IMG/VR virus record: IMGVR_UViG_3300025010_000048 | Span: 8,331 to 72,330 of that record | Length of the DNA: 64,000 bases | Source: a virus | Reading direction: 5' to 3' (one strand) | Part shown: piece after piece, positions 1 to 64,000 of the stretch | Layout: every line of letters starts with the position of its first letter | Position numbering within the stretch: the stretch's first letter is position 1 | Notes under the pieces: generated by a model | Told to the model about the DNA's origin: nothing | What the model saw: the letters and a program-made list of their open reading frames with translations, nothing else | Databases searched by the model: none | Made by a program: the position numbers and the translations under genes

Positions 1-230
1 CTAGCCGGGTTAGTATTGGTAAACTTTTCGTCACCGTCAGTATCTACGGGAATAAATTTTCCAATAATAGCCGTGCCTGCAGCTAATTTAGCAGTTATTG
101 AACCATCGGAGTTAAGTACCATTCCGATAACTTTATTATCTCCATCAACTCCGGCAATGGTAATAGGGTTTTGTTTTGCCGCACTCTCACCTACTGGATT
201 TTTTCCTTCTACGATAGAAATTTTTTCCAC
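1..230 (-). CDS. Putative virion structural protein downstream of major capsid, truncated by window edge
   Basis: GTG at 230 after GGGG RBS; frame stays open to position 1 (MEKISIVEGKNPVGESAAKQNPITIAGVDGDNKV...); not in ORF track. Confidence 0.6.
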   Translation of the reverse strand, partial: MEKISIVEGKNPVGESAAKQNPITIAGVDGDNKVIGMVLNSDGSITAKLAAGTAIIGKFIPVDTDGDEKFTNTNPA

Positions 231-241
231 CCCCTACATAA

Positions 242-271
242 ACAGAAAGGGCAGGGCGATAAACCCTGCCC
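242..271 (-). terminator. Intrinsic terminator after major capsid gene
   Basis: GGGCAGGG-tttatcg-CCCTGCCC followed by TTTCTGTT on minus strand. Confidence 0.65.
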
Positions 272-285
272 TAATATTCATTAAT

Positions 286-1647
286 CTAGCTAGGATTACA
301 GCCATAGATAAAGCTGAAATCATCCCAACCATAAGAGAAACGTGCAATTGTCGCATACTTAGCAATTTCAGTGTCGAAGTCCTCAGTTGCCTTAAATCCA
401 GGTTGCCTTCTCCAATACCAATTTAAGAATTGCTTCATTCTCTCGCTATCACACATGCCATATGTTAACTGTATGTTTCCATGCAGAGCAGACTATATCA
501 TCCCTTTCGGGGACGGCGCTTATGGACATTATTGTTTCCTCAGTCCTAGTCGTTGAACCTTCACCCGCCCTCGTCTCTATTGACTACATCGGGTGCTTGG
601 CTGCTGATTTCCCATTGTTTCATCCACTAACTTTTCAAGCCATCACATTCACCGTTACCAGTCGTGTTGTGGCATAGTGGTTTTAGGGGGTTCCAGCAAT
701 TCACCGTCTTTGCAATTATATCTGTGAACATTTTTTCATAATCTTTTTCATGTCCATTGACCTTACTTCTATGACAGTCATCGCAAAGCGAAATTAAGTT
801 ATTTTTGTCAAATATTTTAGATGGATCTTCTTTTACTGTTATTATATGAAAAAGATTGTCAACGGACTAATTAGATTACTAATTGGTATCACATATATAA
901 TGGGTCCTAGTGTTTGAACCAAGCGTTAGCGTCTGTCAACCAAGGCCATTCAACTACATTGAACACGCCTTTCCAGACGTTTACGCCGTGGTCGGTTGTC
1001 CCAGGCTTTTCCTCAGTATCGGCAATAACCCTTGCAGGTTCAAATAATTCAGTCGGCACGATCAGAGTATCCGGCATAACCAAGAATGGATTACCCTTAT
1101 CGTCCTCCCAACGACGCATATTGTTTCTAACGGTAGTCACGTTAGCGGCAGTCAGCGCATATGTGCCGAAGTTTGAAGTTACGGCAGAACTTCCAGGTGC
1201 TTTCGGGTGCGATGCAGAACAAAGAGCAACCCCATCTGGACCGGCATAAGATGCGTTAAAAGCGTTATTAAACGGTATAGCAGCATGATACTGAATAGTT
1301 CTATATTCAACCATACGGAGATTACGGACACGCTTTTTAATCTCGCCGTATTGTTCGTCCTCAACTAACTCGCGCTCAATCTGTGTACCTTTAGAATATT
1401 TACGGTGAATATAGTTAGAAGTGAAACCTTTCCTAAAGTCCTCATAAGAAACTTTATTCCCTGTTGCTCCCCATTCTTCCATTAACCCTAAGTCACCGAT
1501 GCCCTGATTAGTTTCCTGCGCTTTTGTGGAGTTTTCCACGTTATACATCAGACCAAGGAAGTCCTTTTCTTTCTTACCGGCCAAGTCAAATATCTTCCTT
1601 AGACCAGGTTCAAGTTGCTCTGCCCAATTGTCAGAAATTAACGGCAT
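286..1647 (-). CDS. Major capsid protein (Mu gpT-like), spliced: exon 1 1647-917, exon 2 457-286, about 300 aa
   Basis: Exon 1 ends ...PWLTDANAW-TT; exon 2 C-ATG gives F-MCDSERMKQFLNWYWRR...FDTEIAKYATIARFSYGWDDFSFIYGCNPS*, a typical capsid C-terminus; lies after portal and scaffold genes. Confidence 0.9.
458..916 (-). ncRNA. Group I self-splicing intron in major capsid gene
   Basis: Exon ends in U with P1 GGUU/GACC U.G pair; core motifs GAATTGCTGGAA, AATCAGCAG, GTTCAACGACTA, GATATAGTC; terminal G at 458; removal restores the frame. Confidence 0.92.
627..848 (-). pseudogene. Remnant of intron-encoded HNH homing endonuclease
   Basis: HIITVKEDPSKIFDKNNLISLCDDCHRSKV is an HNH C-terminal motif; no start codon, in-frame TAG at 867-869 upstream. 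Confidence 0.75.
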
Positions 1648-1734
1648 TTGTTTTCCTCCTCAAAACAAAAAGACCCAGGCTAAAATTGCCTAAGTCTTTT
1701 GTCATTTAATTTTTATTTTAATTTGCGGTTATTG

Positions 1735-2433
1735 CTATGCATTATAGATGTGCTTGCGGATAACAACATCCATCATTAAATCGGCAGGGTAAATATTTAC
1801 TACCAACAATGGACCTGCTTCGTTGGCGATAGTAGCGTTTGCATCAATGGTATTTTCATCTTTCAGGTCAACACCAAAACTGCCAATATTAATAACGTCA
1901 CCGGAACCTCCAGCACCAAGCAGAATATACTTACTCGCGGTTGTCGGAGCAGTCGGAAATGGTTCTTCAACGGTCAGTGTGTCGCTTGAACCCGTGTAAT
2001 CCTTTACTGTGCGAATACTTCCTGCTGCCGGACCTTCGTAAATATACAGCAATGCACCATTCCAATCATCATCAGATGATGTACTTAATGCAGTGTCAAC
2101 CAAAGTAGTAGTTGTCCCGCCAGTTGCTGTAGCGTCCCTATGGTCAGCAAAAGAGCAGCGATAGACAATAAATGGATTATCATATACCCTACCGTAAGTT
2201 GTTGTCGCTGCCGGATTGTCTGCTGCTGCAATAGTCTCAGCCATTACGCCAAGTACATTAGTCGCGTTTGCTGCCGCTTTAGCAACCCTATTGGCAGTCA
2301 ATACAACCATGTCGCCTGCGCTAAAAGCAACGCCGGGAGTTAATTCATAATCGACTGCGTTATCTACAGTCCCGCCAAGTTTGTTATATTTAGGTTCAAA
2401 CCCATTTGTAGTTCTAGATGCAGTTAAAGCCAT
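1735..2433 (-). CDS. Putative capsid decoration / minor head protein
   Basis: Ala/Thr/Gly-rich 232 aa between scaffold and major capsid genes. Confidence 0.6.
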   Translation of the reverse strand: MALTASRTTNGFEPKYNKLGGTVDNAVDYELTPGVAFSAGDMVVLTANRVAKAAANATNVLGVMAETIAAADNPAATTTYGRVYDNPFIVYRCSFADHRDATATGGTTTTLVDTALSTSSDDDWNGALLYIYEGPAAGSIRTVKDYTGSSDTLTVEEPFPTAPTTASKYILLGAGGSGDVINIGSFGVDLKDENTIDANATIANEAGPLLVVNIYPADLMMDVVIRKHIYNA

Positions 2434-2442
2434 TTTCTCAAC

Positions 2443-3423
2443 CTACCTTCTTTTCTTAGATTTTTTCGTTATACCGGAGGCAAAATCTTTTTCGGACATA
2501 TCTAGCCTTGCGGCGAAATGTTTTTGCAGCGGAGTTAAATCAACCTGCTCGGATTTACTTCCTACCGGCAGGTTAGCATCTTCAACCCTAAGTTTTTGGC
2601 GACCTTTAATATTGGCAAGCGTCTTTTGTTCGGCGGCAGTTTTTACTGATTTCCTTAATTCTCCAGATGTAAACTTTTCACCGATAACAAACTTCATAGC
2701 AGTTTCAAAATCAATGGCGGCACCATTTTGACTTACCGCATCAATCTCGGCAGCGTACATAATAGCATATGGTCTAATTTGAGGATTACTATTTAATACC
2801 GCCTGCCTTTGCCTTTCGTAGTCAGTTGACTTTCCGGTAAATTCAATCTGTTGTTTTGCGCTAATCAGTTCTTGTTCAAGTCGGGCAATTCTCTGCTCCT
2901 TCTTAATTTCTTCCGAAGCAAGTTTCTTTGCCTTTGTTTCATCAAAACCAAGTGCAGCGAAATATTCCTCTTTCTCCGTCTGCTGTTCTATCCAATAGGT
3001 TTTTGCCTCTGCCTCTACCTGCGCCTGACGTTTCTCTGCCTGCTTATCAGCTTCAATTTTTGCTCTCTCACGGGAAAGTCTATCCGCTAATACCCGGTCA
3101 ATTTCTGTCTGCATTTCTGCTTTCGTGTATGTTTTTTCTTTAACGGTAGGTTCTTTTTTTAATTCCGGTTCTTGTTCAACTTCTTCTTCCCTTAAGTCCT
3201 CGTCCCCACCGGAAAAATCGTCGCTTACCTCATCGTCAGTTGGCAACTCAACGAGTTCAACGTCCTTATCGCCGTCTTTGTCTGGAATATTTGGATCGTC
3301 AATTTCGGTATCATCAACAAAACCACCGCCAGAAAAACCACCATCCGTTACCATTAAAGCGCGATTGAATCTGCCTAAGAATTTATCTTCTGCCGCATTA
3401 ATTCCTAATAAGTCTTTAAACAT
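2443..3423 (-). CDS. Putative capsid scaffolding protein
   Basis: Acidic N-terminus, YTxxEM...RLSRER coiled coil, basic tail; position between portal and capsid. Confidence 0.7.
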   Translation of the reverse strand: MFKDLLGINAAEDKFLGRFNRALMVTDGGFSGGGFVDDTEIDDPNIPDKDGDKDVELVELPTDDEVSDDFSGGDEDLREEEVEQEPELKKEPTVKEKTYTKAEMQTEIDRVLADRLSRERAKIEADKQAEKRQAQVEAEAKTYWIEQQTEKEEYFAALGFDETKAKKLASEEIKKEQRIARLEQELISAKQQIEFTGKSTDYERQRQAVLNSNPQIRPYAIMYAAEIDAVSQNGAAIDFETAMKFVIGEKFTSGELRKSVKTAAEQKTLANIKGRQKLRVEDANLPVGSKSEQVDLTPLQKHFAARLDMSEKDFASGITKKSKKRR

Positions 3424-3543
3424 AATTTGCCTCCCGTTTTAAACCCGTCGGTTATAATATCCTTGCACAGTTTAAAGTCTTGTGCATGTTTTGGACTGTT
3501 CCTTGCGGTTTTTAACGTCTACAGCACGTTTCAGACATTTATG

Positions 3544-5544
3544 CTATACATCTTGTTGTATTAATAATTGCAGTTCTGACATCATTTGTTCTGGCGGTAG
3601 GGACATTAGGTATTCCCTAATCTCCGGAGGCAATTGAGATAAAATTTGTTCTATCTCGTTACCTTGTTGTGAAACTTCTTCCTGCTCAGGAGGTTGTTCT
3701 CCAGGAACAGAACTTCTTTTCATTGCTTCCTGCTCCATTTCCATCCGTTGCTGTTCTTCCTTCTGCTTATTCATTCTCTCCATAATTTCGGGTATGGGAG
3801 GGAACTTGCCGTATTCCATAACATAGAAGAAAGTTTCCGGATCAATGACACTTGCTACCAATAAATCCTTAGCTATTTCCATATGATACATGCGGTCACT
3901 CGGTATTACCGATGAAACTTTACAGTAACAATCAAAGTCAGGGAAGTATTCCTCAAAATCCTTTTGGTAGGTATTGGCATCTAACATCCTGCCGTCCGGC
4001 ATTATTGTTTCTCCGGTATTTAACTTTCCTACCTCATTAAAAGGCATGGTTATGCCGTTTTCTTTGTCGTAAACCTTTTTCATTTCATCAGCATTGAAGG
4101 TGTTATACTTATAACCTTCTTTGTCGTTCTTGCCATTAATCCGGTAAGTTCTTTGCTCTGTGTAAAACTTGCCGATTAGGCGGTTAGTAAATTGACCGGC
4201 ATCCTCATAGGAAGAATTAATTTCCTGCTCTGCTGTCCTTAACCTTATCTTAGCTTGGGAAACTAGCTCGGCAATTGCCTTAAATGCGGTTACGCTGCCG
4301 GGAGTTCTGCCTTGACTTACATCAAAACGACCTATCATGCCCTCCATAGAGGACTGTAAACGCCCCATTTCCTGTATTAGACTGCCGGGAATAGGTTGTC
4401 CATGCTCTCGCTTAACCCCTTGAATATCGGCAACCGGGAACCACATGCCGGGGGCAGTACCACGTTCCTCAATTAACCTCTTTTGTCTAGGAGTAAGCGA
4501 CCTTTCATCATACCAGGTTTGCCCAATGGCCCCGTGAATATGACCTTCAAGTATAATCTCAGCAGTCTTATTCCTAACAATTTGCGGATTCTTAAGATAG
4601 AACGCATCGCCAAATCCCCAAACGCTATTTTCTCTTGGGTATCTCTGCCGCACAAAAAACGGAAATACCGGAGTTTCTCCGGGGTCGAAGTACATATAGT
4701 TACTGTGTCTAAGATAAACTCCTTGATGTTCTCCTGCCCATAAAATAACGTGTAAACCTATTCCCTGGTCTTGTTCTCCTGGTGCTAAAATCATCGGTTT
4801 GCCAATATACCATGTTTCAATAACGGGAACCTGTTCTTGGTTATATGAGCGACTAAAACCTTCGGTATCAAGTTGGTCAGTATCCAGCAAATCATCGTCG
4901 TGCAACCCTTGTTCTTGAACCAACTTTGCCCTATCGGGGAAGTTCTCTTGTATATACTCCATTGTGCGCCATACGGGTTTATGGCAACGATTTCCCTCAT
5001 TTATATCCTCCCGACAACGTGCATCAGGCACTAGGCATAACGGGTGCAATGCTTTCCAGCGAATATCGCCTTCCCATCTGTTCGGACCTTTGCCACCTCG
5101 CCAATTAGAGTCCCAATAGATATGCCAAATACCTGTGCCGTACAGAAAAAACCACCGAAGAAACTTAATTCTCTCGGAGGTTAGTTTGTTCTTATAGAAT
5201 AAGAATTTTTTAAGGTCGGTCATAATATTAGATTTTTCTTCGTCACCCGGTTCAACGCCCTGGTCTATTAACTCTATCTCGTTAGCAAACTCGGCTACCG
5301 TACCTTCTATTAGAGAAAAGGTAATATTCTCAACGCTGTTCGGTCTATTCTGTTGCTGTGCCTCGGTTCTTAGCGGATTACCATTCGGACCAAGTAAGTC
5401 CCAATGCCTAGAAGTATAGAGTTTATACATTTCCCGCATTTCATCGACATAAAATTGCCTTGCCGCTTTATCATCGTCATACCAATCCATACAAATTCTA
5501 ACGGCATCACTTTCTGCCTGTGAATTTCCTCTTACGTTTTCCAT
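3544..5544 (-). CDS. Portal protein (P22-like)
   Basis: 666 aa, LYGTGIW and ENSVWGFG motifs, Gln-rich C-terminal barrel-like tail. Confidence 0.85.
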   Translation of the reverse strand: MENVRGNSQAESDAVRICMDWYDDDKAARQFYVDEMREMYKLYTSRHWDLLGPNGNPLRTEAQQQNRPNSVENITFSLIEGTVAEFANEIELIDQGVEPGDEEKSNIMTDLKKFLFYKNKLTSERIKFLRWFFLYGTGIWHIYWDSNWRGGKGPNRWEGDIRWKALHPLCLVPDARCREDINEGNRCHKPVWRTMEYIQENFPDRAKLVQEQGLHDDDLLDTDQLDTEGFSRSYNQEQVPVIETWYIGKPMILAPGEQDQGIGLHVILWAGEHQGVYLRHSNYMYFDPGETPVFPFFVRQRYPRENSVWGFGDAFYLKNPQIVRNKTAEIILEGHIHGAIGQTWYDERSLTPRQKRLIEERGTAPGMWFPVADIQGVKREHGQPIPGSLIQEMGRLQSSMEGMIGRFDVSQGRTPGSVTAFKAIAELVSQAKIRLRTAEQEINSSYEDAGQFTNRLIGKFYTEQRTYRINGKNDKEGYKYNTFNADEMKKVYDKENGITMPFNEVGKLNTGETIMPDGRMLDANTYQKDFEEYFPDFDCYCKVSSVIPSDRMYHMEIAKDLLVASVIDPETFFYVMEYGKFPPIPEIMERMNKQKEEQQRMEMEQEAMKRSSVPGEQPPEQEEVSQQGNEIEQILSQLPPEIREYLMSLPPEQMMSELQLLIQQDV

Positions 5545-5565
5545 AGTTCACCACCTTTTAGGCAT

Positions 5566-5628
5566 AAAAAATAGAGGTAGAGTATAAGACAATGCCAATA
5601 ATGACACTTTCCTACACCCTACCTCTAT
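5566..5628 (-). terminator. Terminator/attenuator in the portal leader
   Basis: ATAGAGGTAG...CTACCTCTAT followed by T-run on minus strand. Confidence 0.55.
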
Positions 5629-5654
5629 CGTTCTCGATTCGAGATATTGGTTAT

Positions 5655-6092
5655 TTAGTTATCGTCTAAATCATCACATAGTGTTGCGTAGAAGTTTTGG
5701 ACTGCTTTTATTGTACGATCATTGCGCTCTGCCCGTTCTTCTGGAGTATATTGCTTCCTTGGAGGATAAGCGTCTATATGCCATTTTTGAGCATAATACC
5801 AAGCATAGAAATCATTATAACCCCATACAGTAATAGCTTTTTCGCACTCACTAAATAATCCGTTTTCTTCCCAAACATTTTCTTCCGCATAACCTGTTTC
5901 AATGTTCTTGAAGGGATAGTTACTACCCTCGTATTTAGCCTCTAAGTCTGCCTCATGCTCAGAATAGACTAAAACACTATGCCCCTCATGCTCTTTTAGG
6001 AGAGTAGGCATCATGCGGATAGTGGTTGTATCCTTGCCAATATCATAATATTTCTTGCAGTCCTCACACACAAAAGTATATTCAGTTCCCAC
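5655..6092 (-). CDS. Hypothetical zinc-binding protein (CxxC...EHEGH)
   Basis: ORF; motifs shared with 11930-12373. Confidence 0.55.
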   Translation of the reverse strand: MGTEYTFVCEDCKKYYDIGKDTTTIRMMPTLLKEHEGHSVLVYSEHEADLEAKYEGSNYPFKNIETGYAEENVWEENGLFSECEKAITVWGYNDFYAWYYAQKWHIDAYPPRKQYTPEERAERNDRTIKAVQNFYATLCDDLDDN

Positions 6093-6109
6093 AATAACAC
6101 CGTCCTCGG

Positions 6110-6394
6110 TTATTTAGTTTCCTTCTCATACCTGTCAATCCAAGGTTTTAATTCTTTATGGAATTCTGATGGCAATAAAAAATCATTCAGTACCAGTTCG
6201 CCAATAAATAAAATCTTATCTTCTGTACAGTTTTTATGTAGCCAATCATAGAATTTTACACGTTTTTCATGTATTACTGCTTGCCTACGCATATATTCAT
6301 CGCGTCTATCAAGACTTTTTGAAAAACTTTCCCTAAACTTATCAAAAGCATCAACAGTTAATTCTACTGTCTGTGTGTTCGAATGGTTTTGCAC
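6110..6394 (-). CDS. Hypothetical protein
   Basis: ORF in operon orientation, preceded by repeated hairpin/RBS motif. Confidence 0.55.
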   Translation of the reverse strand: MQNHSNTQTVELTVDAFDKFRESFSKSLDRRDEYMRRQAVIHEKRVKFYDWLHKNCTEDKILFIGELVLNDFLLPSEFHKELKPWIDRYEKETK

Positions 6395-6540
6395 TATGTC
6401 ACCGTCCTCGGTTATTATTTCTTCTTCCCGTAACCCATACCCTTTCCCATTTCTTTCTTTTCGGACTTAGGCATCGACATACCTTTACCCATGCCCTTCA
6501 TACCTTTACCGCCCTTACAACCTGCCATTGTTACCACCTC

Positions 6541-6675
6541 CTAATCTAATTTAATATCCTTAGTAGGACTTATCATAACTACCCTGCCGCCCTTTGCTTT
6601 GACGGTAAGTGTTCCCCATCCTCCAAGGTTGCGTAGTTCTAAAATGACTTTCTTTTCTGCATCAGTTAGTTGCAT
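6541..6675 (-). CDS. 44-aa DUF2292/YezD-like small protein
   Basis: GGAGG RBS; MQLTDAEKKVILELRNLGGWGTLTVKSKGRQVVMISPTKDIKLD; below ORF-track cutoff. Confidence 0.55.
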   Translation of the reverse strand: MQLTDAEKKVILELRNLGGWGTLTVKAKGGRVVMISPTKDIKLD

Positions 6676-6842
6676 CGTTTACCTCCATAAACCCTTTCTG
6701 CTTCTTTGCCGGAAAGGATATAACTTTCTCCTTTAACCATACTCCTATATTCAAAACTACCATTCCACTCTTGAATTTCCTCTGCCGTTGCTAATTGTAT
6801 GCTTTTTATTTTAGCCACTTTTATTACCTCCGGTTATCCGTT

Positions 6843-7133
6843 TTAGTTATTGCATTCAGGCATATCACAAATAAACATCACATGATTAATAGGTACTCTT
6901 ACGGTATCGCTAAACATAAGTTCGTTAGTTGTTAAAACAACAGCATCACTAATAATATAGCAACCGTCCTTTTCCTTATATTCTCCGGTGTAGTATATTT
7001 TATATTCACCCAATAAAAACATAATTTTTATTTTTAATTTTGGATTATGACTAACAGAAATCCATTGTATATTATTAAGACTAAGCATTAAGTCACGTTC
7101 TCTTAATGCCTGTCTAATTGTTAATTCGCTCAT
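6843..7133 (-). CDS. Hypothetical protein
   Basis: ORF with GGAG RBS. Confidence 0.5.
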   Translation of the reverse strand: MSELTIRQALRERDLMLSLNNIQWISVSHNPKLKIKIMFLLGEYKIYYTGEYKEKDGCYIISDAVVLTTNELMFSDTVRVPINHVMFICDMPECNN

Positions 7134-7145
7134 TTAAGGTTCTCC

Positions 7146-7469
7146 TTATCTATACTTTGTTTCCTCAACAACAAACCTATTCCCCCGCTTCCTGCCGATA
7201 ACCATTATCTTAATCAACTTATCATCCGCTAAATATCCCAATTCCTTTGGGCAGATAGATAACGGTATTGATATAGAGTTGTCAGACTCTTCTTCTGTTT
7301 CCGGTTCTTCGGCAACGTCCGGCACTTCAATAAATTCTTCATCGTTGATAGTTTCGCTTATGTGACTGTCCTTGCCTGCCTCTTTCTTACATAGTCGGCA
7401 ATGAAGGAGAAACTTACTTACGCTATCGAAATCAGTTTCCGGTTTTCCGCATACCTTACACTTTCTCAC
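7146..7469 (-). CDS. Hypothetical protein with N-terminal zinc finger
   Basis: CKVC...HCRLC. Confidence 0.55.
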   Translation of the reverse strand: MRKCKVCGKPETDFDSVSKFLLHCRLCKKEAGKDSHISETINDEEFIEVPDVAEEPETEEESDNSISIPLSICPKELGYLADDKLIKIMVIGRKRGNRFVVEETKYR

Positions 7470-7804
7470 GAATAAAACCCCTTTTCTTCCTCTCTTGCGT
7501 TGCGTTCCTCGGCAGTTTCTACCTGTTTTACATCGTCCTCATGCGTACCTTCGGGGTATTCAAGGGGAATGTCAACGCCCTCTAGGGATAGGACTGCTCG
7601 CATAAGTTTAAGTTGTGTATCGACAAGAGTTTTGATTGTGTCGGCATCCACTTCGGTAGGGTCATTAATAAACGATATTTTACCAACTTCATTGCTCATG
7701 TCGGTAATGTTCAAGAAAGGGAAAGTAGCTAAAGAAACAACAACTTGATGTAAAGCATCAATCTGATCGTCAAGTACCTTTTTATATTTAAGAATATCTA
7801 CCAT
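7466..7804 (-). CDS. Hypothetical protein
   Basis: ORF, ATG after GGAG RBS. Confidence 0.5.
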   Translation of the reverse strand: MVDILKYKKVLDDQIDALHQVVVSLATFPFLNITDMSNEVGKISFINDPTEVDADTIKTLVDTQLKLMRAVLSLEGVDIPLEYPEGTHEDDVKQVETAEERNAREEEKGFYS

Positions 7805-8297
7805 TATAGGTTCTCCCTTCAATCAGAAAATCAACTCCATACCTAGGTACATAGTATTTTTCAAACATATTCTTATCTTTTAACCAGATAACTTCTTCCG
7901 GTCTAGTAGGTTTTTTGTAAAAACCAACAAATTCTTCATATTCTTCTGGAGTTATACTAGAATCGTTATATCCACACTGTATACGAGTAATTAAATAAGA
8001 CCAATCATCGCAATCAATAACTGGGCCAATATTACCCGAAGTAACACGCCTAACAAATACTCTCTTTCCTAAAGATTTTTGATATTCAATTTCATCTATA
8101 ACCATTTTTATGTGAGCAGGAACTAGTTCATCTACATGGTAAACCATTTTTAACTTATCAAGAGTTCTGTACTTTCTTCCTGGTTTCCATAATGCTGTTA
8201 TCATTTTTATAGCATTTTCACATCCAAGAGCAACATCCAGTACGTGAGATTGCGGCATTGATAATAAATAATTCCTAAATTCTTGCAATGTTTTCAT
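7788..8297 (-). CDS. Hypothetical protein
   Basis: 169-aa ORF with AGGAG RBS. Confidence 0.55.
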   Translation of the reverse strand: MKTLQEFRNYLLSMPQSHVLDVALGCENAIKMITALWKPGRKYRTLDKLKMVYHVDELVPAHIKMVIDEIEYQKSLGKRVFVRRVTSGNIGPVIDCDDWSYLITRIQCGYNDSSITPEEYEEFVGFYKKPTRPEEVIWLKDKNMFEKYYVPRYGVDFLIEGRTYNGRYS

Positions 8298-8577
8298 TTG
8301 AGTTTTCTCCTTCTGGATTATTGAATATAATCGTACTTATATCTTGTGGATTAGACATATCTATACCAACAAAATATTGTGATATGCGATAAATAGCATC
8401 AATTAGAGTCTGCATCTTTTTCACTTTCTCTAATGCGCTATTACAATCACCGAGGTCAATTCCTCGTACTTGCTTACCTAATGGTGCTTCTCCATTAAGT
8501 TCTCCGTCAGCACCATAAAATTTTACGACCATTGTTATTTGAGAAACCTTTTCCGCATTTTCAAATACATGATCCAT
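8275..8577 (-). CDS. Hypothetical protein (paralog of 8577-8855)
   Basis: Coupled ORF; LEKVKKMQTLIDAIY. Confidence 0.55.
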   Translation of the reverse strand: MDHVFENAEKVSQITMVVKFYGADGELNGEAPLGKQVRGIDLGDCNSALEKVKKMQTLIDAIYRISQYFVGIDMSNPQDISTIIFNNPEGENSNENIARI

Positions 8578-8855
8578 TATAGGTTATCCCTTATAGAAGT
8601 ATTAGATTTTTCTTCTAAACCTTCAATTTTTTGAAATGTTATTGAACTGTACTCAATCCCGATTAACTCCTGCATTTTCCAATAAACAGCCCTTGTGATT
8701 TCTTGAATTGCTTTTACTTTCTCCTGTAAATTTTTGTAATTACTTAATCTCATTCCTTTTACATATGTTTTTAATGGTACTTCTTCTCCTGTCTTATCGT
8801 CAAAGGTATAAGTAGATACCTTTGCACCTATACAAACAATACTGTCATCTTGCAT
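8577..8855 (-). CDS. Hypothetical protein (paralog of 8275-8577)
   Basis: GGGAG RBS; LQEKVKAIQEITRAVY. Confidence 0.55.
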   Translation of the reverse strand: MQDDSIVCIGAKVSTYTFDDKTGEEVPLKTYVKGMRLSNYKNLQEKVKAIQEITRAVYWKMQELIGIEYSSITFQKIEGLEEKSNTSIRDNL

Positions 8856-8879
8856 ATTTTAAGTCCTCCCTTTTTAATG

Positions 8880-10526
8880 TTACATTCCGTAGAATCCCGG
8901 TAATCCTTCTTGTTCCTCATCGTCCTCATCTTCTGCCCATTGTTCCATTGACTGAGCATTCAACCTTCTGCCCTTATCTTGACCAGGGAGAAAGGGAATG
9001 CTGTCGTTATTCTTAAAGGCAGTAGTCATATGAATATGTACTCCGATAGCACACATTATAATTACATCATCATGCTGCCCACCCCTTGCCGCTTCTTTTC
9101 CGTTTGGGTGTCGGACAAAATTCATCGCTTCATCAACAAAGCGTTTCCAATAACACTCGAATACTCCTTCACGCACAACCTTTTTAATGGCATCAACGAT
9201 TAACGGACGAGTCTTAGGAGTTGTATACCATCCTAGCTTCTGCCTTGTTTGGTCGCTGCGCTTATCGTAAACTTGCGTTCTGTATATATCATAGTAAACA
9301 CGTTTAAGGTGACTGATTGTAGTTAGACCATGATTATTGCCCTCCGGTACTAGCATAGGCAGACCGTAGTATACGGCTAGTCTGTGCATATAGTCGGCTA
9401 AAACGTCCGGTTCAACGTGTCCATGATAGACAGCATCTAACCTTAATCTATGCCGGTTAACAACGCCCACAGCATCGAAGTCGCCATGCTCTAAACCTTC
9501 GGCAACGTCAGCAGGTATTAGATATTCCGCGCCCTTCTCAGGATGGAACCATATCTCGTATTCGCCCTTTTCTTCGGGTTGCCAATAGACTTGTACCTTT
9601 GCCGGACTTGTCCATATGAGGTTTCCACGCTCGCCGGGATAGCAGTTCTTCTGCATTTCAGCTATTCTGCCGATATTAAAAGAACATTTACCGGGCATAA
9701 TAAAACGCCCATATTTCCGCGCTTCTAACTCCGCCTCATCCATAGACGCTTCAAGGCGTTTCTTTTCATTTGCTGATAAATAAGGGTTATCGTTCCATTC
9801 AACCATTATCAAGAATATTTCATCGTCACGTTTTTCAATAGGTTTCGAGTCATTAAGATAGATGTCGTTATATACCCATGTCATACCTTGTAGCGGAGTC
9901 ATTGTTCCAAATAAATCACCCTCGGTATCCATAAGGCGCATCATTATTTCCGTGTATATATCCTTGGGACTTTCTTCGTCAAGCCACGCCCAATGCTGAG
10001 ATGAACCTTGAAACTTCTCTCTGCCTTGGTCGTAGGACTTAAATCCGATAATCCCACCCCCGACAAGGCGTATAGTGTCGATAATGCCTGTACTGCGGTA
10101 GGTTATCTTTTTAATCTCCCTTAATGGCAATAATCCAGGTATTCCGGTTTCAACATCACCCAATATTTTCTTTTGAGTAACGTCCCTTTGTACCTCGAAG
10201 GATACTGAACATACCCAACCACGGGTAGGTTTTCCGCCAAAACGAGTTATCAGAGGTTCGTACTTCTCTCTTAAATCATCCGGCCAATCTATAAGATAAG
10301 GGCGTATTCTCTCACCTAATGCAAGGAATACTGCCCTAATTGCGCCAGATTCCGTTTTTCCTGTACGATTCCCACCCAGTATCCAGCTATTCCTTTTATT
10401 GGATAATAGAAACTTTTCTTGCTTATCGTAGGGCCGGATAAAACGAATATGTTCTTCTTTTTGCCGCCGTTCTAGTTCATTAATAAACCGTAACGCTTCT
10501 TTTTCCTTTGCTGTTAGTTTTGCCAT
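8880..10526 (-). CDS. terL: Terminase large subunit
   Basis: Walker A GGNRTGKT, Walker B WAWLDEE, TMTP coupling motif, nuclease DVAEG...HDD. Confidence 0.95.
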   Translation of the reverse strand: MAKLTAKEKEALRFINELERRQKEEHIRFIRPYDKQEKFLLSNKRNSWILGGNRTGKTESGAIRAVFLALGERIRPYLIDWPDDLREKYEPLITRFGGKPTRGWVCSVSFEVQRDVTQKKILGDVETGIPGLLPLREIKKITYRSTGIIDTIRLVGGGIIGFKSYDQGREKFQGSSQHWAWLDEESPKDIYTEIMMRLMDTEGDLFGTMTPLQGMTWVYNDIYLNDSKPIEKRDDEIFLIMVEWNDNPYLSANEKKRLEASMDEAELEARKYGRFIMPGKCSFNIGRIAEMQKNCYPGERGNLIWTSPAKVQVYWQPEEKGEYEIWFHPEKGAEYLIPADVAEGLEHGDFDAVGVVNRHRLRLDAVYHGHVEPDVLADYMHRLAVYYGLPMLVPEGNNHGLTTISHLKRVYYDIYRTQVYDKRSDQTRQKLGWYTTPKTRPLIVDAIKKVVREGVFECYWKRFVDEAMNFVRHPNGKEAARGGQHDDVIIMCAIGVHIHMTTAFKNNDSIPFLPGQDKGRRLNAQSMEQWAEDEDDEEQEGLPGFYGM

Positions 10527-10541
10527 GTTGTCACCTAAACG

Positions 10542-11270
10542 CTATGCAGTAGCCAACGTACCTTCCAACTGAACCATAAACGCCGGTGGGTTAGCATTTG
10601 TGCCGTTAGTAATAGAAAACTTAACTATCTCACCTGCCGCCAATATCTTGTAGGTTGCGGATAATGCGCCTAAACTTGCCGCCGTACCGGATGCCGGAAA
10701 CGCTGTTCCAGTATTGTATGTTTTGGTAACGATAGCACTTGAACCATTCTTAACCACGACAACGCAGGTATTAGAATCGTCAATACCTGCCGGTGCGCCC
10801 TGAGATAGTACTTTAATGTCGGTTAATGTTAGTGCGTAACCAGTAGGTATTACCAGTAGTGGTCTATCTGCTATGTCTGCATCTGCTGATAAATCCTCAA
10901 TTTGATAGGAGAATATTTTAGCATTAGCAGCGTTTAGTTGCGCTGCGGTTATAGTGGAACTTGCTAGTTTATTTAACTCTGCAGCGGTTGCTGTAACCGA
11001 AGTTCCTGCAGCTGCACCTAGTTTTAAGTCTGCTACTGCCAATACATCTACGTTTTTATTGGTTCCTAAAACGAGTGCCTTACCTGCTACCGCTGTACCG
11101 GCAACTGATGTGTCGATTAAATTAAGTTCTGCTGCCGATGCGGTTACTGCTGTACCGGATTGATATAGCACACCTGTTGGACCTGCTACCTGTACCTCTG
11201 CACCTTCTGGACCGGCGAATAATCCTTCTTCGCCGGATGGTTTGCCGATGTGTGTATATTCTTTTGCCAT
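10542..11270 (-). CDS. Putative virion structural protein
   Basis: Ala/Thr-rich, repeated VTA(S/T)AAELN. Confidence 0.5.
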   Translation of the reverse strand: MAKEYTHIGKPSGEEGLFAGPEGAEVQVAGPTGVLYQSGTAVTASAAELNLIDTSVAGTAVAGKALVLGTNKNVDVLAVADLKLGAAAGTSVTATAAELNKLASSTITAAQLNAANAKIFSYQIEDLSADADIADRPLLVIPTGYALTLTDIKVLSQGAPAGIDDSNTCVVVVKNGSSAIVTKTYNTGTAFPASGTAASLGALSATYKILAAGEIVKFSITNGTNANPPAFMVQLEGTLATA

Positions 11271-11283
11271 TGATTGTTCCTCC

Positions 11284-11619
11284 TTAGAATGTTAATTTAT
11301 TATCCTTAAGTACCTGATATAATCCTGCTTCGAGTGCCGTTATTTGCCGATGTTCTAAATTAATTTCAAGACTTTGATTAATTGCCTCAATTATCTCATG
11401 CAGAAAAGTTGATTCAATCTGACTTTGAGTTTTATTTTTATTTACTCGGATAGTATTGGTGTTTGGATTCATGCTACCATAATTGCTTGTTTCGTTATCG
11501 TCAAGCATAATGACTTTGAAATCATGCCCAAGGATTTTAAGGCTATTTGGTATTTTAGGGCCAATCCATTCACATGCCAATCCTTCCGGAAATTTATGCT
11601 CAGAGCAATTCATGCACAT
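11284..11619 (-). CDS. Phage metallopeptidase-like protein
   Basis: TFLHEIIEA (HExxE variant of HExxH). Confidence 0.6.
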   Translation of the reverse strand: MCMNCSEHKFPEGLACEWIGPKIPNSLKILGHDFKVIMLDDNETSNYGSMNPNTNTIRVNKNKTQSQIESTFLHEIIEAINQSLEINLEHRQITALEAGLYQVLKDNKLTF

Positions 11620-11646
11620 TCTTTACACCGTCCTCGGTATTTTTAT

Positions 11647-11913
11647 TTAACAGTCCCATTTATCCAGGGCTAATTTCTTCCTCGTTGGTCTGCCCTTTTC
11701 ATCCTTCATAGGTCCCGGCATACCACCCATACGAGCACAGAAGGACTTTCTTCTTGCCGCTGATTTAGGTGATTTTTTAGCTTGTTCCTTAGATACGGGA
11801 GGTTTAAGATTACTGCCGGGGTTTTCTTTTTCGTAGGACTTACGACCTTTCTCTGTTAATCCTCCAGTTTTACTTTTCCCTTCTGCCCTAGTCCAAGCAG
11901 GAGTTTTAGGCAT
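11647..11913 (-). CDS. Small basic phage protein (DUF6321-like)
   Basis: AWTRAEGK...GGLTEKGR...RRKSFCARM...WDC. Confidence 0.7.
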   Translation of the reverse strand: MPKTPAWTRAEGKSKTGGLTEKGRKSYEKENPGSNLKPPVSKEQAKKSPKSAARRKSFCARMGGMPGPMKDEKGRPTRKKLALDKWDC

Positions 11914-11929
11914 ATTGTCACCACCTGTT

Positions 11930-12373
11930 TTAGTCTATAAATTTAGGTATCAATAAACCACTTTCCGTTTCCTCTACATATATATCTATATCATTTACAA
12001 CATCATCAACGGTAACAGACTTAGTTATCTTTGGACTACTATCACAACTTGTATCAGACTCCATATTGATATACTCGTATTCGGAGAATCCTTCGCACAA
12101 TAATTCATCTTGCCTACCATATACTCCATCTACATATAGATTGCCGTTACTCTCCGAACAATGATCATCTGACCATGCAAACCAATCATGTCCTTCATGT
12201 TCAATAAGACATTTATGGAAATTTTGATTCTTAGACAAACTCTTGTTTTCACCATCTAAGGCATCGTATTCTTTAATTGTTCCTACATGATCAAGCCAAC
12301 TTAAATATGAACCATATCCAAGATAATAAGTCTTTTTGCAGTCAACACAGGTGAAATTTCCACTCCTACCCAT
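11930..12373 (-). CDS. Hypothetical zinc-binding protein
   Basis: CVDC...EHEGH. Confidence 0.55.
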   Translation of the reverse strand: MGRSGNFTCVDCKKTYYLGYGSYLSWLDHVGTIKEYDALDGENKSLSKNQNFHKCLIEHEGHDWFAWSDDHCSESNGNLYVDGVYGRQDELLCEGFSEYEYINMESDTSCDSSPKITKSVTVDDVVNDIDIYVEETESGLLIPKFID

Positions 12374-12454
12374 ACACTACACCCCTGTTCTCAGTGGTCT
12401 CGGAATTTATAGAGAAATTTTTAAAAATTTTAGGTTGCCGGAAAAATGGTTTTT

Positions 12455-12751
12455 CTAATCTGAAATGGGGATGGGGTGGTACTGTAATTCCGCTATCCTT
12501 AACTCTATGTCATTCTTAATAATGTTCATTGCATCATCGAATCTGCCGTTAACAATAACCTCTCTGCCGATAGATATGTTAATATCGTACCTGTCGGATG
12601 ACTGGTTCTTAGATGCAGTAACCTTAATAAAGTCAGATAGGTATAGTTCATTTGTAGGTTTCTGGGAATATAGTTCGTTGACATACTTATCAAACGACTT
12701 CTTTATTTCGGGAGATAGTTCTTTTTGCCAGTTAGATGATGTTAGCACATT
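12455..12751 (-). CDS. Hypothetical protein
   Basis: ORF with GGAGG RBS; exact start uncertain. Confidence 0.45.
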   Translation of the reverse strand, partial: NVLTSSNWQKELSPEIKKSFDKYVNELYSQKPTNELYLSDFIKVTASKNQSSDRYDINISIGREVIVNGRFDDAMNIIKNDIELRIAELQYHPIPISD

Positions 12752-13087
12752 GACACCTCCGTTCTCGGTTGATGGATAATGGATGTTTTAATATGAATGA
12801 TATAGATTGTTGATAAAATTTATAAATTGGTGTGATCTGTGTTGGTACTATATATACTAATGCAACCCCACCCCCGGTACCGATTGTCTCATAGGGGGGG
12901 TGATCGCACAGGCACAGCTACAGGGCCGGCGCACAGGCCAGCACAATGGTACAATGTAGGTTAACAACCCTAGGGTTGCGACTACTACAAATAATGGTAG
13001 ATTGTCTTTTTGGGGTGGACTACTGCCGGTTTTATTATTGACAGCTTCAAGAAACCCAGTAAACACAAGGCCTACAGCGTTTTAGGT

Positions 13088-13115
13088 AGTTAACATAATA
13101 TTTATTATCGGTACT
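13088..13115. other. dif-like XerC/XerD recombination site
   Basis: Minus strand AGTACCGATAA-TAAATA-TTATGTTAACT: 11-6-11 layout with near-canonical XerD arm. Confidence 0.8.
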
Positions 13116-13118
13116 TAG

Positions 13119-13511
13119 TTATTCTCCTAATACTTCCTTGGCTTTTCGGGCTAATTCTGCAGAAGTGAGTTCCAACTCCACAGGGCCGCCGTCTTTGCCG
13201 GTCAGCTGAAGTTGTTGTGTATCGCTCCAGCCGTGGTTTTTCATCCAAAAAATAGCTCCGGCAGGATTCTTGCCGGAAAACAAGCTAGACTCCACAAAAC
13301 GCTCTACTTTTGCCTTTGCCTTTTTAAGAACGTGTGAAAACTCTTCTACTTCGGACCAATCAATCAGTCCTCGTCTATCCGTCCCAATCGCCAAAGCTAA
13401 TCCTGTAATTGTTAAAGGTTCGCCCTTTTCTTCACACTCAGCAAAATAAGCATCTATTAAAGGTTGCATTTCTTCGCCGCTCTTATATTTTCTCGGTCTA
13501 CCTCCTGGCAT
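13119..13511 (-). CDS. terS: Terminase small subunit (DNA-packaging gp3-like)
   Basis: GRPRKY...PLTITGLALAIG...GAIFWMKN; upstream of terL. Confidence 0.85.
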   Translation of the reverse strand: MPGGRPRKYKSGEEMQPLIDAYFAECEEKGEPLTITGLALAIGTDRRGLIDWSEVEEFSHVLKKAKAKVERFVESSLFSGKNPAGAIFWMKNHGWSDTQQLQLTGKDGGPVELELTSAELARKAKEVLGE

Positions 13512-13659
13512 AACTTCACCTCATCTCAATACTTCTACAAACAAAAAAACTCAGCTCTACCCACAAAGCAGGCAAAACTCAATTCTCAATCAAATTTAAC
13601 CCCTCTCACAGCCCCATACAGCCGAGATAATCATGTTGCAGGTGTTTTGTACCTGCAAG

Positions 13660-14250
13660 TTATCCCTTAGCCATATACGACCGGTTAACGTAATAATGAC
13701 TACCCTTTTTAAACATCACACCGGTATTAATCAACGGATTAACTCTGTTGTAAGCATTTCGCTTAGTCTCTCCGATTTTTTCAGCTATATCATTAATTGT
13801 TAATTTCTCCTTAGTTTTCCGGTCTATTAGTGCACCGCTATGCCAATCAATTAAAGGCGCAACCGATATTAAAAAACCTATATCGTTATAACTGAGTCTG
13901 TCAGCTAATTCCATTAGTTTTTCGTTATACAGTTTAACGTATGTAGGTTTATTTGTGCTTCTTTTTTTTGGAGGGTTTTTATTCTCTCCTTTTTTATGCC
14001 AAAAACCGTAATATTCGTGTTCTATCTCCGCATCTCTAATGTGAATGTATTCAGATTGCTTGTCCGGCGCTTCTTCCCTCGTAAATATAGCTTGTGCGGT
14101 TGTAGCGTTTACACCTAACGGAAATATACCGTTTTCCGGTTTATTATGCCAGACTTCAGCTATCATTTCCCCTGTTTCCGGATCTATAACTTGTCTGCGC
14201 TTTCTGCCATAACCAAAGTCATCATCCAGTATCAAGCATCTTTTAATCAA
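13660..14250 (-). CDS. RepL-like / winged-HTH protein
   Basis: YVKLY...C-terminal HTH ending YYVNRSY. Confidence 0.5.
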   Translation of the reverse strand: MIKRCLILDDDFGYGRKRRQVIDPETGEMIAEVWHNKPENGIFPLGVNATTAQAIFTREEAPDKQSEYIHIRDAEIEHEYYGFWHKKGENKNPPKKRSTNKPTYVKLYNEKLMELADRLSYNDIGFLISVAPLIDWHSGALIDRKTKEKLTINDIAEKIGETKRNAYNRVNPLINTGVMFKKGSHYYVNRSYMAKG

Positions 14251-14478
14251 ACAAAAATCAACTCACTTTTTCGATATATATAATAGCAAATCACACCTTA
14301 AAACCGCAAAACCTTGATATTGCTGGGCTAAAGCCTATTTTAGTTGTGAACGAATCGTTCACATAGTATTTAATACTAGATACATAAAAAATAAGCTAAA
14401 TATACATAATTACAACTTCCCCATATTAATATAATACTGCATGTAGTAAATTACTACCCTATACGGTAATTGAAAAAC

Positions 14479-14928
14479 TCACAAAGCAACACTTCCAAAC
14501 AGCTGCACCGCAAACCTATGTATAGCACTTTTCCGCAAATTATAGATGCTACGTTCCGTGCTGTAGTTCAGTTTCTCCGCGATCTTCTCCTTGGTCAACT
14601 GGTCTATATACCACATTCTCAATACTTGTCCAAAAAGCTGACACTTATCCGTCCGCGATATCGCCTCCAAAGTCTCATCAATCTCCTTAAGCTGTTGCGC
14701 TGTCAATTCCCGATTCTCCTGCAACTCCACAATATTATAAAACAAAAAGCCGGTATTATCGTTTCTACTCCCTCTTACTCCGGTTTCGTCCAAAATAGCT
14801 GCTCGCATCTGCCGGGGACAAGTAGACATAGACAATCTCCGGATCTGCCTGTCCATATTTTCCACGGCCAACTGCATGTCCACATAAAACTCTAAAACTT
14901 TCTCCGCCTGCTCAATATAATCTATCAT
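14479..14928 (-). CDS. Late transcriptional activator (ArpU/RinA-like)
   Basis: C-terminal IAEKLNYS...YNLRKSAIHRFA sigma4-like HTH; upstream of terS. Confidence 0.75.
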   Translation of the reverse strand: MIDYIEQAEKVLEFYVDMQLAVENMDRQIRRLSMSTCPRQMRAAILDETGVRGSRNDNTGFLFYNIVELQENRELTAQQLKEIDETLEAISRTDKCQLFGQVLRMWYIDQLTKEKIAEKLNYSTERSIYNLRKSAIHRFAVQLFGSVAL

Positions 14929-15285
14929 TTTACTCCTCCAATATTATCAGCTAAATATATCTATATTATATATATTTTTCAGCGAAATCTCAATAATCAG
15001 CACCGGCAAGTTAATAAGACAGTTAATAAACCGCTAACCATGCGGTTTATTCTTTTTACCTTCACCCGCAACAAAAAACACCCTCCACAACAGCCTCATA
15101 TAGCCACACAAAACACCCTTCAAGTAGTTTTATACCTGCAATTCCTGTTTGACGTTCTGAAAGCTATTTTAAGGCATTTGTCTTGTTTCTTCTATTATAT
15201 GCGGCGAAAAGTTTATACAATACGGTATTTACACCATAACGATATAGTAGTATTATATATCTATCATCAAAAAGGAGTTGATTAA

Positions 15286-15474
15286 ATGGCAGTAGGTCCA
15301 AACACAACGCAGATAACTTTTTACGTCAGCAAAGACTTAAAAGAGCGAGTCAAGCGGGCAGTCGAAAAATTAAATAATTCCGAATTGGGTAAAGTTTCCA
15401 TAGGTACGATCGGCACAATAGCCCTGGAACAATACCTCGCAAGCCTTGAAAACACTACAAAAACTCAGGGATAA
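15286..15474 (+). CDS. Ribbon-helix-helix regulator
   Basis: AGGAG RBS; QITFYVSKDLKERV. Confidence 0.6.
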   Translation: MAVGPNTTQITFYVSKDLKERVKRAVEKLNNSELGKVSIGTIGTIALEQYLASLENTTKTQG

Positions 15475-15504
15475 AAATTCCCTGATAATTTTTTAAATAA
15501 AGTG

Positions 15505-15536
15505 TTGACACTGTGTTTATACTGTGATAATATAAT
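15505..15536 (+). promoter_or_regulatory. Sigma-A promoter of early small-gene region
   Basis: TTGACA-17 nt-TAATAT, AT-rich upstream element. Confidence 0.65.
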
Positions 15537-15575
15537 AATCAAGAACAGCGAGACACAAACGAAGGGGGAAACGAA

Positions 15576-15788
15576 ATGACCAATAAAGAATTAAAACAGC
15601 AGGCATTAGACCTAAAACTGCAAATGAGTCGCCGCCGGGTGGCATGTGCTAACGGTAACGACATAATAAAGTTAATGCAATGTCACCAAGCAGGAGACTA
15701 CGCACCAATGCAAGAAACCAAACTATATAATAAATACTCCGGCGAATACTGCGAATACTTGGAAATATTAAACAAACAACCTGCCTGA
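15576..15788 (+). CDS. Hypothetical early protein
   Basis: GGGGG RBS. Confidence 0.6.
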   Translation: MTNKELKQQALDLKLQMSRRRVACANGNDIIKLMQCHQAGDYAPMQETKLYNKYSGEYCEYLEILNKQPA

Positions 15789-15828
15789 CGGGCTGTAGAC
15801 AGCGAAAACGGGGAAACCCGTTAGCAGG
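15780..15828 (+). ncRNA. Type I hammerhead ribozyme-like element (A9G core variant)
   Basis: CCTGC-CTGACGG-GCTG taga CAGC-GAAA-ACGGG gaaa CCCGT-TA-GCAGG. Confidence 0.7.
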
Positions 15829-15855
15829 ATAAACTAAATACGAGGGGGATAAAAA

Positions 15856-16071
15856 ATGATAAAAAGAATTTTTAACGGCGAAGGTTACACGATTACATTA
15901 GTAACTGACCTGGGTAATACGGAAATTCCAGGAAGAAGTATAACTGAAATAGAAGTACCGGAAGGCGCACAATTTAACTCAGATAACTTCTATATACATG
16001 AGGACGGGTTGTGGTACGCTAAAACAGAAGATTGCTTCACCGGCGCAGATATGGAAATCTACTCCGAATAG
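15856..16071 (+). CDS. Hypothetical early protein
   Basis: GAGGGG RBS. Confidence 0.6.
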   Translation: MIKRIFNGEGYTITLVTDLGNTEIPGRSITEIEVPEGAQFNSDNFYIHEDGLWYAKTEDCFTGADMEIYSE

Positions 16072-16129
16072 TCGAAACCGGGGCAACCTGGTCAGCAGGA
16101 ATGGCTACCTGCTCTGAGGATGACAGCCA
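16071..16129 (+). ncRNA. Type II hammerhead ribozyme with pseudoknot
   Basis: GTC-GAAA-CCGGG gcaa CCTGG-TC-AGCAGG aatggcta CCTGCT-CTGAGGA-T-GAC; loop TGGCT pairs with 3' AGCCA. Confidence 0.85.
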
Positions 16130-16314
16130 ACCAACAAGCTACCAGGCGAGGCGTTCCCTGGATGCAAGACAGTATCACCAAGCAGCACAGCGCACCGACA
16201 GCAGCAAACTAGGCGCAACGTCCAAGTACAGGTCTTTGACAACTACACAAGTAGGCGGTTTAGGTTTTACCTGAGGGCGCGACTTTGAGGTAAAACTTAA
16301 AAGGGGGAATTAGA

Positions 16315-16557
16315 ATGATGTTATTGTGGGTAAATGAAAGAGGTAAAGGCGAAGATGGAGCAGCAGGTTATAAGGTAGACAGTATTGAAGATGCAGTAAA
16401 GAAATTTATCAAGATGTTTCCTTACGACAACATAGTTGGTTATGTTGCAGATGATAAAAGTCATGACAAAAGAACAATCTTTGTAAGTAAAAATAAGTTT
16501 AAGAGGATGGTCAGAAAAGAGTATGGCGGGGAATTTTACTGTGACATAGTTTTATAA
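16315..16557 (+). CDS. Hypothetical early protein
   Basis: RBS after hairpin. Confidence 0.6.
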   Translation: MMLLWVNERGKGEDGAAGYKVDSIEDAVKKFIKMFPYDNIVGYVADDKSHDKRTIFVSKNKFKRMVRKEYGGEFYCDIVL

Positions 16558-16631
16558 TCTAACCTCACGGTTAGATTTTACCTCTGCATCCTGCCGGGCG
16601 TGGAGGTAAAATCTAAAAGGGAGGTAATGCT

Positions 16632-17039
16632 ATGTATAAAAATTTATATCTGGAAGTATCAGAAAAGACAAGAGGAATCGGCTATCACTACATCGTAACT
16701 GCAGGAGCAACAGCCAACACAGCATTTAAAACAGAGCAAGGTTATAAAAATTTCCTTGAGCGTACAGGTCTTACGCCGGAATTCCAGCAAACAGTCAATA
16801 GTCGTGAATATGGCAAAGTTGACTGCTATAAACTACATGGGAAGTATAATGAAAGATATTTCAAAAGCATGGAAGAAATTCCGCAGGATGCAAAACAATA
16901 TGTCGGACTGTCTAACGGTTCTTATGTTGACTGTTATTATGCCGACGTTGACGAGGTTAGAACCATGTTTTTACCTAACCCAAACTATAAAGAAGTTTAC
17001 AAGCCAAAGGATTACCGCACTTACTCGGTTTTAAATTAG
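16632..17039 (+). CDS. Hypothetical early protein
   Basis: GGAGG RBS, 135 aa. Confidence 0.65.
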   Translation: MYKNLYLEVSEKTRGIGYHYIVTAGATANTAFKTEQGYKNFLERTGLTPEFQQTVNSREYGKVDCYKLHGKYNERYFKSMEEIPQDAKQYVGLSNGSYVDCYYADVDEVRTMFLPNPNYKEVYKPKDYRTYSVLN

Positions 17040-17156
17040 TAAGGGTTAAGCCCTTGTCTAGCTTAAAACTCCCCGGTAGCTGTAGCGAGCAGTAAAACCG
17101 GGGAGCAGGTAAAAATATATTCACCAATATTATAATAAATTATAGGGGGTAACACA

Positions 17157-17549
17157 ATGAGCGCATATGTAGTAGAAAAGAAAACCATTGACCGTATTGT
17201 AACATTTGCCGAAACTAAGGGCGCAGAGCATTTTTGGAGTAGGTACCCGGCAATCCATGAAGTATTTGCAGGTGATTGTAATAAATTAGGTCAAAAACTG
17301 CTAGTTATGAATAATAAGGCGGTTGATGCCAGATACAACGAAAACAACCCAATCGAATTATATAACTATAGCCATACACCAGCAAGTAAAATACAGGTTT
17401 ATAAGTCCATGCAGTGTTTTTTATATCAATGTACGGAGGGAGATATACCAAAATCCAAACTATATAAGGAGTTAGAAGAATTAATTGGTGATTTAGCGGC
17501 AGACATTGTCTATAATCTGCCGGAATACGGAAAAGCACAATGGGGTTAG
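17157..17549 (+). CDS. Hypothetical early protein
   Basis: GGGGG RBS; NxxAVxxRY and CxxYQCxEG motifs. Confidence 0.65.
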   Translation: MSAYVVEKKTIDRIVTFAETKGAEHFWSRYPAIHEVFAGDCNKLGQKLLVMNNKAVDARYNENNPIELYNYSHTPASKIQVYKSMQCFLYQCTEGDIPKSKLYKELEELIGDLAADIVYNLPEYGKAQWG

Positions 17550-17902
17550 AAATACAGGGGTTAGGGGTTAACCATAAACCCCAGTTTTACCTGAGTTATC
17601 CGGCAGGATGGCTGAGTTAAGACTAAGTGAGGGGGGTTATTTTAATGAAAATCATAATTTGTAAAGGCACGGCAAATATACCGGCAAGGTTTTGGTGCTG
17701 GATAGTTTGCGAAGAAGAATTTACTAAGGACATAAAAAATCAAGGATTTGTAAAATCAGAATGTACTAAGTATTTATCCAGAGAGCAATTAAATTTCTTG
17801 AATGACTAGAAGGTTAAAGGTTCGCGGTAATCCATAAACCGCAGTTTTACCAAAGCGTCACAAGAGGGCTTTTTTGTAAAATTAAAATAAGGGGGATTCA
17901 TT

Positions 17903-18229
17903 ATGATTAAATTAACAGTAAAGAAATTAAACGATTTTACCAATGTTTGTCCAGTTATTGCACGTATTGAGGTAACAGAAACTAACCAGGAAATCCCGAC
18001 AACTAACATTTTCAGGCATGACAGAGAAAGTAATAATTTCATGAAAGTTGATTTATCCGGGGACAATGACCAATATCATTATTCCTCTTATGCAGTTGAA
18101 GAAGGATTTATGTCACCCGAAGGAGCCAATGAATTCATTGAAAAAACTCTTGAAGAAATCAGGGAAGAAGTAAATAGACATAGAGGTTGTCAATGGGACG
18201 AAGAATCCGAATATATAGTGAAAATATAG
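17903..18229 (+). CDS. Hypothetical early protein
   Basis: GGGGG RBS. Confidence 0.6.
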   Translation: MIKLTVKKLNDFTNVCPVIARIEVTETNQEIPTTNIFRHDRESNNFMKVDLSGDNDQYHYSSYAVEEGFMSPEGANEFIEKTLEEIREEVNRHRGCQWDEESEYIVKI

Positions 18230-18683
18230 TCTTTCGTTATCTCCTGCAGTGTCAGGGGATGCCGAAGGATTGTAAGAAGAAGAAGGAGGGCAACACTATG
18301 ACAGCAGCATCCGCAAACCGCATTTTAAGGGCCATACGCAGGCAAGAAACGGCGAGAGGTGCAAACGTACCTGAACTACAGAAATACCGTCTTAAAATGT
18401 ACTACCCCGAAATAATATGCGCCAGCACGACTATCCCTGCCGGGTGCAGCAAGGATACAGTCTGGGCAACTTCGCCGCTGGATGCCTTAAAATTCGCCGT
18501 GTCTCATTGGAAGATGGCAGAATGGGTGGAGGTGATAGTATGAAAATCAGACTTATCGGACCGAGAATAATTTCACCTGAGCGCAGGTTATTTGTCGGCT
18601 AACTTATATTTCCATATATTTTTTGCTTGACAGGTGATGCACCAAGCAGTATAATAAGTGCATCACCCATGCAGGAGGAAGTT

Positions 18684-18839
18684 ATGACAATACCAAAAGA
18701 CAAAATACGTATCAGCATAACCTTTCCAAAAACGCTTGCCGCACAACTAAAAAAGCAGGCGGCAGAGGAAGGGAAGGGAATTTCAGAGATTGTTATTAAA
18801 AAAATCATGCCGGGAACGGCGAGGGAGGAAAAATTATGA
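18684..18839 (+). CDS. Ribbon-helix-helix / CopG-like regulator
   Basis: GGAGG RBS; RISITFPKTLAAQLKKQA...SEIV. Confidence 0.6.
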   Translation: MTIPKDKIRISITFPKTLAAQLKKQAAEEGKGISEIVIKKIMPGTAREEKL

Positions 18840-19507
18840 ATTTACCGCACAAAGTAGCTAACGATAAACCTGTTTTTTCCGGATGGGAAGTGTTGGCCTT
18901 CTGCAATGTCGCCGGAAATGCACCAGCGCACCGCAGTTTTGGAAAGCGCGACACGTACCACGAGGCACGGGAGTTATTTGACTCCCTGCCCGAAGTGGTG
19001 GAATTTTAATTGAGGGAGGAAAAATAATGTTTAATAAAAATACAGCTTCAAAAAATTTAAAAACCGCCGCCAAGAATTGCGGCGTGAAAGGTGACTGGAA
19101 ATGGGAACCTTGCAACGCCGGCAGATCGGTCGGCGATCTGCCGGCAAATATGACTGCAGCAGTCATACATAAGAACGGCGAGCAATACAAAATTACCGCC
19201 GATGAACTTCGTTAGTTTTAACGGCTTGGGGTCAGCCGAAAAAACCCCGCCAGGAAATTAATTAGAGGAGGAATTGAGATGTGTTAGATAAAATAACAAG
19301 CGTAATAGACGGAATATCCACAGTCATAACTTTTGACCCACAGGATGCCCAGCATCCAATATGGTTAGAGTACCCCTTTGAGGCTAAGCTGCAAAAATGG
19401 AGCAGCGAGGGGTGTTTGCTCCGGAACGACAATATAATTATCAACAGTTTCGACCACCTAAACTACCTGGCAGAGTAGTCCTTCGCGGTGTTCTGAATAT
19501 TGGTCTT

Positions 19508-19534
19508 AGCCGCCTCCGGGCGGTTTATTTTTTT
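19508..19534 (+). terminator. Terminator ending early small-gene region
   Basis: AGCCGCC tccg GGCGGTT followed by T-run. Confidence 0.65.
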
Positions 19535-19609
19535 CCCAAAATTACCTGCAATATGGACAAACCGCCTCCGCATAAACTAAACGAACAACACAACGAACGG
19601 AGGTACGCC

Positions 19610-20999
19610 GTCAACTACTCCCACCTACGCTTCGCTTAGAGGTGTGAGCTTGTAACTACCCGGAAGTGCAAACGAGATAATCTCTCCTTCCTTAGAATGG
19701 TGTTACATTAGGGCAGGTTGACATCTACCCACTTATAAAGGTTATACCCCTATAAGTACTTCAACGATGTACTCTATTCCTTTTCGTTGAAGATTCATTG
19801 CTCCTATACGGTCATCATTTGATTTGTATCCACAGTTACGACAGCAAAAGATGTGAGCTTTCTTATTGCGATTACTTCTCTCTGTATGTCCACACTTGGG
19901 GCAAGTTTGAGAAGTGTACTTAGGATTAACAGCTATTACTTTTGAATTATTTAGTAATACCTTATATTCTAACATTTGTCGTAGCTGATAAAATGACCAG
20001 GAGACTGTCTCGTATCTATCTTTAACTCTAACACGTTCTGTAGCATTACGAATACCGGCAAGGTCTTCTATTGCAAAAAGAGTATTAGCCCCATATTGAT
20101 TAACGAGTGCCTTTGATACTTGATGGTTTACATCATGCATCCAACGGTTTTCTCGTTGACCAATTCTCTTCAATCTTCTGCGAGAAGAAGCTGTACCTTT
20201 TTGTTGTAGTTGTTTACGCAAGTATTTGTAATAAGAACGTTTGGCTTTAATTTTTCTACCATTAAAGAATATTGACTTACCTTTTGAATCATAGGTTACT
20301 GCAATAAAGTTAATACCTAAATCAACGCCAACAATACTATTGATATCATAATCTGATACCATATCAATCTCTTTAGACATTGGTATGTGTAAGAAGAACT
20401 TACCGTATTTATGCACTAACTTTGCTGTACCAAAAGTCCATGAGTTGTCAAAGTATCTTTCCATACCTTTAATATCAAATGGTACTTTAATGCGTCCATC
20501 TAATGTATTAATAGAGAATATGCCTTTCGTAAGTAGATAATCTCTATTCCATACTAAATCATATTCTGGTTTTTTAAACTGTATTTTAGTCCAATCGTGC
20601 TTATTGCTTTTAAGAGTCTTGTATCTTGCTATTACAGTTTTCATAACCGACTGGGACATTTGAGAACGCAAAGAGAAGTTGCTACGCAAATCATTGTAGG
20701 CTATTTTTTGTAACTTTGATTGAGATAACTCTTTTGTATTAAAGATTATATCAGACACAAAGTTACATCCTTTACGATAGGCATTAAGAGTTCCCTGGAG
20801 TAATATGATTTGTGCTGATGTTGGATTGATTTTGATTTTAGCAGTAACAGTTAATTGCATAGTATACACCAACTTTCACTAACTATAGAAAGTATATCAT
20901 ATTAGTGAAAACATGTGCAACAAGAATATTAAAGAAGAAAGGAGGGAAGGCGCATTCCTCCCCGACTTTAGAAGATCGGGGTATCCTGCGCCGACCTAG
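19610..20999 (-). mobile_element. IS200/IS605-family element, TnpB only (non-autonomous)
   Basis: Left-end hairpin CCCCGA...TCGGGG just after target motif TTCAT; right end ...GTGGGAGTAGTTGAC; no tnpA, no target-site duplication. Confidence 0.88.
19742..20872 (-). CDS. tnpB: RNA-guided endonuclease TnpB
   Basis: RuvC motifs GVDLG, IEDL, DDRIGAMN; zinc finger CPKC...CRNC. Confidence 0.95.
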   Translation of the reverse strand: MVYTMQLTVTAKIKINPTSAQIILLQGTLNAYRKGCNFVSDIIFNTKELSQSKLQKIAYNDLRSNFSLRSQMSQSVMKTVIARYKTLKSNKHDWTKIQFKKPEYDLVWNRDYLLTKGIFSINTLDGRIKVPFDIKGMERYFDNSWTFGTAKLVHKYGKFFLHIPMSKEIDMVSDYDINSIVGVDLGINFIAVTYDSKGKSIFFNGRKIKAKRSYYKYLRKQLQQKGTASSRRRLKRIGQRENRWMHDVNHQVSKALVNQYGANTLFAIEDLAGIRNATERVRVKDRYETVSWSFYQLRQMLEYKVLLNNSKVIAVNPKYTSQTCPKCGHTERSNRNKKAHIFCCRNCGYKSNDDRIGAMNLQRKGIEYIVEVLIGV

Positions 21000-22130
21000 A
21001 TGAAGAAACAAAAAACCAACATGTTAGGCGAAGCACTGGAGGGCATAAAAACAGCATGGAGGCACCGCAAAGGCTACGAAATACCTGCCGCAATACTAGA
21101 CACCCTAGACGCTCTTTACCCCCTCGATAAACCCAGACCATTACCGATCCGTAAAGGAATTCAGTGCACAGAAACCGGCTGGCACATGATATTTACACTT
21201 AGACCAGGCACATCATTTAACACCCTAAAAAATCAGCAGGAATATTTTGAGGATGCTACCGGGCTAAATGTGGAAATGAGCAAAAAAGCAAACTTTCTAC
21301 ACATCAACATAAACACTAACGAGATACCGAAAAAGCTACCGTACAGCTGGAATTATAGCGGCAATATAGACCTACCAATACCTGTCGGACTTAGTAAGCA
21401 AGGATTGGAAGTGCTACCGCTTGAAGAATCTCCGCATTTACTTATTGCCGGTGTTCCTGGGTACGGAAAATCCAACTTTTTACATGTCCTTATTACTTCC
21501 CTGCTACCAGTAGCAAGAATCAGCATTATAGACTTAAAGCGGTTGGAGTTTGCCTACTTAAAAGATTATGCGGCACTAGCTAGGACGGAGGAAGAATCTC
21601 TGTTATTAATGCAGTCAATAGAAAAGGGCATGGAACAACGTATCAGAACACTAGAGAGGGCAAAAGTAGTCAAAATTCAAGACTACAACAAGAGGGCGAA
21701 GGAACCATTGCCTTTTATCGTTGTTGTGATTGATGAATTAGCGGAAATTAGCTGTACTAAAACAATTAGACTTATCGACAGAATAACCAGACTTGCCAGG
21801 GCGGTTGGAATTTCAGTAGTTGCGGCAACACAAAGACCGTCAACGAAGGTTCTCCCGGGAGATACCCGGGCAATGTTTCAAGCGCGACTATGCTTCCAAG
21901 TTGCCGATGAACTCAATAGTCGTATGGTGCTAGGTGAAACCTGTTCCCTTGCCGCATATCTACCAGGTATAAAAGGCAGGGCAATTTATAAATTCGGCAT
22001 GGATACCCAGGAAGTCCAGACTATGCACCTTCCGGTCAGTCAGGCCAAAAAATTGTTAAAGGGGGTGAGTATGGATGCTTTTACCGAGTGGACCAATATC
22101 ACACCGAGCGCGCGGCTATTACCGCGATAA
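21000..22130 (+). CDS. FtsK/SpoIIIE-family ATPase
   Basis: HLLIAGVPGYGKS, VVVIDELAE, ATQRPS. Confidence 0.9.
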   Translation: MKKQKTNMLGEALEGIKTAWRHRKGYEIPAAILDTLDALYPLDKPRPLPIRKGIQCTETGWHMIFTLRPGTSFNTLKNQQEYFEDATGLNVEMSKKANFLHININTNEIPKKLPYSWNYSGNIDLPIPVGLSKQGLEVLPLEESPHLLIAGVPGYGKSNFLHVLITSLLPVARISIIDLKRLEFAYLKDYAALARTEEESLLLMQSIEKGMEQRIRTLERAKVVKIQDYNKRAKEPLPFIVVVIDELAEISCTKTIRLIDRITRLARAVGISVVAATQRPSTKVLPGDTRAMFQARLCFQVADELNSRMVLGETCSLAAYLPGIKGRAIYKFGMDTQEVQTMHLPVSQAKKLLKGVSMDAFTEWTNITPSARLLPR

Positions 22131-22749
22131 CGAAATTGTATGGCGAGTAAGTAGTCACCGATGCCTAAACACAGAGCAAATACAGATATTACTATTTCCT
22201 ATGACCGCATCAGGTAAGCGGAAATGTCAACAGCGACTAAAGATATTAGTCGGTCCCAAACAAAAACGCCTACAGCGTTGGAGATATGACTTAGAACAAC
22301 CTTATGCTTACTACCGGGAGCGACTAGAGCAGATGCAACATACCGTATTATTAAATTGGGCGGTTATCTGGATAGAACGAAACTTAAAGTCATGGGAGGA
22401 AATTCACTCCGTTAGCTATAATCAAGGCATGGGAGTATTAATTTCCGATTGCTTTATTGCCATAAAAAACACTATCACAGGCCAATTCAGATTTTTATTC
22501 ATCGAAATGGACATTCATCACCCGGCAAACGAATTCGACAAGGTACGGAAGTACAACAAACTATTCGAGAAACTGCCGGAACAATGGTGGGTTAAACAAA
22601 CCAAGAGATTCCCTAGGACCCTGCTAGTCACCGACAACGAGCGCAAGTTAAAGAAAATTAACGAGTTGATTGAGTCTGAAAACCGTAACGGGTTAGAATT
22701 TAAAAGTTATCTTGTTAGTAATATCAGAAAACAAACTATAGGAGGTTAA
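22075..22749 (+). CDS. Replication-relaxation (Replic_Relax) family protein
   Basis: N-terminal wHTH (LNTEQIQILLF), D...FIEMD...K..KY motif; follows FtsK. Confidence 0.7.
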   Translation: MLLPSGPISHRARGYYRDNEIVWRVSSHRCLNTEQIQILLFPMTASGKRKCQQRLKILVGPKQKRLQRWRYDLEQPYAYYRERLEQMQHTVLLNWAVIWIERNLKSWEEIHSVSYNQGMGVLISDCFIAIKNTITGQFRFLFIEMDIHHPANEFDKVRKYNKLFEKLPEQWWVKQTKRFPRTLLVTDNERKLKKINELIESENRNGLEFKSYLVSNIRKQTIGG

Positions 22750-22752
22750 ATC

Positions 22753-23214
22753 GTGTTAATACAGGTTCCAGCGGCAACAAAAATAGTTGGATTAATCATG
22801 GCGGGTATTATGATGATGTCAGGCTTAAATAATATTAGTGACAACAATAAGTCTGTAGTTTATAAAAATGACGGATATTATGAAATTATAGACGAAACCA
22901 GCAAAAGTACGATCTATACCTATGTAGACATACAGGAAAATCCAAGCGAGCATACTATGGATTGGCTTGATGGAGTTGTGGTATTCAGAAAAGACGGAGA
23001 AGTATTGAACTGGGAAGAGTCAGGAATGGGAAGGCATACAGAAGATTCTATTCCTATGTATGAATTATATGAGAGTTTAGATGAAGAAGAAAAAGCTATT
23101 TTTGATCGTCGCATGGACAGTATGAATACAGTAGAAAAATACAAAAGTTTTCTAAAAGACATTAAAAAGCAGGCAACAAAAACCAAGATAAATGAAAGAT
23201 GGTTTAATAAATAA
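22753..23214 (+). CDS. Putative secreted / membrane-anchored protein
   Basis: N-terminal hydrophobic segment. Confidence 0.55.
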   Translation: MLIQVPAATKIVGLIMAGIMMMSGLNNISDNNKSVVYKNDGYYEIIDETSKSTIYTYVDIQENPSEHTMDWLDGVVVFRKDGEVLNWEESGMGRHTEDSIPMYELYESLDEEEKAIFDRRMDSMNTVEKYKSFLKDIKKQATKTKINERWFNK

Positions 23215-23231
23215 GAATGTGAGGTGTTAGG

Positions 23232-23531
23232 ATGCAAATAATTTTAGCGGCAATAATTGGGTTACTCTTATCACCGACAGTGTCATTTGCTTTATCGGAA
23301 GGACTTCGAAACACACTTTCCAATACTTTCGGTTGGGGCGGCATAGGCAACAAAATAGTAATTCTCATGGTTCTAGCTGTCGGCAGTTGGGTTGCCGAAA
23401 TGGTTGCAAATGCCTGCGGAAAAGGTAATATAGCCACAATAATAAAAGTAGCGACTATTTTTACAGCAATAATTTTAGTCATTGGGGTAGCTTTAGATTT
23501 ACTAGATCATATATCAAATATTTTTATTTAA
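23232..23531 (+). CDS. Small membrane protein (SpoIIIAC- or pilin-like)
   Basis: Signal peptide plus two TM helices around GKGNIA. Confidence 0.5.
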   Translation: MQIILAAIIGLLLSPTVSFALSEGLRNTLSNTFGWGGIGNKIVILMVLAVGSWVAEMVANACGKGNIATIIKVATIFTAIILVIGVALDLLDHISNIFI

Positions 23532-23544
23532 AGAAGGTGTTTAG

Positions 23545-23754
23545 ATGGTCAGTAAAATAATATTTACTATAGTAGTTTATTGCTTACCAGAATTGCTTGC
23601 ATTATCCCTACTTGGGTTAATAAGTTATGTTGTTTGTGTTGTCACCGATAGAAAAAGTATAGGTTTAATGGCTATTTTACTTACTATTTTTTGTGGCATA
23701 GACATAGCATTGACTAAGATTAGCGGATTAATTAGTAAGTTAATTGATTTCTAA
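23545..23754 (+). CDS. Small membrane protein
   Basis: Hydrophobic 69 aa. Confidence 0.5.
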   Translation: MVSKIIFTIVVYCLPELLALSLLGLISYVVCVVTDRKSIGLMAILLTIFCGIDIALTKISGLISKLIDF

Positions 23755-24045
23755 GTTAGTTGGTCAGTCAACCTATTATTCAACTTGTCCGAATCCGAAT
23801 TGCCGTATAATCCGTACTCCTTCCTCCGTCCGTCTTATATAGATTTTTGATTGTTTGTCCATTGCCTTGATTTTATTGACGTTTCGGAATGATATTGTTC
23901 TTTTAAAGTCTCAGGGTGCGATCAATGGTACGATCTAAAAAACGAACAGGGCAGCGAATGGATTTTATGACCCGAAAGGGTTATTTTTTATTGTATTTTT
24001 CGTATGAATATGTTAAAATATAAATATTAACACAAGGAGGGCATT

Positions 24046-24189
24046 ATGAACAAAGACACTGTAGTTATCCGCGTGACTCCTGAGTACAAGAGGAAACTTC
24101 TTATCTTGGCTGCGGAGAAACGGAAAAGCCAGAAAGAGTTGGTGCTTAAAGCTATGGAGAAAACTTATGGAATTAAGGAGGAAAACTAA
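24046..24189 (+). CDS. Ribbon-helix-helix regulator
   Basis: AGGAGG RBS; MNKDTVVIRVTPEYKRKL...SQKELV. Confidence 0.6.
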   Translation: MNKDTVVIRVTPEYKRKLLILAAEKRKSQKELVLKAMEKTYGIKEEN

Positions 24190-24422
24190 TGAACACCATA
24201 GACGCATATGTTAAAAAAGTTGTCGGCAAGCGTGATGTAGATGCTAACAAAGAGTGGAATTTAAACAAAAACGACGCTCTTTATGGCAGACAATATACAG
24301 TAGTTACTGTTGAATATGTTGATATGGGCGGTGCCGGTACTACTTATTTATGGTTTAAGAAAGGCGAGGAACCGGAGATTGAATCGAGGTATACGTTTCA
24401 ACATTAGGAAGGAGGAAAACAA

Positions 24423-24851
24423 TTGTTAAGTCTAAAACTAGCTAAACAATTAAAGGATGCAGGTCTGAAATGGTTGCCCGAAGATGGTGACTTTTTTTCA
24501 ACCGGAATAGATCAGGAATGGGATAATATCTTTGTTGTATCAGGTAGTCATAACTTAGTTCCTGAATTGGGCGGCAAGAGGTGGTTTTTTAATGGACATC
24601 TTTGTAACCGTGACGGAGGTTGTATTGCCAACTCCACCGCTTCAATGTGTATGAATATGAAGGGGATACAGTCAGATCGTTTTGAGGACGGAATAATAAA
24701 TTCCGTAGAAAGATTTGTATTTGTACCGAGACTAGACCAGTTAATTTCTGAGATTGTAAAACGTGGCTACAGGTGGTTCCCTGACATGAATTGTCTTGAG
24801 GAATCAGCAGGTAAAACTTTACTGTGGATTATTGGGAAGAAGGAAAACTAA
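24423..24851 (+). CDS. Hypothetical phage protein
   Basis: SLKLAKQLKDAGL...PRLDQL. Confidence 0.6.
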   Translation: MLSLKLAKQLKDAGLKWLPEDGDFFSTGIDQEWDNIFVVSGSHNLVPELGGKRWFFNGHLCNRDGGCIANSTASMCMNMKGIQSDRFEDGIINSVERFVFVPRLDQLISEIVKRGYRWFPDMNCLEESAGKTLLWIIGKKEN

Positions 24852-25306
24852 TGCGTCAAATTAAATTCAGAGGCAGAAGGGTAGATAGCGGCGAGTTTGT
24901 TTATGGTAGTTTAATATTAGCACCAAATGGTTCATATAATACTGCTTTTATTGCCATAGATGAATATACTGACAACGATTATACCTTATGTGGCAATGAT
25001 GGTGAAGTTAGAATATTTTCTAAAATTTATCCCGTTATCCCTGAAACAGTAGGTCAATTCACCGGCCTTCGCGACAGCAAGAGAACCACCGAGTTTCCCG
25101 AAGGGCAGGAAATCTATGATAAAGATTTAATTTCCGATGGTTACAATAATATCGGCATAGTCGAATGGTTAGACGGAGATAACCCAGGATTTTACCTACA
25201 CTGGACTAACGTAGAAACTGGCTGTTTTGACGGCATTGGGGAGTGGGGTACTGTGGTTGGCAATAAGTTTCAGCATCCCGAACTATTGGCAGGTGAAAAC
25301 AATTGA
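24851..25306 (+). CDS. YopX-family protein
   Basis: MRQIKFRG...TVGQFTGLRD...VVGNKFQHPELL. Confidence 0.85.
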   Translation: MRQIKFRGRRVDSGEFVYGSLILAPNGSYNTAFIAIDEYTDNDYTLCGNDGEVRIFSKIYPVIPETVGQFTGLRDSKRTTEFPEGQEIYDKDLISDGYNNIGIVEWLDGDNPGFYLHWTNVETGCFDGIGEWGTVVGNKFQHPELLAGENN

Positions 25307-26089
25307 AATTAGAATTAACCTTATTCGAAAAATATTACATAAAAGAATTTAAGGAGGACGATAAGGAAAATTTTCAAGGTTGGCGTTTCATCTACTTTAT
25401 TAGTAAACCATTTCGATTTAGGTGGTTTACTGATTGCGGAGATTGGTTCTTATATATTCATTGCGGTAAAAGGTATTGGCGGTTTAGTAGCGCAGGATAT
25501 GTAAGCAGTAAGGAGGAAAACCAATGAAGTGGATTTTACTTCTCGCTATAACCGCTATTGTTTTCGCTGCCGGGATTGTGGTTGGTTTGAGGCGCGTTAG
25601 GAAGGGTAGGAAATAGGTGAGTAAATTTATATACGATATGATCTGTATGACTGAGGGAGAAAAACTTATTCACTATTGGTGGTTATGGCTAGGAATAATT
25701 ATTGTAAGTTTCGGTAGTATTTTATGGAAAGTTATCAGAGATAAGGCAGGTGAGTAAAATAAGAAAAGACTACTGCATGGACTGTGGCATAGAACTTATA
25801 GGAGACCAAGGACAGTACGCCCAATGTAAAACTTGTTATGATGCCATGATTTACTCGATAGAATCTAAGCGCGAGGAAATGGCGGCATTAGAGGCAAGCA
25901 TGGAACGCAGAATGAGACTTAATGAGATACTGACTAATGTTTTTGCTATTTTCGTAACTATCGTTCTGGCGATTATATTTGCAATTGTATTAAATATACT
26001 GCCGGATAATAATATAGCTTTAGCTTTTAGTGGAGTTTTCATTATCTTGCTAATATATATAATGTTTTGGTTGGAGAGGTGTTGATAGT

Positions 26090-26413
26090 ATGGAGGTTGG
26101 GCAGAAGGTTTATCTTGATGGAAATGGAACAGTTGTCGGAATACTGGAATATGAGATTAAAAGTATTGGTAGGAAATATTTTTATATTTGGCGTGAAGAA
26201 AATGAGCGCACAATAAAGAAATACAACATAGAAGGTCTTAGGGAAATTAATGACTTTAGATCTTCTGACATATATTTTGATAGACAAAAGTTATCTGATA
26301 GTATTGAATACCGTACACTAAAAGATAAATTAGGGAGAGCATTTAATTGGAGGAATATAAGTAACCTATCTCTCCAACAACTTCGGCAGATCAATGCTAT
26401 TATTGAGGGGTGA
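26090..26413 (+). CDS. Hypothetical protein (paralog of next ORF)
   Basis: VGQKVY...SIGRKYF...LSLQQLRQI. Confidence 0.6.
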   Translation: MEVGQKVYLDGNGTVVGILEYEIKSIGRKYFYIWREENERTIKKYNIEGLREINDFRSSDIYFDRQKLSDSIEYRTLKDKLGRAFNWRNISNLSLQQLRQINAIIEG

Positions 26414-26748
26414 TTAACATGCTATACGCCGACTGGTTAAAGTCGCTTAAACCGGGGGATAAGGTTTGCTATATAAGGCGCAGGGACACAGTGTACACTA
26501 TAGACTTTGTTAAAAAGGTGACTCCTTCTGGGATTGTGCGCCTAGAGAGTGGGTTATCGACAGATAAGGAAGGTTGCTATAAATCTTCTAATATGGGTTG
26601 CTCATTTAAAATACGTCAAATTACTCAGAAAATTTTAGATGAAATAGATCGTCATAAGGCAATAAATAGGTTAAAGGGATTCAACCTATATTCTCTCAGC
26701 AAAGAGCAACTAGAGAGGATAATGGATATTATTGAGGGAATGGAGTGA
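26410..26748 (+). CDS. Hypothetical protein
   Basis: LKPGDKV...VKKVTPSG...LSKEQLERI. Confidence 0.6.
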   Translation: MINMLYADWLKSLKPGDKVCYIRRRDTVYTIDFVKKVTPSGIVRLESGLSTDKEGCYKSSNMGCSFKIRQITQKILDEIDRHKAINRLKGFNLYSLSKEQLERIMDIIEGME

Positions 26749-27273
26749 TGGACTACGAAAAACTACTAAACGAATGGGGAGAAAAGGTTAATGATTCTAT
26801 TAACAGGGGCGGATTAACAGAGAAATATATATATGGAAAGGATATAGAAATATTATGAATACAAAGACGCATTATGAGGATGGATATGAATGTTTAAATG
26901 AATTATGTGAATGTGGTGGTACTATAAGATATACTTCTTGGAATAAGAATAGTGTACTTGGAGCAATAGTACTGTTTAGACAATGTTTTTGTTTGCAATG
27001 TGGTAAAGAAATGAAAAAATTACGTGAAACTAAAATACATACAATAGATAGTAAATATGGTATATAAAGTAATGTTATATTAACTCATTGGTTAGACAGT
27101 GAAGGTAAGTAGCTAAAGGGATTATTATTAAGGGGGTGGAGTGATGAAAACTTCGGAAGTAGTACCGTCTAAATGCAAAAAATGTGATGACTTTAAGTCT
27201 ATCGGCGTAAGTCCATATAAGGATATTTACCGCTGTATGCATCCTGGCGGACCATGTTTTAAGGAGGTAAACA

Positions 27274-27624
27274 ATGAAAACAACACCAATCCGTAGTTGC
27301 CAGTCATGCGGCAAACCATTCGCTCACGGCGATATAGTGTATTTTGTGCCGCTGGATAATAATGTAGTGTGTCTAGATTGCGCTATCCCTCACCTTAGAA
27401 CGGAGAAACGCATAGTTGAGCATGGAACTGCCTTAAACAACACAATCCAATTCTACAGCATACCGGCATGGACTAAGTTTATTGCCCAGGACCATAACGG
27501 CAAATGGTGGGCTTTTGAGGAAAAACCAGAGTTGACCAACGGCAAGGAGTGGAATACTTTTGTGGGCAGGGTGGCGCAGGTTATGCCTGTGTTGTCTAGC
27601 ACATTGAGGGAGGTTAACCGTTAA
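27274..27624 (+). CDS. Hypothetical zinc-finger protein
   Basis: CQSC...CLDC; GGAGG RBS. Confidence 0.55.
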   Translation: MKTTPIRSCQSCGKPFAHGDIVYFVPLDNNVVCLDCAIPHLRTEKRIVEHGTALNNTIQFYSIPAWTKFIAQDHNGKWWAFEEKPELTNGKEWNTFVGRVAQVMPVLSSTLREVNR

Positions 27625-28326
27625 TGGAATGTATTAAACTAAAGAACGATATAGATTTTACCGAATTAGACAAGTTTGGGTTTATGGAAGATCCGACAAA
27701 TTGCGAACCGGGCGACCACTACTATCACCTAAATAATTATTACAATCAAATTGGTGATTTTAGGATAACGGTAAACACGCACAGCAGGCGCATAGATATA
27801 TTGTGCCTAGCAAGGAAAGCGGAATTATATAATATCTACAACCTTAAACCGTTATACGATTTAATTTCGGGAGGTATGGTTGTGGTGGGGGAGGTTAAGC
27901 GTTGAACGATAAATTTTGCGGTAACTGCGAACATCTTTCCCTTACTGAGCAGGAACAAAATATACTTAAAAGGAGGGGCGAGAAATATCCTGTTCTTAAA
28001 CAGGTTTTCCATAACGGTAATCACCCGAACATTGTTAGACTTGCTATATGTGAACAGGGAGTGGTTAGTAAATTATGGGGGTTAGATTATGAAAACTAGG
28101 TTAATAGTTTTTATAACGGTACTTATTATTTTAGTTGGCTATGCCGGTAAACAGGTTATAGCGGGCAAAATAAGCCCGGTTGAAGCAGAGCAAAAAGAAA
28201 GAAAGTTAACCAAAATATTGACCATAAAGCAGTTAAATTCTCTCGATTATGGCTGTTATATCTTTGAAAGCGGTTATTATAGGGGAGTTATATTAAAGTA
28301 TAGTGACGGTCATGGTACTCAATACT

Positions 28327-29130
28327 CTATTGGTTATGGTGGTTAAATAACTTTCTCCACCAAGGCAACCTCTGACGGTCCCGCATTTCTGAGATATATT
28401 TCTCAATGCGGGACGTTCTGTTTTCTATGTCGATTTCCTTCTGCCGGGTTTCTATTTGGTCAATCTTATACCGCAACTCCTGATTATCTTGCCGGAGCAG
28501 GTTTATGGATTCGGTAAAAAATTTCTGTTGCTCAGACAATGCCGTAATAATTTTATCATCTACTTCGGCCATAATATTCCTGGTTACATCAATAATGGGG
28601 ATTGGTTGTTGTATTTGCGGTGAATATTTTTCCGGTTCGATAATTTCAACTATTCTATTTTCTCGAATAGTTAAGTTATCCACAGGTTCGCAAACTTCGT
28701 TATTTTTGTTTTCGCTAATTTCGTTTTCGTGCTTTTCGTTAACTTCGCCATTTAATACTGCTTGAATAACCTCCGAAGTTATAAAACGCCGCTTATTCTT
28801 TTCTCGAATAATAATTATCCTACCTTCTTTTTCGCGCAGTTCTAGTGTGCGAATACTAACGCCTAGTATTTCTGCCGCTTCTTGAATGGTATATCTATCT
28901 TTCGTAGTTTTCATAGTCACACCTTCCGGTTTCGCAGTTTTCGCAGAATGTGATCTTAGATCGTCTAAGTAAGATTTAATCTTATTCTTTTTAAGATCAT
29001 AATAATTATGATTATTATTATTATTTTCGTAGTTGTTTTTCGCTAAGATCGTTGTTTCGCTTCGCACTATTCGTAAATAGCTTTCGTACTTATTGTAGTT
29101 TTCGCTAACTTTCCTTAATGCCTGTCCCAC
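28327..29130 (-). CDS. MerR-like HTH + coiled-coil protein (pSK1 Par / RacA-like); alternative start ATG near 28914
   Basis: YTIQEAAEILGVSIRTL HTH, coiled coil, amphipathic PWWRKLF tail. Confidence 0.65.
   Translation of the reverse strand: MGQALRKVSENYNKYESYLRIVRSETTILAKNNYENNNNNHNYYDLKKNKIKSYLDDLRSHSAKTAKPEGVTMKTTKDRYTIQEAAEILGVSIRTLELREKEGRIIIIREKNKRRFITSEVIQAVLNGEVNEKHENEISENKNNEVCEPVDNLTIRENRIVEIIEPEKYSPQIQQPIPIIDVTRNIMAEVDDKIITALSEQQKFFTESINLLRQDNQELRYKIDQIETRQKEIDIENRTSRIEKYISEMRDRQRLPWWRKLFNHHNQ
28685..29106. repeat. Dense co-oriented (T)TTCG(C/T) repeats
   Basis: About 18 TTCG copies on plus strand within and upstream of the HTH coding region. Confidence 0.6.
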
Positions 29131-29345
29131 TAATAACCCCTCCGCATCTAAAATTTATAACTAAAAACCAAGCGGAGAGTCTTGACAATCAGACCAACAT
29201 TGCTTAGAATAATAAACAGCAAAGCAGGCAGGGGCAACACCTCCGCTTTAGGTAAAGGACACTCAATCTTTGGTCGGGGAGAGTGTCCTTCGGTCATTTA
29301 GTTAGCAATTATTTTACCATTACTTTTTGCATATTTCAACAAATT

Positions 29346-29380
29346 AATTAAACCCCTCCACGCTGGAAGGGGTTTTTATT
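29346..29380. terminator. Terminator-like hairpin
   Basis: AAACCCC.TCCA...TGGA.GGGGTTT with T-run. Confidence 0.55.
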
Positions 29381-39592: not shown

Positions 39593-40288
39593 ATGTGCGA
39601 AATTTGCGGAGATAGGGGCATAGTCCAGATAGAAGGTACTACCTTCAAAGTTTGCGACTGCATGATAAAGCGAAAAATAATCAACAAATTCAAAGACAGC
39701 AAACTAAGCAAGCAAATGTTGTCAAGTAGATTCGATAACTTTAATTATGACTACTACAAAGATAACCTTGCCGAAATTAAGAAAGCAGTAAAATTAGCAC
39801 AAGACTTCTCCGATGCGGTTGTAAATGGACAGGCAGCAGATGGATTAATACTGACCGGCAGGGCAGGACACGGCAAAACATACTTAGCCTGCTGTATAGC
39901 AAACGTACTTATTCGCAAGAACATAGCAACACTATTTACCGTAGTACCGGACCTGTTAGACCAAATTAAGAGTACATACAACAAAGGCGAGGGCCAGGAC
40001 TACAGCGAGAAAGACTTATTAGATACTGCCAGAGAAGTACAAGTATTAATTCTTGATGACTTGGGGGCGCATCAGTATACCGAGTGGGCCCAAGGAAAGT
40101 TATTCACTATCTTAAATCACAGAATAAACTTTAACCTGCCGACGGTCATAACAACTAACCTTAGTTTAGAGGAAATGGACAAGTTTATCGGGGAACGCGC
40201 TGCAAGTAGAATTATTCAACTCTGTCAACCGATTAAGGTTGAAGCTGATATGGATATTAGGATGCAGAAAAGATTATCTAAGGCATAA
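39593..40288 (+). CDS. DnaC/IstB-like helicase loader
   Basis: GRAGHGKT, LILDDLG, ITTNL. Confidence 0.9.
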   Translation: MCEICGDRGIVQIEGTTFKVCDCMIKRKIINKFKDSKLSKQMLSSRFDNFNYDYYKDNLAEIKKAVKLAQDFSDAVVNGQAADGLILTGRAGHGKTYLACCIANVLIRKNIATLFTVVPDLLDQIKSTYNKGEGQDYSEKDLLDTAREVQVLILDDLGAHQYTEWAQGKLFTILNHRINFNLPTVITTNLSLEEMDKFIGERAASRIIQLCQPIKVEADMDIRMQKRLSKA

Positions 40289-40836
40289 CCACGTCCCGGC
40301 CAACCGAAAACAGTAGAAATATTCTGAATATAGGAGGATTGTTATGTTGGAAATAGGTCCGAATTTGTTGGATTTAATTAAGTCTATAGCTGAATTTGCT
40401 GCACTTGTAGTGATTTGCTGGATTATTTTTAAGTAGGAGGATACAAATGGAACCAGTAGTTAAATACCATTGTCCGGTATGTGATAAGGAATACGACACA
40501 CCGGAAGAAGCGGAAAAGTGTTTTGTGCCTTTATATGAGAAGTTTAAGAACGGCGATATAATCAGCGGCGGTTACAATAGTGTTTATGTCGTTAAAGATG
40601 CCGAGGAAAGAAATGCCGCTGCCGCAACAGTCAGAGAGGTATTTGAATACTGTATAGCAACTGATTCGCTCAGGAGGAAAAGAGAAAGGTGTGTCTTGGT
40701 CGGCGGTTTTTGGTGTGGTGCCAAGAGATACCCTCTTGAAGAAGCTAAAAAGTTAGTCAGTGACTTACGCCGCCGGTTGAAAAATGCGGAGAAGTTTTTG
40801 GAAATGGTGAAGGAAATGTATGAGGAGGATAAAGTA

Positions 40837-41243
40837 TGAGCGAATTTATCTGCATGAACTGCGGAAAATGTTGTGGTCCTGTGCCTGTCTCAAATACGGA
40901 CTGGGACAAGATAGTAACAGCAGTAGGAAATATGAACTTTGCCAACATTGAACATCTTGTTAAGCAGAAAAGGGAAAGCATGACCTGTATTTTACGCGAC
41001 ACTTTTTATAATAAATGTGCAATACATGAGCATAGACCGCTAATTTGTCGCTTACAGGGAACTCAGGAAGGATTGCCTTGCCCGAATATGCCGAGATACG
41101 CCAAGGGTGATAATGGCAGGGTTGCCGTGAATCGTGACTTTGGCGAGAATGGCGAGTATTTCAAGGGAATTTTGAGTGACAGTATTGGTTGGAAAGAAAT
41201 TCTGGAAGTTGTTAGGGAGAGGAAGGAGGTAAACAATGCGTAG
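40837..41243 (+). CDS. YkgJ/FliB-like Cys-cluster protein
   Basis: CMNCGKCC...CAIHEHRPLICR. Confidence 0.7.
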
Positions 41244-41643
41244 ACCAACAGTATACCTTTCCGGTAAAATGGCCGGTTTGAGTAAAGAAGAAATGAACGA
41301 CTGGAGAGAGAAAGCGGCGGGAGACTTAGTTGAGGCAGGTTTTTGTATACTTAATCCGGTAAATACCGACTTCGGAAGCAATGTAACCGATAGGGAAATC
41401 ATTGACAGTAACGACTATCAGATTGGACACAGTGACATTATCCTTGCTGAGTTAGACTATGAGCAAATTTCCATCGGTACAATTTGCGAGATTGTGGAGG
41501 CGAGAAGGCAAGGTAAACCCGTAATAACATGGGGTACTGCCTATAACATCATCAATCATCCGCATATTCGGGGCAGGATTACTAGACACTTTGAGTTTTT
41601 GGTCAATGCCGTTCAGTACATTATCGAAAACTATTACTTGTAG
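41236..41643 (+). CDS. Nucleoside 2-deoxyribosyltransferase family protein
   Basis: VYLSG.M...D...SD...SIGT..E...A...GKPV. Confidence 0.8.
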   Translation: MRRPTVYLSGKMAGLSKEEMNDWREKAAGDLVEAGFCILNPVNTDFGSNVTDREIIDSNDYQIGHSDIILAELDYEQISIGTICEIVEARRQGKPVITWGTAYNIINHPHIRGRITRHFEFLVNAVQYIIENYYL

Positions 41644-41984
41644 GAGGTTATGTATTGCTAGAATTATTTGACAAAGCACTACTTTATACAACTGTATGTT
41701 TAACCTGCTTGCCGTGGATTGTCGTTATTATAATAGGCATTAGGGGCGGTAAAGTAACTGTTGAGTTTGGGAGAAATAATAAGGAGGCAACCACAAATGC
41801 CAAAACAGAAACGCCACAAACAACCTAAGCTGAAAATCATAGTTGACCTGCCCAATGACGGCAACCGGAAATGGTACGACGAGAAGTATCGGAATATGTT
41901 CCGGGATCGCAGGGGAGTTTTGCTGCACGACTATAGGGACGGAATGTCGCCGGGGTATTGCGTGGCAGCGGTGGAGGTATTTAA

Positions 41985-43895
41985 TTGATTAACGAATTAA
42001 TAATGGGATCGCTATTTGACGGAGTTGCAATGCTCCCTTTTGCAGCAGAACTTAACGGAATTAGAGCAGTGTGGGCCAGTGAGATAGAAAAGTTCCCGAT
42101 AGCGGTAAGTAAACACCATTTCCCTGACATGAAGCACTTGGGAGATATTTGTGGCATAGGATTATGTACTTACATTACACATTTTAGCGGAACTAAGTGT
42201 AATTTTTATATAAACACAGCTAAAGACATTCTGGTTAAACCAGTAGATATAATCACATTTTCAAGCCCTTGTCAAGATTTGTCAGTCGCCGGTAAAAGGG
42301 CAGGTTTGGCGGGAGAGCGTTCTGGTTTGTTTTCTGAGGCGGTAAGAATCATAAAAGAAATGAGGTTTGTCACAGATGAAATGTACCCAAAATACGCAAT
42401 CTGGGAGAACGTACCAGGAGCATTTAGCTCAAACAAAGGACAAGATTTTAGAACCGTGCTTGAAGAAATCACAGCGTCCGAAATTCCAATGCCTAAGTCT
42501 GGAAAATGGGCAAACGCCGGAATGGTCAGAGGGGATGGGTATAGTGTTGCTTGGCGAGTCTGTGATGCGCAATACTGGGGAGTCGCCCAGCGTCGTAAGA
42601 GAATCTTCCTTGTCTGCGATTTTAGAGGACAACGTGCCGGAGAAATACTTTTTGAGTGCGAAAGCGTGTCAGGGGATTTTGCGGAGAGCGGAGAAGCGAG
42701 GCAAGAAGTTGCCGGGAGTGCTGGAAATGGCATTGAGACAACAATCAGGATATTTGACATTGGAGATAGACGCAGAGTCGCAGACGAGTCAGTAGGCGTA
42801 ACACCTACACTGACAATGAAAATGGGTACGGGTGGAAATAATGTCCCCGTAATTTTAAAGCGAGATACAATAGCCTTTAACGGCAGACAAGACCCTGTTT
42901 ATGGACAAGTTACCGGGGCGCTTGATACCGATCGAGCGACACAGTGCATTGCATACCCTGAACCTGCAAACGCTCTTCTCGCAAAAGGTAATCTGTCATA
43001 TCGTGCTGATGTAGATAATTTAGTTTGTGCTGTAGATATCCGCAACCTTTACGAAACTGAGGAATTAAGTGAAACGCTGCAATCCAAGCAAACAGGTGGT
43101 TACTCACTTAACTATCAAAATCCTGTCAGGGTTCCGATTGGAGGAATTAATTATGGCAATGCCGACAAAACCAACGCCAGAGAAATATTGTTCGCACTGT
43201 GGCGAGAAATTGGAACGGAAGCGTTTTGCAAATGGGCGGTTAGAGTCGTTGAATACTTTCAACAAAAGGGAATACTGCAACCAGAAATGTATGGCGAAGG
43301 GGTTCGAGAGCAAACCGAAACCGAGATCGGAAAACTGGGAAACGAATCATTCCAGATCGAGAAAAATTGTTCCACCGGGTCCTTGCGAAATATGCGGAAA
43401 ACCGAATGCTTTAGATGTACACCACAAAGACGAGGATTGGACAAACAACGAACCAGAGAATCTTCAAAGGATTTGTCGGAGTTGTCACAACTTAAAGCAC
43501 AGGCAGAGAAAGCGTTGCGCCATTTGTGGGGAAGTAGCAAAGGGTTATGGATTATGTACAAAGCACTTACAGAGATACAAGAAGCACGGAGATCCGATGA
43601 TAGAAAGGATAAATCCGAGGAAGAAATGCAAAGTATGCGGAGAACCTGCTCACTCGAAAGAGCTTTGTGGGATGCACTATATGAGAGCGAAAAGAGCAGG
43701 GAGCCTGTAAGATATGCGGTGAGACGACTCCTACCCCTGGAATGCGAGCGACTGCAATCGATGCCGGACGGTTGGACAGATATCCCCGATGCATCCGATA
43801 CAGCACGATACAAAGCAATCGGAAATTCGCTTGTGATGAATATAGCTGATTGGATATTTAGTCAGATAGTAAAGGCAGAGAAAGGAGAACTCTAA
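41985..43895 (+). CDS. DNA (cytosine-5) methyltransferase with in-frame insertion
   Basis: SLFDG, SPCQD, ENVPG, QRRKR, ECERLQ, YKAIGNS motifs. Confidence 0.9.
   Translation: MINELIMGSLFDGVAMLPFAAELNGIRAVWASEIEKFPIAVSKHHFPDMKHLGDICGIGLCTYITHFSGTKCNFYINTAKDILVKPVDIITFSSPCQDLSVAGKRAGLAGERSGLFSEAVRIIKEMRFVTDEMYPKYAIWENVPGAFSSNKGQDFRTVLEEITASEIPMPKSGKWANAGMVRGDGYSVAWRVCDAQYWGVAQRRKRIFLVCDFRGQRAGEILFECESVSGDFAESGEARQEVAGSAGNGIETTIRIFDIGDRRRVADESVGVTPTLTMKMGTGGNNVPVILKRDTIAFNGRQDPVYGQVTGALDTDRATQCIAYPEPANALLAKGNLSYRADVDNLVCAVDIRNLYETEELSETLQSKQTGGYSLNYQNPVRVPIGGINYGNADKTNAREILFALWREIGTEAFCKWAVRVVEYFQQKGILQPEMYGEGVREQTETEIGKLGNESFQIEKNCSTGSLRNMRKTECFRCTPQRRGLDKQRTRESSKDLSELSQLKAQAEKALRHLWGSSKGLWIMYKALTEIQEARRSDDRKDKSEEEMQSMRRTCSLERALWDALYESEKSREPVRYAVRRLLPLECERLQSMPDGWTDIPDASDTARYKAIGNSLVMNIADWIFSQIVKAEKGEL
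42367..42795 (+). CDS. Alternative-frame ORF inside methyltransferase (possible beta subunit)
   Basis: LSAILEDNVPEKYFLS resembles the post-motif-VIII segment of C5 MTases. Confidence 0.55.
   Translation: MSQMKCTQNTQSGRTYQEHLAQTKDKILEPCLKKSQRPKFQCLSLENGQTPEWSEGMGIVLLGESVMRNTGESPSVVRESSLSAILEDNVPEKYFLSAKACQGILRRAEKRGKKLPGVLEMALRQQSGYLTLEIDAESQTSQ
43153..43710 (+). CDS. HNH endonuclease overprinted within methyltransferase gene
   Basis: Own GGAGG RBS; CEICG...VHHKDED..NN..ENL...C..CH plus zinc fingers. Confidence 0.85.
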   Translation: MAMPTKPTPEKYCSHCGEKLERKRFANGRLESLNTFNKREYCNQKCMAKGFESKPKPRSENWETNHSRSRKIVPPGPCEICGKPNALDVHHKDEDWTNNEPENLQRICRSCHNLKHRQRKRCAICGEVAKGYGLCTKHLQRYKKHGDPMIERINPRKKCKVCGEPAHSKELCGMHYMRAKRAGSL

Positions 43896-44221
43896 TGAAA
43901 AACAAAACCACAAAACTACTCCTAACTTTAGGGGTACCGCCGGAAACATCCGGTTATTTATACGCAAGAGAAGCAATCTTACTAACCCTAAATACCCCGA
44001 ACTCCTCATACCGTTGGTGCGAAACCTACGACAAGGTAGCGGAAAAATTCAGCACCACCGGCAAGAGAGTTGAAAGATGTATCCGTCATACACTCAAGAA
44101 AACGCAGGAAAGCGGAACTGTAGAATATGTTGAAATGTTTTATAAGAACACAACTAAACCACCTATTGTAAGTCGCTTTTTAGCTACAGTTGCCGAGTAT
44201 CTAAAAATGCAGGATAGTTAG
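43895..44221 (+). CDS. Spo0A C-terminal DNA-binding domain protein (no receiver domain)
   Basis: LGVP....GY.Y.REAI...VAEKF.TT..RVERCIRH. Confidence 0.85.
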   Translation: MKNKTTKLLLTLGVPPETSGYLYAREAILLTLNTPNSSYRWCETYDKVAEKFSTTGKRVERCIRHTLKKTQESGTVEYVEMFYKNTTKPPIVSRFLATVAEYLKMQDS

Positions 44222-45225
44222 TCAGTTAGAATCGGAAATAACAGCAAAATTAGCCTTGTACAGGCGACTAAATATTGCAGGAATAGTTTCGTACCTGCTG
44301 TCGTGAATGGGGCGTAGAAGGGGGTTTAAAATGCCACCATTGAAAAGGGTTTTATTGAAAGAAGAACTGGAATACATGAAGCAATGGGGAGGTAAAGCAT
44401 CACTCTCCAATATTGGAGTAAATTTACTAATGTCCGAGCAACAACTAGGCGCATATATGAAAAAACACGGCATACCGAGGGCTAATAAGGGTGCTAGACA
44501 CCTTGCCGCGCCTGATAAATACGAAGGACCAACATCTTATGTGCAGAGAGGAAAGGACAATAGATTCGTGAATCTTTTTTCTAGGCAGAGAATCGAAGGA
44601 AATATTAGACCGCCAGATAAACCCTGGAGCATGGAAGAAAGTTTCGCTAATCCGATAGTATGTGTGAGCGCAACCGCAGGCGTTATGATTTGGCGAAATA
44701 GTGGCAAGGGTGAGTGTCTATGATTAGGGTTAACGACACAGTAAAACCTCTCCGTGGTCGCAATAAGGACAAGGAGGGCGAGGTAAGGTCGGTATATAAA
44801 AGCGGAAAATGTTATATTTACTTCGGTAAAAGTAACTATAATTCTTATTTTCCGAGAAATTTGGAGGTGGTAACAGGTGGGGAGAGGCGGGGCGAGGATT
44901 AAGAAGTTAGAGCGCGATAACAAAATATTACTTAAGATAGTTTCTGAACATGCTGTTTCCATTTCTGATATTTCTCGCAGATTAGATGGTTATGCTGTGC
45001 TGTTTAAAACACTAATAAACGATATGACAACAGCAGGAAATAACGGGAAAACACTTCAATCAGACATTGCATTTCTGAATAAGAAGTTGGACGAAATTGA
45101 ATGTTCCGTTGCCGCATTGAGAGCAGAGCAGGATCATGCGAGGCGTGGATTGTGGAGAAGGTTTTGCGCTAGGGTTAGGTTGTTTTTCGTGTGATGGATT
45201 ACCTTTTTAGGTATAATATGTATAG

Positions 45226-45912
45226 TTGGAGGTAAAATTGAGATACATTGTTAGTGTATCAACAGGCAAAGATTCTACTTGTTTAGCACTATACGCCATA
45301 GCAAAATATGGGCGCAAAGATTTAGTTTTTGTAAGTGCTGATACTGGTTGCGAATTTCCGGAAACATACGAATACCTATATTATCTCGAAAGAAGATTAA
45401 ATATAAAAATAAACCGCGTCAAAAGCGATAAGTGGGATTATTTTTCCTATTGCCGCCACAGAAGCAAGTTTCCCGACATAAGAAATAGGTTTTGCACTTC
45501 CGACCTAAAGCAAGCACCATTAGCAAAATGGATAACTCATGCAGGTATTGACCGCTATAACGACATTATGTTAACAGGTGAGCGCAGGGAAGAAAGCGCA
45601 AAAAGATCGCAATATAAAGAGATTTACTATAACCCTAAACTCAGGATTGCCGGTTGTCGCCCATTGCTAAAACTAACTACCAAAGACGTATTTACGGCAA
45701 TTAGACAGGGTGGACTTGTACCGAATCCAATATATAAACACTTTACCCGCCTCGGTTGTTATGGATGCGTATTCAATACCGTTGACGAGTGGGTGCAGTT
45801 AAGCAAGTATTACCCTGATTTGTTTAATAAGATTGCAGATTTGGAAAATGAGATTAATTATACTGTCCGGCAAGGAGAAACATTGAGACAGTTAGTTAAT
45901 CGGAAAATTTAA
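45226..45912 (+). CDS. PAPS reductase family protein
   Basis: STGKDS, DTGCEFPET, RFCT..LK, GERREES..R, RLGCYGC. Confidence 0.85.
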   Translation: MEVKLRYIVSVSTGKDSTCLALYAIAKYGRKDLVFVSADTGCEFPETYEYLYYLERRLNIKINRVKSDKWDYFSYCRHRSKFPDIRNRFCTSDLKQAPLAKWITHAGIDRYNDIMLTGERREESAKRSQYKEIYYNPKLRIAGCRPLLKLTTKDVFTAIRQGGLVPNPIYKHFTRLGCYGCVFNTVDEWVQLSKYYPDLFNKIADLENEINYTVRQGETLRQLVNRKI

Positions 45913-45927
45913 TGGGAGGAAAATAAT

Positions 45928-46638
45928 TTGCTAAAACCTACAATTATAAATTGTTTCGACATACCGGAAGTTTGGTATAGGTCGCTATCTGAGTTATATC
46001 ATACTCATAGCGGCGGCGATAACCGGGAATACCTTGTGCAGCATGGTAGTTTTGAAAATCAGCATAAACGAAGGGAATTGGATTATTTTATGGCGGTTAT
46101 CACTAACCCAGGCAATAGACCGTTAACTCCGATTATACCGGAAGGTTTGAGCGTAGCACCTCCGACAGATATGGAGAAAATTGAGAAGTATTTCGCCGAA
46201 TACATCTATGGTTCAGAGGTTGCTGAGAATGAGGATTACACTTATGGAGAGCGCATACGAATTAGCTTACAGAATGTCATAGAGATTCTAAAAAGAACTC
46301 CTGACACCAATCAGGCCATAATTGAAATAGGTCAACCTTTAGATATTTACCTGACAGATCCACCTTGCTTAAGGATGATTGATTGCCGCATCAAAGACGG
46401 TATGTTGCACTTCATAATCTACTTTAGGTCATGGGACATATTTGCCGCACTTCCTGAGAATTTAGGTGGGTTGCAGTTACTTAAAGAGTATATGGCGACA
46501 GAGATTGGTTATGAGGATGGAGGCATGATAATTTCCTCTAAGGGAGCACACGTTTACGATTATGTATGGGAGCAGGTTAAGCAGTTAGTTAGATATAAGG
46601 ATACCGAAGTAATACAGGAGGTAGATTTAATTGAATAG
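45928..46638 (+). CDS. Thymidylate synthase (ThyA fold)
   Basis: YTYGER, PPCL, FRSWD......N, AHVY. Confidence 0.85.
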   Translation: MLKPTIINCFDIPEVWYRSLSELYHTHSGGDNREYLVQHGSFENQHKRRELDYFMAVITNPGNRPLTPIIPEGLSVAPPTDMEKIEKYFAEYIYGSEVAENEDYTYGERIRISLQNVIEILKRTPDTNQAIIEIGQPLDIYLTDPPCLRMIDCRIKDGMLHFIIYFRSWDIFAALPENLGGLQLLKEYMATEIGYEDGGMIISSKGAHVYDYVWEQVKQLVRYKDTEVIQEVDLIE

Positions 46639-47101
46639 TTTGCAAAGATATATAAAAATACTAAAATTTACCGCTAGTCAGTCGAAATGCAAACGCCGCA
46701 AGATCGGTGCTCTTGCAATACTAAATAAAGGATATATCTACAAATATAATAGTATTCAAAAGGGCGATTATGGTATCTGTGATGAATGTCCAAGGATAGG
46801 ACAGGAACACGGAAACTGGTCAGGTAACCAAGAATGCCCGGCGATACACGCAGAAGAAGCGGTTATCTTGAACGCGGCGCGTGGAGGCTATTCTCTGGAG
46901 GGTGAGACGTTACTCGTTACTGATAAGCCCTGCAACCGATGTTCTAGGTTAATAGTCGGAGCAGGATTTAAAAAGGTTATTTATTTAAGCGATATCGGAA
47001 GTAATAATGGCATAGACTACCTCCGCAAATGTGGCGTTGAAGTTGAGCAGTACCAAGATGCCGTTATTATAGAAAATCCAGATGAAGGGGTGCTGGAATA
47101 A
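46631..47101 (+). CDS. dCMP deaminase
   Basis: HAE...PCNRC. Confidence 0.85.
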   Translation: MNSLQRYIKILKFTASQSKCKRRKIGALAILNKGYIYKYNSIQKGDYGICDECPRIGQEHGNWSGNQECPAIHAEEAVILNAARGGYSLEGETLLVTDKPCNRCSRLIVGAGFKKVIYLSDIGSNNGIDYLRKCGVEVEQYQDAVIIENPDEGVLE

Positions 47102-47499
47102 TGAATATCCATGAAATCAGAGAGTTAGGCAAAAATTTCTGCCAAACAGTTGGTTCAGCACACTACAGGGAGAACAGTATTGACCCTATAGAGTACGCCA
47201 TAGCTAACAATATGATTGAGGATTTTTGCCTGATAAACATTATTAAGTATGCCAGCAGGTTTAAGCATATCCGTAACCTTGACGATTTGAAGAAAGTTTC
47301 CGATTACTCACATATCCTGTGTGGGGTGGAGTTAGAGAAAAAGAATAAAGTTTATCCCGTACTTATACAGCAGAAACAAAGCAATCACCTGAAAAATTCT
47401 GATATTTGCGGTGATTGTAAAAAGGAAGGTAATTGCGACGAACCATGCGAGAAGTTGTATAAGTCTAATATTCCAAATAGACCGGAGGTAACTGACTGA
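47101..47499 (+). CDS. DUF3310-like protein
   Basis: HY...IDPIEY...NIIKY..R...DDLKK. Confidence 0.6.
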   Translation: MNIHEIRELGKNFCQTVGSAHYRENSIDPIEYAIANNMIEDFCLINIIKYASRFKHIRNLDDLKKVSDYSHILCGVELEKKNKVYPVLIQQKQSNHLKNSDICGDCKKEGNCDEPCEKLYKSNIPNRPEVTD

Positions 47500-47932
47500 T
47501 GAAAAAATCCTGCTTAACCTGCAAGCACGGTAAATTTAAGCAGGTTAATGTGTTAGACTATTGGGAGTGTTCCGAGTATTCTATTTTTTATGCCGGGCAG
47601 TGCCGGGCGGGAAACTTTGGATTGTGGGAGGCAAAAGAAGATGCCGATATATAACGATGGCGACACCAAGGTTTGTATTTTTGGCAAGGGTGATATTTCA
47701 GTATGTACCCTTAAATACAATGGAGGTTATTTTAATACGGTGCTTGGTTTAGTGCAGGACACGCAAAGCAACCCTATCGGAACCGAAAACAAGCATCATA
47801 TTGGACTGAGTGCAGACGAAATGGAAACACATGTAATGATGTATTTCGATAATGTGGCATCGGTAGACTTTGTTATCAGTAGACTTCAGGTTATTCGTGC
47901 AGATTTGGTTAGGATGCAGGAGGGTAAAGATA

Positions 47933-48286
47933 ATGGAAATGAATAAGTATCAAGAGTTAGCGGCAAGGACTGATACCGTAATAAATACTGATAGATTAAT
48001 CAAATATGGCCAATTGCTTAATGCCGCCATAGGTATGGTTGGTGAAGCGTGTGAGTTCTTAGAGGTTGTTAAGAAAATAGTTTATCATGGCCATAACTTG
48101 GATAATGTGACAAAAGATAAACTTGTCAAGGAGATTGGCGACACAAAATGGTATTGTGCCAAAGCAGCTAGACTGTTGGGCGTTCCGTTAAGTTATGTTG
48201 CCGCTATTAATATCGAAAAACTTAAAAATCGTTACCCAGATGGATTTAGTGAGGACAAAAGCATTAACCGAGATATGGACAAATGA
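47933..48286 (+). CDS. MazG-like NTP pyrophosphohydrolase
   Basis: GEACE...KK...KEIGD..WY...N..KL..RYPDGF. Confidence 0.85.
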   Translation: MEMNKYQELAARTDTVINTDRLIKYGQLLNAAIGMVGEACEFLEVVKKIVYHGHNLDNVTKDKLVKEIGDTKWYCAKAARLLGVPLSYVAAINIEKLKNRYPDGFSEDKSINRDMDK

Positions 48287-48409
48287 TCCAAGTTTGGACA
48301 TGCAAATGCGGTCAGAAAAATCAAGCCAACGTATTCTCACCGGGAGCAACGACAATAAAATGCTCCCGGTGCTACACCGATTATATTTTAACGGTAAAGA
48401 CTACCATTA

Positions 48410-48919
48410 TTGAAGTGTTTGGAGGTAGGGATTTTGAAAATAAACACGATAGTACCTAGTAGCACAGTGGACGGTCCAAATTTTAGACTCGTAATTTTCG
48501 TTCAAGGATGCGCTCACGGTTGCGAAGGTTGCCATAATCCGCAAACTCACGATAGAAACGCCGGGTACTGCATTAGTCCGAAAGCGTTGGCAGGCATCAT
48601 ATTAGGGCATTTACAGGACGATCCTTTACTCACAGGTATTACATGGTCTGGCGGCGAACCATTCGACCAAATCGAAGAGTTGAACGCAGTTAACGAGTTA
48701 ATTATCCGGGAGCGTCCCGATGTGAGCATTATGCTGTATACGGGATACGTTATGACACCTGAGAAGTTGCGGAAACTTAGGCATATTGAGTATGTGGTGG
48801 ATGGACCGTTTATTTTGGCGCAGCGGGACATTGGGTTGAAATTTCGGGGCAGCGCAAATCAGCAGGTTTGGCAGAAGGTTAACGGGGAGTACGAAAATAT
48901 TACGGAGTTGTGGAGGTAG
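48410..48919 (+). CDS. nrdG: Anaerobic ribonucleotide reductase activase-like radical SAM protein
   Basis: VDGP..R...QGCAHGCEGCHNP, SGGEP, FRGSANQ. Confidence 0.8.
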   Translation: MKCLEVGILKINTIVPSSTVDGPNFRLVIFVQGCAHGCEGCHNPQTHDRNAGYCISPKALAGIILGHLQDDPLLTGITWSGGEPFDQIEELNAVNELIIRERPDVSIMLYTGYVMTPEKLRKLRHIEYVVDGPFILAQRDIGLKFRGSANQQVWQKVNGEYENITELWR

Positions 48920-50260
48920 AGAAAATGAGCGTTGATGTAAATACAGTAACGGGAATTTTGGATGAAGTTAGTAAGAGGTTGAGCGAACCTGCCAAACATA
49001 CCTACAGCGTTTTGGTTAAGCAGGCGGTTGCTGATGGGGCAGGAGATTTAGTATTATGCTCTCTGTGTGTTGCCGGAATAGGTTTTGCACTTTATTTTAT
49101 TCCAAAATTAATGAAAGTTTGCGCTGACAATGATAGTAAAGGCAATGAAGGTATAGCTGCATCTAGCGCGTTCGTAATACTTATGCTTGGTATTTGGGCT
49201 GTTTATTCTGTTTTATTCTTACCCTTTGACCTTATTGATGGAATAAAACACATCATCAACCCAGAATATTATGCAATAATGGATATTATGTCAAAGATTA
49301 AGTAGGTTTGGAGTTGATTTTATGGCAAATATAGGCGGCGGCAAATCATACAAGAAAGTCCTCAATGCCGAGCAACAGGTCAAAGCGGAACACTTTATGC
49401 GTTGCCTGCTCACCAATGACCGCAAGGCAAAACAGGCAGGTTTAACCGTCAACATAAACGAATTCCTAAACAACTATGCCTGCGAATACGGCAATAGTGG
49501 CAGTTTATCCGAGCATTTTAAATTATCAGACTACCGTAAACGGATGATTCTTACCTTATGCAATAGCGGAAAGTCACCTCGCTCAATAGCTGATGACTTT
49601 GGTATGAATGTCGATAGAATTTATAAGTATCTCAAAAAATGCGGTGCTTGTCGGTGAGCAAGAGAAAGAAAAGAAAAACTCCCCATGTCGGGTGGTGCTT
49701 ATCTGAGTACCATCCCGGCAAGTTGGGGTAAGGTAAAAGAAAAGAATTGCCTGAGCAAGAACGGTAAATTTAAACCTTGCCGCCATTTTGAAGTGAATAT
49801 GGATCATCCGAAGTGGGCGAGGTGTGGGTTTGTGGATATTGGTGGGTGCTAGGGGGTTGGTTGTGAAATGAGAAAACATGAACCCAAGAAATGCGTAAAA
49901 TGCGGAGAAGCATATATTCCTACGAGTGGTCCGCAAAAATTTTGTACCAAATGTTTACCTCCTGCCTGCGAGGGATGTAAAAGAATTAAATTAGCGGTAC
50001 AGGAAGAAAGAAATAGGATAATCGAAATACTTCTCGCAAATAAGGTTTGTATGCACGATTTAGAATATGGTAATTGTCCTAAAGTTTCCTGTGAAGGTTG
50101 TTGGCAGGAGTACCTTGATGAGTAGTCAAGAAAACGGACAGGTGCCGGTTAAGCTAACCGCTTCTGATATTATTGATTATGTCGAAAGGAACTGCTTTTT
50201 ATATAAAGGTCAGTGGTGGTTAGATAGAAAAACCTATGGTCATTTGGAGGAATGTGAAAA

Positions 50261-50800
50261 TTGAAGGTAGTTGGCATAGACGCTAGTTTGACGAGTACCG
50301 GAATAGGATCGATGATTTATGGAGAGCTAGATAATTGCCTTGTTACTAGCTTAGTTAAGAGCAATAGGACAGGAGTTTACCGCTTAATTGAGATAAGGGA
50401 AAGAGTTTTTAAGGCGGTTGTCGGTGCCGACTTAGTTTTAATTGAGGGATACTCTTATGCTTCCCCTAATCAAGCGCATCAAGTGGGAGAGTTGGGCGGT
50501 GTTCTTCGGGTTATGTTTGCCGAATGTAACTTGAAAGTTTTGGAGGTTGCGCCTAAACAACTAAAGAAATTCGCAACTGGAAATGGCAGCTCAAGTAAAG
50601 AGCAAATAGCCGTTGCCGCATACAAGAAATGGGGTATAGAGTGCCGTACAAACGATGAAACGGACGCTGCGGTACTTGTGCATATCGGACTAGCTTATAT
50701 GGGTAATACAGACAGCTTAACGGCATATCAGCAGGAAGTTATTGACGCTCTGCATGGCAAGTCGGAGGTCAAGGTAAAGCGGAAGAAGAAAGAAAAATGA
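50261..50800 (+). CDS. RuvC-like Holliday junction resolvase
   Basis: GIDASLTSTG, IEGY, KKFATG.G, DETDA. Confidence 0.85.
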   Translation: MKVVGIDASLTSTGIGSMIYGELDNCLVTSLVKSNRTGVYRLIEIRERVFKAVVGADLVLIEGYSYASPNQAHQVGELGGVLRVMFAECNLKVLEVAPKQLKKFATGNGSSSKEQIAVAAYKKWGIECRTNDETDAAVLVHIGLAYMGNTDSLTAYQQEVIDALHGKSEVKVKRKKKEK

Positions 50801-51654
50801 GACTAACGGCAGACCAAGAAAACCAACTAACCAGTGAATTTATCGCGTTCTGCGAGACTCACCGGGATAAGTTGGCAGGGATGAAAGATAACTCTGACCG
50901 CATGAATTTTATGATGTTGAAACTGAGGCATATTCCGCAATATTTGATGTTGAGGAAAGTTAGACCCTATTTGGTTAAGGGGGATTAAATTTGTATCCGT
51001 ATTGGATTATACATGGTGTTATTTTTATATCTCAATTGCCTCCAGAAATACAGGAAACTCTTAAAATACTTGTTGATAATATGCGTGAACAAGAAGAATT
51101 ATGTAAAAGATTTAGTATTATAGATAATTTATGTGAATATGATACGTCCATATACCTTTATGAAGAAAACCTACCCTTATGGCGAAGGACTGAATATCAA
51201 GAGAATACACGCAAACTTAAATCAGCCGTAAAATTTAGGCGTGATAGACATACGACAAGGGCAAATTTGTGGTCTGGGGAAAGGAAAAGGCAATGCTTAG
51301 AGACACAATAGGTCCAAATCCACTAAGAATATGCGACACTAATCCCCTAGACTACAAAACAGTCAACGGTAAATGGGTGCTGATACCGGGATGGTGGAGA
51401 GAAATAAAAGATCCTCCGAAGTTTGTTGAAACTAAGGCAAAGGGAAAGAAAGGGTGATGTAATGAGTTATGTCGGAACTCCAAGGATATGTGAACGGTGC
51501 ATGAACAGCCATGTTGACGGTGGCAAGGCAAGAGAGATAACCTGCCTTGATGGAAATTCAATCTACTTTAAGCAGGACGTATCAATGTTGAGAATGGCAT
51601 CCTGTTTGGTGCCGAAACAGAAGGGTAAGAAGTACGCTACTAGACGATAGAACA

Positions 51655-51682
51655 TGCCGGGGTTATTGCCCCGGTTATTTTT
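51655..51682 (+). terminator. Terminator between convergent operons
   Basis: GCCGGGG ttattg CCCCGGT followed by T-run. Confidence 0.65.
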
Positions 51683-52580
51683 ATGCAACAAAAAACGATA
51701 CAGACCGTGGACGCTGTACCGTTTAGTGGGGTAGTATACTTTGGATTATTTTAGTGCCAGTAAGATAATCCGCGATAATGTTATATTCGACGTGCGGTAG
51801 GGATTGTCCTGCTTACGGTAGGACGGGGTGTGGTTTGATAGCCTTAATACTTTCCATAACTTTCTTGTGCAATTTTTTATATCAGGACAATCATTGTCAA
51901 ATTTATCAACGTCAGGCCAAATAAAGATATATCCGTTTTCATGTAATGTTAAGTCATATTGCTTAAAACCACACAACTCTCTCAGTCTATCCTTCTGTTT
52001 ATCGGTAAGTTGTGCAAGGTCGGATGGTTTCAAGTCGTTGTTTCAATATTCCATCTCCTTCTCATATTCCTCCAGGTTAACTTCCCCATCCTCGTCAACT
52101 AGCCGACAATCTAGTAATGGCTTGAAGTTTTCTCTGTCGGATATGGTGCAACGGTTGGAGAGGAAACTATTTCGGTAGAATGGACATGCGGTGCATTTCA
52201 TTGGTTAATCCTCCTGTAAAAATCAGCACACCAAACATAATTATCCTCGTTTTCTACACTTCTATGATCATAGAGATTACCAACAAAGTCCTTAATTCTT
52301 CCTTCGCTTGTATATCCCTTAGACTTCATTTCTTTAATATGATTATTTCTTTCTTCCTCAGAGTCAGTGTCCTCCTTTACTGAACGGCATATTTAAGCAT
52401 TAACAGAGCAATTCCATAATTAATTAACGCACCTGCCGGAACTCCGCAACCCCAAGCAATAGCCATATTTTTAAAAAAACTTCTTTCATAAGAAAGTCTG
52501 GATAAAATTAATACGGGAGTTAGACCGCCAAAAAACATTCCGGTCAAGAAAGTTATACCGTTGATTGTGTCTATGGTCAA

Positions 52581-52991
52581 TTACTTTTCCTCCTTCTCTA
52601 TTTCTTTGATGTCAAAAACAATCCCTTCGCACCACGGTTGTCCATCCTCAAAAACATCAAATGTGGCATGGGGAATAGATGTTTCGTAAGTCCAAAAATA
52701 TTTTCCTTTATTGCAAATAACTTTAATGGACCTAGTTTTCTTTTTAGCTATTAGGGAATATTTACATTCACACTCGCAATCTTCAAATAGACCGTCCTTA
52801 TTAAGTAAAATTTCCCCTCCATTATAGCAACCAACTTCATCATAAATAAAACCTCTCAGTTCTGCATGATCGTCTGAATAGCCGAAAATAACAACAAAAC
52901 CAAGTTCTTTAGCCTGCAATTCTTCTTCTTTAGTAATCTCTTTTCCCATTTCTCTTCCATTTAGTATTGCCGCAAATTCAAATATGTTCAA
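52581..52991 (-). CDS. Conserved hypothetical phage protein
   Basis: VVIFGYSDD..ELRG...WTYETSIPHATF. Confidence 0.65.
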   Translation of the reverse strand: MNIFEFAAILNGREMGKEITKEEELQAKELGFVVIFGYSDDHAELRGFIYDEVGCYNGGEILLNKDGLFEDCECECKYSLIAKKKTRSIKVICNKGKYFWTYETSIPHATFDVFEDGQPWCEGIVFDIKEIEKEEK

Positions 52992-53498
52992 TTTACTTTT
53001 CCTCCTTCTTTTTCTTGGGTTTAGTAACTATCAACCCAATTAACTGATCTTTATTTATACTGCCCACGTAATTTAATTTACCCACATTGACTGCCCGCTT
53101 ACACCACTCAAAACCTTGGCAAGTAAAGCAAAATTGGCTTATTGATTCTTCTCCCTCAGGCAATCTTAAATCAAGTTCCTTCACCGAAACGCAGTCCCAA
53201 AGTTCTAAAAACTTCTTAACCCGTTCAACTAGCCTGATATAATGGTTGTCACGATAAATATAAGTACCTATGCCCCACTTGCCAGACATTTCACTCTGTT
53301 GTCCATTATTAAATTTTATTTTATCGTTATGCCAATTATAAATCTCCTTAGTTGTGCAACATTCTAAATCAGGGGTAAAATCGTGCGGATCGTCAGGTAA
53401 AGCAAGTCCGTATCCGACATATATTGCCCTATCTTCTAAATAAGGTAATATCTCTGCAAGAAAATCATAATGTAGTGCTAACGTTAAATACTCTCTCC

Positions 53499-53639
53499 TC
53501 AATTGGCTTCCTCCTTCTTCAATAATTCCTCAATAGCCTTCTGAACAAGTCTAGTCTGAGGTATCATCGTTTTATCCGAGAGTTTCTTTAATCTCTCAAT
53601 AACTTCCTCGTCAATGGTATATGTTACGGATTTTTTCAT
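53499..53639 (-). CDS. Ribbon-helix-helix regulator
   Basis: MKKSVTYTIDEEVIERLKKLSDKTMIPQTRLVQKAIE; AGGAGG RBS. Confidence 0.7.
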   Translation of the reverse strand: MKKSVTYTIDEEVIERLKKLSDKTMIPQTRLVQKAIEELLKKEEAN

Positions 53640-53947
53640 ATCGCACCTCCTAGAATATTATACAATAGTTATATTGCTAAGTAAATACTTTTTATACCGC
53701 AAACGGTAAATTTATACCGCAAAATAAAGGACAAAAAAATAAGACCTTCGGGAGGTCTTGGAATAATTATTGAGTACACTACTAGAAGTTTCCTGTCGGG
53801 CAATGACTACCGACCGGGTAAATCGCTAATGTGTTAAAAAGATTGAAGTAAGGAGGATGTCACCTGCCTCTCATGTTAGATTTGTTGGAGTTATTATATT
53901 ATTCGCCATCGTGGGTTGTTTTTCCTGCTTGATGGTAGTATAATATG

Positions 53948-54448
53948 AGTAAGCGGTGACAGAGTGGTATCGTTAAAACCGTGGGGTACGGTGAGAAATC
54001 TGTGGGCGTGGGCTTTTGTTGTCCCGGTTCGGAAGGGCGCAGATGGAATTGCAAGGTTCGAGTCCTTGTCCGCTTATTAATGCCACTATCACTACATCCC
54101 TTGGTTTATATCAAGGACTAGGTGATTAGGGCATTTAAAATCCGACATTACTGCAACATGAATCAATTCATGGTTTTGTGTCGGATAGAAGGTAGATTGG
54201 GTGGAGGCGCAAAGAGTGACGCTATATCTAAGACCTGGAAGTGAGTCCGTTTCGATTCGGACATAGAGCATGGTTGCTAGTGCCAGGCATTTGTAGGGTT
54301 TAATTCCTTACCCACTCAAAGCATATCTACCAATTGTCCAAGAGACGCAATGCAGGGCGTTGAGGATTAACGGCAGTAATCGTTACTTCTGCGCGTGAGG
54401 TGTGACCTGTCGGGCAAAACTCTCTCTAACCGGGGGAGTTTTGTTTTA
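53948..54448 (+). ncRNA. Large structured non-coding RNA with two tRNA-like modules (53950-54076, 54198-54318)
   Basis: TATAAT upstream; ORF-free and helix-rich; T-loop GGTTCGAGTCC; terminator at 54414-54448. Confidence 0.65.
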
Positions 54449-54471
54449 CCGTATAAAGGAGATAATGGCGT

Positions 54472-54840
54472 ATGAAAATAAGAATAAATAAGCAAAATAA
54501 AGACGCATATATTAAAACATTAACTGATAGTTTGGTTAGATTTATAGATTTCTGTAATAAATCTAACGATGATAAATATGTTCCATATAGAGATATTGCA
54601 GAAGATGTTTTAGTTAACTATAATAAAATATCATTAAACGTATTGCAATTTTGCTTTGACGTAAAAAATATAGACTGCATTGTATATCCTAGCAATATGC
54701 TTCGCGTTATGTATGCTTTTAGGGATTATGTCTATAACGGAAAAGAATTGCTATCTATATATGAGCAGCAGGAAAAATCTAAAAAATATCACCATTTTGA
54801 TTTTAGTGTAAAAAAACCTAAGACATTGACCAATATTTAA
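54472..54840 (+). CDS. Hypothetical protein
   Basis: AGGAG RBS, AT-rich. Confidence 0.55.
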   Translation: MKIRINKQNKDAYIKTLTDSLVRFIDFCNKSNDDKYVPYRDIAEDVLVNYNKISLNVLQFCFDVKNIDCIVYPSNMLRVMYAFRDYVYNGKELLSIYEQQEKSKKYHHFDFSVKKPKTLTNI

Positions 54841-55018
54841 ACATAAAAACCCCGGCAACCATCCGGAAATTCCGGACAGTTAACCAGGACTGCTTTTTTA
54901 TTTCCGCAATTTTGGTACCGACATTCATGTCGAGAACAATAGTTCGTAAAATAAAATAAAAACCCCGGCAACCTGTAAGGAATACTCACAAGTTCCGGGG
55001 TTGAAGTTAATTCGCGTA

Positions 55019-55234
55019 TTATAGTTTTTCCGTTTTGTCAGTATCCTTATTCATTTCTGAGCCAACCAAGAATCTACCGCCAGCAGCTAGACCTATGCTT
55101 GTGCCGAAAATGAATATCAACTCTCTTATGCTGTCTAATGGTTTACCTGCTAGACAGGTGTATAGGTATGTAGCCAAACAAACAGCCATACATGCCGCAA
55201 AAAACCAGTCCATTTTAGTGAATTCTTTTTTCAT
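55019..55234 (-). CDS. Putative holin
   Basis: Two TM helices, charged tail, in lysis cluster. Confidence 0.5.
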   Translation of the reverse strand: MKKEFTKMDWFFAACMAVCLATYLYTCLAGKPLDSIRELIFIFGTSIGLAAGGRFLVGSEMNKDTDKTEKL

Positions 55235-55245
55235 TGTCGTACCTC

Positions 55246-55566
55246 CTATTTTATTAGGCAAATAATTAACTGCCCCAAATGTAGACTTTGGTCAATCCAT
55301 AAATCCTTCGTTAGTGCAAATGTTTTATCTTCTTTTCTAGTCTTCCATCTGTCAATGAAGAAGTGACCTATTAGCAACATAGCAACCTTCCATCATGCGA
55401 ATAAGCTAAAATAAATAAGTCCGGCAGATATTACGCCGGACCACATAAACGCATGAGAGAAAAGCAGGTAGTCAAATTTACCCTTCATGTTAGCCAGAAA
55501 TTCACCCTGCAGCGGAAAGTCTGCTATGAAATGTAGGGCGATTAGAAAGAATAATGTTGTTATCAT
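55246..55566 (-). pseudogene. DUF3307-like membrane protein with internal TGA
   Basis: HFIADFPLQ...H...HFFIDRWK...DQSLH; TGA at 55393-55395. Confidence 0.7.
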
Positions 55567-55567
55567 C

Positions 55568-56153
55568 TTAAGCCCTCACTTTCAATTCAAAAGCCATGAC
55601 GATTCCATAAGCGATCTCGTTGGCCAACTTATTGAGAAATACGGAATCTTTCAGCTTTTCCGCATCCTTCTTATTGTCGATAAACCCGTTTTCTATCAGC
55701 ATGGCCGGGATGCCTGCCTCCTGCATCTTTCTTAACACATAGAAGTTAGCTCGTTTCTTGCCCCGGTCGGGCATGTTATTTCTGGTGAATACGGGTGCAG
55801 TGTTGCCGTGTATAACGCCGCGTATTATGTCCGTGGTTATGCCTGCCTTGTTGTGTACGAAACTCTCAAACCCAGTACCTCCACCGGCATTTGTGTGGAT
55901 ACTGAGGAAGAAATCTGCTTTCATTCGTATTGCTTCCTTGGCCGGCAAAGTCATTTCGTCCGATGATGTTGACCGGGGGTTCGTGCAGGATGGTTGCAGG
56001 ATGATTACGTCAACGTCATATTTAGATAGTTTATCCTTGATAATATTAGCGACTACCCAGTTTAGGTTTTTTTCTAATAGACCATTGCCTATGGCTCCAG
56101 AATCTAAACCGCCGTTAATGACCAGGATCAAGAACTAACTTGAATCGTGGCAT
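55568..56153 (-). pseudogene. N-acetylmuramoyl-L-alanine amidase (endolysin) frameshifted by a 4-bp insertion
   Basis: MPRFKLVLDPGH|TAAC|GGLDSGA...SIHTNAGGGTGFE...IENGFIDN. Confidence 0.8.
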
Positions 56154-56166
56154 TTAAACCACCTCC

Positions 56167-56454
56167 TTAGTAATCCTTAAATTTCTTCTTGATTAACGCT
56201 AACCGCTTATCTCCGATGCCTTTAATTTCGTCTAGTTCGCCTATAGTGATGGGTTTATGCGCTGCCCGGTAGTTGACTACCTTTTCTGCCGTAACAGTCC
56301 CTATGCCCTTAATCTCGACTAATTCTGACCTGAGTTGATTGTCGGTTAGCTGGTTAATGTCTTGCTTTTGGAAGTTGAAATACATGAGAGATGTGACTAT
56401 TAAGCCCAAAATAATACATACCGCACATATCCTGCATTGACCTTTATTTAGCAT
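56167..56454 (-). CDS. ComEA-like membrane-anchored helix-hairpin-helix protein
   Basis: TM segment then IKGIG x2. Confidence 0.8.
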   Translation of the reverse strand: MLNKGQCRICAVCIILGLIVTSLMYFNFQKQDINQLTDNQLRSELVEIKGIGTVTAEKVVNYRAAHKPITIGELDEIKGIGDKRLALIKKKFKDY

Positions 56455-56458
56455 ATCC

Positions 56459-56662
56459 TTACCTCCCGGCCAGCCAACCGCAGGCAGCAGTTAGTATGCT
56501 AATAACGGCAGTAGCCCACGGCGGCAACCGATTTTGAAAAGACTTCTGCATCTCGTCCAACTTATTAATCACTCCCTCGAACATTTCTTTTAGGTCTTTC
56601 TGGTTAGAGAAAAGAGTTTTTACTTGCTCCTGTAGACGAACAATTTCGTCGTTGTCGCCCAA
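56459..56662 (-). CDS. XhlA-like holin / membrane protein
   Basis: Coiled coil plus C-terminal TM; AGGAGG RBS before TTG. Confidence 0.55.
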   Translation of the reverse strand: MGDNDEIVRLQEQVKTLFSNQKDLKEMFEGVINKLDEMQKSFQNRLPPWATAVISILTAACGWLAGR

Positions 56663-56863
56663 AGGTATCACCTCCTGGGGTTTTTGTGGTATAATGTTGG
56701 TGTGATGCCAGGGTGTTGCCGCACCCACCGCTATGAAACCCTCCTGGGTTGGCGGGGCATCACTTTTGTGTTCTCCGATTAAATGTTTTGTTAGTTAATT
56801 ATACTATATTGTGAAAAATTTTTCATTATTGGGTGAAAATAAAAACACCCCGGAGGGTGCTAG

Positions 56864-57184
56864 TTATTTGGTCATTATCTTGTCAAATATTTTATTTCCA
56901 ATACTTCTAAACTTCTGATAAACTGCGCTACTTGGATCTCTGCTTTCTCCTAAATATTCTTTCGGAGATTTATTTAGAGCATTGTGATACATTTTGTGTG
57001 AGTTTTCGAGCCTAAGATTTTTTATAAAACTAACAGTAGGTTTCTCTGTCGAAAGTTCATCACACAAATTTCTATGATCCATGTTAAACATAAATTCGTA
57101 ACAGAGCATTGCCCAGTAACATTCCTCATGCGTTGGCATATCTCCGTCTTTCGCACTCGTTATAATATCGTATAATGTTCTCAT
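56864..57184 (-). CDS. Hypothetical protein
   Basis: GAGGTG RBS. Confidence 0.55.
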   Translation of the reverse strand: MRTLYDIITSAKDGDMPTHEECYWAMLCYEFMFNMDHRNLCDELSTEKPTVSFIKNLRLENSHKMYHNALNKSPKEYLGESRDPSSAVYQKFRSIGNKIFDKIMTK

Positions 57185-57256
57185 TTTACACCTCACTATT
57201 TAGTAAAACAATACAAATTGCTACCATACATACAAAAATATTTTCATCTCTCATAA

Positions 57257-58135
57257 CTAAACTTCCTTCTCAGTATCAGATTTGTTGGAAAGAAAGTCAC
57301 GAACAGCATCCAAAACTTTAGGTTTCCATAGTATTTGAAATCCTTCCCATTTGTTAGCGGCGGCATCTTGCATCATTCCGTATTCTTTGCCTGACTCAGT
57401 CAACTTCCAAGGGTTTCTTTTGACTAATCTTTCGGTCCCAGGTTTCTTGCCTGCCTCACGAATACCGTATTGAAAACCCATTTCTTCCAACAATAAGTTT
57501 ACTACGCTGGATTTCATGTCTAACTGTTCTCCTATTTGACTGGCGGTAAGTATCTCGGCATCTTCTTCGCTTACTGCCGGTAATAGTTTTCTGTAGTCGG
57601 TTAATTGTCTGCCTGTTTCTCTCTCGGTTCTGGCAATGGCAACTGCAACCGCACGTTCCGGTCTAATTCCTATCGCCCTGGCAAACTCTTTTGCAAATCT
57701 TATTTCTGCCATTGCTTCGCGGTCCCATGTGGGTATTCTGCGCCGAAGCGATTTGGCCTTCTGTAAAAATGCATCTGCTAAAACGTCTTTTGCCCTTAAC
57801 TGGTATTCGACAAGTCTTTCCTGTACTTCTTCGCTCTCGATAATATTGGCGTTTATTTTAGCCAACCAGAGAGGTAGGAAGTTTAGGTCTAGGACCAATA
57901 TTTCTTGATTCCCTCCGTTAGTAAGGGTGGAGATTTTACGCCCCCCTTTAGAAAGTACAATATCGCTATTTATTTTGTCCCTCTGTGCCTTAGTTTGGTT
58001 TTCATTAAGACCTAAACCATCACACACCCAACTCACACCAACGTAAACTTTATCATCATTGGCCTTTACTGCCATAATATCGGCGCCGTTAAAGTTGACT
58101 AGTTTTTGCTCTACCGGAACAAGTTGACTACTCAT
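57257..58135 (-). CDS. Antirepressor (P22 Ant N-terminal domain)
   Basis: VYVGVSWVCDGLGL...FLPLWLAKI...YQLRAKDVLA.AF. Confidence 0.85.
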   Translation of the reverse strand: MSSQLVPVEQKLVNFNGADIMAVKANDDKVYVGVSWVCDGLGLNENQTKAQRDKINSDIVLSKGGRKISTLTNGGNQEILVLDLNFLPLWLAKINANIIESEEVQERLVEYQLRAKDVLADAFLQKAKSLRRRIPTWDREAMAEIRFAKEFARAIGIRPERAVAVAIARTERETGRQLTDYRKLLPAVSEEDAEILTASQIGEQLDMKSSVVNLLLEEMGFQYGIREAGKKPGTERLVKRNPWKLTESGKEYGMMQDAAANKWEGFQILWKPKVLDAVRDFLSNKSDTEKEV

Positions 58136-58416
58136 AAGCAAGCACCTCCCATTATCTTAGTCAATCGCAACCCGTCGCGCATACCCTGTTCGTATGCCGC
58201 CTGAGTGTCAAGTGCCTGCTTATGGCTATAGGCATCCAATAATTGGGTCATCAACTTTGTGTTTTTCGGTCCTACTAATTCCTCCATCATATTGCGGATA
58301 GAATATAGATTAGCCACAACTTCGCCATAACCTACTTCCTTACTTGCCTCCATTATGGCGTTACCTGACCTGTCAGCGCATAACTCCGCAAAACAATCCT
58401 TGAAACTTTCCCGCAT
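58132..58416 (-). CDS. Hypothetical protein, antirepressor-associated
   Basis: AYEQGMRDGL motif. Confidence 0.6.
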   Translation of the reverse strand: MRESFKDCFAELCADRSGNAIMEASKEVGYGEVVANLYSIRNMMEELVGPKNTKLMTQLLDAYSHKQALDTQAAYEQGMRDGLRLTKIMGGACL

Positions 58417-58568
58417 AATCCCTCCACCTCACTAATATATATTACTTCTATATAAATTATACTACCACAAGGGTAATAAGTCAATACGATAAAGGTAGTA
58501 TAATTAAAAAATAGTTGCAATATAATAACGCATGATGATATACTATATACGGTAGGAGGTGTAAAATA

Positions 58569-58775
58569 ATGATAGTGGTAAAAGTTTCAGAATTAATGGG
58601 TCGTCACCGCATAAACCAAAGGCAGTTATGCCAAATGACCGGAATTAGACCGGGAACCATTTCCCAGTTTTGGCATGGCACGACAAAAAGAATTGAGATT
58701 GAACAAATAGATAAGTTATGTCGCATTCTCAAATGTCAACCGGGAGATTTATTTGAATATGTGCAGGAACAATAA
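58569..58775 (+). CDS. XRE HTH regulator (YozG-like)
   Basis: LC..L.CQPGDLFEY. Confidence 0.85.
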   Translation: MIVVKVSELMGRHRINQRQLCQMTGIRPGTISQFWHGTTKRIEIEQIDKLCRILKCQPGDLFEYVQEQ

Positions 58776-58861
58776 TTAAAAAACTTAATAATTTTCGACA
58801 GAGAATATCAAAGGATATTTTCCCCCTCCCTTGAATACAAATGACATGAGGAGGGGTCGTT

Positions 58862-59227
58862 ATGAGAAAAACATGGTTGTTGCCTATTTTTATAACAGTA
58901 ATACTAATCGTGCTATGGGTTAACCGTTGGGAGTACACGGCAACAAAGACAACTAACTATAAGATTATAAAATGGAAAACAGATCATTGGACAGGTCAAG
59001 TCTGGATGGAGACTTATAAAATCCAGTCTTTTGCCGAATTAGCAGATGTAAAAATAGAACCAATGCAACCGCTAGTCAGTAAAGACCCAAAGAAAACGGA
59101 AACAAACTACACGATAATGTGGATCGTATCTCTCGGCATTAACGCTCTGTGGTTATTGATTGTGACTCCGATTGACAAAAAGAAAGAAAATAATTCAATA
59201 GAGAAAAAGAGTGATTCTAATGGATAA
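58862..59227 (+). CDS. Membrane protein
   Basis: Two TM segments, DHWTGQ. Confidence 0.55.
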   Translation: MRKTWLLPIFITVILIVLWVNRWEYTATKTTNYKIIKWKTDHWTGQVWMETYKIQSFAELADVKIEPMQPLVSKDPKKTETNYTIMWIVSLGINALWLLIVTPIDKKKENNSIEKKSDSNG

Positions 59228-59392
59228 GCAAATGCACTGGACATATATCATAATCATAATGATTTTACTAACAATGGCATTTCCAATAGTAGAAAAAATA
59301 ATCAACTTTATTTGGTGGATAATTTGGATTGTTGTTGTACCTGCTGGAATAATTTTTACTCTATGTTATGAGAAAACGCACAAAGAATAGTG

Positions 59393-62300
59393 CTACTCAG
59401 AGAGTATACTCTCGATAGCACTATTTCTTTTTTGTTTATTCCTTTCATCCATCCTAGTCCTTGCCGGTGATTTTGGCTTATCTTCGGTAATAAATCTTCT
59501 TCTCTTTAATTGTTCATATATTTTAAGTTGAGCATCTAATGGCTGATTAACAATATCGGCAAGTGCAACAGCTTTAACTTGCATATCCCTCAACTTAATG
59601 GTTTTCTGTTTTGGAAGGATAGACTTATCCTTTTGTAATTCCCTTAAAGCAGTGCGGTTATCAGAAATCATTTCAGCAACTTTGCCGTATAGTTTCCTTA
59701 ACTTTTCATCATCCTCACCTATAACTTCTCCGGTCTGCTTTGTGTCTGCCTTCATTGTATCTAGTTTCCGTTTGGCATCGTAAAACTTTTGCGTCACATC
59801 AGTATTATAGGCAGGGTCAGCAGTAAAAATTCTCTTTAAAGTATCACCCGTACTACCCTCTGATAGCGCAGGGATACCTACTTGACCAATTACCCCAAGA
59901 TAGCTTTTCACTAAGTAATCAACCTGTTTTGGTGATACTTTTTCAGGATACGATTCTCCTAGCTTTTTGGCAAAAGACGATGTTTTTTCGTCGTATTGTT
60001 GGCCCGGACTCATGTTTTTCATGTATTCTGGAACTACGGGACGATCAACAAAGTCTTTATTTGCTCGCAGATCGTTGATTGGCGCAGCGATAGTTCTACC
60101 AGGAGGCATAAAACTTGCCCAAATAGTGTCTGAAAATTTCGCAAAAGCATCGGGATTTTCTTTCTTAAGACTATCCAATGTTCTCTCTACTAATGCGCCA
60201 AAAACTACGCCACCCTCACGAGGTTTGGGTAATTTTAAAAAAGTACCACCAGGTAAAGGGATAAGGTAGTTTGTATCTTTAGTCCAACTACTTAATTTCT
60301 GATATTCTGGGTTATCGTGATTGTAAGCATACAACATCAATGTCGGAACCGTTATTGCCGCAAATGTTTTGCCGAGTGCAGCAACTGGATTATCCTTATA
60401 TATCCTCGCTAACTTATCAATTCCATTTATAGAAGCACCAAAATATGGTATGAAGGCATCAAGAAAATTAGTAACATCTGCGGTATTCTTTTTCTGGAAA
60501 TTTACGGTAACATCCTTGCTCTCATATAGTGCCTTAGTCCTAGACGCATAGCTGTCACCATCCTTTCGGATAATGCGCCGATACTCGGAGAGTCTCGGTA
60601 CTGCTTCGGTAAAGTCTGCAAGTTTTTCAAGTGCCTTAAACGGCACACCAAGAAGTCTTTTCGTATATTCAACCGGATTTTTGATGTTGCTAAAATCGTA
60701 ATACCCCGGCATTAACTTTGCCTTAGAATTTGCCAAGATATTAACATCTGTCGATACAGCAGAAGCATACCCGCCGCCCATGTCCTTGTACGACTTATAC
60801 GCCGCCCTATTGCCCAATATGTCCAGTAAGGCACCTACAATATCCTTCGACCACTCTACAGGGCTATTGGTGCTTTTAGAGGCGACATAAGACATAGGCA
60901 AGTCACGGACTACGTTCCTACCAAGTGAAAATATCGGGTTTATTCCAGTTGTTAGTAATTTCATTTTGCTGGTTATCGACCTTGCCGCATCCATAACTAC
61001 ATTTTGAGCCTGTGGGGTTAGACCGGATATTGCTTCGAGTAATGGCAAATCATTAACTCTAACATGAACCCTTTCTCCATTAATTCTTCCTGCAACAATA
61101 TTTGGCATGGTAAGATTGGCTGTATTTGAGTCAACTATTTCTCCCCAAATACTCATACCTTCGGGGTCTTTCTGTATGTCCTCAATAATCCTTTGCATGA
61201 CCTCGTTGCGCTTGGCTGCCTTGATATAGTTAGGAACTCTTTCTATCATTGTTTCCAGAGATTCAATAGTCTTGCGCTCCGAACCTCTGGCACGCTTAAC
61301 CGGATTTGGTTGATCAGCAAACGAACCTTTTGCCCCTGTTTTGCCAATCTCAACTTCCTCCATTAGGCGTTGCATCGGCACATAGTCGCCGTATTTTACC
61401 CTCATAGCGTTCCAGACATTTTCAGGAATTAGGCCTGTTTCAACTAACCATGTCTCCCCAAACTTATTTATCCATGAAGTATAATCTTTGGCCGCCTGTG
61501 CCATCCAAGGATTTTCTGCATCGTATTTTACTATTTTCATATCAGCCATTTCGGGCGACATATTTAGTTCCCTGTCATATACTGTCATATCGGAGTTTTC
61601 CCATGCTTTAGAGTGCTTGAGTTTTAGATAATCCTCAAACTGCCTCCATTGCCCTTTTGGAACCTGTTGAACTATATCCTTAAGCGGTGCGCCAACAACA
61701 TTCCCCTGAGAGTCTACTAGATTTTCAGTAAGCGTTCTCTGAGCCAATGCCTCTGCGTTGCTGGTATTATGTGCTAGTATGTAAGCACGTTTATTATAAG
61801 GGATTGTTCCCCCTGCCTTGGCTACTGTTTTGTCAAAGTCATTAATTCTATTGTAACCGTCCACGGTTTTGTAGTATAATTTTTTTGCCATACTCTTGAT
61901 GTTTTCGGGTGCTATTTTATTAAACAGAGAGTTTCCTTCGGACTTAGAAGTAATTGTTTCTATGGTGTCTGGTAATCTTACACTCATTGGACTAATGCCG
62001 GGAGATAATGGTATTTCTGCTTGACCATCTGCTTTCTCCGGTCCAAGGCCAACATCTTCACCTACAACCATTTCCGCTTTCTCCGGTTTTAATCCAATGT
62101 CCTCGGACATGGTTTTAGAGGTGTTTTCACTATCAGGTTTCCAGTTTAAAATATCGCTCTTAGTTTTATCGTCAAACTTGCCTATAGCATCAATTTTTTC
62201 GACTAAAGAAATTTTACTTCTATCTAAGACAATCCAATTATCCTGTACACCTTCCGAATAACGAATTGAATCATAGCCCTTATCTTTAATTGCATCCAGT

Positions 62301-64000
62301 ACGATAGGTAAATTTTTACCTCTAAATAACTTAAATACACTACCGTCAATACCATCCATTTCATCTATTCCAAGATTTTCAGCAATAGAATCCTGTTTTT
62401 CTCGTGGAACACCAAGTTCATCCATCAAATCATATGCTCGATCCATATCAATTTCGCCTTTTTTGATATGTGTCAAATCTAAAGTATTATCAAACAAACC
62501 CTTCATTTCGTAAACAGTAGGATTGTATCCTTCCGGCTTTCCTCCGGATATAGTGTCTGGCAAATTTTCTATTTGTTTGGCATATGAATTTGCGGTTTCT
62601 TTTTGAGTAGTAACATAAAGTAAGTCATTTTCCTTAGAAATTTTATCTACTTCTGCTGTGTCCTTAATTTGCTTTTTAAGTTTATCTATATCTTTCTGGT
62701 AACTCAAAATAAAATAATCTGCTTGCTCAATTTCCCACTTCGCGGAATCTCTATTAACCATATCCTCGTAATTGGAGTAGTCAGGTTTATTTTGAAGAAT
62801 TGCCTCTGCATTTTTCTTCCGTTTTTTCTGCATGGAAATATTATTTTCAAATCTTTTAATTTTTTCTTCCGGAGTCCAACCAAGAACATCTTCTATGGTT
62901 TGCATTTGCTGGATATTTCTACTCTTGCCCTGCGCGCCTTCAGGAACCATTTCGCCGCGATAAAATACCTGTCCTTTATCTCCGATGCGCTGTACTGCCC
63001 TTAGTGTTTTTTGCGCTTCTTCAACATTTTTAAATCCAGCATCATTAACTATTTTATTAAGTTTTTCCGCTTTCTCCGGTTTTAATCCTATGTCCTCAGC
63101 CATCACTTTATTGCCAACAACCTCTGGCATCTTAACCGCTTTTCGCCCAACGCTAACAGTTTTACCGCCAGCATCAACTTGTATAATCATCTTATCTGCC
63201 CTAGTAACTGTCGCCTGTCTACCATCCGGCAAGATAACGGGATCTCCAGGTTTTAATCTAAAATACGAGAACTGCGATTCAAGTTCAGGAAATTCATCCA
63301 GCACTTGATTGGCCTTATCTATGCTCAATGTACTACTAAGAGTCTGCCTTGCTGCCGCAACTTCTTTAGCCGTCTTAGCGGCAACTTCCGGTAAAGGGAC
63401 TGATGCGGGAGAATCCATCGTTTTCGACTGACTTCTGATGTTAGCCAATTCCCCTGCCGTAAAACTTGACATATCGGGCGGTTTATACTCTGGCATCCTA
63501 AACTCGGTAGGTGCAGGAGTAGGGGTTTTCTCTCTGCCCAACACCCCGCCCAAACGCCCCAATATCACACCTATGGCGGCATTAGTCGCCCCAGCCTGCG
63601 CCGCTTCTCCGGTATTAAACTCACGGTCATTCGCTATTGCCCTGGAATACTCGTATGGAATAGTTGCCCCTCCGACCTTAATAGTACTCTGAGTAAGACT
63701 AGGGATATTTGCTACTTTAGAGGATTTAGTTCCCAAACGGGATAACGCTTGACCTATAGCGTTTTCTGCCCCCTGGAATATTTTTGAGCCTACATTAAAT
63801 TCACCGCCAGCCAGGAAACCAGCTAATCCCCCGGCAAGGTCGGCAGAGTTTAATTTTACAGGCCTACTATTAGTAAAACTTTCCGGTAAGTTTTTAACCA
63901 TATCAGGCATATCTTTTTTATCGAAAAGTGGCTTGCTATTAACTACAAAATCGCCGACATTAGGCTTGTTGGGGTTGTCTATGCCAGTTATGATTTCCCC
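59393..64000 (-). CDS. Large polyvalent / internal virion protein with LPD38-like C-terminus; 5' end beyond window
   Basis: Frame open to window edge; YQKLSSWTKDTNYLIP...LPKPRE...ANKDF..RPVVP...SPKQVDYL. Confidence 0.8.
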   Translation of the reverse strand, partial: GEIITGIDNPNKPNVGDFVVNSKPLFDKKDMPDMVKNLPESFTNSRPVKLNSADLAGGLAGFLAGGEFNVGSKIFQGAENAIGQALSRLGTKSSKVANIPSLTQSTIKVGGATIPYEYSRAIANDREFNTGEAAQAGATNAAIGVILGRLGGVLGREKTPTPAPTEFRMPEYKPPDMSSFTAGELANIRSQSKTMDSPASVPLPEVAAKTAKEVAAARQTLSSTLSIDKANQVLDEFPELESQFSYFRLKPGDPVILPDGRQATVTRADKMIIQVDAGGKTVSVGRKAVKMPEVVGNKVMAEDIGLKPEKAEKLNKIVNDAGFKNVEEAQKTLRAVQRIGDKGQVFYRGEMVPEGAQGKSRNIQQMQTIEDVLGWTPEEKIKRFENNISMQKKRKKNAEAILQNKPDYSNYEDMVNRDSAKWEIEQADYFILSYQKDIDKLKKQIKDTAEVDKISKENDLLYVTTQKETANSYAKQIENLPDTISGGKPEGYNPTVYEMKGLFDNTLDLTHIKKGEIDMDRAYDLMDELGVPREKQDSIAENLGIDEMDGIDGSVFKLFRGKNLPIVLDAIKDKGYDSIRYSEGVQDNWIVLDRSKISLVEKIDAIGKFDDKTKSDILNWKPDSENTSKTMSEDIGLKPEKAEMVVGEDVGLGPEKADGQAEIPLSPGISPMSVRLPDTIETITSKSEGNSLFNKIAPENIKSMAKKLYYKTVDGYNRINDFDKTVAKAGGTIPYNKRAYILAHNTSNAEALAQRTLTENLVDSQGNVVGAPLKDIVQQVPKGQWRQFEDYLKLKHSKAWENSDMTVYDRELNMSPEMADMKIVKYDAENPWMAQAAKDYTSWINKFGETWLVETGLIPENVWNAMRVKYGDYVPMQRLMEEVEIGKTGAKGSFADQPNPVKRARGSERKTIESLETMIERVPNYIKAAKRNEVMQRIIEDIQKDPEGMSIWGEIVDSNTANLTMPNIVAGRINGERVHVRVNDLPLLEAISGLTPQAQNVVMDAARSITSKMKLLTTGINPIFSLGRNVVRDLPMSYVASKSTNSPVEWSKDIVGALLDILGNRAAYKSYKDMGGGYASAVSTDVNILANSKAKLMPGYYDFSNIKNPVEYTKRLLGVPFKALEKLADFTEAVPRLSEYRRIIRKDGDSYASRTKALYESKDVTVNFQKKNTADVTNFLDAFIPYFGASINGIDKLARIYKDNPVAALGKTFAAITVPTLMLYAYNHDNPEYQKLSSWTKDTNYLIPLPGGTFLKLPKPREGGVVFGALVERTLDSLKKENPDAFAKFSDTIWASFMPPGRTIAAPINDLRANKDFVDRPVVPEYMKNMSPGQQYDEKTSSFAKKLGESYPEKVSPKQVDYLVKSYLGVIGQVGIPALSEGSTGDTLKRIFTADPAYNTDVTQKFYDAKRKLDTMKADTKQTGEVIGEDDEKLRKLYGKVAEMISDNRTALRELQKDKSILPKQKTIKLRDMQVKAVALADIVNQPLDAQLKIYEQLKRRRFITEDKPKSPARTRMDERNKQKRNSAIESILSE

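Follow-up and report, generated by a model that had tools for sequence, protein, structure and literature searches.

What does a small hairpin do when it recurs, with changing stems and a kept loop, throughout the packaging operon of a phage? The initial annotation of this locus had likened such hairpins to lambda N/nut and read them as part of an antitermination or translational control system for late genes, with a 44-aa protein encoded among them as the candidate small antiterminator. We addressed this question in the window, that is, the whole 64,000-nucleotide stretch analysed from the viral record IMGVR_UViG_3300025010_000048 (72,330 bp), and in related phages. The genome is low in GC and its SDs are strong and of the GGAGG type. 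On the minus strand, a gene for a transcriptional activator-like protein (DUF1492, score at the cut-off; 14479..14928) lies upstream of the small terminase gene TerS (13119..13511; phrog_606, 1.4e-20), itself upstream of the hairpin-led genes; the large terminase TerL (8880..10526) and a P22-like portal (3544..5544) are encoded on the same strand.

A hairpin scan of the minus strand describes the motif as a G-C-closed stem of 3-5 bp with an AGRA tetraloop, or an ATAA loop in two copies. The seven hairpins reported earlier were all recovered on that strand and at their coordinates, both by direct reading and by the scan, which adds four (8870-8861, 8590-8581, 7817-7808 and 7148-7135). In the direction of transcription, CCG-AGAA-CGG (12759..12768; 20.0 bits) comes first, its 3' arm continuing into the SD GGAGGTG ahead of the GTG start (12748) of a 97-aa ORF; CTG-AGAA-CAG (12385..12394) is followed by GGGGTG and the ATG (12373) of a 147-aa ORF; and the class A 13-mer in (AT)ACCG-AGGA-CGGT(GT) (11625..11640, of which ACCG-AGGA-CGGT is 11638-11627; -6.3 kcal/mol) stands 5-7 nt upstream of the ATG (11619) of a 111-aa M78-like ORF. 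GGG-AGGA-CTT (8861..8870; 23.9 bits), with its SD within the 5' arm and loop, precedes the ATG at 8855, while the variant GGG-ATAA-CCT (8581..8590) and GGG-AGAA-CCT (7808..7817) are each followed 3 nt on by an ATG, at 8577 and 7804 respectively. The stem of TAAGG-AGAA-CCTTA (7135..7148; z -3.5; ATG 7133) begins with the TAA stop codon of the preceding gene, and the other variant, CGG-ATAA-CCG (6831..6840), leads through GGAGGT to a GTG at 6818. Two further class A 13-mers, both ACCG-AGGA-CGGT, occur at 6401..6412 (24.7 bits), with a TAA stop 2 nt upstream and a GTG (6394) 6 nt downstream, and at 6099..6110 (25.4 bits), where the first base is also the final base of the preceding TAA and the start is the GTG at 6092. 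The last copy, ATCG-AGAA-CGAT (5627..5638; 16.4 bits, outside the training set of the model), has no start codon after it; a copy that leads no gene is at odds with a start-associated role.

Every copy is intergenic, as the initial annotation held, or shares 1-3 nt with a stop codon, and the link to ribosome-binding sites also stands: ten copies lie directly 5' of a start codon, so that 10 of the 17 genes that a home-made ORF-plus-SD heuristic calls in the TerS-portal operon of the window are hairpin-led. In the window the hairpins end between 12 nt and 1 nt before the start; when 12 related loci are added, the spacing between stem end and start extends from -2 to +16 nt, so that a stem may end as far as 16 nt ahead of the start codon or 2 nt inside it. 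A spacing this variable would be unusual for a single mechanism. The sole strong copy outside the operon, GGG-AGAA-CTT on the plus strand (33781..33790; 21.6 bits, E 0.0045), is at the RBS of a Gp3-like gene.

The motif is both concentrated in the operon and confined to one strand. Between 5566 and 12780, 9 of the 14 GAGRAC hexamers on the sense strand have a stem of at least 3 bp, and the antisense strand carries no hexamer, so the motif is far from being as common in antisense. These 9 AGRA hairpins compare with a mean of 0.57 and a maximum of 4 in 1000 dinucleotide shuffles of the same interval, and in the remaining 56.8 kb of the window hairpins form at only 3 of 26 plus-strand and 4 of 24 minus-strand hexamers. 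Over the 72,330-bp record, the minus strand has three exact copies of the 13-mer ACCGAGGACGGTG and the plus strand none. Three related records, taken whole, contain 2, 3 and 3 copies of CCGAGRACGG, on a single strand within each record and, for the copies that were placed, in the packaging region; the reversed control has no match there.

The proposed covariation of stems between sites, around a kept loop, is borne out by pairing and shuffle tests. Both flanking positions pair in 43 of 44 unique start-linked GAGRAC contexts vs 30 of 124 others (Fisher p = 4e-19), 86.4% of cells are paired vs 60.9% in shuffles (0 of 500 as high), and the covariation score is 0.579 vs 0.141, figures that overstate independence because the copies are mutually related as paralogues and orthologues. 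With partners slid, 14-44% of cells pair. The pairs are CG 19, GC 15, UA 6 and GU 4 at one variable position, and CG 26, GU 12, AU 4, GC 1 and one other at the second; the distinct stem types number only about 11. Part of the "stem" of the GGG-AGAA-CCT class is attributable to SD selection, since its 5' arm is the SD itself, and GTG-AGRA-CAT copies at TerL include the ATG. At orthologous sites stems almost never change, a single clear compensatory exchange, from CGG/CCG to CCG/CGG, being seen before the 44-aa gene. Isolated hairpins have dG37 values of +2.4 to -2.9 kcal/mol, and pair probabilities in sequence context range from 0.00 to 1.00.

Carriers of the motif are about a dozen related IMG/VR contigs from uncultivated phages, in which it is invariably on the coding strand; a search for a cultured relative found none (TerL identity 30% or less). 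The core at orthologous sites (e.g. TAACCGAGGACGGTG) is invariant between flanks that vary on both sides, a pattern that favours selection acting on the core. The surrounding gene content is fluid: the TerL-portal interval has eight distinct gene orders, and one gene family is led by hairpins of a class that changes from phage to phage. In L005 a 22-nt repeat (motif, spacer, ATG G) flanks one gene on both sides, while in L006 the repeat is single and the gene absent, one clear case of an indel bounded by two motif copies. Relative to L008, the window has a 754-nt insertion with two motif-led genes. On direct reading, the linkers have stops in at least two frames. Hairpins also lead core genes, namely a 112-aa gene (7466-7804) and the 44-aa gene.

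Two features of the operon bear on antitermination in particular. Its only terminator-like structure is a long hairpin of about 27 bp with one internal mismatch (5562..5629, minus strand; -46.2 kcal/mol, z -6.9), followed by the U-tract AUUUUUUAU and, 25 nt on, the portal ATG; in an alignment of 8 sequences, 8 of its 39 pairs have compensatory changes. To judge from its sequence it looks like an intrinsic terminator or processing site, with a stem unusually long for a terminator, and as there is no promoter room after it, portal and head genes must be transcribed through it. The 5627 copy, unchanged in 8 relatives, does overlap the 5' arm of this structure as first noted, but by only 3 nt at the stem base, and competes with an invariant alternative hairpin, TCTCG-AAT-CGAGA; a stem of 27 bp and about -40 kcal/mol would form regardless of a 4-bp hairpin with which it shares 3 nt.

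The second feature is the 44-aa ORF (6541..6675, minus strand), which is present in 12 of 12 clade loci examined and is a remote DUF2292 relative. Its earlier description as DUF2292/YezD-like survives through its homologues, 28 of the 41 aligned at profile level matching Pfam DUF2292 (PF10055; best E 6.1e-08), but not for the ORF itself, which has no match to that family even at E<=10. The protein is predicted to form a helix and a beta hairpin, a model without significant structural match, and it has no arginine-rich motif. A basic 37-aa ORF rich in Lys, Gly and Met and devoid of Arg (6415..6528, minus strand) comes after it; neither ORF has an N-family Pfam match, and the two products are fused in one database protein (P0005). 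In relatives the CGG-ATAA-CCG variant is immediately 5' of the 44-aa gene, and in L004-L007 and L011, five loci of the clade, the TAA stop of that gene adjoins a class A hairpin; in 3 of 9 distant loci the stop of the DUF2292-like gene abuts, or is 21 nt before, a CCG-ARRA-CGG hairpin.

These observations could be taken to mean that the 44-aa protein, alone or with the 37-aa peptide, binds the nascent hairpins and lets polymerase pass the pre-portal terminator. The covarying, U-tract-bearing stem that must be read through, the invariant copy adjoining it, and the constancy of the 44-aa gene, its fusion to a basic peptide and the hairpins at its stop codon and at those of distant homologues would all suit such a role. 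We nevertheless regard it as very improbable. The boxB hairpin has a 5-bp stem and a GNRA-like pentaloop, whereas the stems here are of 3-5 bp and the loops of four nucleotides, AGRA or ATAA. No boxA-like element accompanies the hairpins: the consensus YGCTCTTWA, with at most one mismatch, has 58 matches in the window vs 61 expected, none beside a hairpin. The 10-11 copies are at start codons of a late operon, not at one or two promoter-proximal sites, and the overlap with the long stem is too slight. Co-occurrence of hairpins with DUF2292-like genes, suggested as a check, shows no enrichment in ten distant phage loci (L013, L203-L211): start-linked hairpins have a density per 10 kb of 1.03 for L203-L211, as against 1.18 for 179 control loci and 4.63 for the clade, and L013 has chance-like matches only. 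The 44-aa protein has neither an arginine-rich motif nor a significant structural match, and the usual place for late control is occupied by the DUF1492 activator-like gene, whose product is likely a late-gene activator; DUF1492-type activators are the usual late-gene control in Gram-positive phages. The analogy with lambda N/nut and the small antiterminator find no support in geometry, boxA or position.

Three other explanations place the function elsewhere. The hairpins may be recombination linkers only, portable stop-hairpin-SD-start junctions spread by recent cassette exchange, whose palindromy either lacks a function in RNA or is used by a recombination protein at the DNA level, a role put forward for the PeSL stem-loops (PMC2839356). 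The indel between motif-containing 22-nt direct repeats, the inserted pair of motif-led genes, the exchange of hairpin classes before one gene family and the stop codons in several frames fit this view, which we still think unlikely, for the core is invariant where both flanks diverged, pairing is kept across differing stems, the motif keeps strictly to one strand and to RBS positions, core genes are hairpin-led as well, and 13-22 nt is short for homologous exchange. About equally doubtful is a role in RNA processing or stability, with the hairpins cut by an endoribonuclease of phage or host, or serving as 5' protective structures, and so dividing the late polycistronic mRNA into units that each have a stability of their own. 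Intergenic, single-strand copies with a common loop and closing pair would be expected of it, sequence-specific conservation suits a nuclease recognition site, and the 5627 copy adjoins a long duplex resembling an RNase III substrate; against this, none of the operon's proteins was recognised as a nuclease, and if the SD were cut the messages would be inactivated (the effect of T4 RegB), an odd outcome for genes of a late structural module. A DNA operator on which a repressor stops elongation in lysogeny would recall the Cluster A stoperators: as described for those (PMC3203893), many same-orientation copies of a 13-mer lie here in short intergenic gaps, and the genome has antirepressor- and RDF-like genes. 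We give this little credence: half-sites such as CCG/CGG, CTG/CAG and GGG/CCT are too unlike for a sequence-specific DNA binder, and the copies are bound to start codons and lie within 7 kb, not genome-wide.

The explanation we prefer, at about an even chance, is that the hairpins are start-associated RBS elements acting on translation, similar in kind to SAS elements and distinct from nut sites. The alternative of translational control in the initial annotation fits a hairpin that is strand-specific, RBS-linked and covarying between sites. The hairpins would act in cis on the polycistronic late mRNA (minus strand), where each is part of the ribosome-binding region of one small gene in the TerS-TerL-portal interval. 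The SD bases are inside the hairpin (GGG-AG.., ACGG-AGG..) or continue from its 3' arm (CGG-AGGTG, CGGTG), and structure or a bound factor at the hairpin may therefore affect 30S binding, in which case the element would work on translation initiation. Given this role, it is somewhat probable that a trans-acting factor (a phage protein, a host protein or rRNA) recognises the element, as most copies are too weak for reliable folding on their own and as orthologous sites keep the entire 13-15-mer invariant, beyond the pairing; SD occlusion by the unaided hairpin, relieved by ribosomes terminating 0-10 nt upstream (translational coupling), is a serious candidate that falls a little short of even. 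The stop-hairpin-SD-start linkers could double as short homologies for gain and loss of gene cassettes. The motif would then point to translational control and cassette shuffling, away from lambda-style antitermination.

Four known systems invite comparison. Lambda N/nut shares a small phage-transcript hairpin with a purine-rich loop and a downstream terminator that needs read-through, but the many RBS-embedded, late-operon copies seen here have another stem and loop geometry and no boxA, and the analysis found no N-like protein rich in arginine. Phage translational operators (T4 RegA targets, the MS2 and PP7 coat-protein hairpins, Mu Com-mom) are also RNA elements over the SD or start through which one protein could control one or several genes; the hairpins here are shorter, ten genes have one loop type, and a binding protein is hypothetical. 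The PeSLs of T4-type phages (PMC2839356) resemble our linkers in being repeated intergenic stem-loops with a stop upstream and an SD and start downstream, in a plastic region of small ORFans with indels bounded by two motif copies; they differ in their length of about 100 bp, sigma-70 promoter and terminator-strength stem-loop, as the gaps here are only 10-25 nt long, have a stem of 3-5 bp and leave no space for a promoter, and promoter-like sites are not enriched (28 vs 34.8 expected). SAS elements of Cluster K mycobacteriophages and Cluster EF Microbacterium phages, GGGATAGGAGCCC and GGGAAAGGACCCC, occupy RBS positions in a single orientation before genes of various families and are thought to function in translation (PMC3203893, PMC7302621). 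The consensus here differs from both of these actinobacteriophage sequences, as does the likely host type; the motif is in the packaging/late module where Cluster K SAS is among non-structural genes; the passages considered from the SAS papers do not report stems that vary by site yet stay complementary, as found here; and no inverted repeat of the ESAS type was seen upstream of the motif. SAS nevertheless matches our motif in being short and conserved far beyond an ordinary RBS, with some ten or more same-orientation copies in each genome, a few nt 5' of start codons, with SD-like purines between outer complementary bases (GGG...CCC), and in leading genes of various families within one genome part and one phage group. 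The motif here is likewise a conserved, one-orientation sequence at the RBS of many starts, and its SD core is flanked by conserved bases outside any SD, ACC in ACCGAGGACGGTG and CCT in GGGAGAACCT, for which pairing with rRNA would not be expected to account.

The late module of this virus lies on the minus strand at window positions 1-15000, the window being bases 8331-72330 of a 72,330-bp source record that is rated complete by CheckV. GC content of the window is ~40%, strong canonical Shine-Dalgarno (SD) sequences (GGAGG, GGTGGTG) stand ahead of most of its genes, and TTG starts are frequent. The module holds, all on the minus strand and in this order, a transcriptional-activator-like gene (14479-14928; phrog_36/248, with DUF1492 at its cut-off), the small terminase gene (TerS, 13119-13511), five small genes, the large terminase gene (TerL, 8880-10526), eleven further small genes, a long hairpin and a P22-like portal gene (3544-5544). 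TerS, TerL and portal genes are normally adjacent in packaging modules. Most of the small ORFs had no match in PHROGs; no close relative was found among cultured phages (TerL identity at most 30%), nor any relative in the prokaryote genomes searched with the portal.

All seven minus-strand hairpins of the initial annotation were confirmed in place by direct reading and by a hairpin scan, which also detected four further copies of the same build (8870-8861, 8590-8581, 7817-7808 and 7148-7135). In total, 10 of the 17 genes in the TerS-portal interval have a hairpin in front of them, and one extra copy (5638-5627) stands before the long hairpin. The exact 13-mer ACCGAGGACGGTG of the ACCG-AGGA-CGGT copies (class A) occurs three times in the 72,330-bp record, on the minus strand only. 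Across 5566-12780 the sense strand carries 14 GAGRAC hexamers, nine of them with a stem of at least 3 bp, and the antisense strand carries none; 1000 dinucleotide shuffles of this region averaged 0.57 hairpins and never exceeded 4, and in the other 56.8 kb the hexamers that form hairpins are 3 of 26 on one strand and 4 of 24 on the other. The motif is therefore not equally common in coding or antisense positions, the pattern that would have counted against the original proposal. An Rfam scan of window 1-16000 (E<=1) placed no family at the hairpins, its only match being a group I intron.

That intron (RF00028, 61.8 bits, E 7e-14; 469-802, minus strand) interrupts a structural-module gene, leaving exon-like ORFs at 907-1647 (246 aa) and about 286-438 (50 aa); relatives have a single 300-aa gene, and in the related contig L006 this gene is interrupted by a longer insert with a 301-aa ORF. 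TerL is 548 aa in the window and 681-683 or 907-910 aa, in one open frame, in relatives (L006, 10001-12052; L007, 4630-6675; L008, 8390-11113; L009, 2211-4943; L012), which suggests intein-like or other in-frame insertions. The window also encodes a TnpB/Cas12f-like protein (OrfB_IS605 plus Cas12f1-like TNB domain; 19742-20860, minus), a Gp3-like recombination directionality factor (33796-34812, plus), a C5 cytosine methylase (41985-43895, plus), a protein with a P22 antirepressor N-terminal domain (57257-58135, minus) and a 1505-aa polyvalent protein with an LPD38 domain (59393-63910, minus). A 107-aa protein with an N-terminal CxxC...CxxC (7146-7469, minus), whose start overlaps the upstream gene's stop by 4 nt, is present in every clade locus covering the TerL-to-portal interval and had no family match.

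A TerL search of IMG/VR returned ten contigs at 77-96% identity (L004-L012, L014); a motif scan added two clade members (L096, L126), and four more loci (L085, L154, L168, L200) each carry the motif plus a near-identical copy of a 44-aa gene of the window. All these relatives carry numerous copies of the hairpin, every one on the coding strand and at a start codon, with stems ACCG/CGGT, ACGG/CCGT, ACGG/CTGT, CCG/CGG, CGG/CCG, CTG/CAG, GGG/CCT, AGG/CCT, GGG/CTC, GTG/CAT, GAG/CTC and ATG/CAT. Three whole related records contain 2, 3 and 3 copies of CCGAGRACGG, on one strand within each, and a reversed control gave 0. An exact 14-mer scan of IMG/VR matched at least 118 stretches, most of them single, chance-like matches, and the multi-copy contigs belonged to this clade only. 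The hairpin is a real, strongly non-random feature that is specific to the clade.

To assess pairing, we collected every GAGRAC, paired or unpaired, in an interval that opens 25 nt ahead of a called start and reaches 3 nt into it, keeping in the loci only genes from families with at least two members; after identical 26-nt contexts were dropped, 44 contexts remained from the window and 12 loci. Among these mutually related copies, which represent only about 11 distinct stem types and include a GGG-AG class whose 5' arm is the SD itself as well as GTG-AGRA-CAT copies at TerL that take in the ATG, both flanking positions were paired in 43 of 44, as against 30 of 124 other GAGRAC contexts on either strand (Fisher p = 4e-19). 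In a gapless alignment of the 44, 86.4% of cells were paired compared with 60.9% in shuffles (0 of 500 reached the observed value), the covariation score was 0.579 versus 0.141, and a slid-partner control gave 14-44% pairing. The first variable position is CG in 19 contexts, GC in 15, UA in 6 and GU in 4, and the second CG in 26, GU in 12, AU in 4, GC in 1 and other in 1; a fourth pair is present in 21 of 44 only. Stems rarely change at orthologous sites, the one clear compensatory swap being CGG-ATAA-CCG to CCG-ATAA-CGG before the 44-aa gene.

The stems end between 2 nt inside the start codon and 16 nt before it. In class A copies the 3' arm, CGGT, continues into GGTG, which serves as SD elsewhere in this genome, 5-6 nt ahead of the start; CCG-AGAA-CGG-AGGTG, CTG-AGAA-CAG-GGGTG and CGG-ATAA-CCG-GAGGT have one or two G common to the 3' arm and the SD, and the SD of GGG-AGAA-CCT and ACGG-AGGA-CCGT consists of the 5' arm together with the loop. 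Thus, we infer that every copy falls inside the stretch needed for 30S subunit binding. The motif is not regarded as a promoter, since only 0-14 nt lie between its end and the start codons. For 8 of 10 window copies the upstream stop codon is at most 10 nt away or inside the stem, so that terminating ribosomes could open the hairpin; such proximity would be expected of any ribosome-binding-site (RBS) element in a tightly packed operon.

The 44-aa ORF (6541-6675, minus), put forward in the initial annotation as a DUF2292/YezD-like candidate antiterminator, occurs in 12 of 12 clade loci examined. It does not match DUF2292 directly, and a word-based search returned near-identical proteins only; a family profile reached 43 representatives at E<=1e-3, and because 28 of 41 aligned members match PF10055 (best E 6.1e-08), the label is fair as a remote relationship. 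Its AlphaFold model, a confident one (pLDDT 93.4), has a helix (residues 5-16) and a beta hairpin (21-39), with nothing significant in a PDB sequence search or Foldseek. Among the papers listed in a literature search for DUF2292/YezD there was no functional study, the term 'DUF2292' appearing only in a genome announcement. In several clade members a gene for a 33-37-aa Lys/Gly/Met-rich peptide follows (6415-6528, minus, in the window), and one 80-aa database protein (P0005) is a fusion of the 44-aa-type protein and this peptide. Tandem stretches matching the profile number 14, 8 and 4 in the database proteins P0004 (2541 aa), P0006 (877 aa) and P0025 (551 aa), respectively.

In the co-occurrence test suggested by the initial annotation, no general link emerged between hairpin and DUF2292-like genes. 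Start-linked G-ARRA-C hairpins number 8 in 78.0 kb (1.03 per 10 kb) at nine loci with distant homologues (L203-L211; gene 49-55% identical), 211 in 1784.8 kb (1.18 per 10 kb) at 179 loci without such a gene, and 67 in 144.6 kb (4.63 per 10 kb) in the clade. A covariance model run on 267 kb of other loci gave nothing below E 0.3, and L013 (TerL 40% identical, 59% GC) has a DUF2292-like gene and chance-like hairpin matches only. The 44-aa gene's stop abuts a class A copy in L004-L007 and L011, the homologue's TAA abuts CCG-AAAA-CGG or CCG-AAGA-CGG, then an SD, in L209 and L207, and in L203 the stop is 21 nt ahead of such a hairpin; this is a residual hint of a protein-hairpin link, but may be just conserved flanking DNA. 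At two of the distant loci (L204 514-600, L210 3832-3920) TAACCAAATAAC... stands downstream of the gene, together with a long GC-rich inverted repeat that recalls the long hairpin ahead of the window's portal gene.

Judged by position and conservation, the motif may well be, at about even confidence, a translation-initiation element doubling as a cassette linker. Isolated hairpins have dG37 values of +2.4 to -2.9 kcal/mol, and pair probabilities with 30 nt of context on each side span 0.00 to 1.00 at both 37 C and 12 C, so several copies would be predicted not to fold alone. The core (e.g. TAACCGAGGACGGTG or AACCGAGAACGG) is invariant at orthologous sites where both flanks differ, and such sequence-level constraint on weak stems appears to fit factor recognition better than a purely thermodynamic switch. 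Recognition of CsrA type (GGA in a loop) or RegB type (GGAG) was set aside, as these signals are missing from half of the loops, which read AGAA or ATAA. An element of RNA processing or stability seems unlikely, and a DNA operator highly improbable. Gene cassettes turn over at the linkers: TerL-to-portal gene order differs in all eight distinct contigs covering the interval, and different hairpin classes can precede one gene family in different phages. In L005 (and L011) a 22-nt stretch of motif, spacer and ATG G flanks a 155-aa gene on both sides, and L006 has one copy and no such gene, the trace that exchange between two copies leaves; compared with L008, 754 nt are inserted in the window, comprising two genes that each have a class A copy in front. 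That the motif is a recombination linker only seems as unlikely as a role in RNA processing or stability.

A system like lambda N/nut, as originally proposed, is most improbable: there is no boxA, and geometry and placement are wrong. The sole feature keeping antitermination alive is the long hairpin at 5562-5629, of ~27 bp and followed by AUUUUUUAU (-46.2 kcal/mol, z -6.9); an alignment of eight sequences supports 39 pairs, 8 of them with compensatory changes. Because the portal ATG follows it after only 25 nt, the portal gene must be transcribed through it, and this hairpin could be either a leaky terminator or a site of processing. The claimed overlap between the 5627 copy and the terminator stem exists but amounts to just 3 nt at the long stem's base; this ATCG-AGAA-CGAT copy is invariant, as is an overlapping TCTCG-AAT-CGAGA, which the consensus fold prefers. 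It is also doubtful, though somewhat less so, that the AGRA-loop mini-hairpins serve as operators through which translation is switched across the operon. On this reading their loop and closing pair would be bound by a small phage protein, both at the RBSs of some ten late-operon genes and at the copy before the portal terminator, which would time accessory-cassette expression; candidates would be the conserved 44-aa DUF2292-like protein together with the Lys-rich peptide, or the CxxC...CxxC protein (7146-7469), also conserved. If true, a phage of Gram-positive type would have a RegA/Com-like system and DUF2292 a first function, and any such binding factor would be a compact, portable translational control part.

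Since the outer bases covary between sites of the clade, a vague 'conserved RBS' becomes a testable RNA-structure hypothesis of 12-14 nt, for which the natural stem variants are built-in compensatory mutants. The repeated RBS linkers act as gene-cassette turnover junctions inside the packaging module. The closest described systems (PMC3203893, PMC7302621) come from actinobacteriophages: the Start-Associated Sequences (SAS) of Cluster K mycobacteriophages (GGGATAGGAGCCC, present in 11-19 copies that share one orientation, lie 3-7 bp ahead of starts and have symmetric outer GGG...CCC) and of Cluster EF Microbacterium phages (GGGAAAGGACCCC), whose function the two papers, from 2011 and 2020, give as unknown. 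The present motif is of that kind, but differs from SAS in sequence, in its late/packaging module and in stem variation with pairing kept. Cassette turnover at its linkers also resembles the shuffling of PeSL stem-loop cassettes in T4-type phages (PMC2839356), except that the present linkers leave no room for a promoter.

What the first reader, a model, noticed from the sequence alone, without database searches (positions are those of the whole stretch)
43122..43711. HNH endonuclease overprinted inside a C5 methyltransferase without breaking its frame
Seen: a 582-bp (194-codon) segment bounded by CCTGTCAG / CCTGTAAG (both PVR in the MTase frame) lies between ...YSLNYQNPVR and YAVRRL..ECERLQ. 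It encodes a complete HNH in another frame with its own RBS, yet has no stop in the MTase frame. No intein termini or group I core motifs are visible. Inference: a splicing-independent homing element tolerated as a junk loop in the variable region, a third way for a homing nuclease to live inside a gene.
Basis: partly seen in the sequence, partly recalled or inferred. Interest (0 to 1): 0.75.

Follow-up and report, generated by a model that had tools for sequence, protein, structure and literature searches.

The report
Hidden HNH gene inside phage methylase
A phage cytosine-methyltransferase gene carries a 576-base mobile insert that encodes an HNH nuclease in a second reading frame while the methylase frame stays open, which is a further example of an arrangement first published in 2025 for mycobacteriophages.

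Summary
ORF 41985..43895 (636 aa) is a C5 DNA methyltransferase. Nested in its +1 frame is an HNH ORF (ATG 43153, TAA 43708-43710) behind GGAGGA. Close relatives read ...NPVRVG|YAVRRL... without the insert, so the net insertion is 576 bp.

HNH-based searches, blind to the host frame, gave 34 loci. All have the same frame relation and no internal stop in the host frame. The host frame is kept open by synonymous choice. T occurs at the HNH wobble once in 1448 places where it would make a host stop, against 886 of 3673 elsewhere. In the window this is 0 of 70 against 38 of 114, with 18.6 stops expected.

The read-through peptide shows no conservation of its own, and no intron or intein signature was found.

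The kind is already published as the "ShiLan domain" (PMC11855218). This is a new member, in C5 methylases. The read-through peptide matches 1259 protein clusters at E<=1e-10. Splicing, HNH cleavage and methylase activity remain untested.

The parts
41985..43895 (+). Whole C5 DNA methyltransferase ORF (636 codons), open through the insert
   Evidence: PF00145, E 2e-39, three stretches. Alignment A1 with insertion-free homologues.
41985..43133 (+). Upstream host part: catalytic motifs (SSPCQDLS, ENVPG, QRRKRIFLV) and the variable target-recognition region, ending ...YQNPVRV
   Evidence: Translation and alignment. The motif names are recalled C5-methylase nomenclature. The AF2 model is confident for residues 1-220.
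43122..43133 (+). Left copy of the imperfect repeat (CCTGTCAGGGTT). This is host sequence, also present in empty alleles.
43134..43712 (+). Inserted element: 579 nt that replace one Gly codon, for a net gain of 576 nt. In the host frame it reads PIGG...EPVR.
   Evidence: Empty alleles L054, L057 and others. Contigs of a metagenome run join 43132 to 43761 (52 other letters between) and 43133 to 43759.
43140..43145 (+). Shine-Dalgarno-like GGAGGA, 7 nt upstream of the HNH ATG. It reads as Gly-Gly in the host frame.
   Evidence: GGAG or GAGG lies at -17..-5 in 16 of 28 non-redundant loci, against 10.7% of background windows.
43153..43710 (+). Nested HNH endonuclease gene (185 aa) in the +1 frame of the host: N-terminal zinc ribbon, HNH core, then two C-terminal CxxC...CxxH modules
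   Evidence: The Cys/His/Asn residues are invariant in 26 homologues. AF2 mean pLDDT is 84.2.
43704..43715 (+). Right copy of the imperfect repeat (CCTGTAAGATAT). It contains the HNH stop TAA (43708-43710).
43713..43895 (+). Downstream host part: motif IX (YAVRRLLPLECERLQSMPDGW) and motif X (YKAIGNS), in frame with the upstream part
   Evidence: V579, R580, R581, L582, P584, E586, R589, L590, P594, D595, W597, G613, N614 and S615 are invariant in invaded and empty homologues alike. AF2 pLDDT is 81-91.

Best explanation
The element is a selfish HNH endonuclease gene that entered the phage's C5 methyltransferase gene just upstream of motif IX. It is not removed by splicing.

Two proteins would be read from the same 576 bases. 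Ribosomes that start at the methylase start codon read straight through, giving a 636-aa methylase with a roughly 190-residue hydrophilic, poorly structured loop between the target-recognition region and motif IX. Ribosomes that start at the internal GGAGGA-ATG (43153) read the +1 frame and make the 185-aa zinc-ribbon/HNH nuclease.

Because each host codon consists of the wobble base of one HNH codon plus the first two bases of the next, host-frame stops can be avoided purely by synonymous choice: no T-ending HNH codon before AA, AG or GA. That is what is seen.

Shown here: the anatomy, presence or absence among close relatives, the recurrent identical frame relation, selection for an open host frame, and the lack of independent constraint on the loop peptide.

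Inferred: that the full-length methylase is made and works, and that the HNH spreads by cutting empty alleles so that repair copies it in (homing).
For: - Pfam assigns both frames.
- Empty alleles read ...NPVRVG|YAVRRL... in 8 of the 18 loci L054-L071, and none of the 18 holds the HNH or the insert peptide. Some of these loci are the same contig found in two collections.
- Contigs of a metagenome run bridge the insert.
- Frame-blind retrieval with the HNH protein gave 32 full-length loci including the window and 2 more in bacterial genomes. In all 34 the HNH lies in the host's +1 frame with no internal host stop. In L009 the only stop is the host's own terminator. The third frame has 0-15 stops.
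- 30 of 32 host ORFs are PF00145.
- T at the wobble occurs once in 1448 stop-risk dicodons against 886 of 3673 elsewhere. Stop-free draws made up 0-1.3% of 1000 resamplings per locus.
- Host-frame peptide identity in 257 divergent pairs is 0.213 observed against 0.201 simulated.
- The HNH frame folds confidently (pLDDT 84.2), while the insert in the host frame does not (26-57).
- The motif IX/X residues downstream stay invariant in invaded alleles.
- Carriers are scattered on the methylase tree: 9 changes for 12 carriers among 119 rows, against 11-12 with shuffled labels.
- There was no Rfam match in the window at E<=1 or in 20 related loci at gathering score.
Against: - No RNA or protein data exist. 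No RNA run holds the stretch, so splicing is excluded only by inference.
- HNH cleavage and its target are untested.
- Rfam models do not cover every intron type.
- In some relatives the methylase is broken upstream of the insert: L050 is read in three frames, and L012 is shifted relative to the intact L011. Protein P0001 starts in another frame and carries a second insert. 60 of the 146 new top profile hits are short ORFs that lack the N-terminal motifs. The host gene therefore does decay in some lineages, or those are contig fragments.
- The 34 loci are not phylogenetically independent. L020/L021, L023/L024 and L026/L027 gave identical or nearly identical figures, and L010/L011 are very close.
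- Wobble G is enriched over flank codon usage in most of the 26 loci compared. This hints at some weak composition constraint on the loop, so 'junk' may be too strong.
Confidence: 0.8

Rival explanations
1. The insert is a self-splicing group I or II intron, or a derived one, that carries an HNH ORF. It would be removed from the mRNA, so the open host frame is irrelevant.
For: HNH genes are common intron passengers (recalled knowledge). The start of the insert resembles the sequence at its 3' side (CCTGTCAG / CCTGTAAG). The ShiLan authors also noted this as intron-like (PMC11855218, section 3.1).
Against: There were no Rfam matches at E<=1 in the window or at gathering score in 20 related loci. 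The net length is a multiple of three. All 34 loci keep the host frame stop-free by a synonymous bias that splicing would make pointless. The HNH ORF fills nearly the whole insert, leaving about 30 nt for any ribozyme core.
Confidence: 0.05
2. The insert is an unusual intein or is otherwise excised from the protein after translation.
For: It is read in frame with the host and sits next to conserved residues, as inteins do.
Against: The host-frame peptide has no Hint or intein Pfam domain. It begins V/P and is followed by Tyr, not Cys/Ser/Thr, and has no terminal His-Asn. The nuclease lies in another frame. The host-frame peptide has no conservation of its own and low fold confidence. A real intein does occur in the same methylase family for contrast: P0024, with precomputed PF14890 and PF13403.
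Confidence: 0.02
3. The segment is a resident, vertically inherited methylase domain on which an HNH gene was overprinted. It is no longer mobile, and the HNH may be domesticated.
For: The arrangement is old and widespread: the read-through peptide matches 1259 protein clusters at E<=1e-10. In several loci the HNH ORF has lost its usual stop and runs into host sequence (L003, L025-L031, L050).
Against: Methylases of 71-78% identity lack it. Its distribution on the tree is scattered. It sits at three different insertion sites in different methylase subfamilies. The host-frame peptide is not independently conserved.
Confidence: 0.05
4. The nuclease and its host methylase work as a pair: the methylation protects DNA from the nested HNH. 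This would be a compact restriction-modification-like or exclusion module, not, or not only, a homing element.
For: The association with methylase genes is exclusive: 30 of 32 host ORFs and 77 of 78 long profile hits are PF00145. It holds across three insertion sites. Distant relatives sit in a non-C5 methylase (Applejack).
Against: No direct evidence. Related HNHs sit in methylases that differ widely in sequence, which a methylation-matched nuclease would not easily follow. The presence/absence pattern fits simple homing. In L050 and L012 the methylase is broken while the HNH ORF is intact.
Confidence: 0.08

Closest known systems
ShiLan domain: hidden out-of-frame HNH in mycobacteriophage DNA methylase gp65 (Arsenault, Gosselin and Gogarten 2025, PMC11855218; first noted in PMC9957025)
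   Same: - The insert is present or absent among related methylases.
- There are no stops in the methylase frame.
- The HNH ORF starts a few codons into the insert and its TAA lies in the insert's last bases.
- The product has a zinc ribbon, an HNH core and a further zinc ribbon.
- No intron or intein signature is detectable.
- The host-frame product folds poorly.
- One end of the insert resembles the flank.
- The nested HNH of phage Applejack shows the same +1 frame relation and no host stops (simulated mean 5.4, P0 0.004).
   Different: - The host here is a C5 cytosine methylase (PF00145). Applejack's methylase carries a DPPY motif, which I recall as the mark of N6/N4 amino-methylases; I did not run Pfam on it.
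- The phage comes from groundwater or sediment metagenomes, not from an actinophage collection.
- The HNH is only 29% identical over 110 aa (pairwise E 2e-6; database E 1-8).
- It has an ATG with a clear Shine-Dalgarno. The paper reports GTG, no ribosome-binding site, and proposes leaderless initiation.
- I did not examine ShiLan's own sequence.
Pacc40 gp60 insertion (same paper, section 3.6)
   Same: It is a second, unrelated out-of-frame putative HNH inside a methylase with an open host frame. The counterpart here is a second nested HNH_3 gene in locus L003 (1400..2056, Pfam E 8.9e-7). There the methylase frame is the HNH's +1 frame and has no stops, against 10.5 simulated.
   Different: It is a different nuclease lineage at a different site, and it is not present in the window.
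Intron-encoded and intein-encoded homing endonucleases (for example I-HmuI, named in the paper's Table 1)
   Same: An HNH nuclease gene sits inside a conserved gene next to conserved motifs, with sporadic distribution.
   Different: There is no ribozyme or Hint domain, and the host product keeps the insert.
Free-standing homing endonuclease genes, intronless homing, and gene-splitting insertions such as mobE in Aeromonas phage Aeh1 nrdA
   Same: A nuclease gene with its own start signal and no splicing apparatus.
   Different: Those lie between genes or split the host gene into two polypeptides. Here the host frame runs through.
M.EcoHK31I alpha/beta (PMC2836561, passages read)
   Same: It is a precedent for a second functional ORF encoded in another frame inside a C5 methylase gene.
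   Different: The beta chain is a methylase subunit carrying motif IX, not a nuclease or a mobile insert. It is relevant to the +1 ORF at 42367..42795 (see Noticed in passing), not to the HNH.

Membership tests
ShiLan-type hidden HNH insertion in a phage methylase (PMC11855218) | Insertion present in some and absent from other closely related methylases | tested here: met
ShiLan-type hidden HNH insertion in a phage methylase (PMC11855218) | No stop codon in the methylase frame across the insertion | tested here: met
   True of 34 of 34 loci. Beyond chance by resampling.
ShiLan-type hidden HNH insertion in a phage methylase (PMC11855218) | HNH ORF in another frame, starting near the 5' end of the insertion and stopping in its last bases | tested here: met
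   ATG 43153 lies 20 nt into the insert, and TAA 43708-43710 lies 2 nt from its end.
ShiLan-type hidden HNH insertion in a phage methylase (PMC11855218) | No detectable intron or intein | tested here: met
   Rfam searches and Pfam on the host-frame peptide. These are computational only.
ShiLan-type hidden HNH insertion in a phage methylase (PMC11855218) | Sequence homology of the nuclease to the ShiLan HNH | tested here: inconclusive
   29% identity over 110 aa to Applejack's nested HNH, pairwise E 2e-6. The family profile hits it at E 1.5e-8. tblastn E-values are 1-8. ShiLan itself was not fetched.
HNH endonuclease (Pfam PF01844) | Profile match above the curated cut-off, with the His/Asn/His and Cys ligands | tested here: met
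   25.5 bits against a cut-off of 21.4. H90, H91, N99, N103, H112, H116 and eight Cys are invariant in 26 sequences.
C5 DNA methyltransferase (Pfam PF00145) | Profile match, with catalytic motifs upstream and motifs IX and X downstream of the insert in one frame | tested here: met
Intein | Hint fold, Cys/Ser/Thr at the first residue and at +1, terminal His-Asn | tested here: not met
Group I or II intron | Ribozyme core (covariance-model match) | tested here: not met
   Rfam does not cover every intron, so a derived intron is not strictly excluded.
Group I or II intron | Splicing of the RNA | not testable with these tools
   No RNA run holds the stretch.
Homing endonuclease | Cleavage of the empty allele and copying of the element into it | not testable with these tools
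   Only the scattered distribution and the empty alleles speak for it.

The most novel reading that the evidence does not exclude
The nested HNH and its host methylase form a functional pair: the methylase's modification shields DNA from the HNH. The nesting would then be a two-in-one restriction-modification-like exclusion module that recombination cannot separate, and this would explain why this nuclease family is found only inside methylase genes. More broadly, phage C5 methylase genes may be a hot spot of layered coding. The window's gene also holds a conserved +1 ORF over motifs VI-VIII (42367..42795) that may be an EcoHK31I-beta-like chain.
Probability: 0.1. Interest if true: 0.8.

Novelty: new member of a known kind. 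Interest (0 to 1): 0.45.

Why it matters
It shows that the splicing-free way of carrying a homing nuclease inside a gene is not a mycobacteriophage curiosity. I found it described only for actinophage methylases. The read-through peptide alone matches 1259 protein clusters at E<=1e-10, nearly all C5 methylases where checked (77 of 78).

The codon-level signature gives a simple, general test that the host frame is translated through such inserts, and a way to find further cases. That signature is no T-ending HNH codon before AA, AG or GA, seen only once in 1448 at-risk places.

For annotation, gene callers report only the long methylase ORF and miss the nuclease. The Staphylococcus phage CUB-EPI_14 record is an example.

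The clear Shine-Dalgarno here offers a simpler expression route than the leaderless initiation proposed for ShiLan.

Tried and rejected
- RNA evidence: the look-up of sequencing runs listed no RNA holder, so expression and splicing could not be examined.
- The contig of P0001, which carries the second insert, could not be obtained. A metagenome scan with P0001 returned only 8 insertion-free relatives.
It was repeated with the closer A4.
- PDB sequence search with the HNH profile found no hit at E<=0.01. Foldseek on the HNH model found no match at E<=0.001. The most relevant weak row was phage GVE2 HNH 5H0M (E 0.1, probability 0.87).
- The AF2 model of the whole methylase is too uncertain in residues 225-575 to say where the loop points.
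- Hydropathy of the loop peptide against wobble-resampled controls: the observed peptide is slightly less hydrophilic (mean z +2.5). I rejected this as evidence for a selected soluble loop.
- The first resampling script crashed on a wrong start coordinate and was corrected.
- Rows dropped: only the 32 of 46 hit loci whose match spans the family profile from position <=11 to >=115 were analysed. In one search, 26 representatives of the 32 were used, and. In one search, P0001 was left out. In one search, 78 of the 86 hits of 430 aa or more were scanned because of a size limit.
- Supplements of the papers were not available and not requested. The ShiLan authors' repository alignments could bear on the homology question.
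Full report
**1. The observation**

The window is most of a 72,330-base IMG/VR virus record. ORF 41985..43895 (+) has 636 codons and matches Pfam PF00145, C5 cytosine methylase, at E 2e-39 in three stretches. A second ORF in its +1 frame runs 43069..43710. Its ATG at 43153 lies 7 nt behind GGAGGA (43140-43145). The 185-aa product matches Pfam HNH at E 1.4e-5, 25.5 bits against a cut-off of 21.4.

The HNH stop TAA (43708-43710) lies inside the second one. The host-frame translation of the segment matches no Pfam family; the best was E 0.11. An Rfam scan of 41500-44500 at E<=1 found nothing.

**2. Where the insert begins and ends**

Of the 120 best methylase homologues listed, 13 carry the host-frame insert peptide, including the window's own protein. 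Five insertion-free proteins aligned with it are 71-78% identical to the window's methylase. Two of them, P0009 and P0014, read ...YQNPVRVG|YAVRRL... where the window reads ...YQNPVRV[PIGG...EPVR]YAVRRL....

At the DNA level the empty allele is ...AAT CCT GTC AGG GTA GGT TAC GCA.... The window's left junction is ...AAT CCT GTC AGG GTT CCG ATT GGA GGA... and its right junction is ...GAG CCT GTA AGA TAT GCG.... So 579 nt (43134..43712) stand where the empty allele has one Gly codon, a net gain of 576 nt or 192 codons.

None of the 18 related loci L054-L071 holds the HNH or the insert peptide. Fourteen of them show an uninterrupted ...YxVRRL junction, and eight read NPVRVGYAVRRL. Several of these are the same contig seen in two collections.

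In a groundwater metagenome run that also holds the window's sequence, contigs of related alleles (roughly 85-90% alike) join 43132 to 43761, with 52 other letters between, and 43133 to 43759. Joints at this likeness in metagenomes are other strains, not excision products.

**3. The arrangement recurs**

A tblastn search with the HNH protein, which ignores gene calls and the host frame, found its best phage match inside the annotated methylase gp45 of Staphylococcus phage CUB-EPI_14 (47.7% identity). Scans of IMG/VR and of bacterial genomes added more loci. Taking the matches that span the family profile gives 32 loci including the window (32 of the 46 loci with any hit). Two prophage-like loci, in a Peptococcaceae MAG (70% identity) and in Virgibacillus proomii, bring the total to 34.

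In all 34 the HNH lies in the +1 frame of a much longer open frame with no stop inside the HNH span. The one stop, in L009, is the host ORF's own terminator, because there the HNH ORF runs on past it. The remaining frame has 0-15 stops. Thirty of 32 host ORFs are PF00145.

Three insertion sites are used. The first is just before motif IX (window, L001, L003, L004, L010-L015). The second is just after motif IX (L016, L018, L019, L022). The third is before motif X in short methylases (L005, L009, L017, L020-L035).

**4. The open frame is selected**

With this frame relation, a host codon is the wobble base of one HNH codon plus the first two bases of the next. A host stop therefore arises only when a T-ending HNH codon precedes AA, AG or GA.

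Over the 32 loci there are 1448 such places, and T occurs at the wobble once (L009's terminator). Elsewhere T occurs at 886 of 3673 wobble positions, or 24%. In the window the figures are 0 of 70 against 38 of 114. With the gene's own codon usage 18.6 stops are expected, and the probability of none is 6e-12. In resampling, stop-free draws were 0-1.3% of 1000 per locus. The third frame has as many stops as simulated, or more.

The loci are not independent. L020/L021, L023/L024 and L026/L027 gave identical or nearly identical figures, and L010/L011 are very close. The per-locus figures stand on their own.

Such a bias has no purpose unless ribosomes must read through the insert to reach motifs IX and X. 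Those motifs remain invariant in invaded alleles. This is the main argument against RNA splicing. It is an inference, not a measurement.

**5. The loop peptide itself**

The read-through peptides look conserved by eye (REIL..L..EIGE.AF..W...LQ..EIL; CSPQ.R.L.EQ). I resampled only the wobble bases, keeping the frames stop-free. For 257 pairs with HNH identity below 0.5, host-frame identity is 0.213 observed against 0.201 simulated (mean z 0.47). The excess in closer pairs is what unsaturated synonymous sites would give. So the apparent motifs are shadows of the HNH sequence. The host-frame Gly-Gly, for example, is the Shine-Dalgarno.

The AF2 model of the methylase is confident for residues 1-220 and 575-636, but has pLDDT 26-57 across the insert, drawn as long helices. 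The HNH frame folds at mean pLDDT 84.2 from only 26 sequences.

One weak contrary hint: wobble G exceeds flank codon usage in most of the 26 loci compared.

**6. Expression of the nuclease**

Thirty-one of the 32 HNH ORFs listed start with ATG at the family's first residue; L032 has no start there. GGAG or GAGG lies at -17..-5 in 16 of 28 non-redundant loci, against 10.7% of background windows. Independent initiation inside the methylase message is therefore the likely route. How it competes with elongating ribosomes is unknown.

**7. Mobility**

On a FastTree of 119 methylase homologues, 12 carry the insert, and these need 9 changes of state. Shuffled labels need 11-12. For this tree the insert residues were removed and P0001 was left out. 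Together with the empty alleles and the three insertion sites, this fits repeated gain or loss. Cleavage of empty alleles is not shown.

**8. Counter-examples and decay**

L050's methylase is read in three frames, and L012 is shifted relative to the intact L011. Both breaks lie upstream of the insert. P0001, which is 100% identical in the insert, starts in the +1 frame and carries a second, paralogous insert farther upstream. Its contig could not be fetched.

A profile of 17 read-through peptides found 2002 cluster representatives at E<=1e-3, 1259 at E<=1e-10 and 437 at E<=1e-30 among 1.84 billion. Of the 146 new top hits, 86 are 430 aa or longer and 60 are shorter and lack the N-terminal motifs. 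The short ones may be fragments or broken hosts. Of 78 long ones scanned, 77 are PF00145.

**9. What is known**

The kind is in print. Arsenault, Gosselin and Gogarten (Genes 2025, PMC11855218; I read the abstract, sections 1, 3 and 4, and the legends and tables) describe the ShiLan domain of mycobacteriophage methylases. It has no stops in the methylase frame and a hidden HNH that starts 18 bp into the insert, with TAA in its last four bases. They found no intron or intein, and the host-frame peptide folds poorly.

That text does not contain the words cytosine, C-5 or synonymous. It proposes leaderless initiation for lack of a ribosome-binding site. PMC9957025 (2023) and the Applejack announcement PMC12613952 were seen only as search listings and abstract starts. 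Searches for further reports found none.

Applejack's nested HNH has the same +1 relation and no host stops (simulated 5.4, P0 0.004). It is 29% identical to the window's HNH over 110 aa (pairwise E 2e-6).

The window's element is therefore a new member of this kind. It sits in a different methylase class, in a phage from a different habitat, has a clear Shine-Dalgarno, and belongs to a much larger family than was reported.

**10. Verdict**

Novelty is limited by the 2025 paper.

Noticed in passing
window 42367..42795 (+), +1 frame of the methylase: A 142-codon ORF overlaps methylase motifs VI-VIII. The open run is 143 codons, and resampling gives P 0.019. The same frame is open for 114-260 codons in most related C5 methylase loci and encodes ...SLS.ILE..VP.RYFLSAKAC.GILRRAEKRGK.LP.... 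In 25 divergent pairs, the 40 codons after motif VIII are better conserved in this +1 frame (0.70) than in the methylase frame (0.53). The 25 codons before it show the reverse, 0.51 against 0.72. The peptide has no Pfam family. It may be an EcoHK31I-beta-like chain, since RYFLSAKACxGIL resembles motif IX. M.EcoHK31I's beta chain is encoded in another frame of alpha (PMC2836561, passages).
   Followed up: partly
L005 503..1246 and L009 1373..2497: In short methylases whose main frame lacks motif IX, another frame holds a long ORF with WPTP repeats that ends in LNPxxxxWLMGFPxxW (motif IX-like), directly upstream of the nested HNH. It has no Pfam match. It looks like an EcoHK31I-type alpha/beta layout. 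The 548-aa methylase ORF of Komagataeibacter phage phiKX1 is not annotated as one gene.
   Followed up: partly
L003 1400..2056: The same methylase ORF holds a second, unrelated nested endonuclease gene (Pfam HNH_3, E 8.9e-7). The methylase frame is this gene's +1 frame and has no stops, against 10.5 simulated.
   Followed up: yes
L003 1035..3839 (= P0060): This 934-aa methylase ORF starts after motif I and ends with a motif-I-like segment (...LGSLFDGLAGFPLAG...WASEIE...). This suggests either a circularly permuted methylase or a run-on into a second gene.
   Followed up: no
protein P0001 (689 aa): A near-identical relative carries a second, paralogous read-through insert at residues 126-282. 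Its called ORF starts in the +1 frame of the methylase.
   Followed up: partly
window 41996..43894: A contig in another groundwater run joins 41996 to 43894 with 12 other letters between. This is a related phage that lacks the whole methylase gene.
   Followed up: no
protein P0024 (905 aa): A homologue of the same methylase carries precomputed intein domains (PF14890, PF13403), so this gene family hosts inteins as well.
   Followed up: no
L002 1501..2743 (Clostridium phage Saumur) and L050 1861..2866: In both, the methylase reading frame shifts at a run of Gly codons (GGGG in the two translations), which splits the gene into two overlapping ORFs. This could be a sequencing error, a phase-variable tract or decay.
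   Followed up: no
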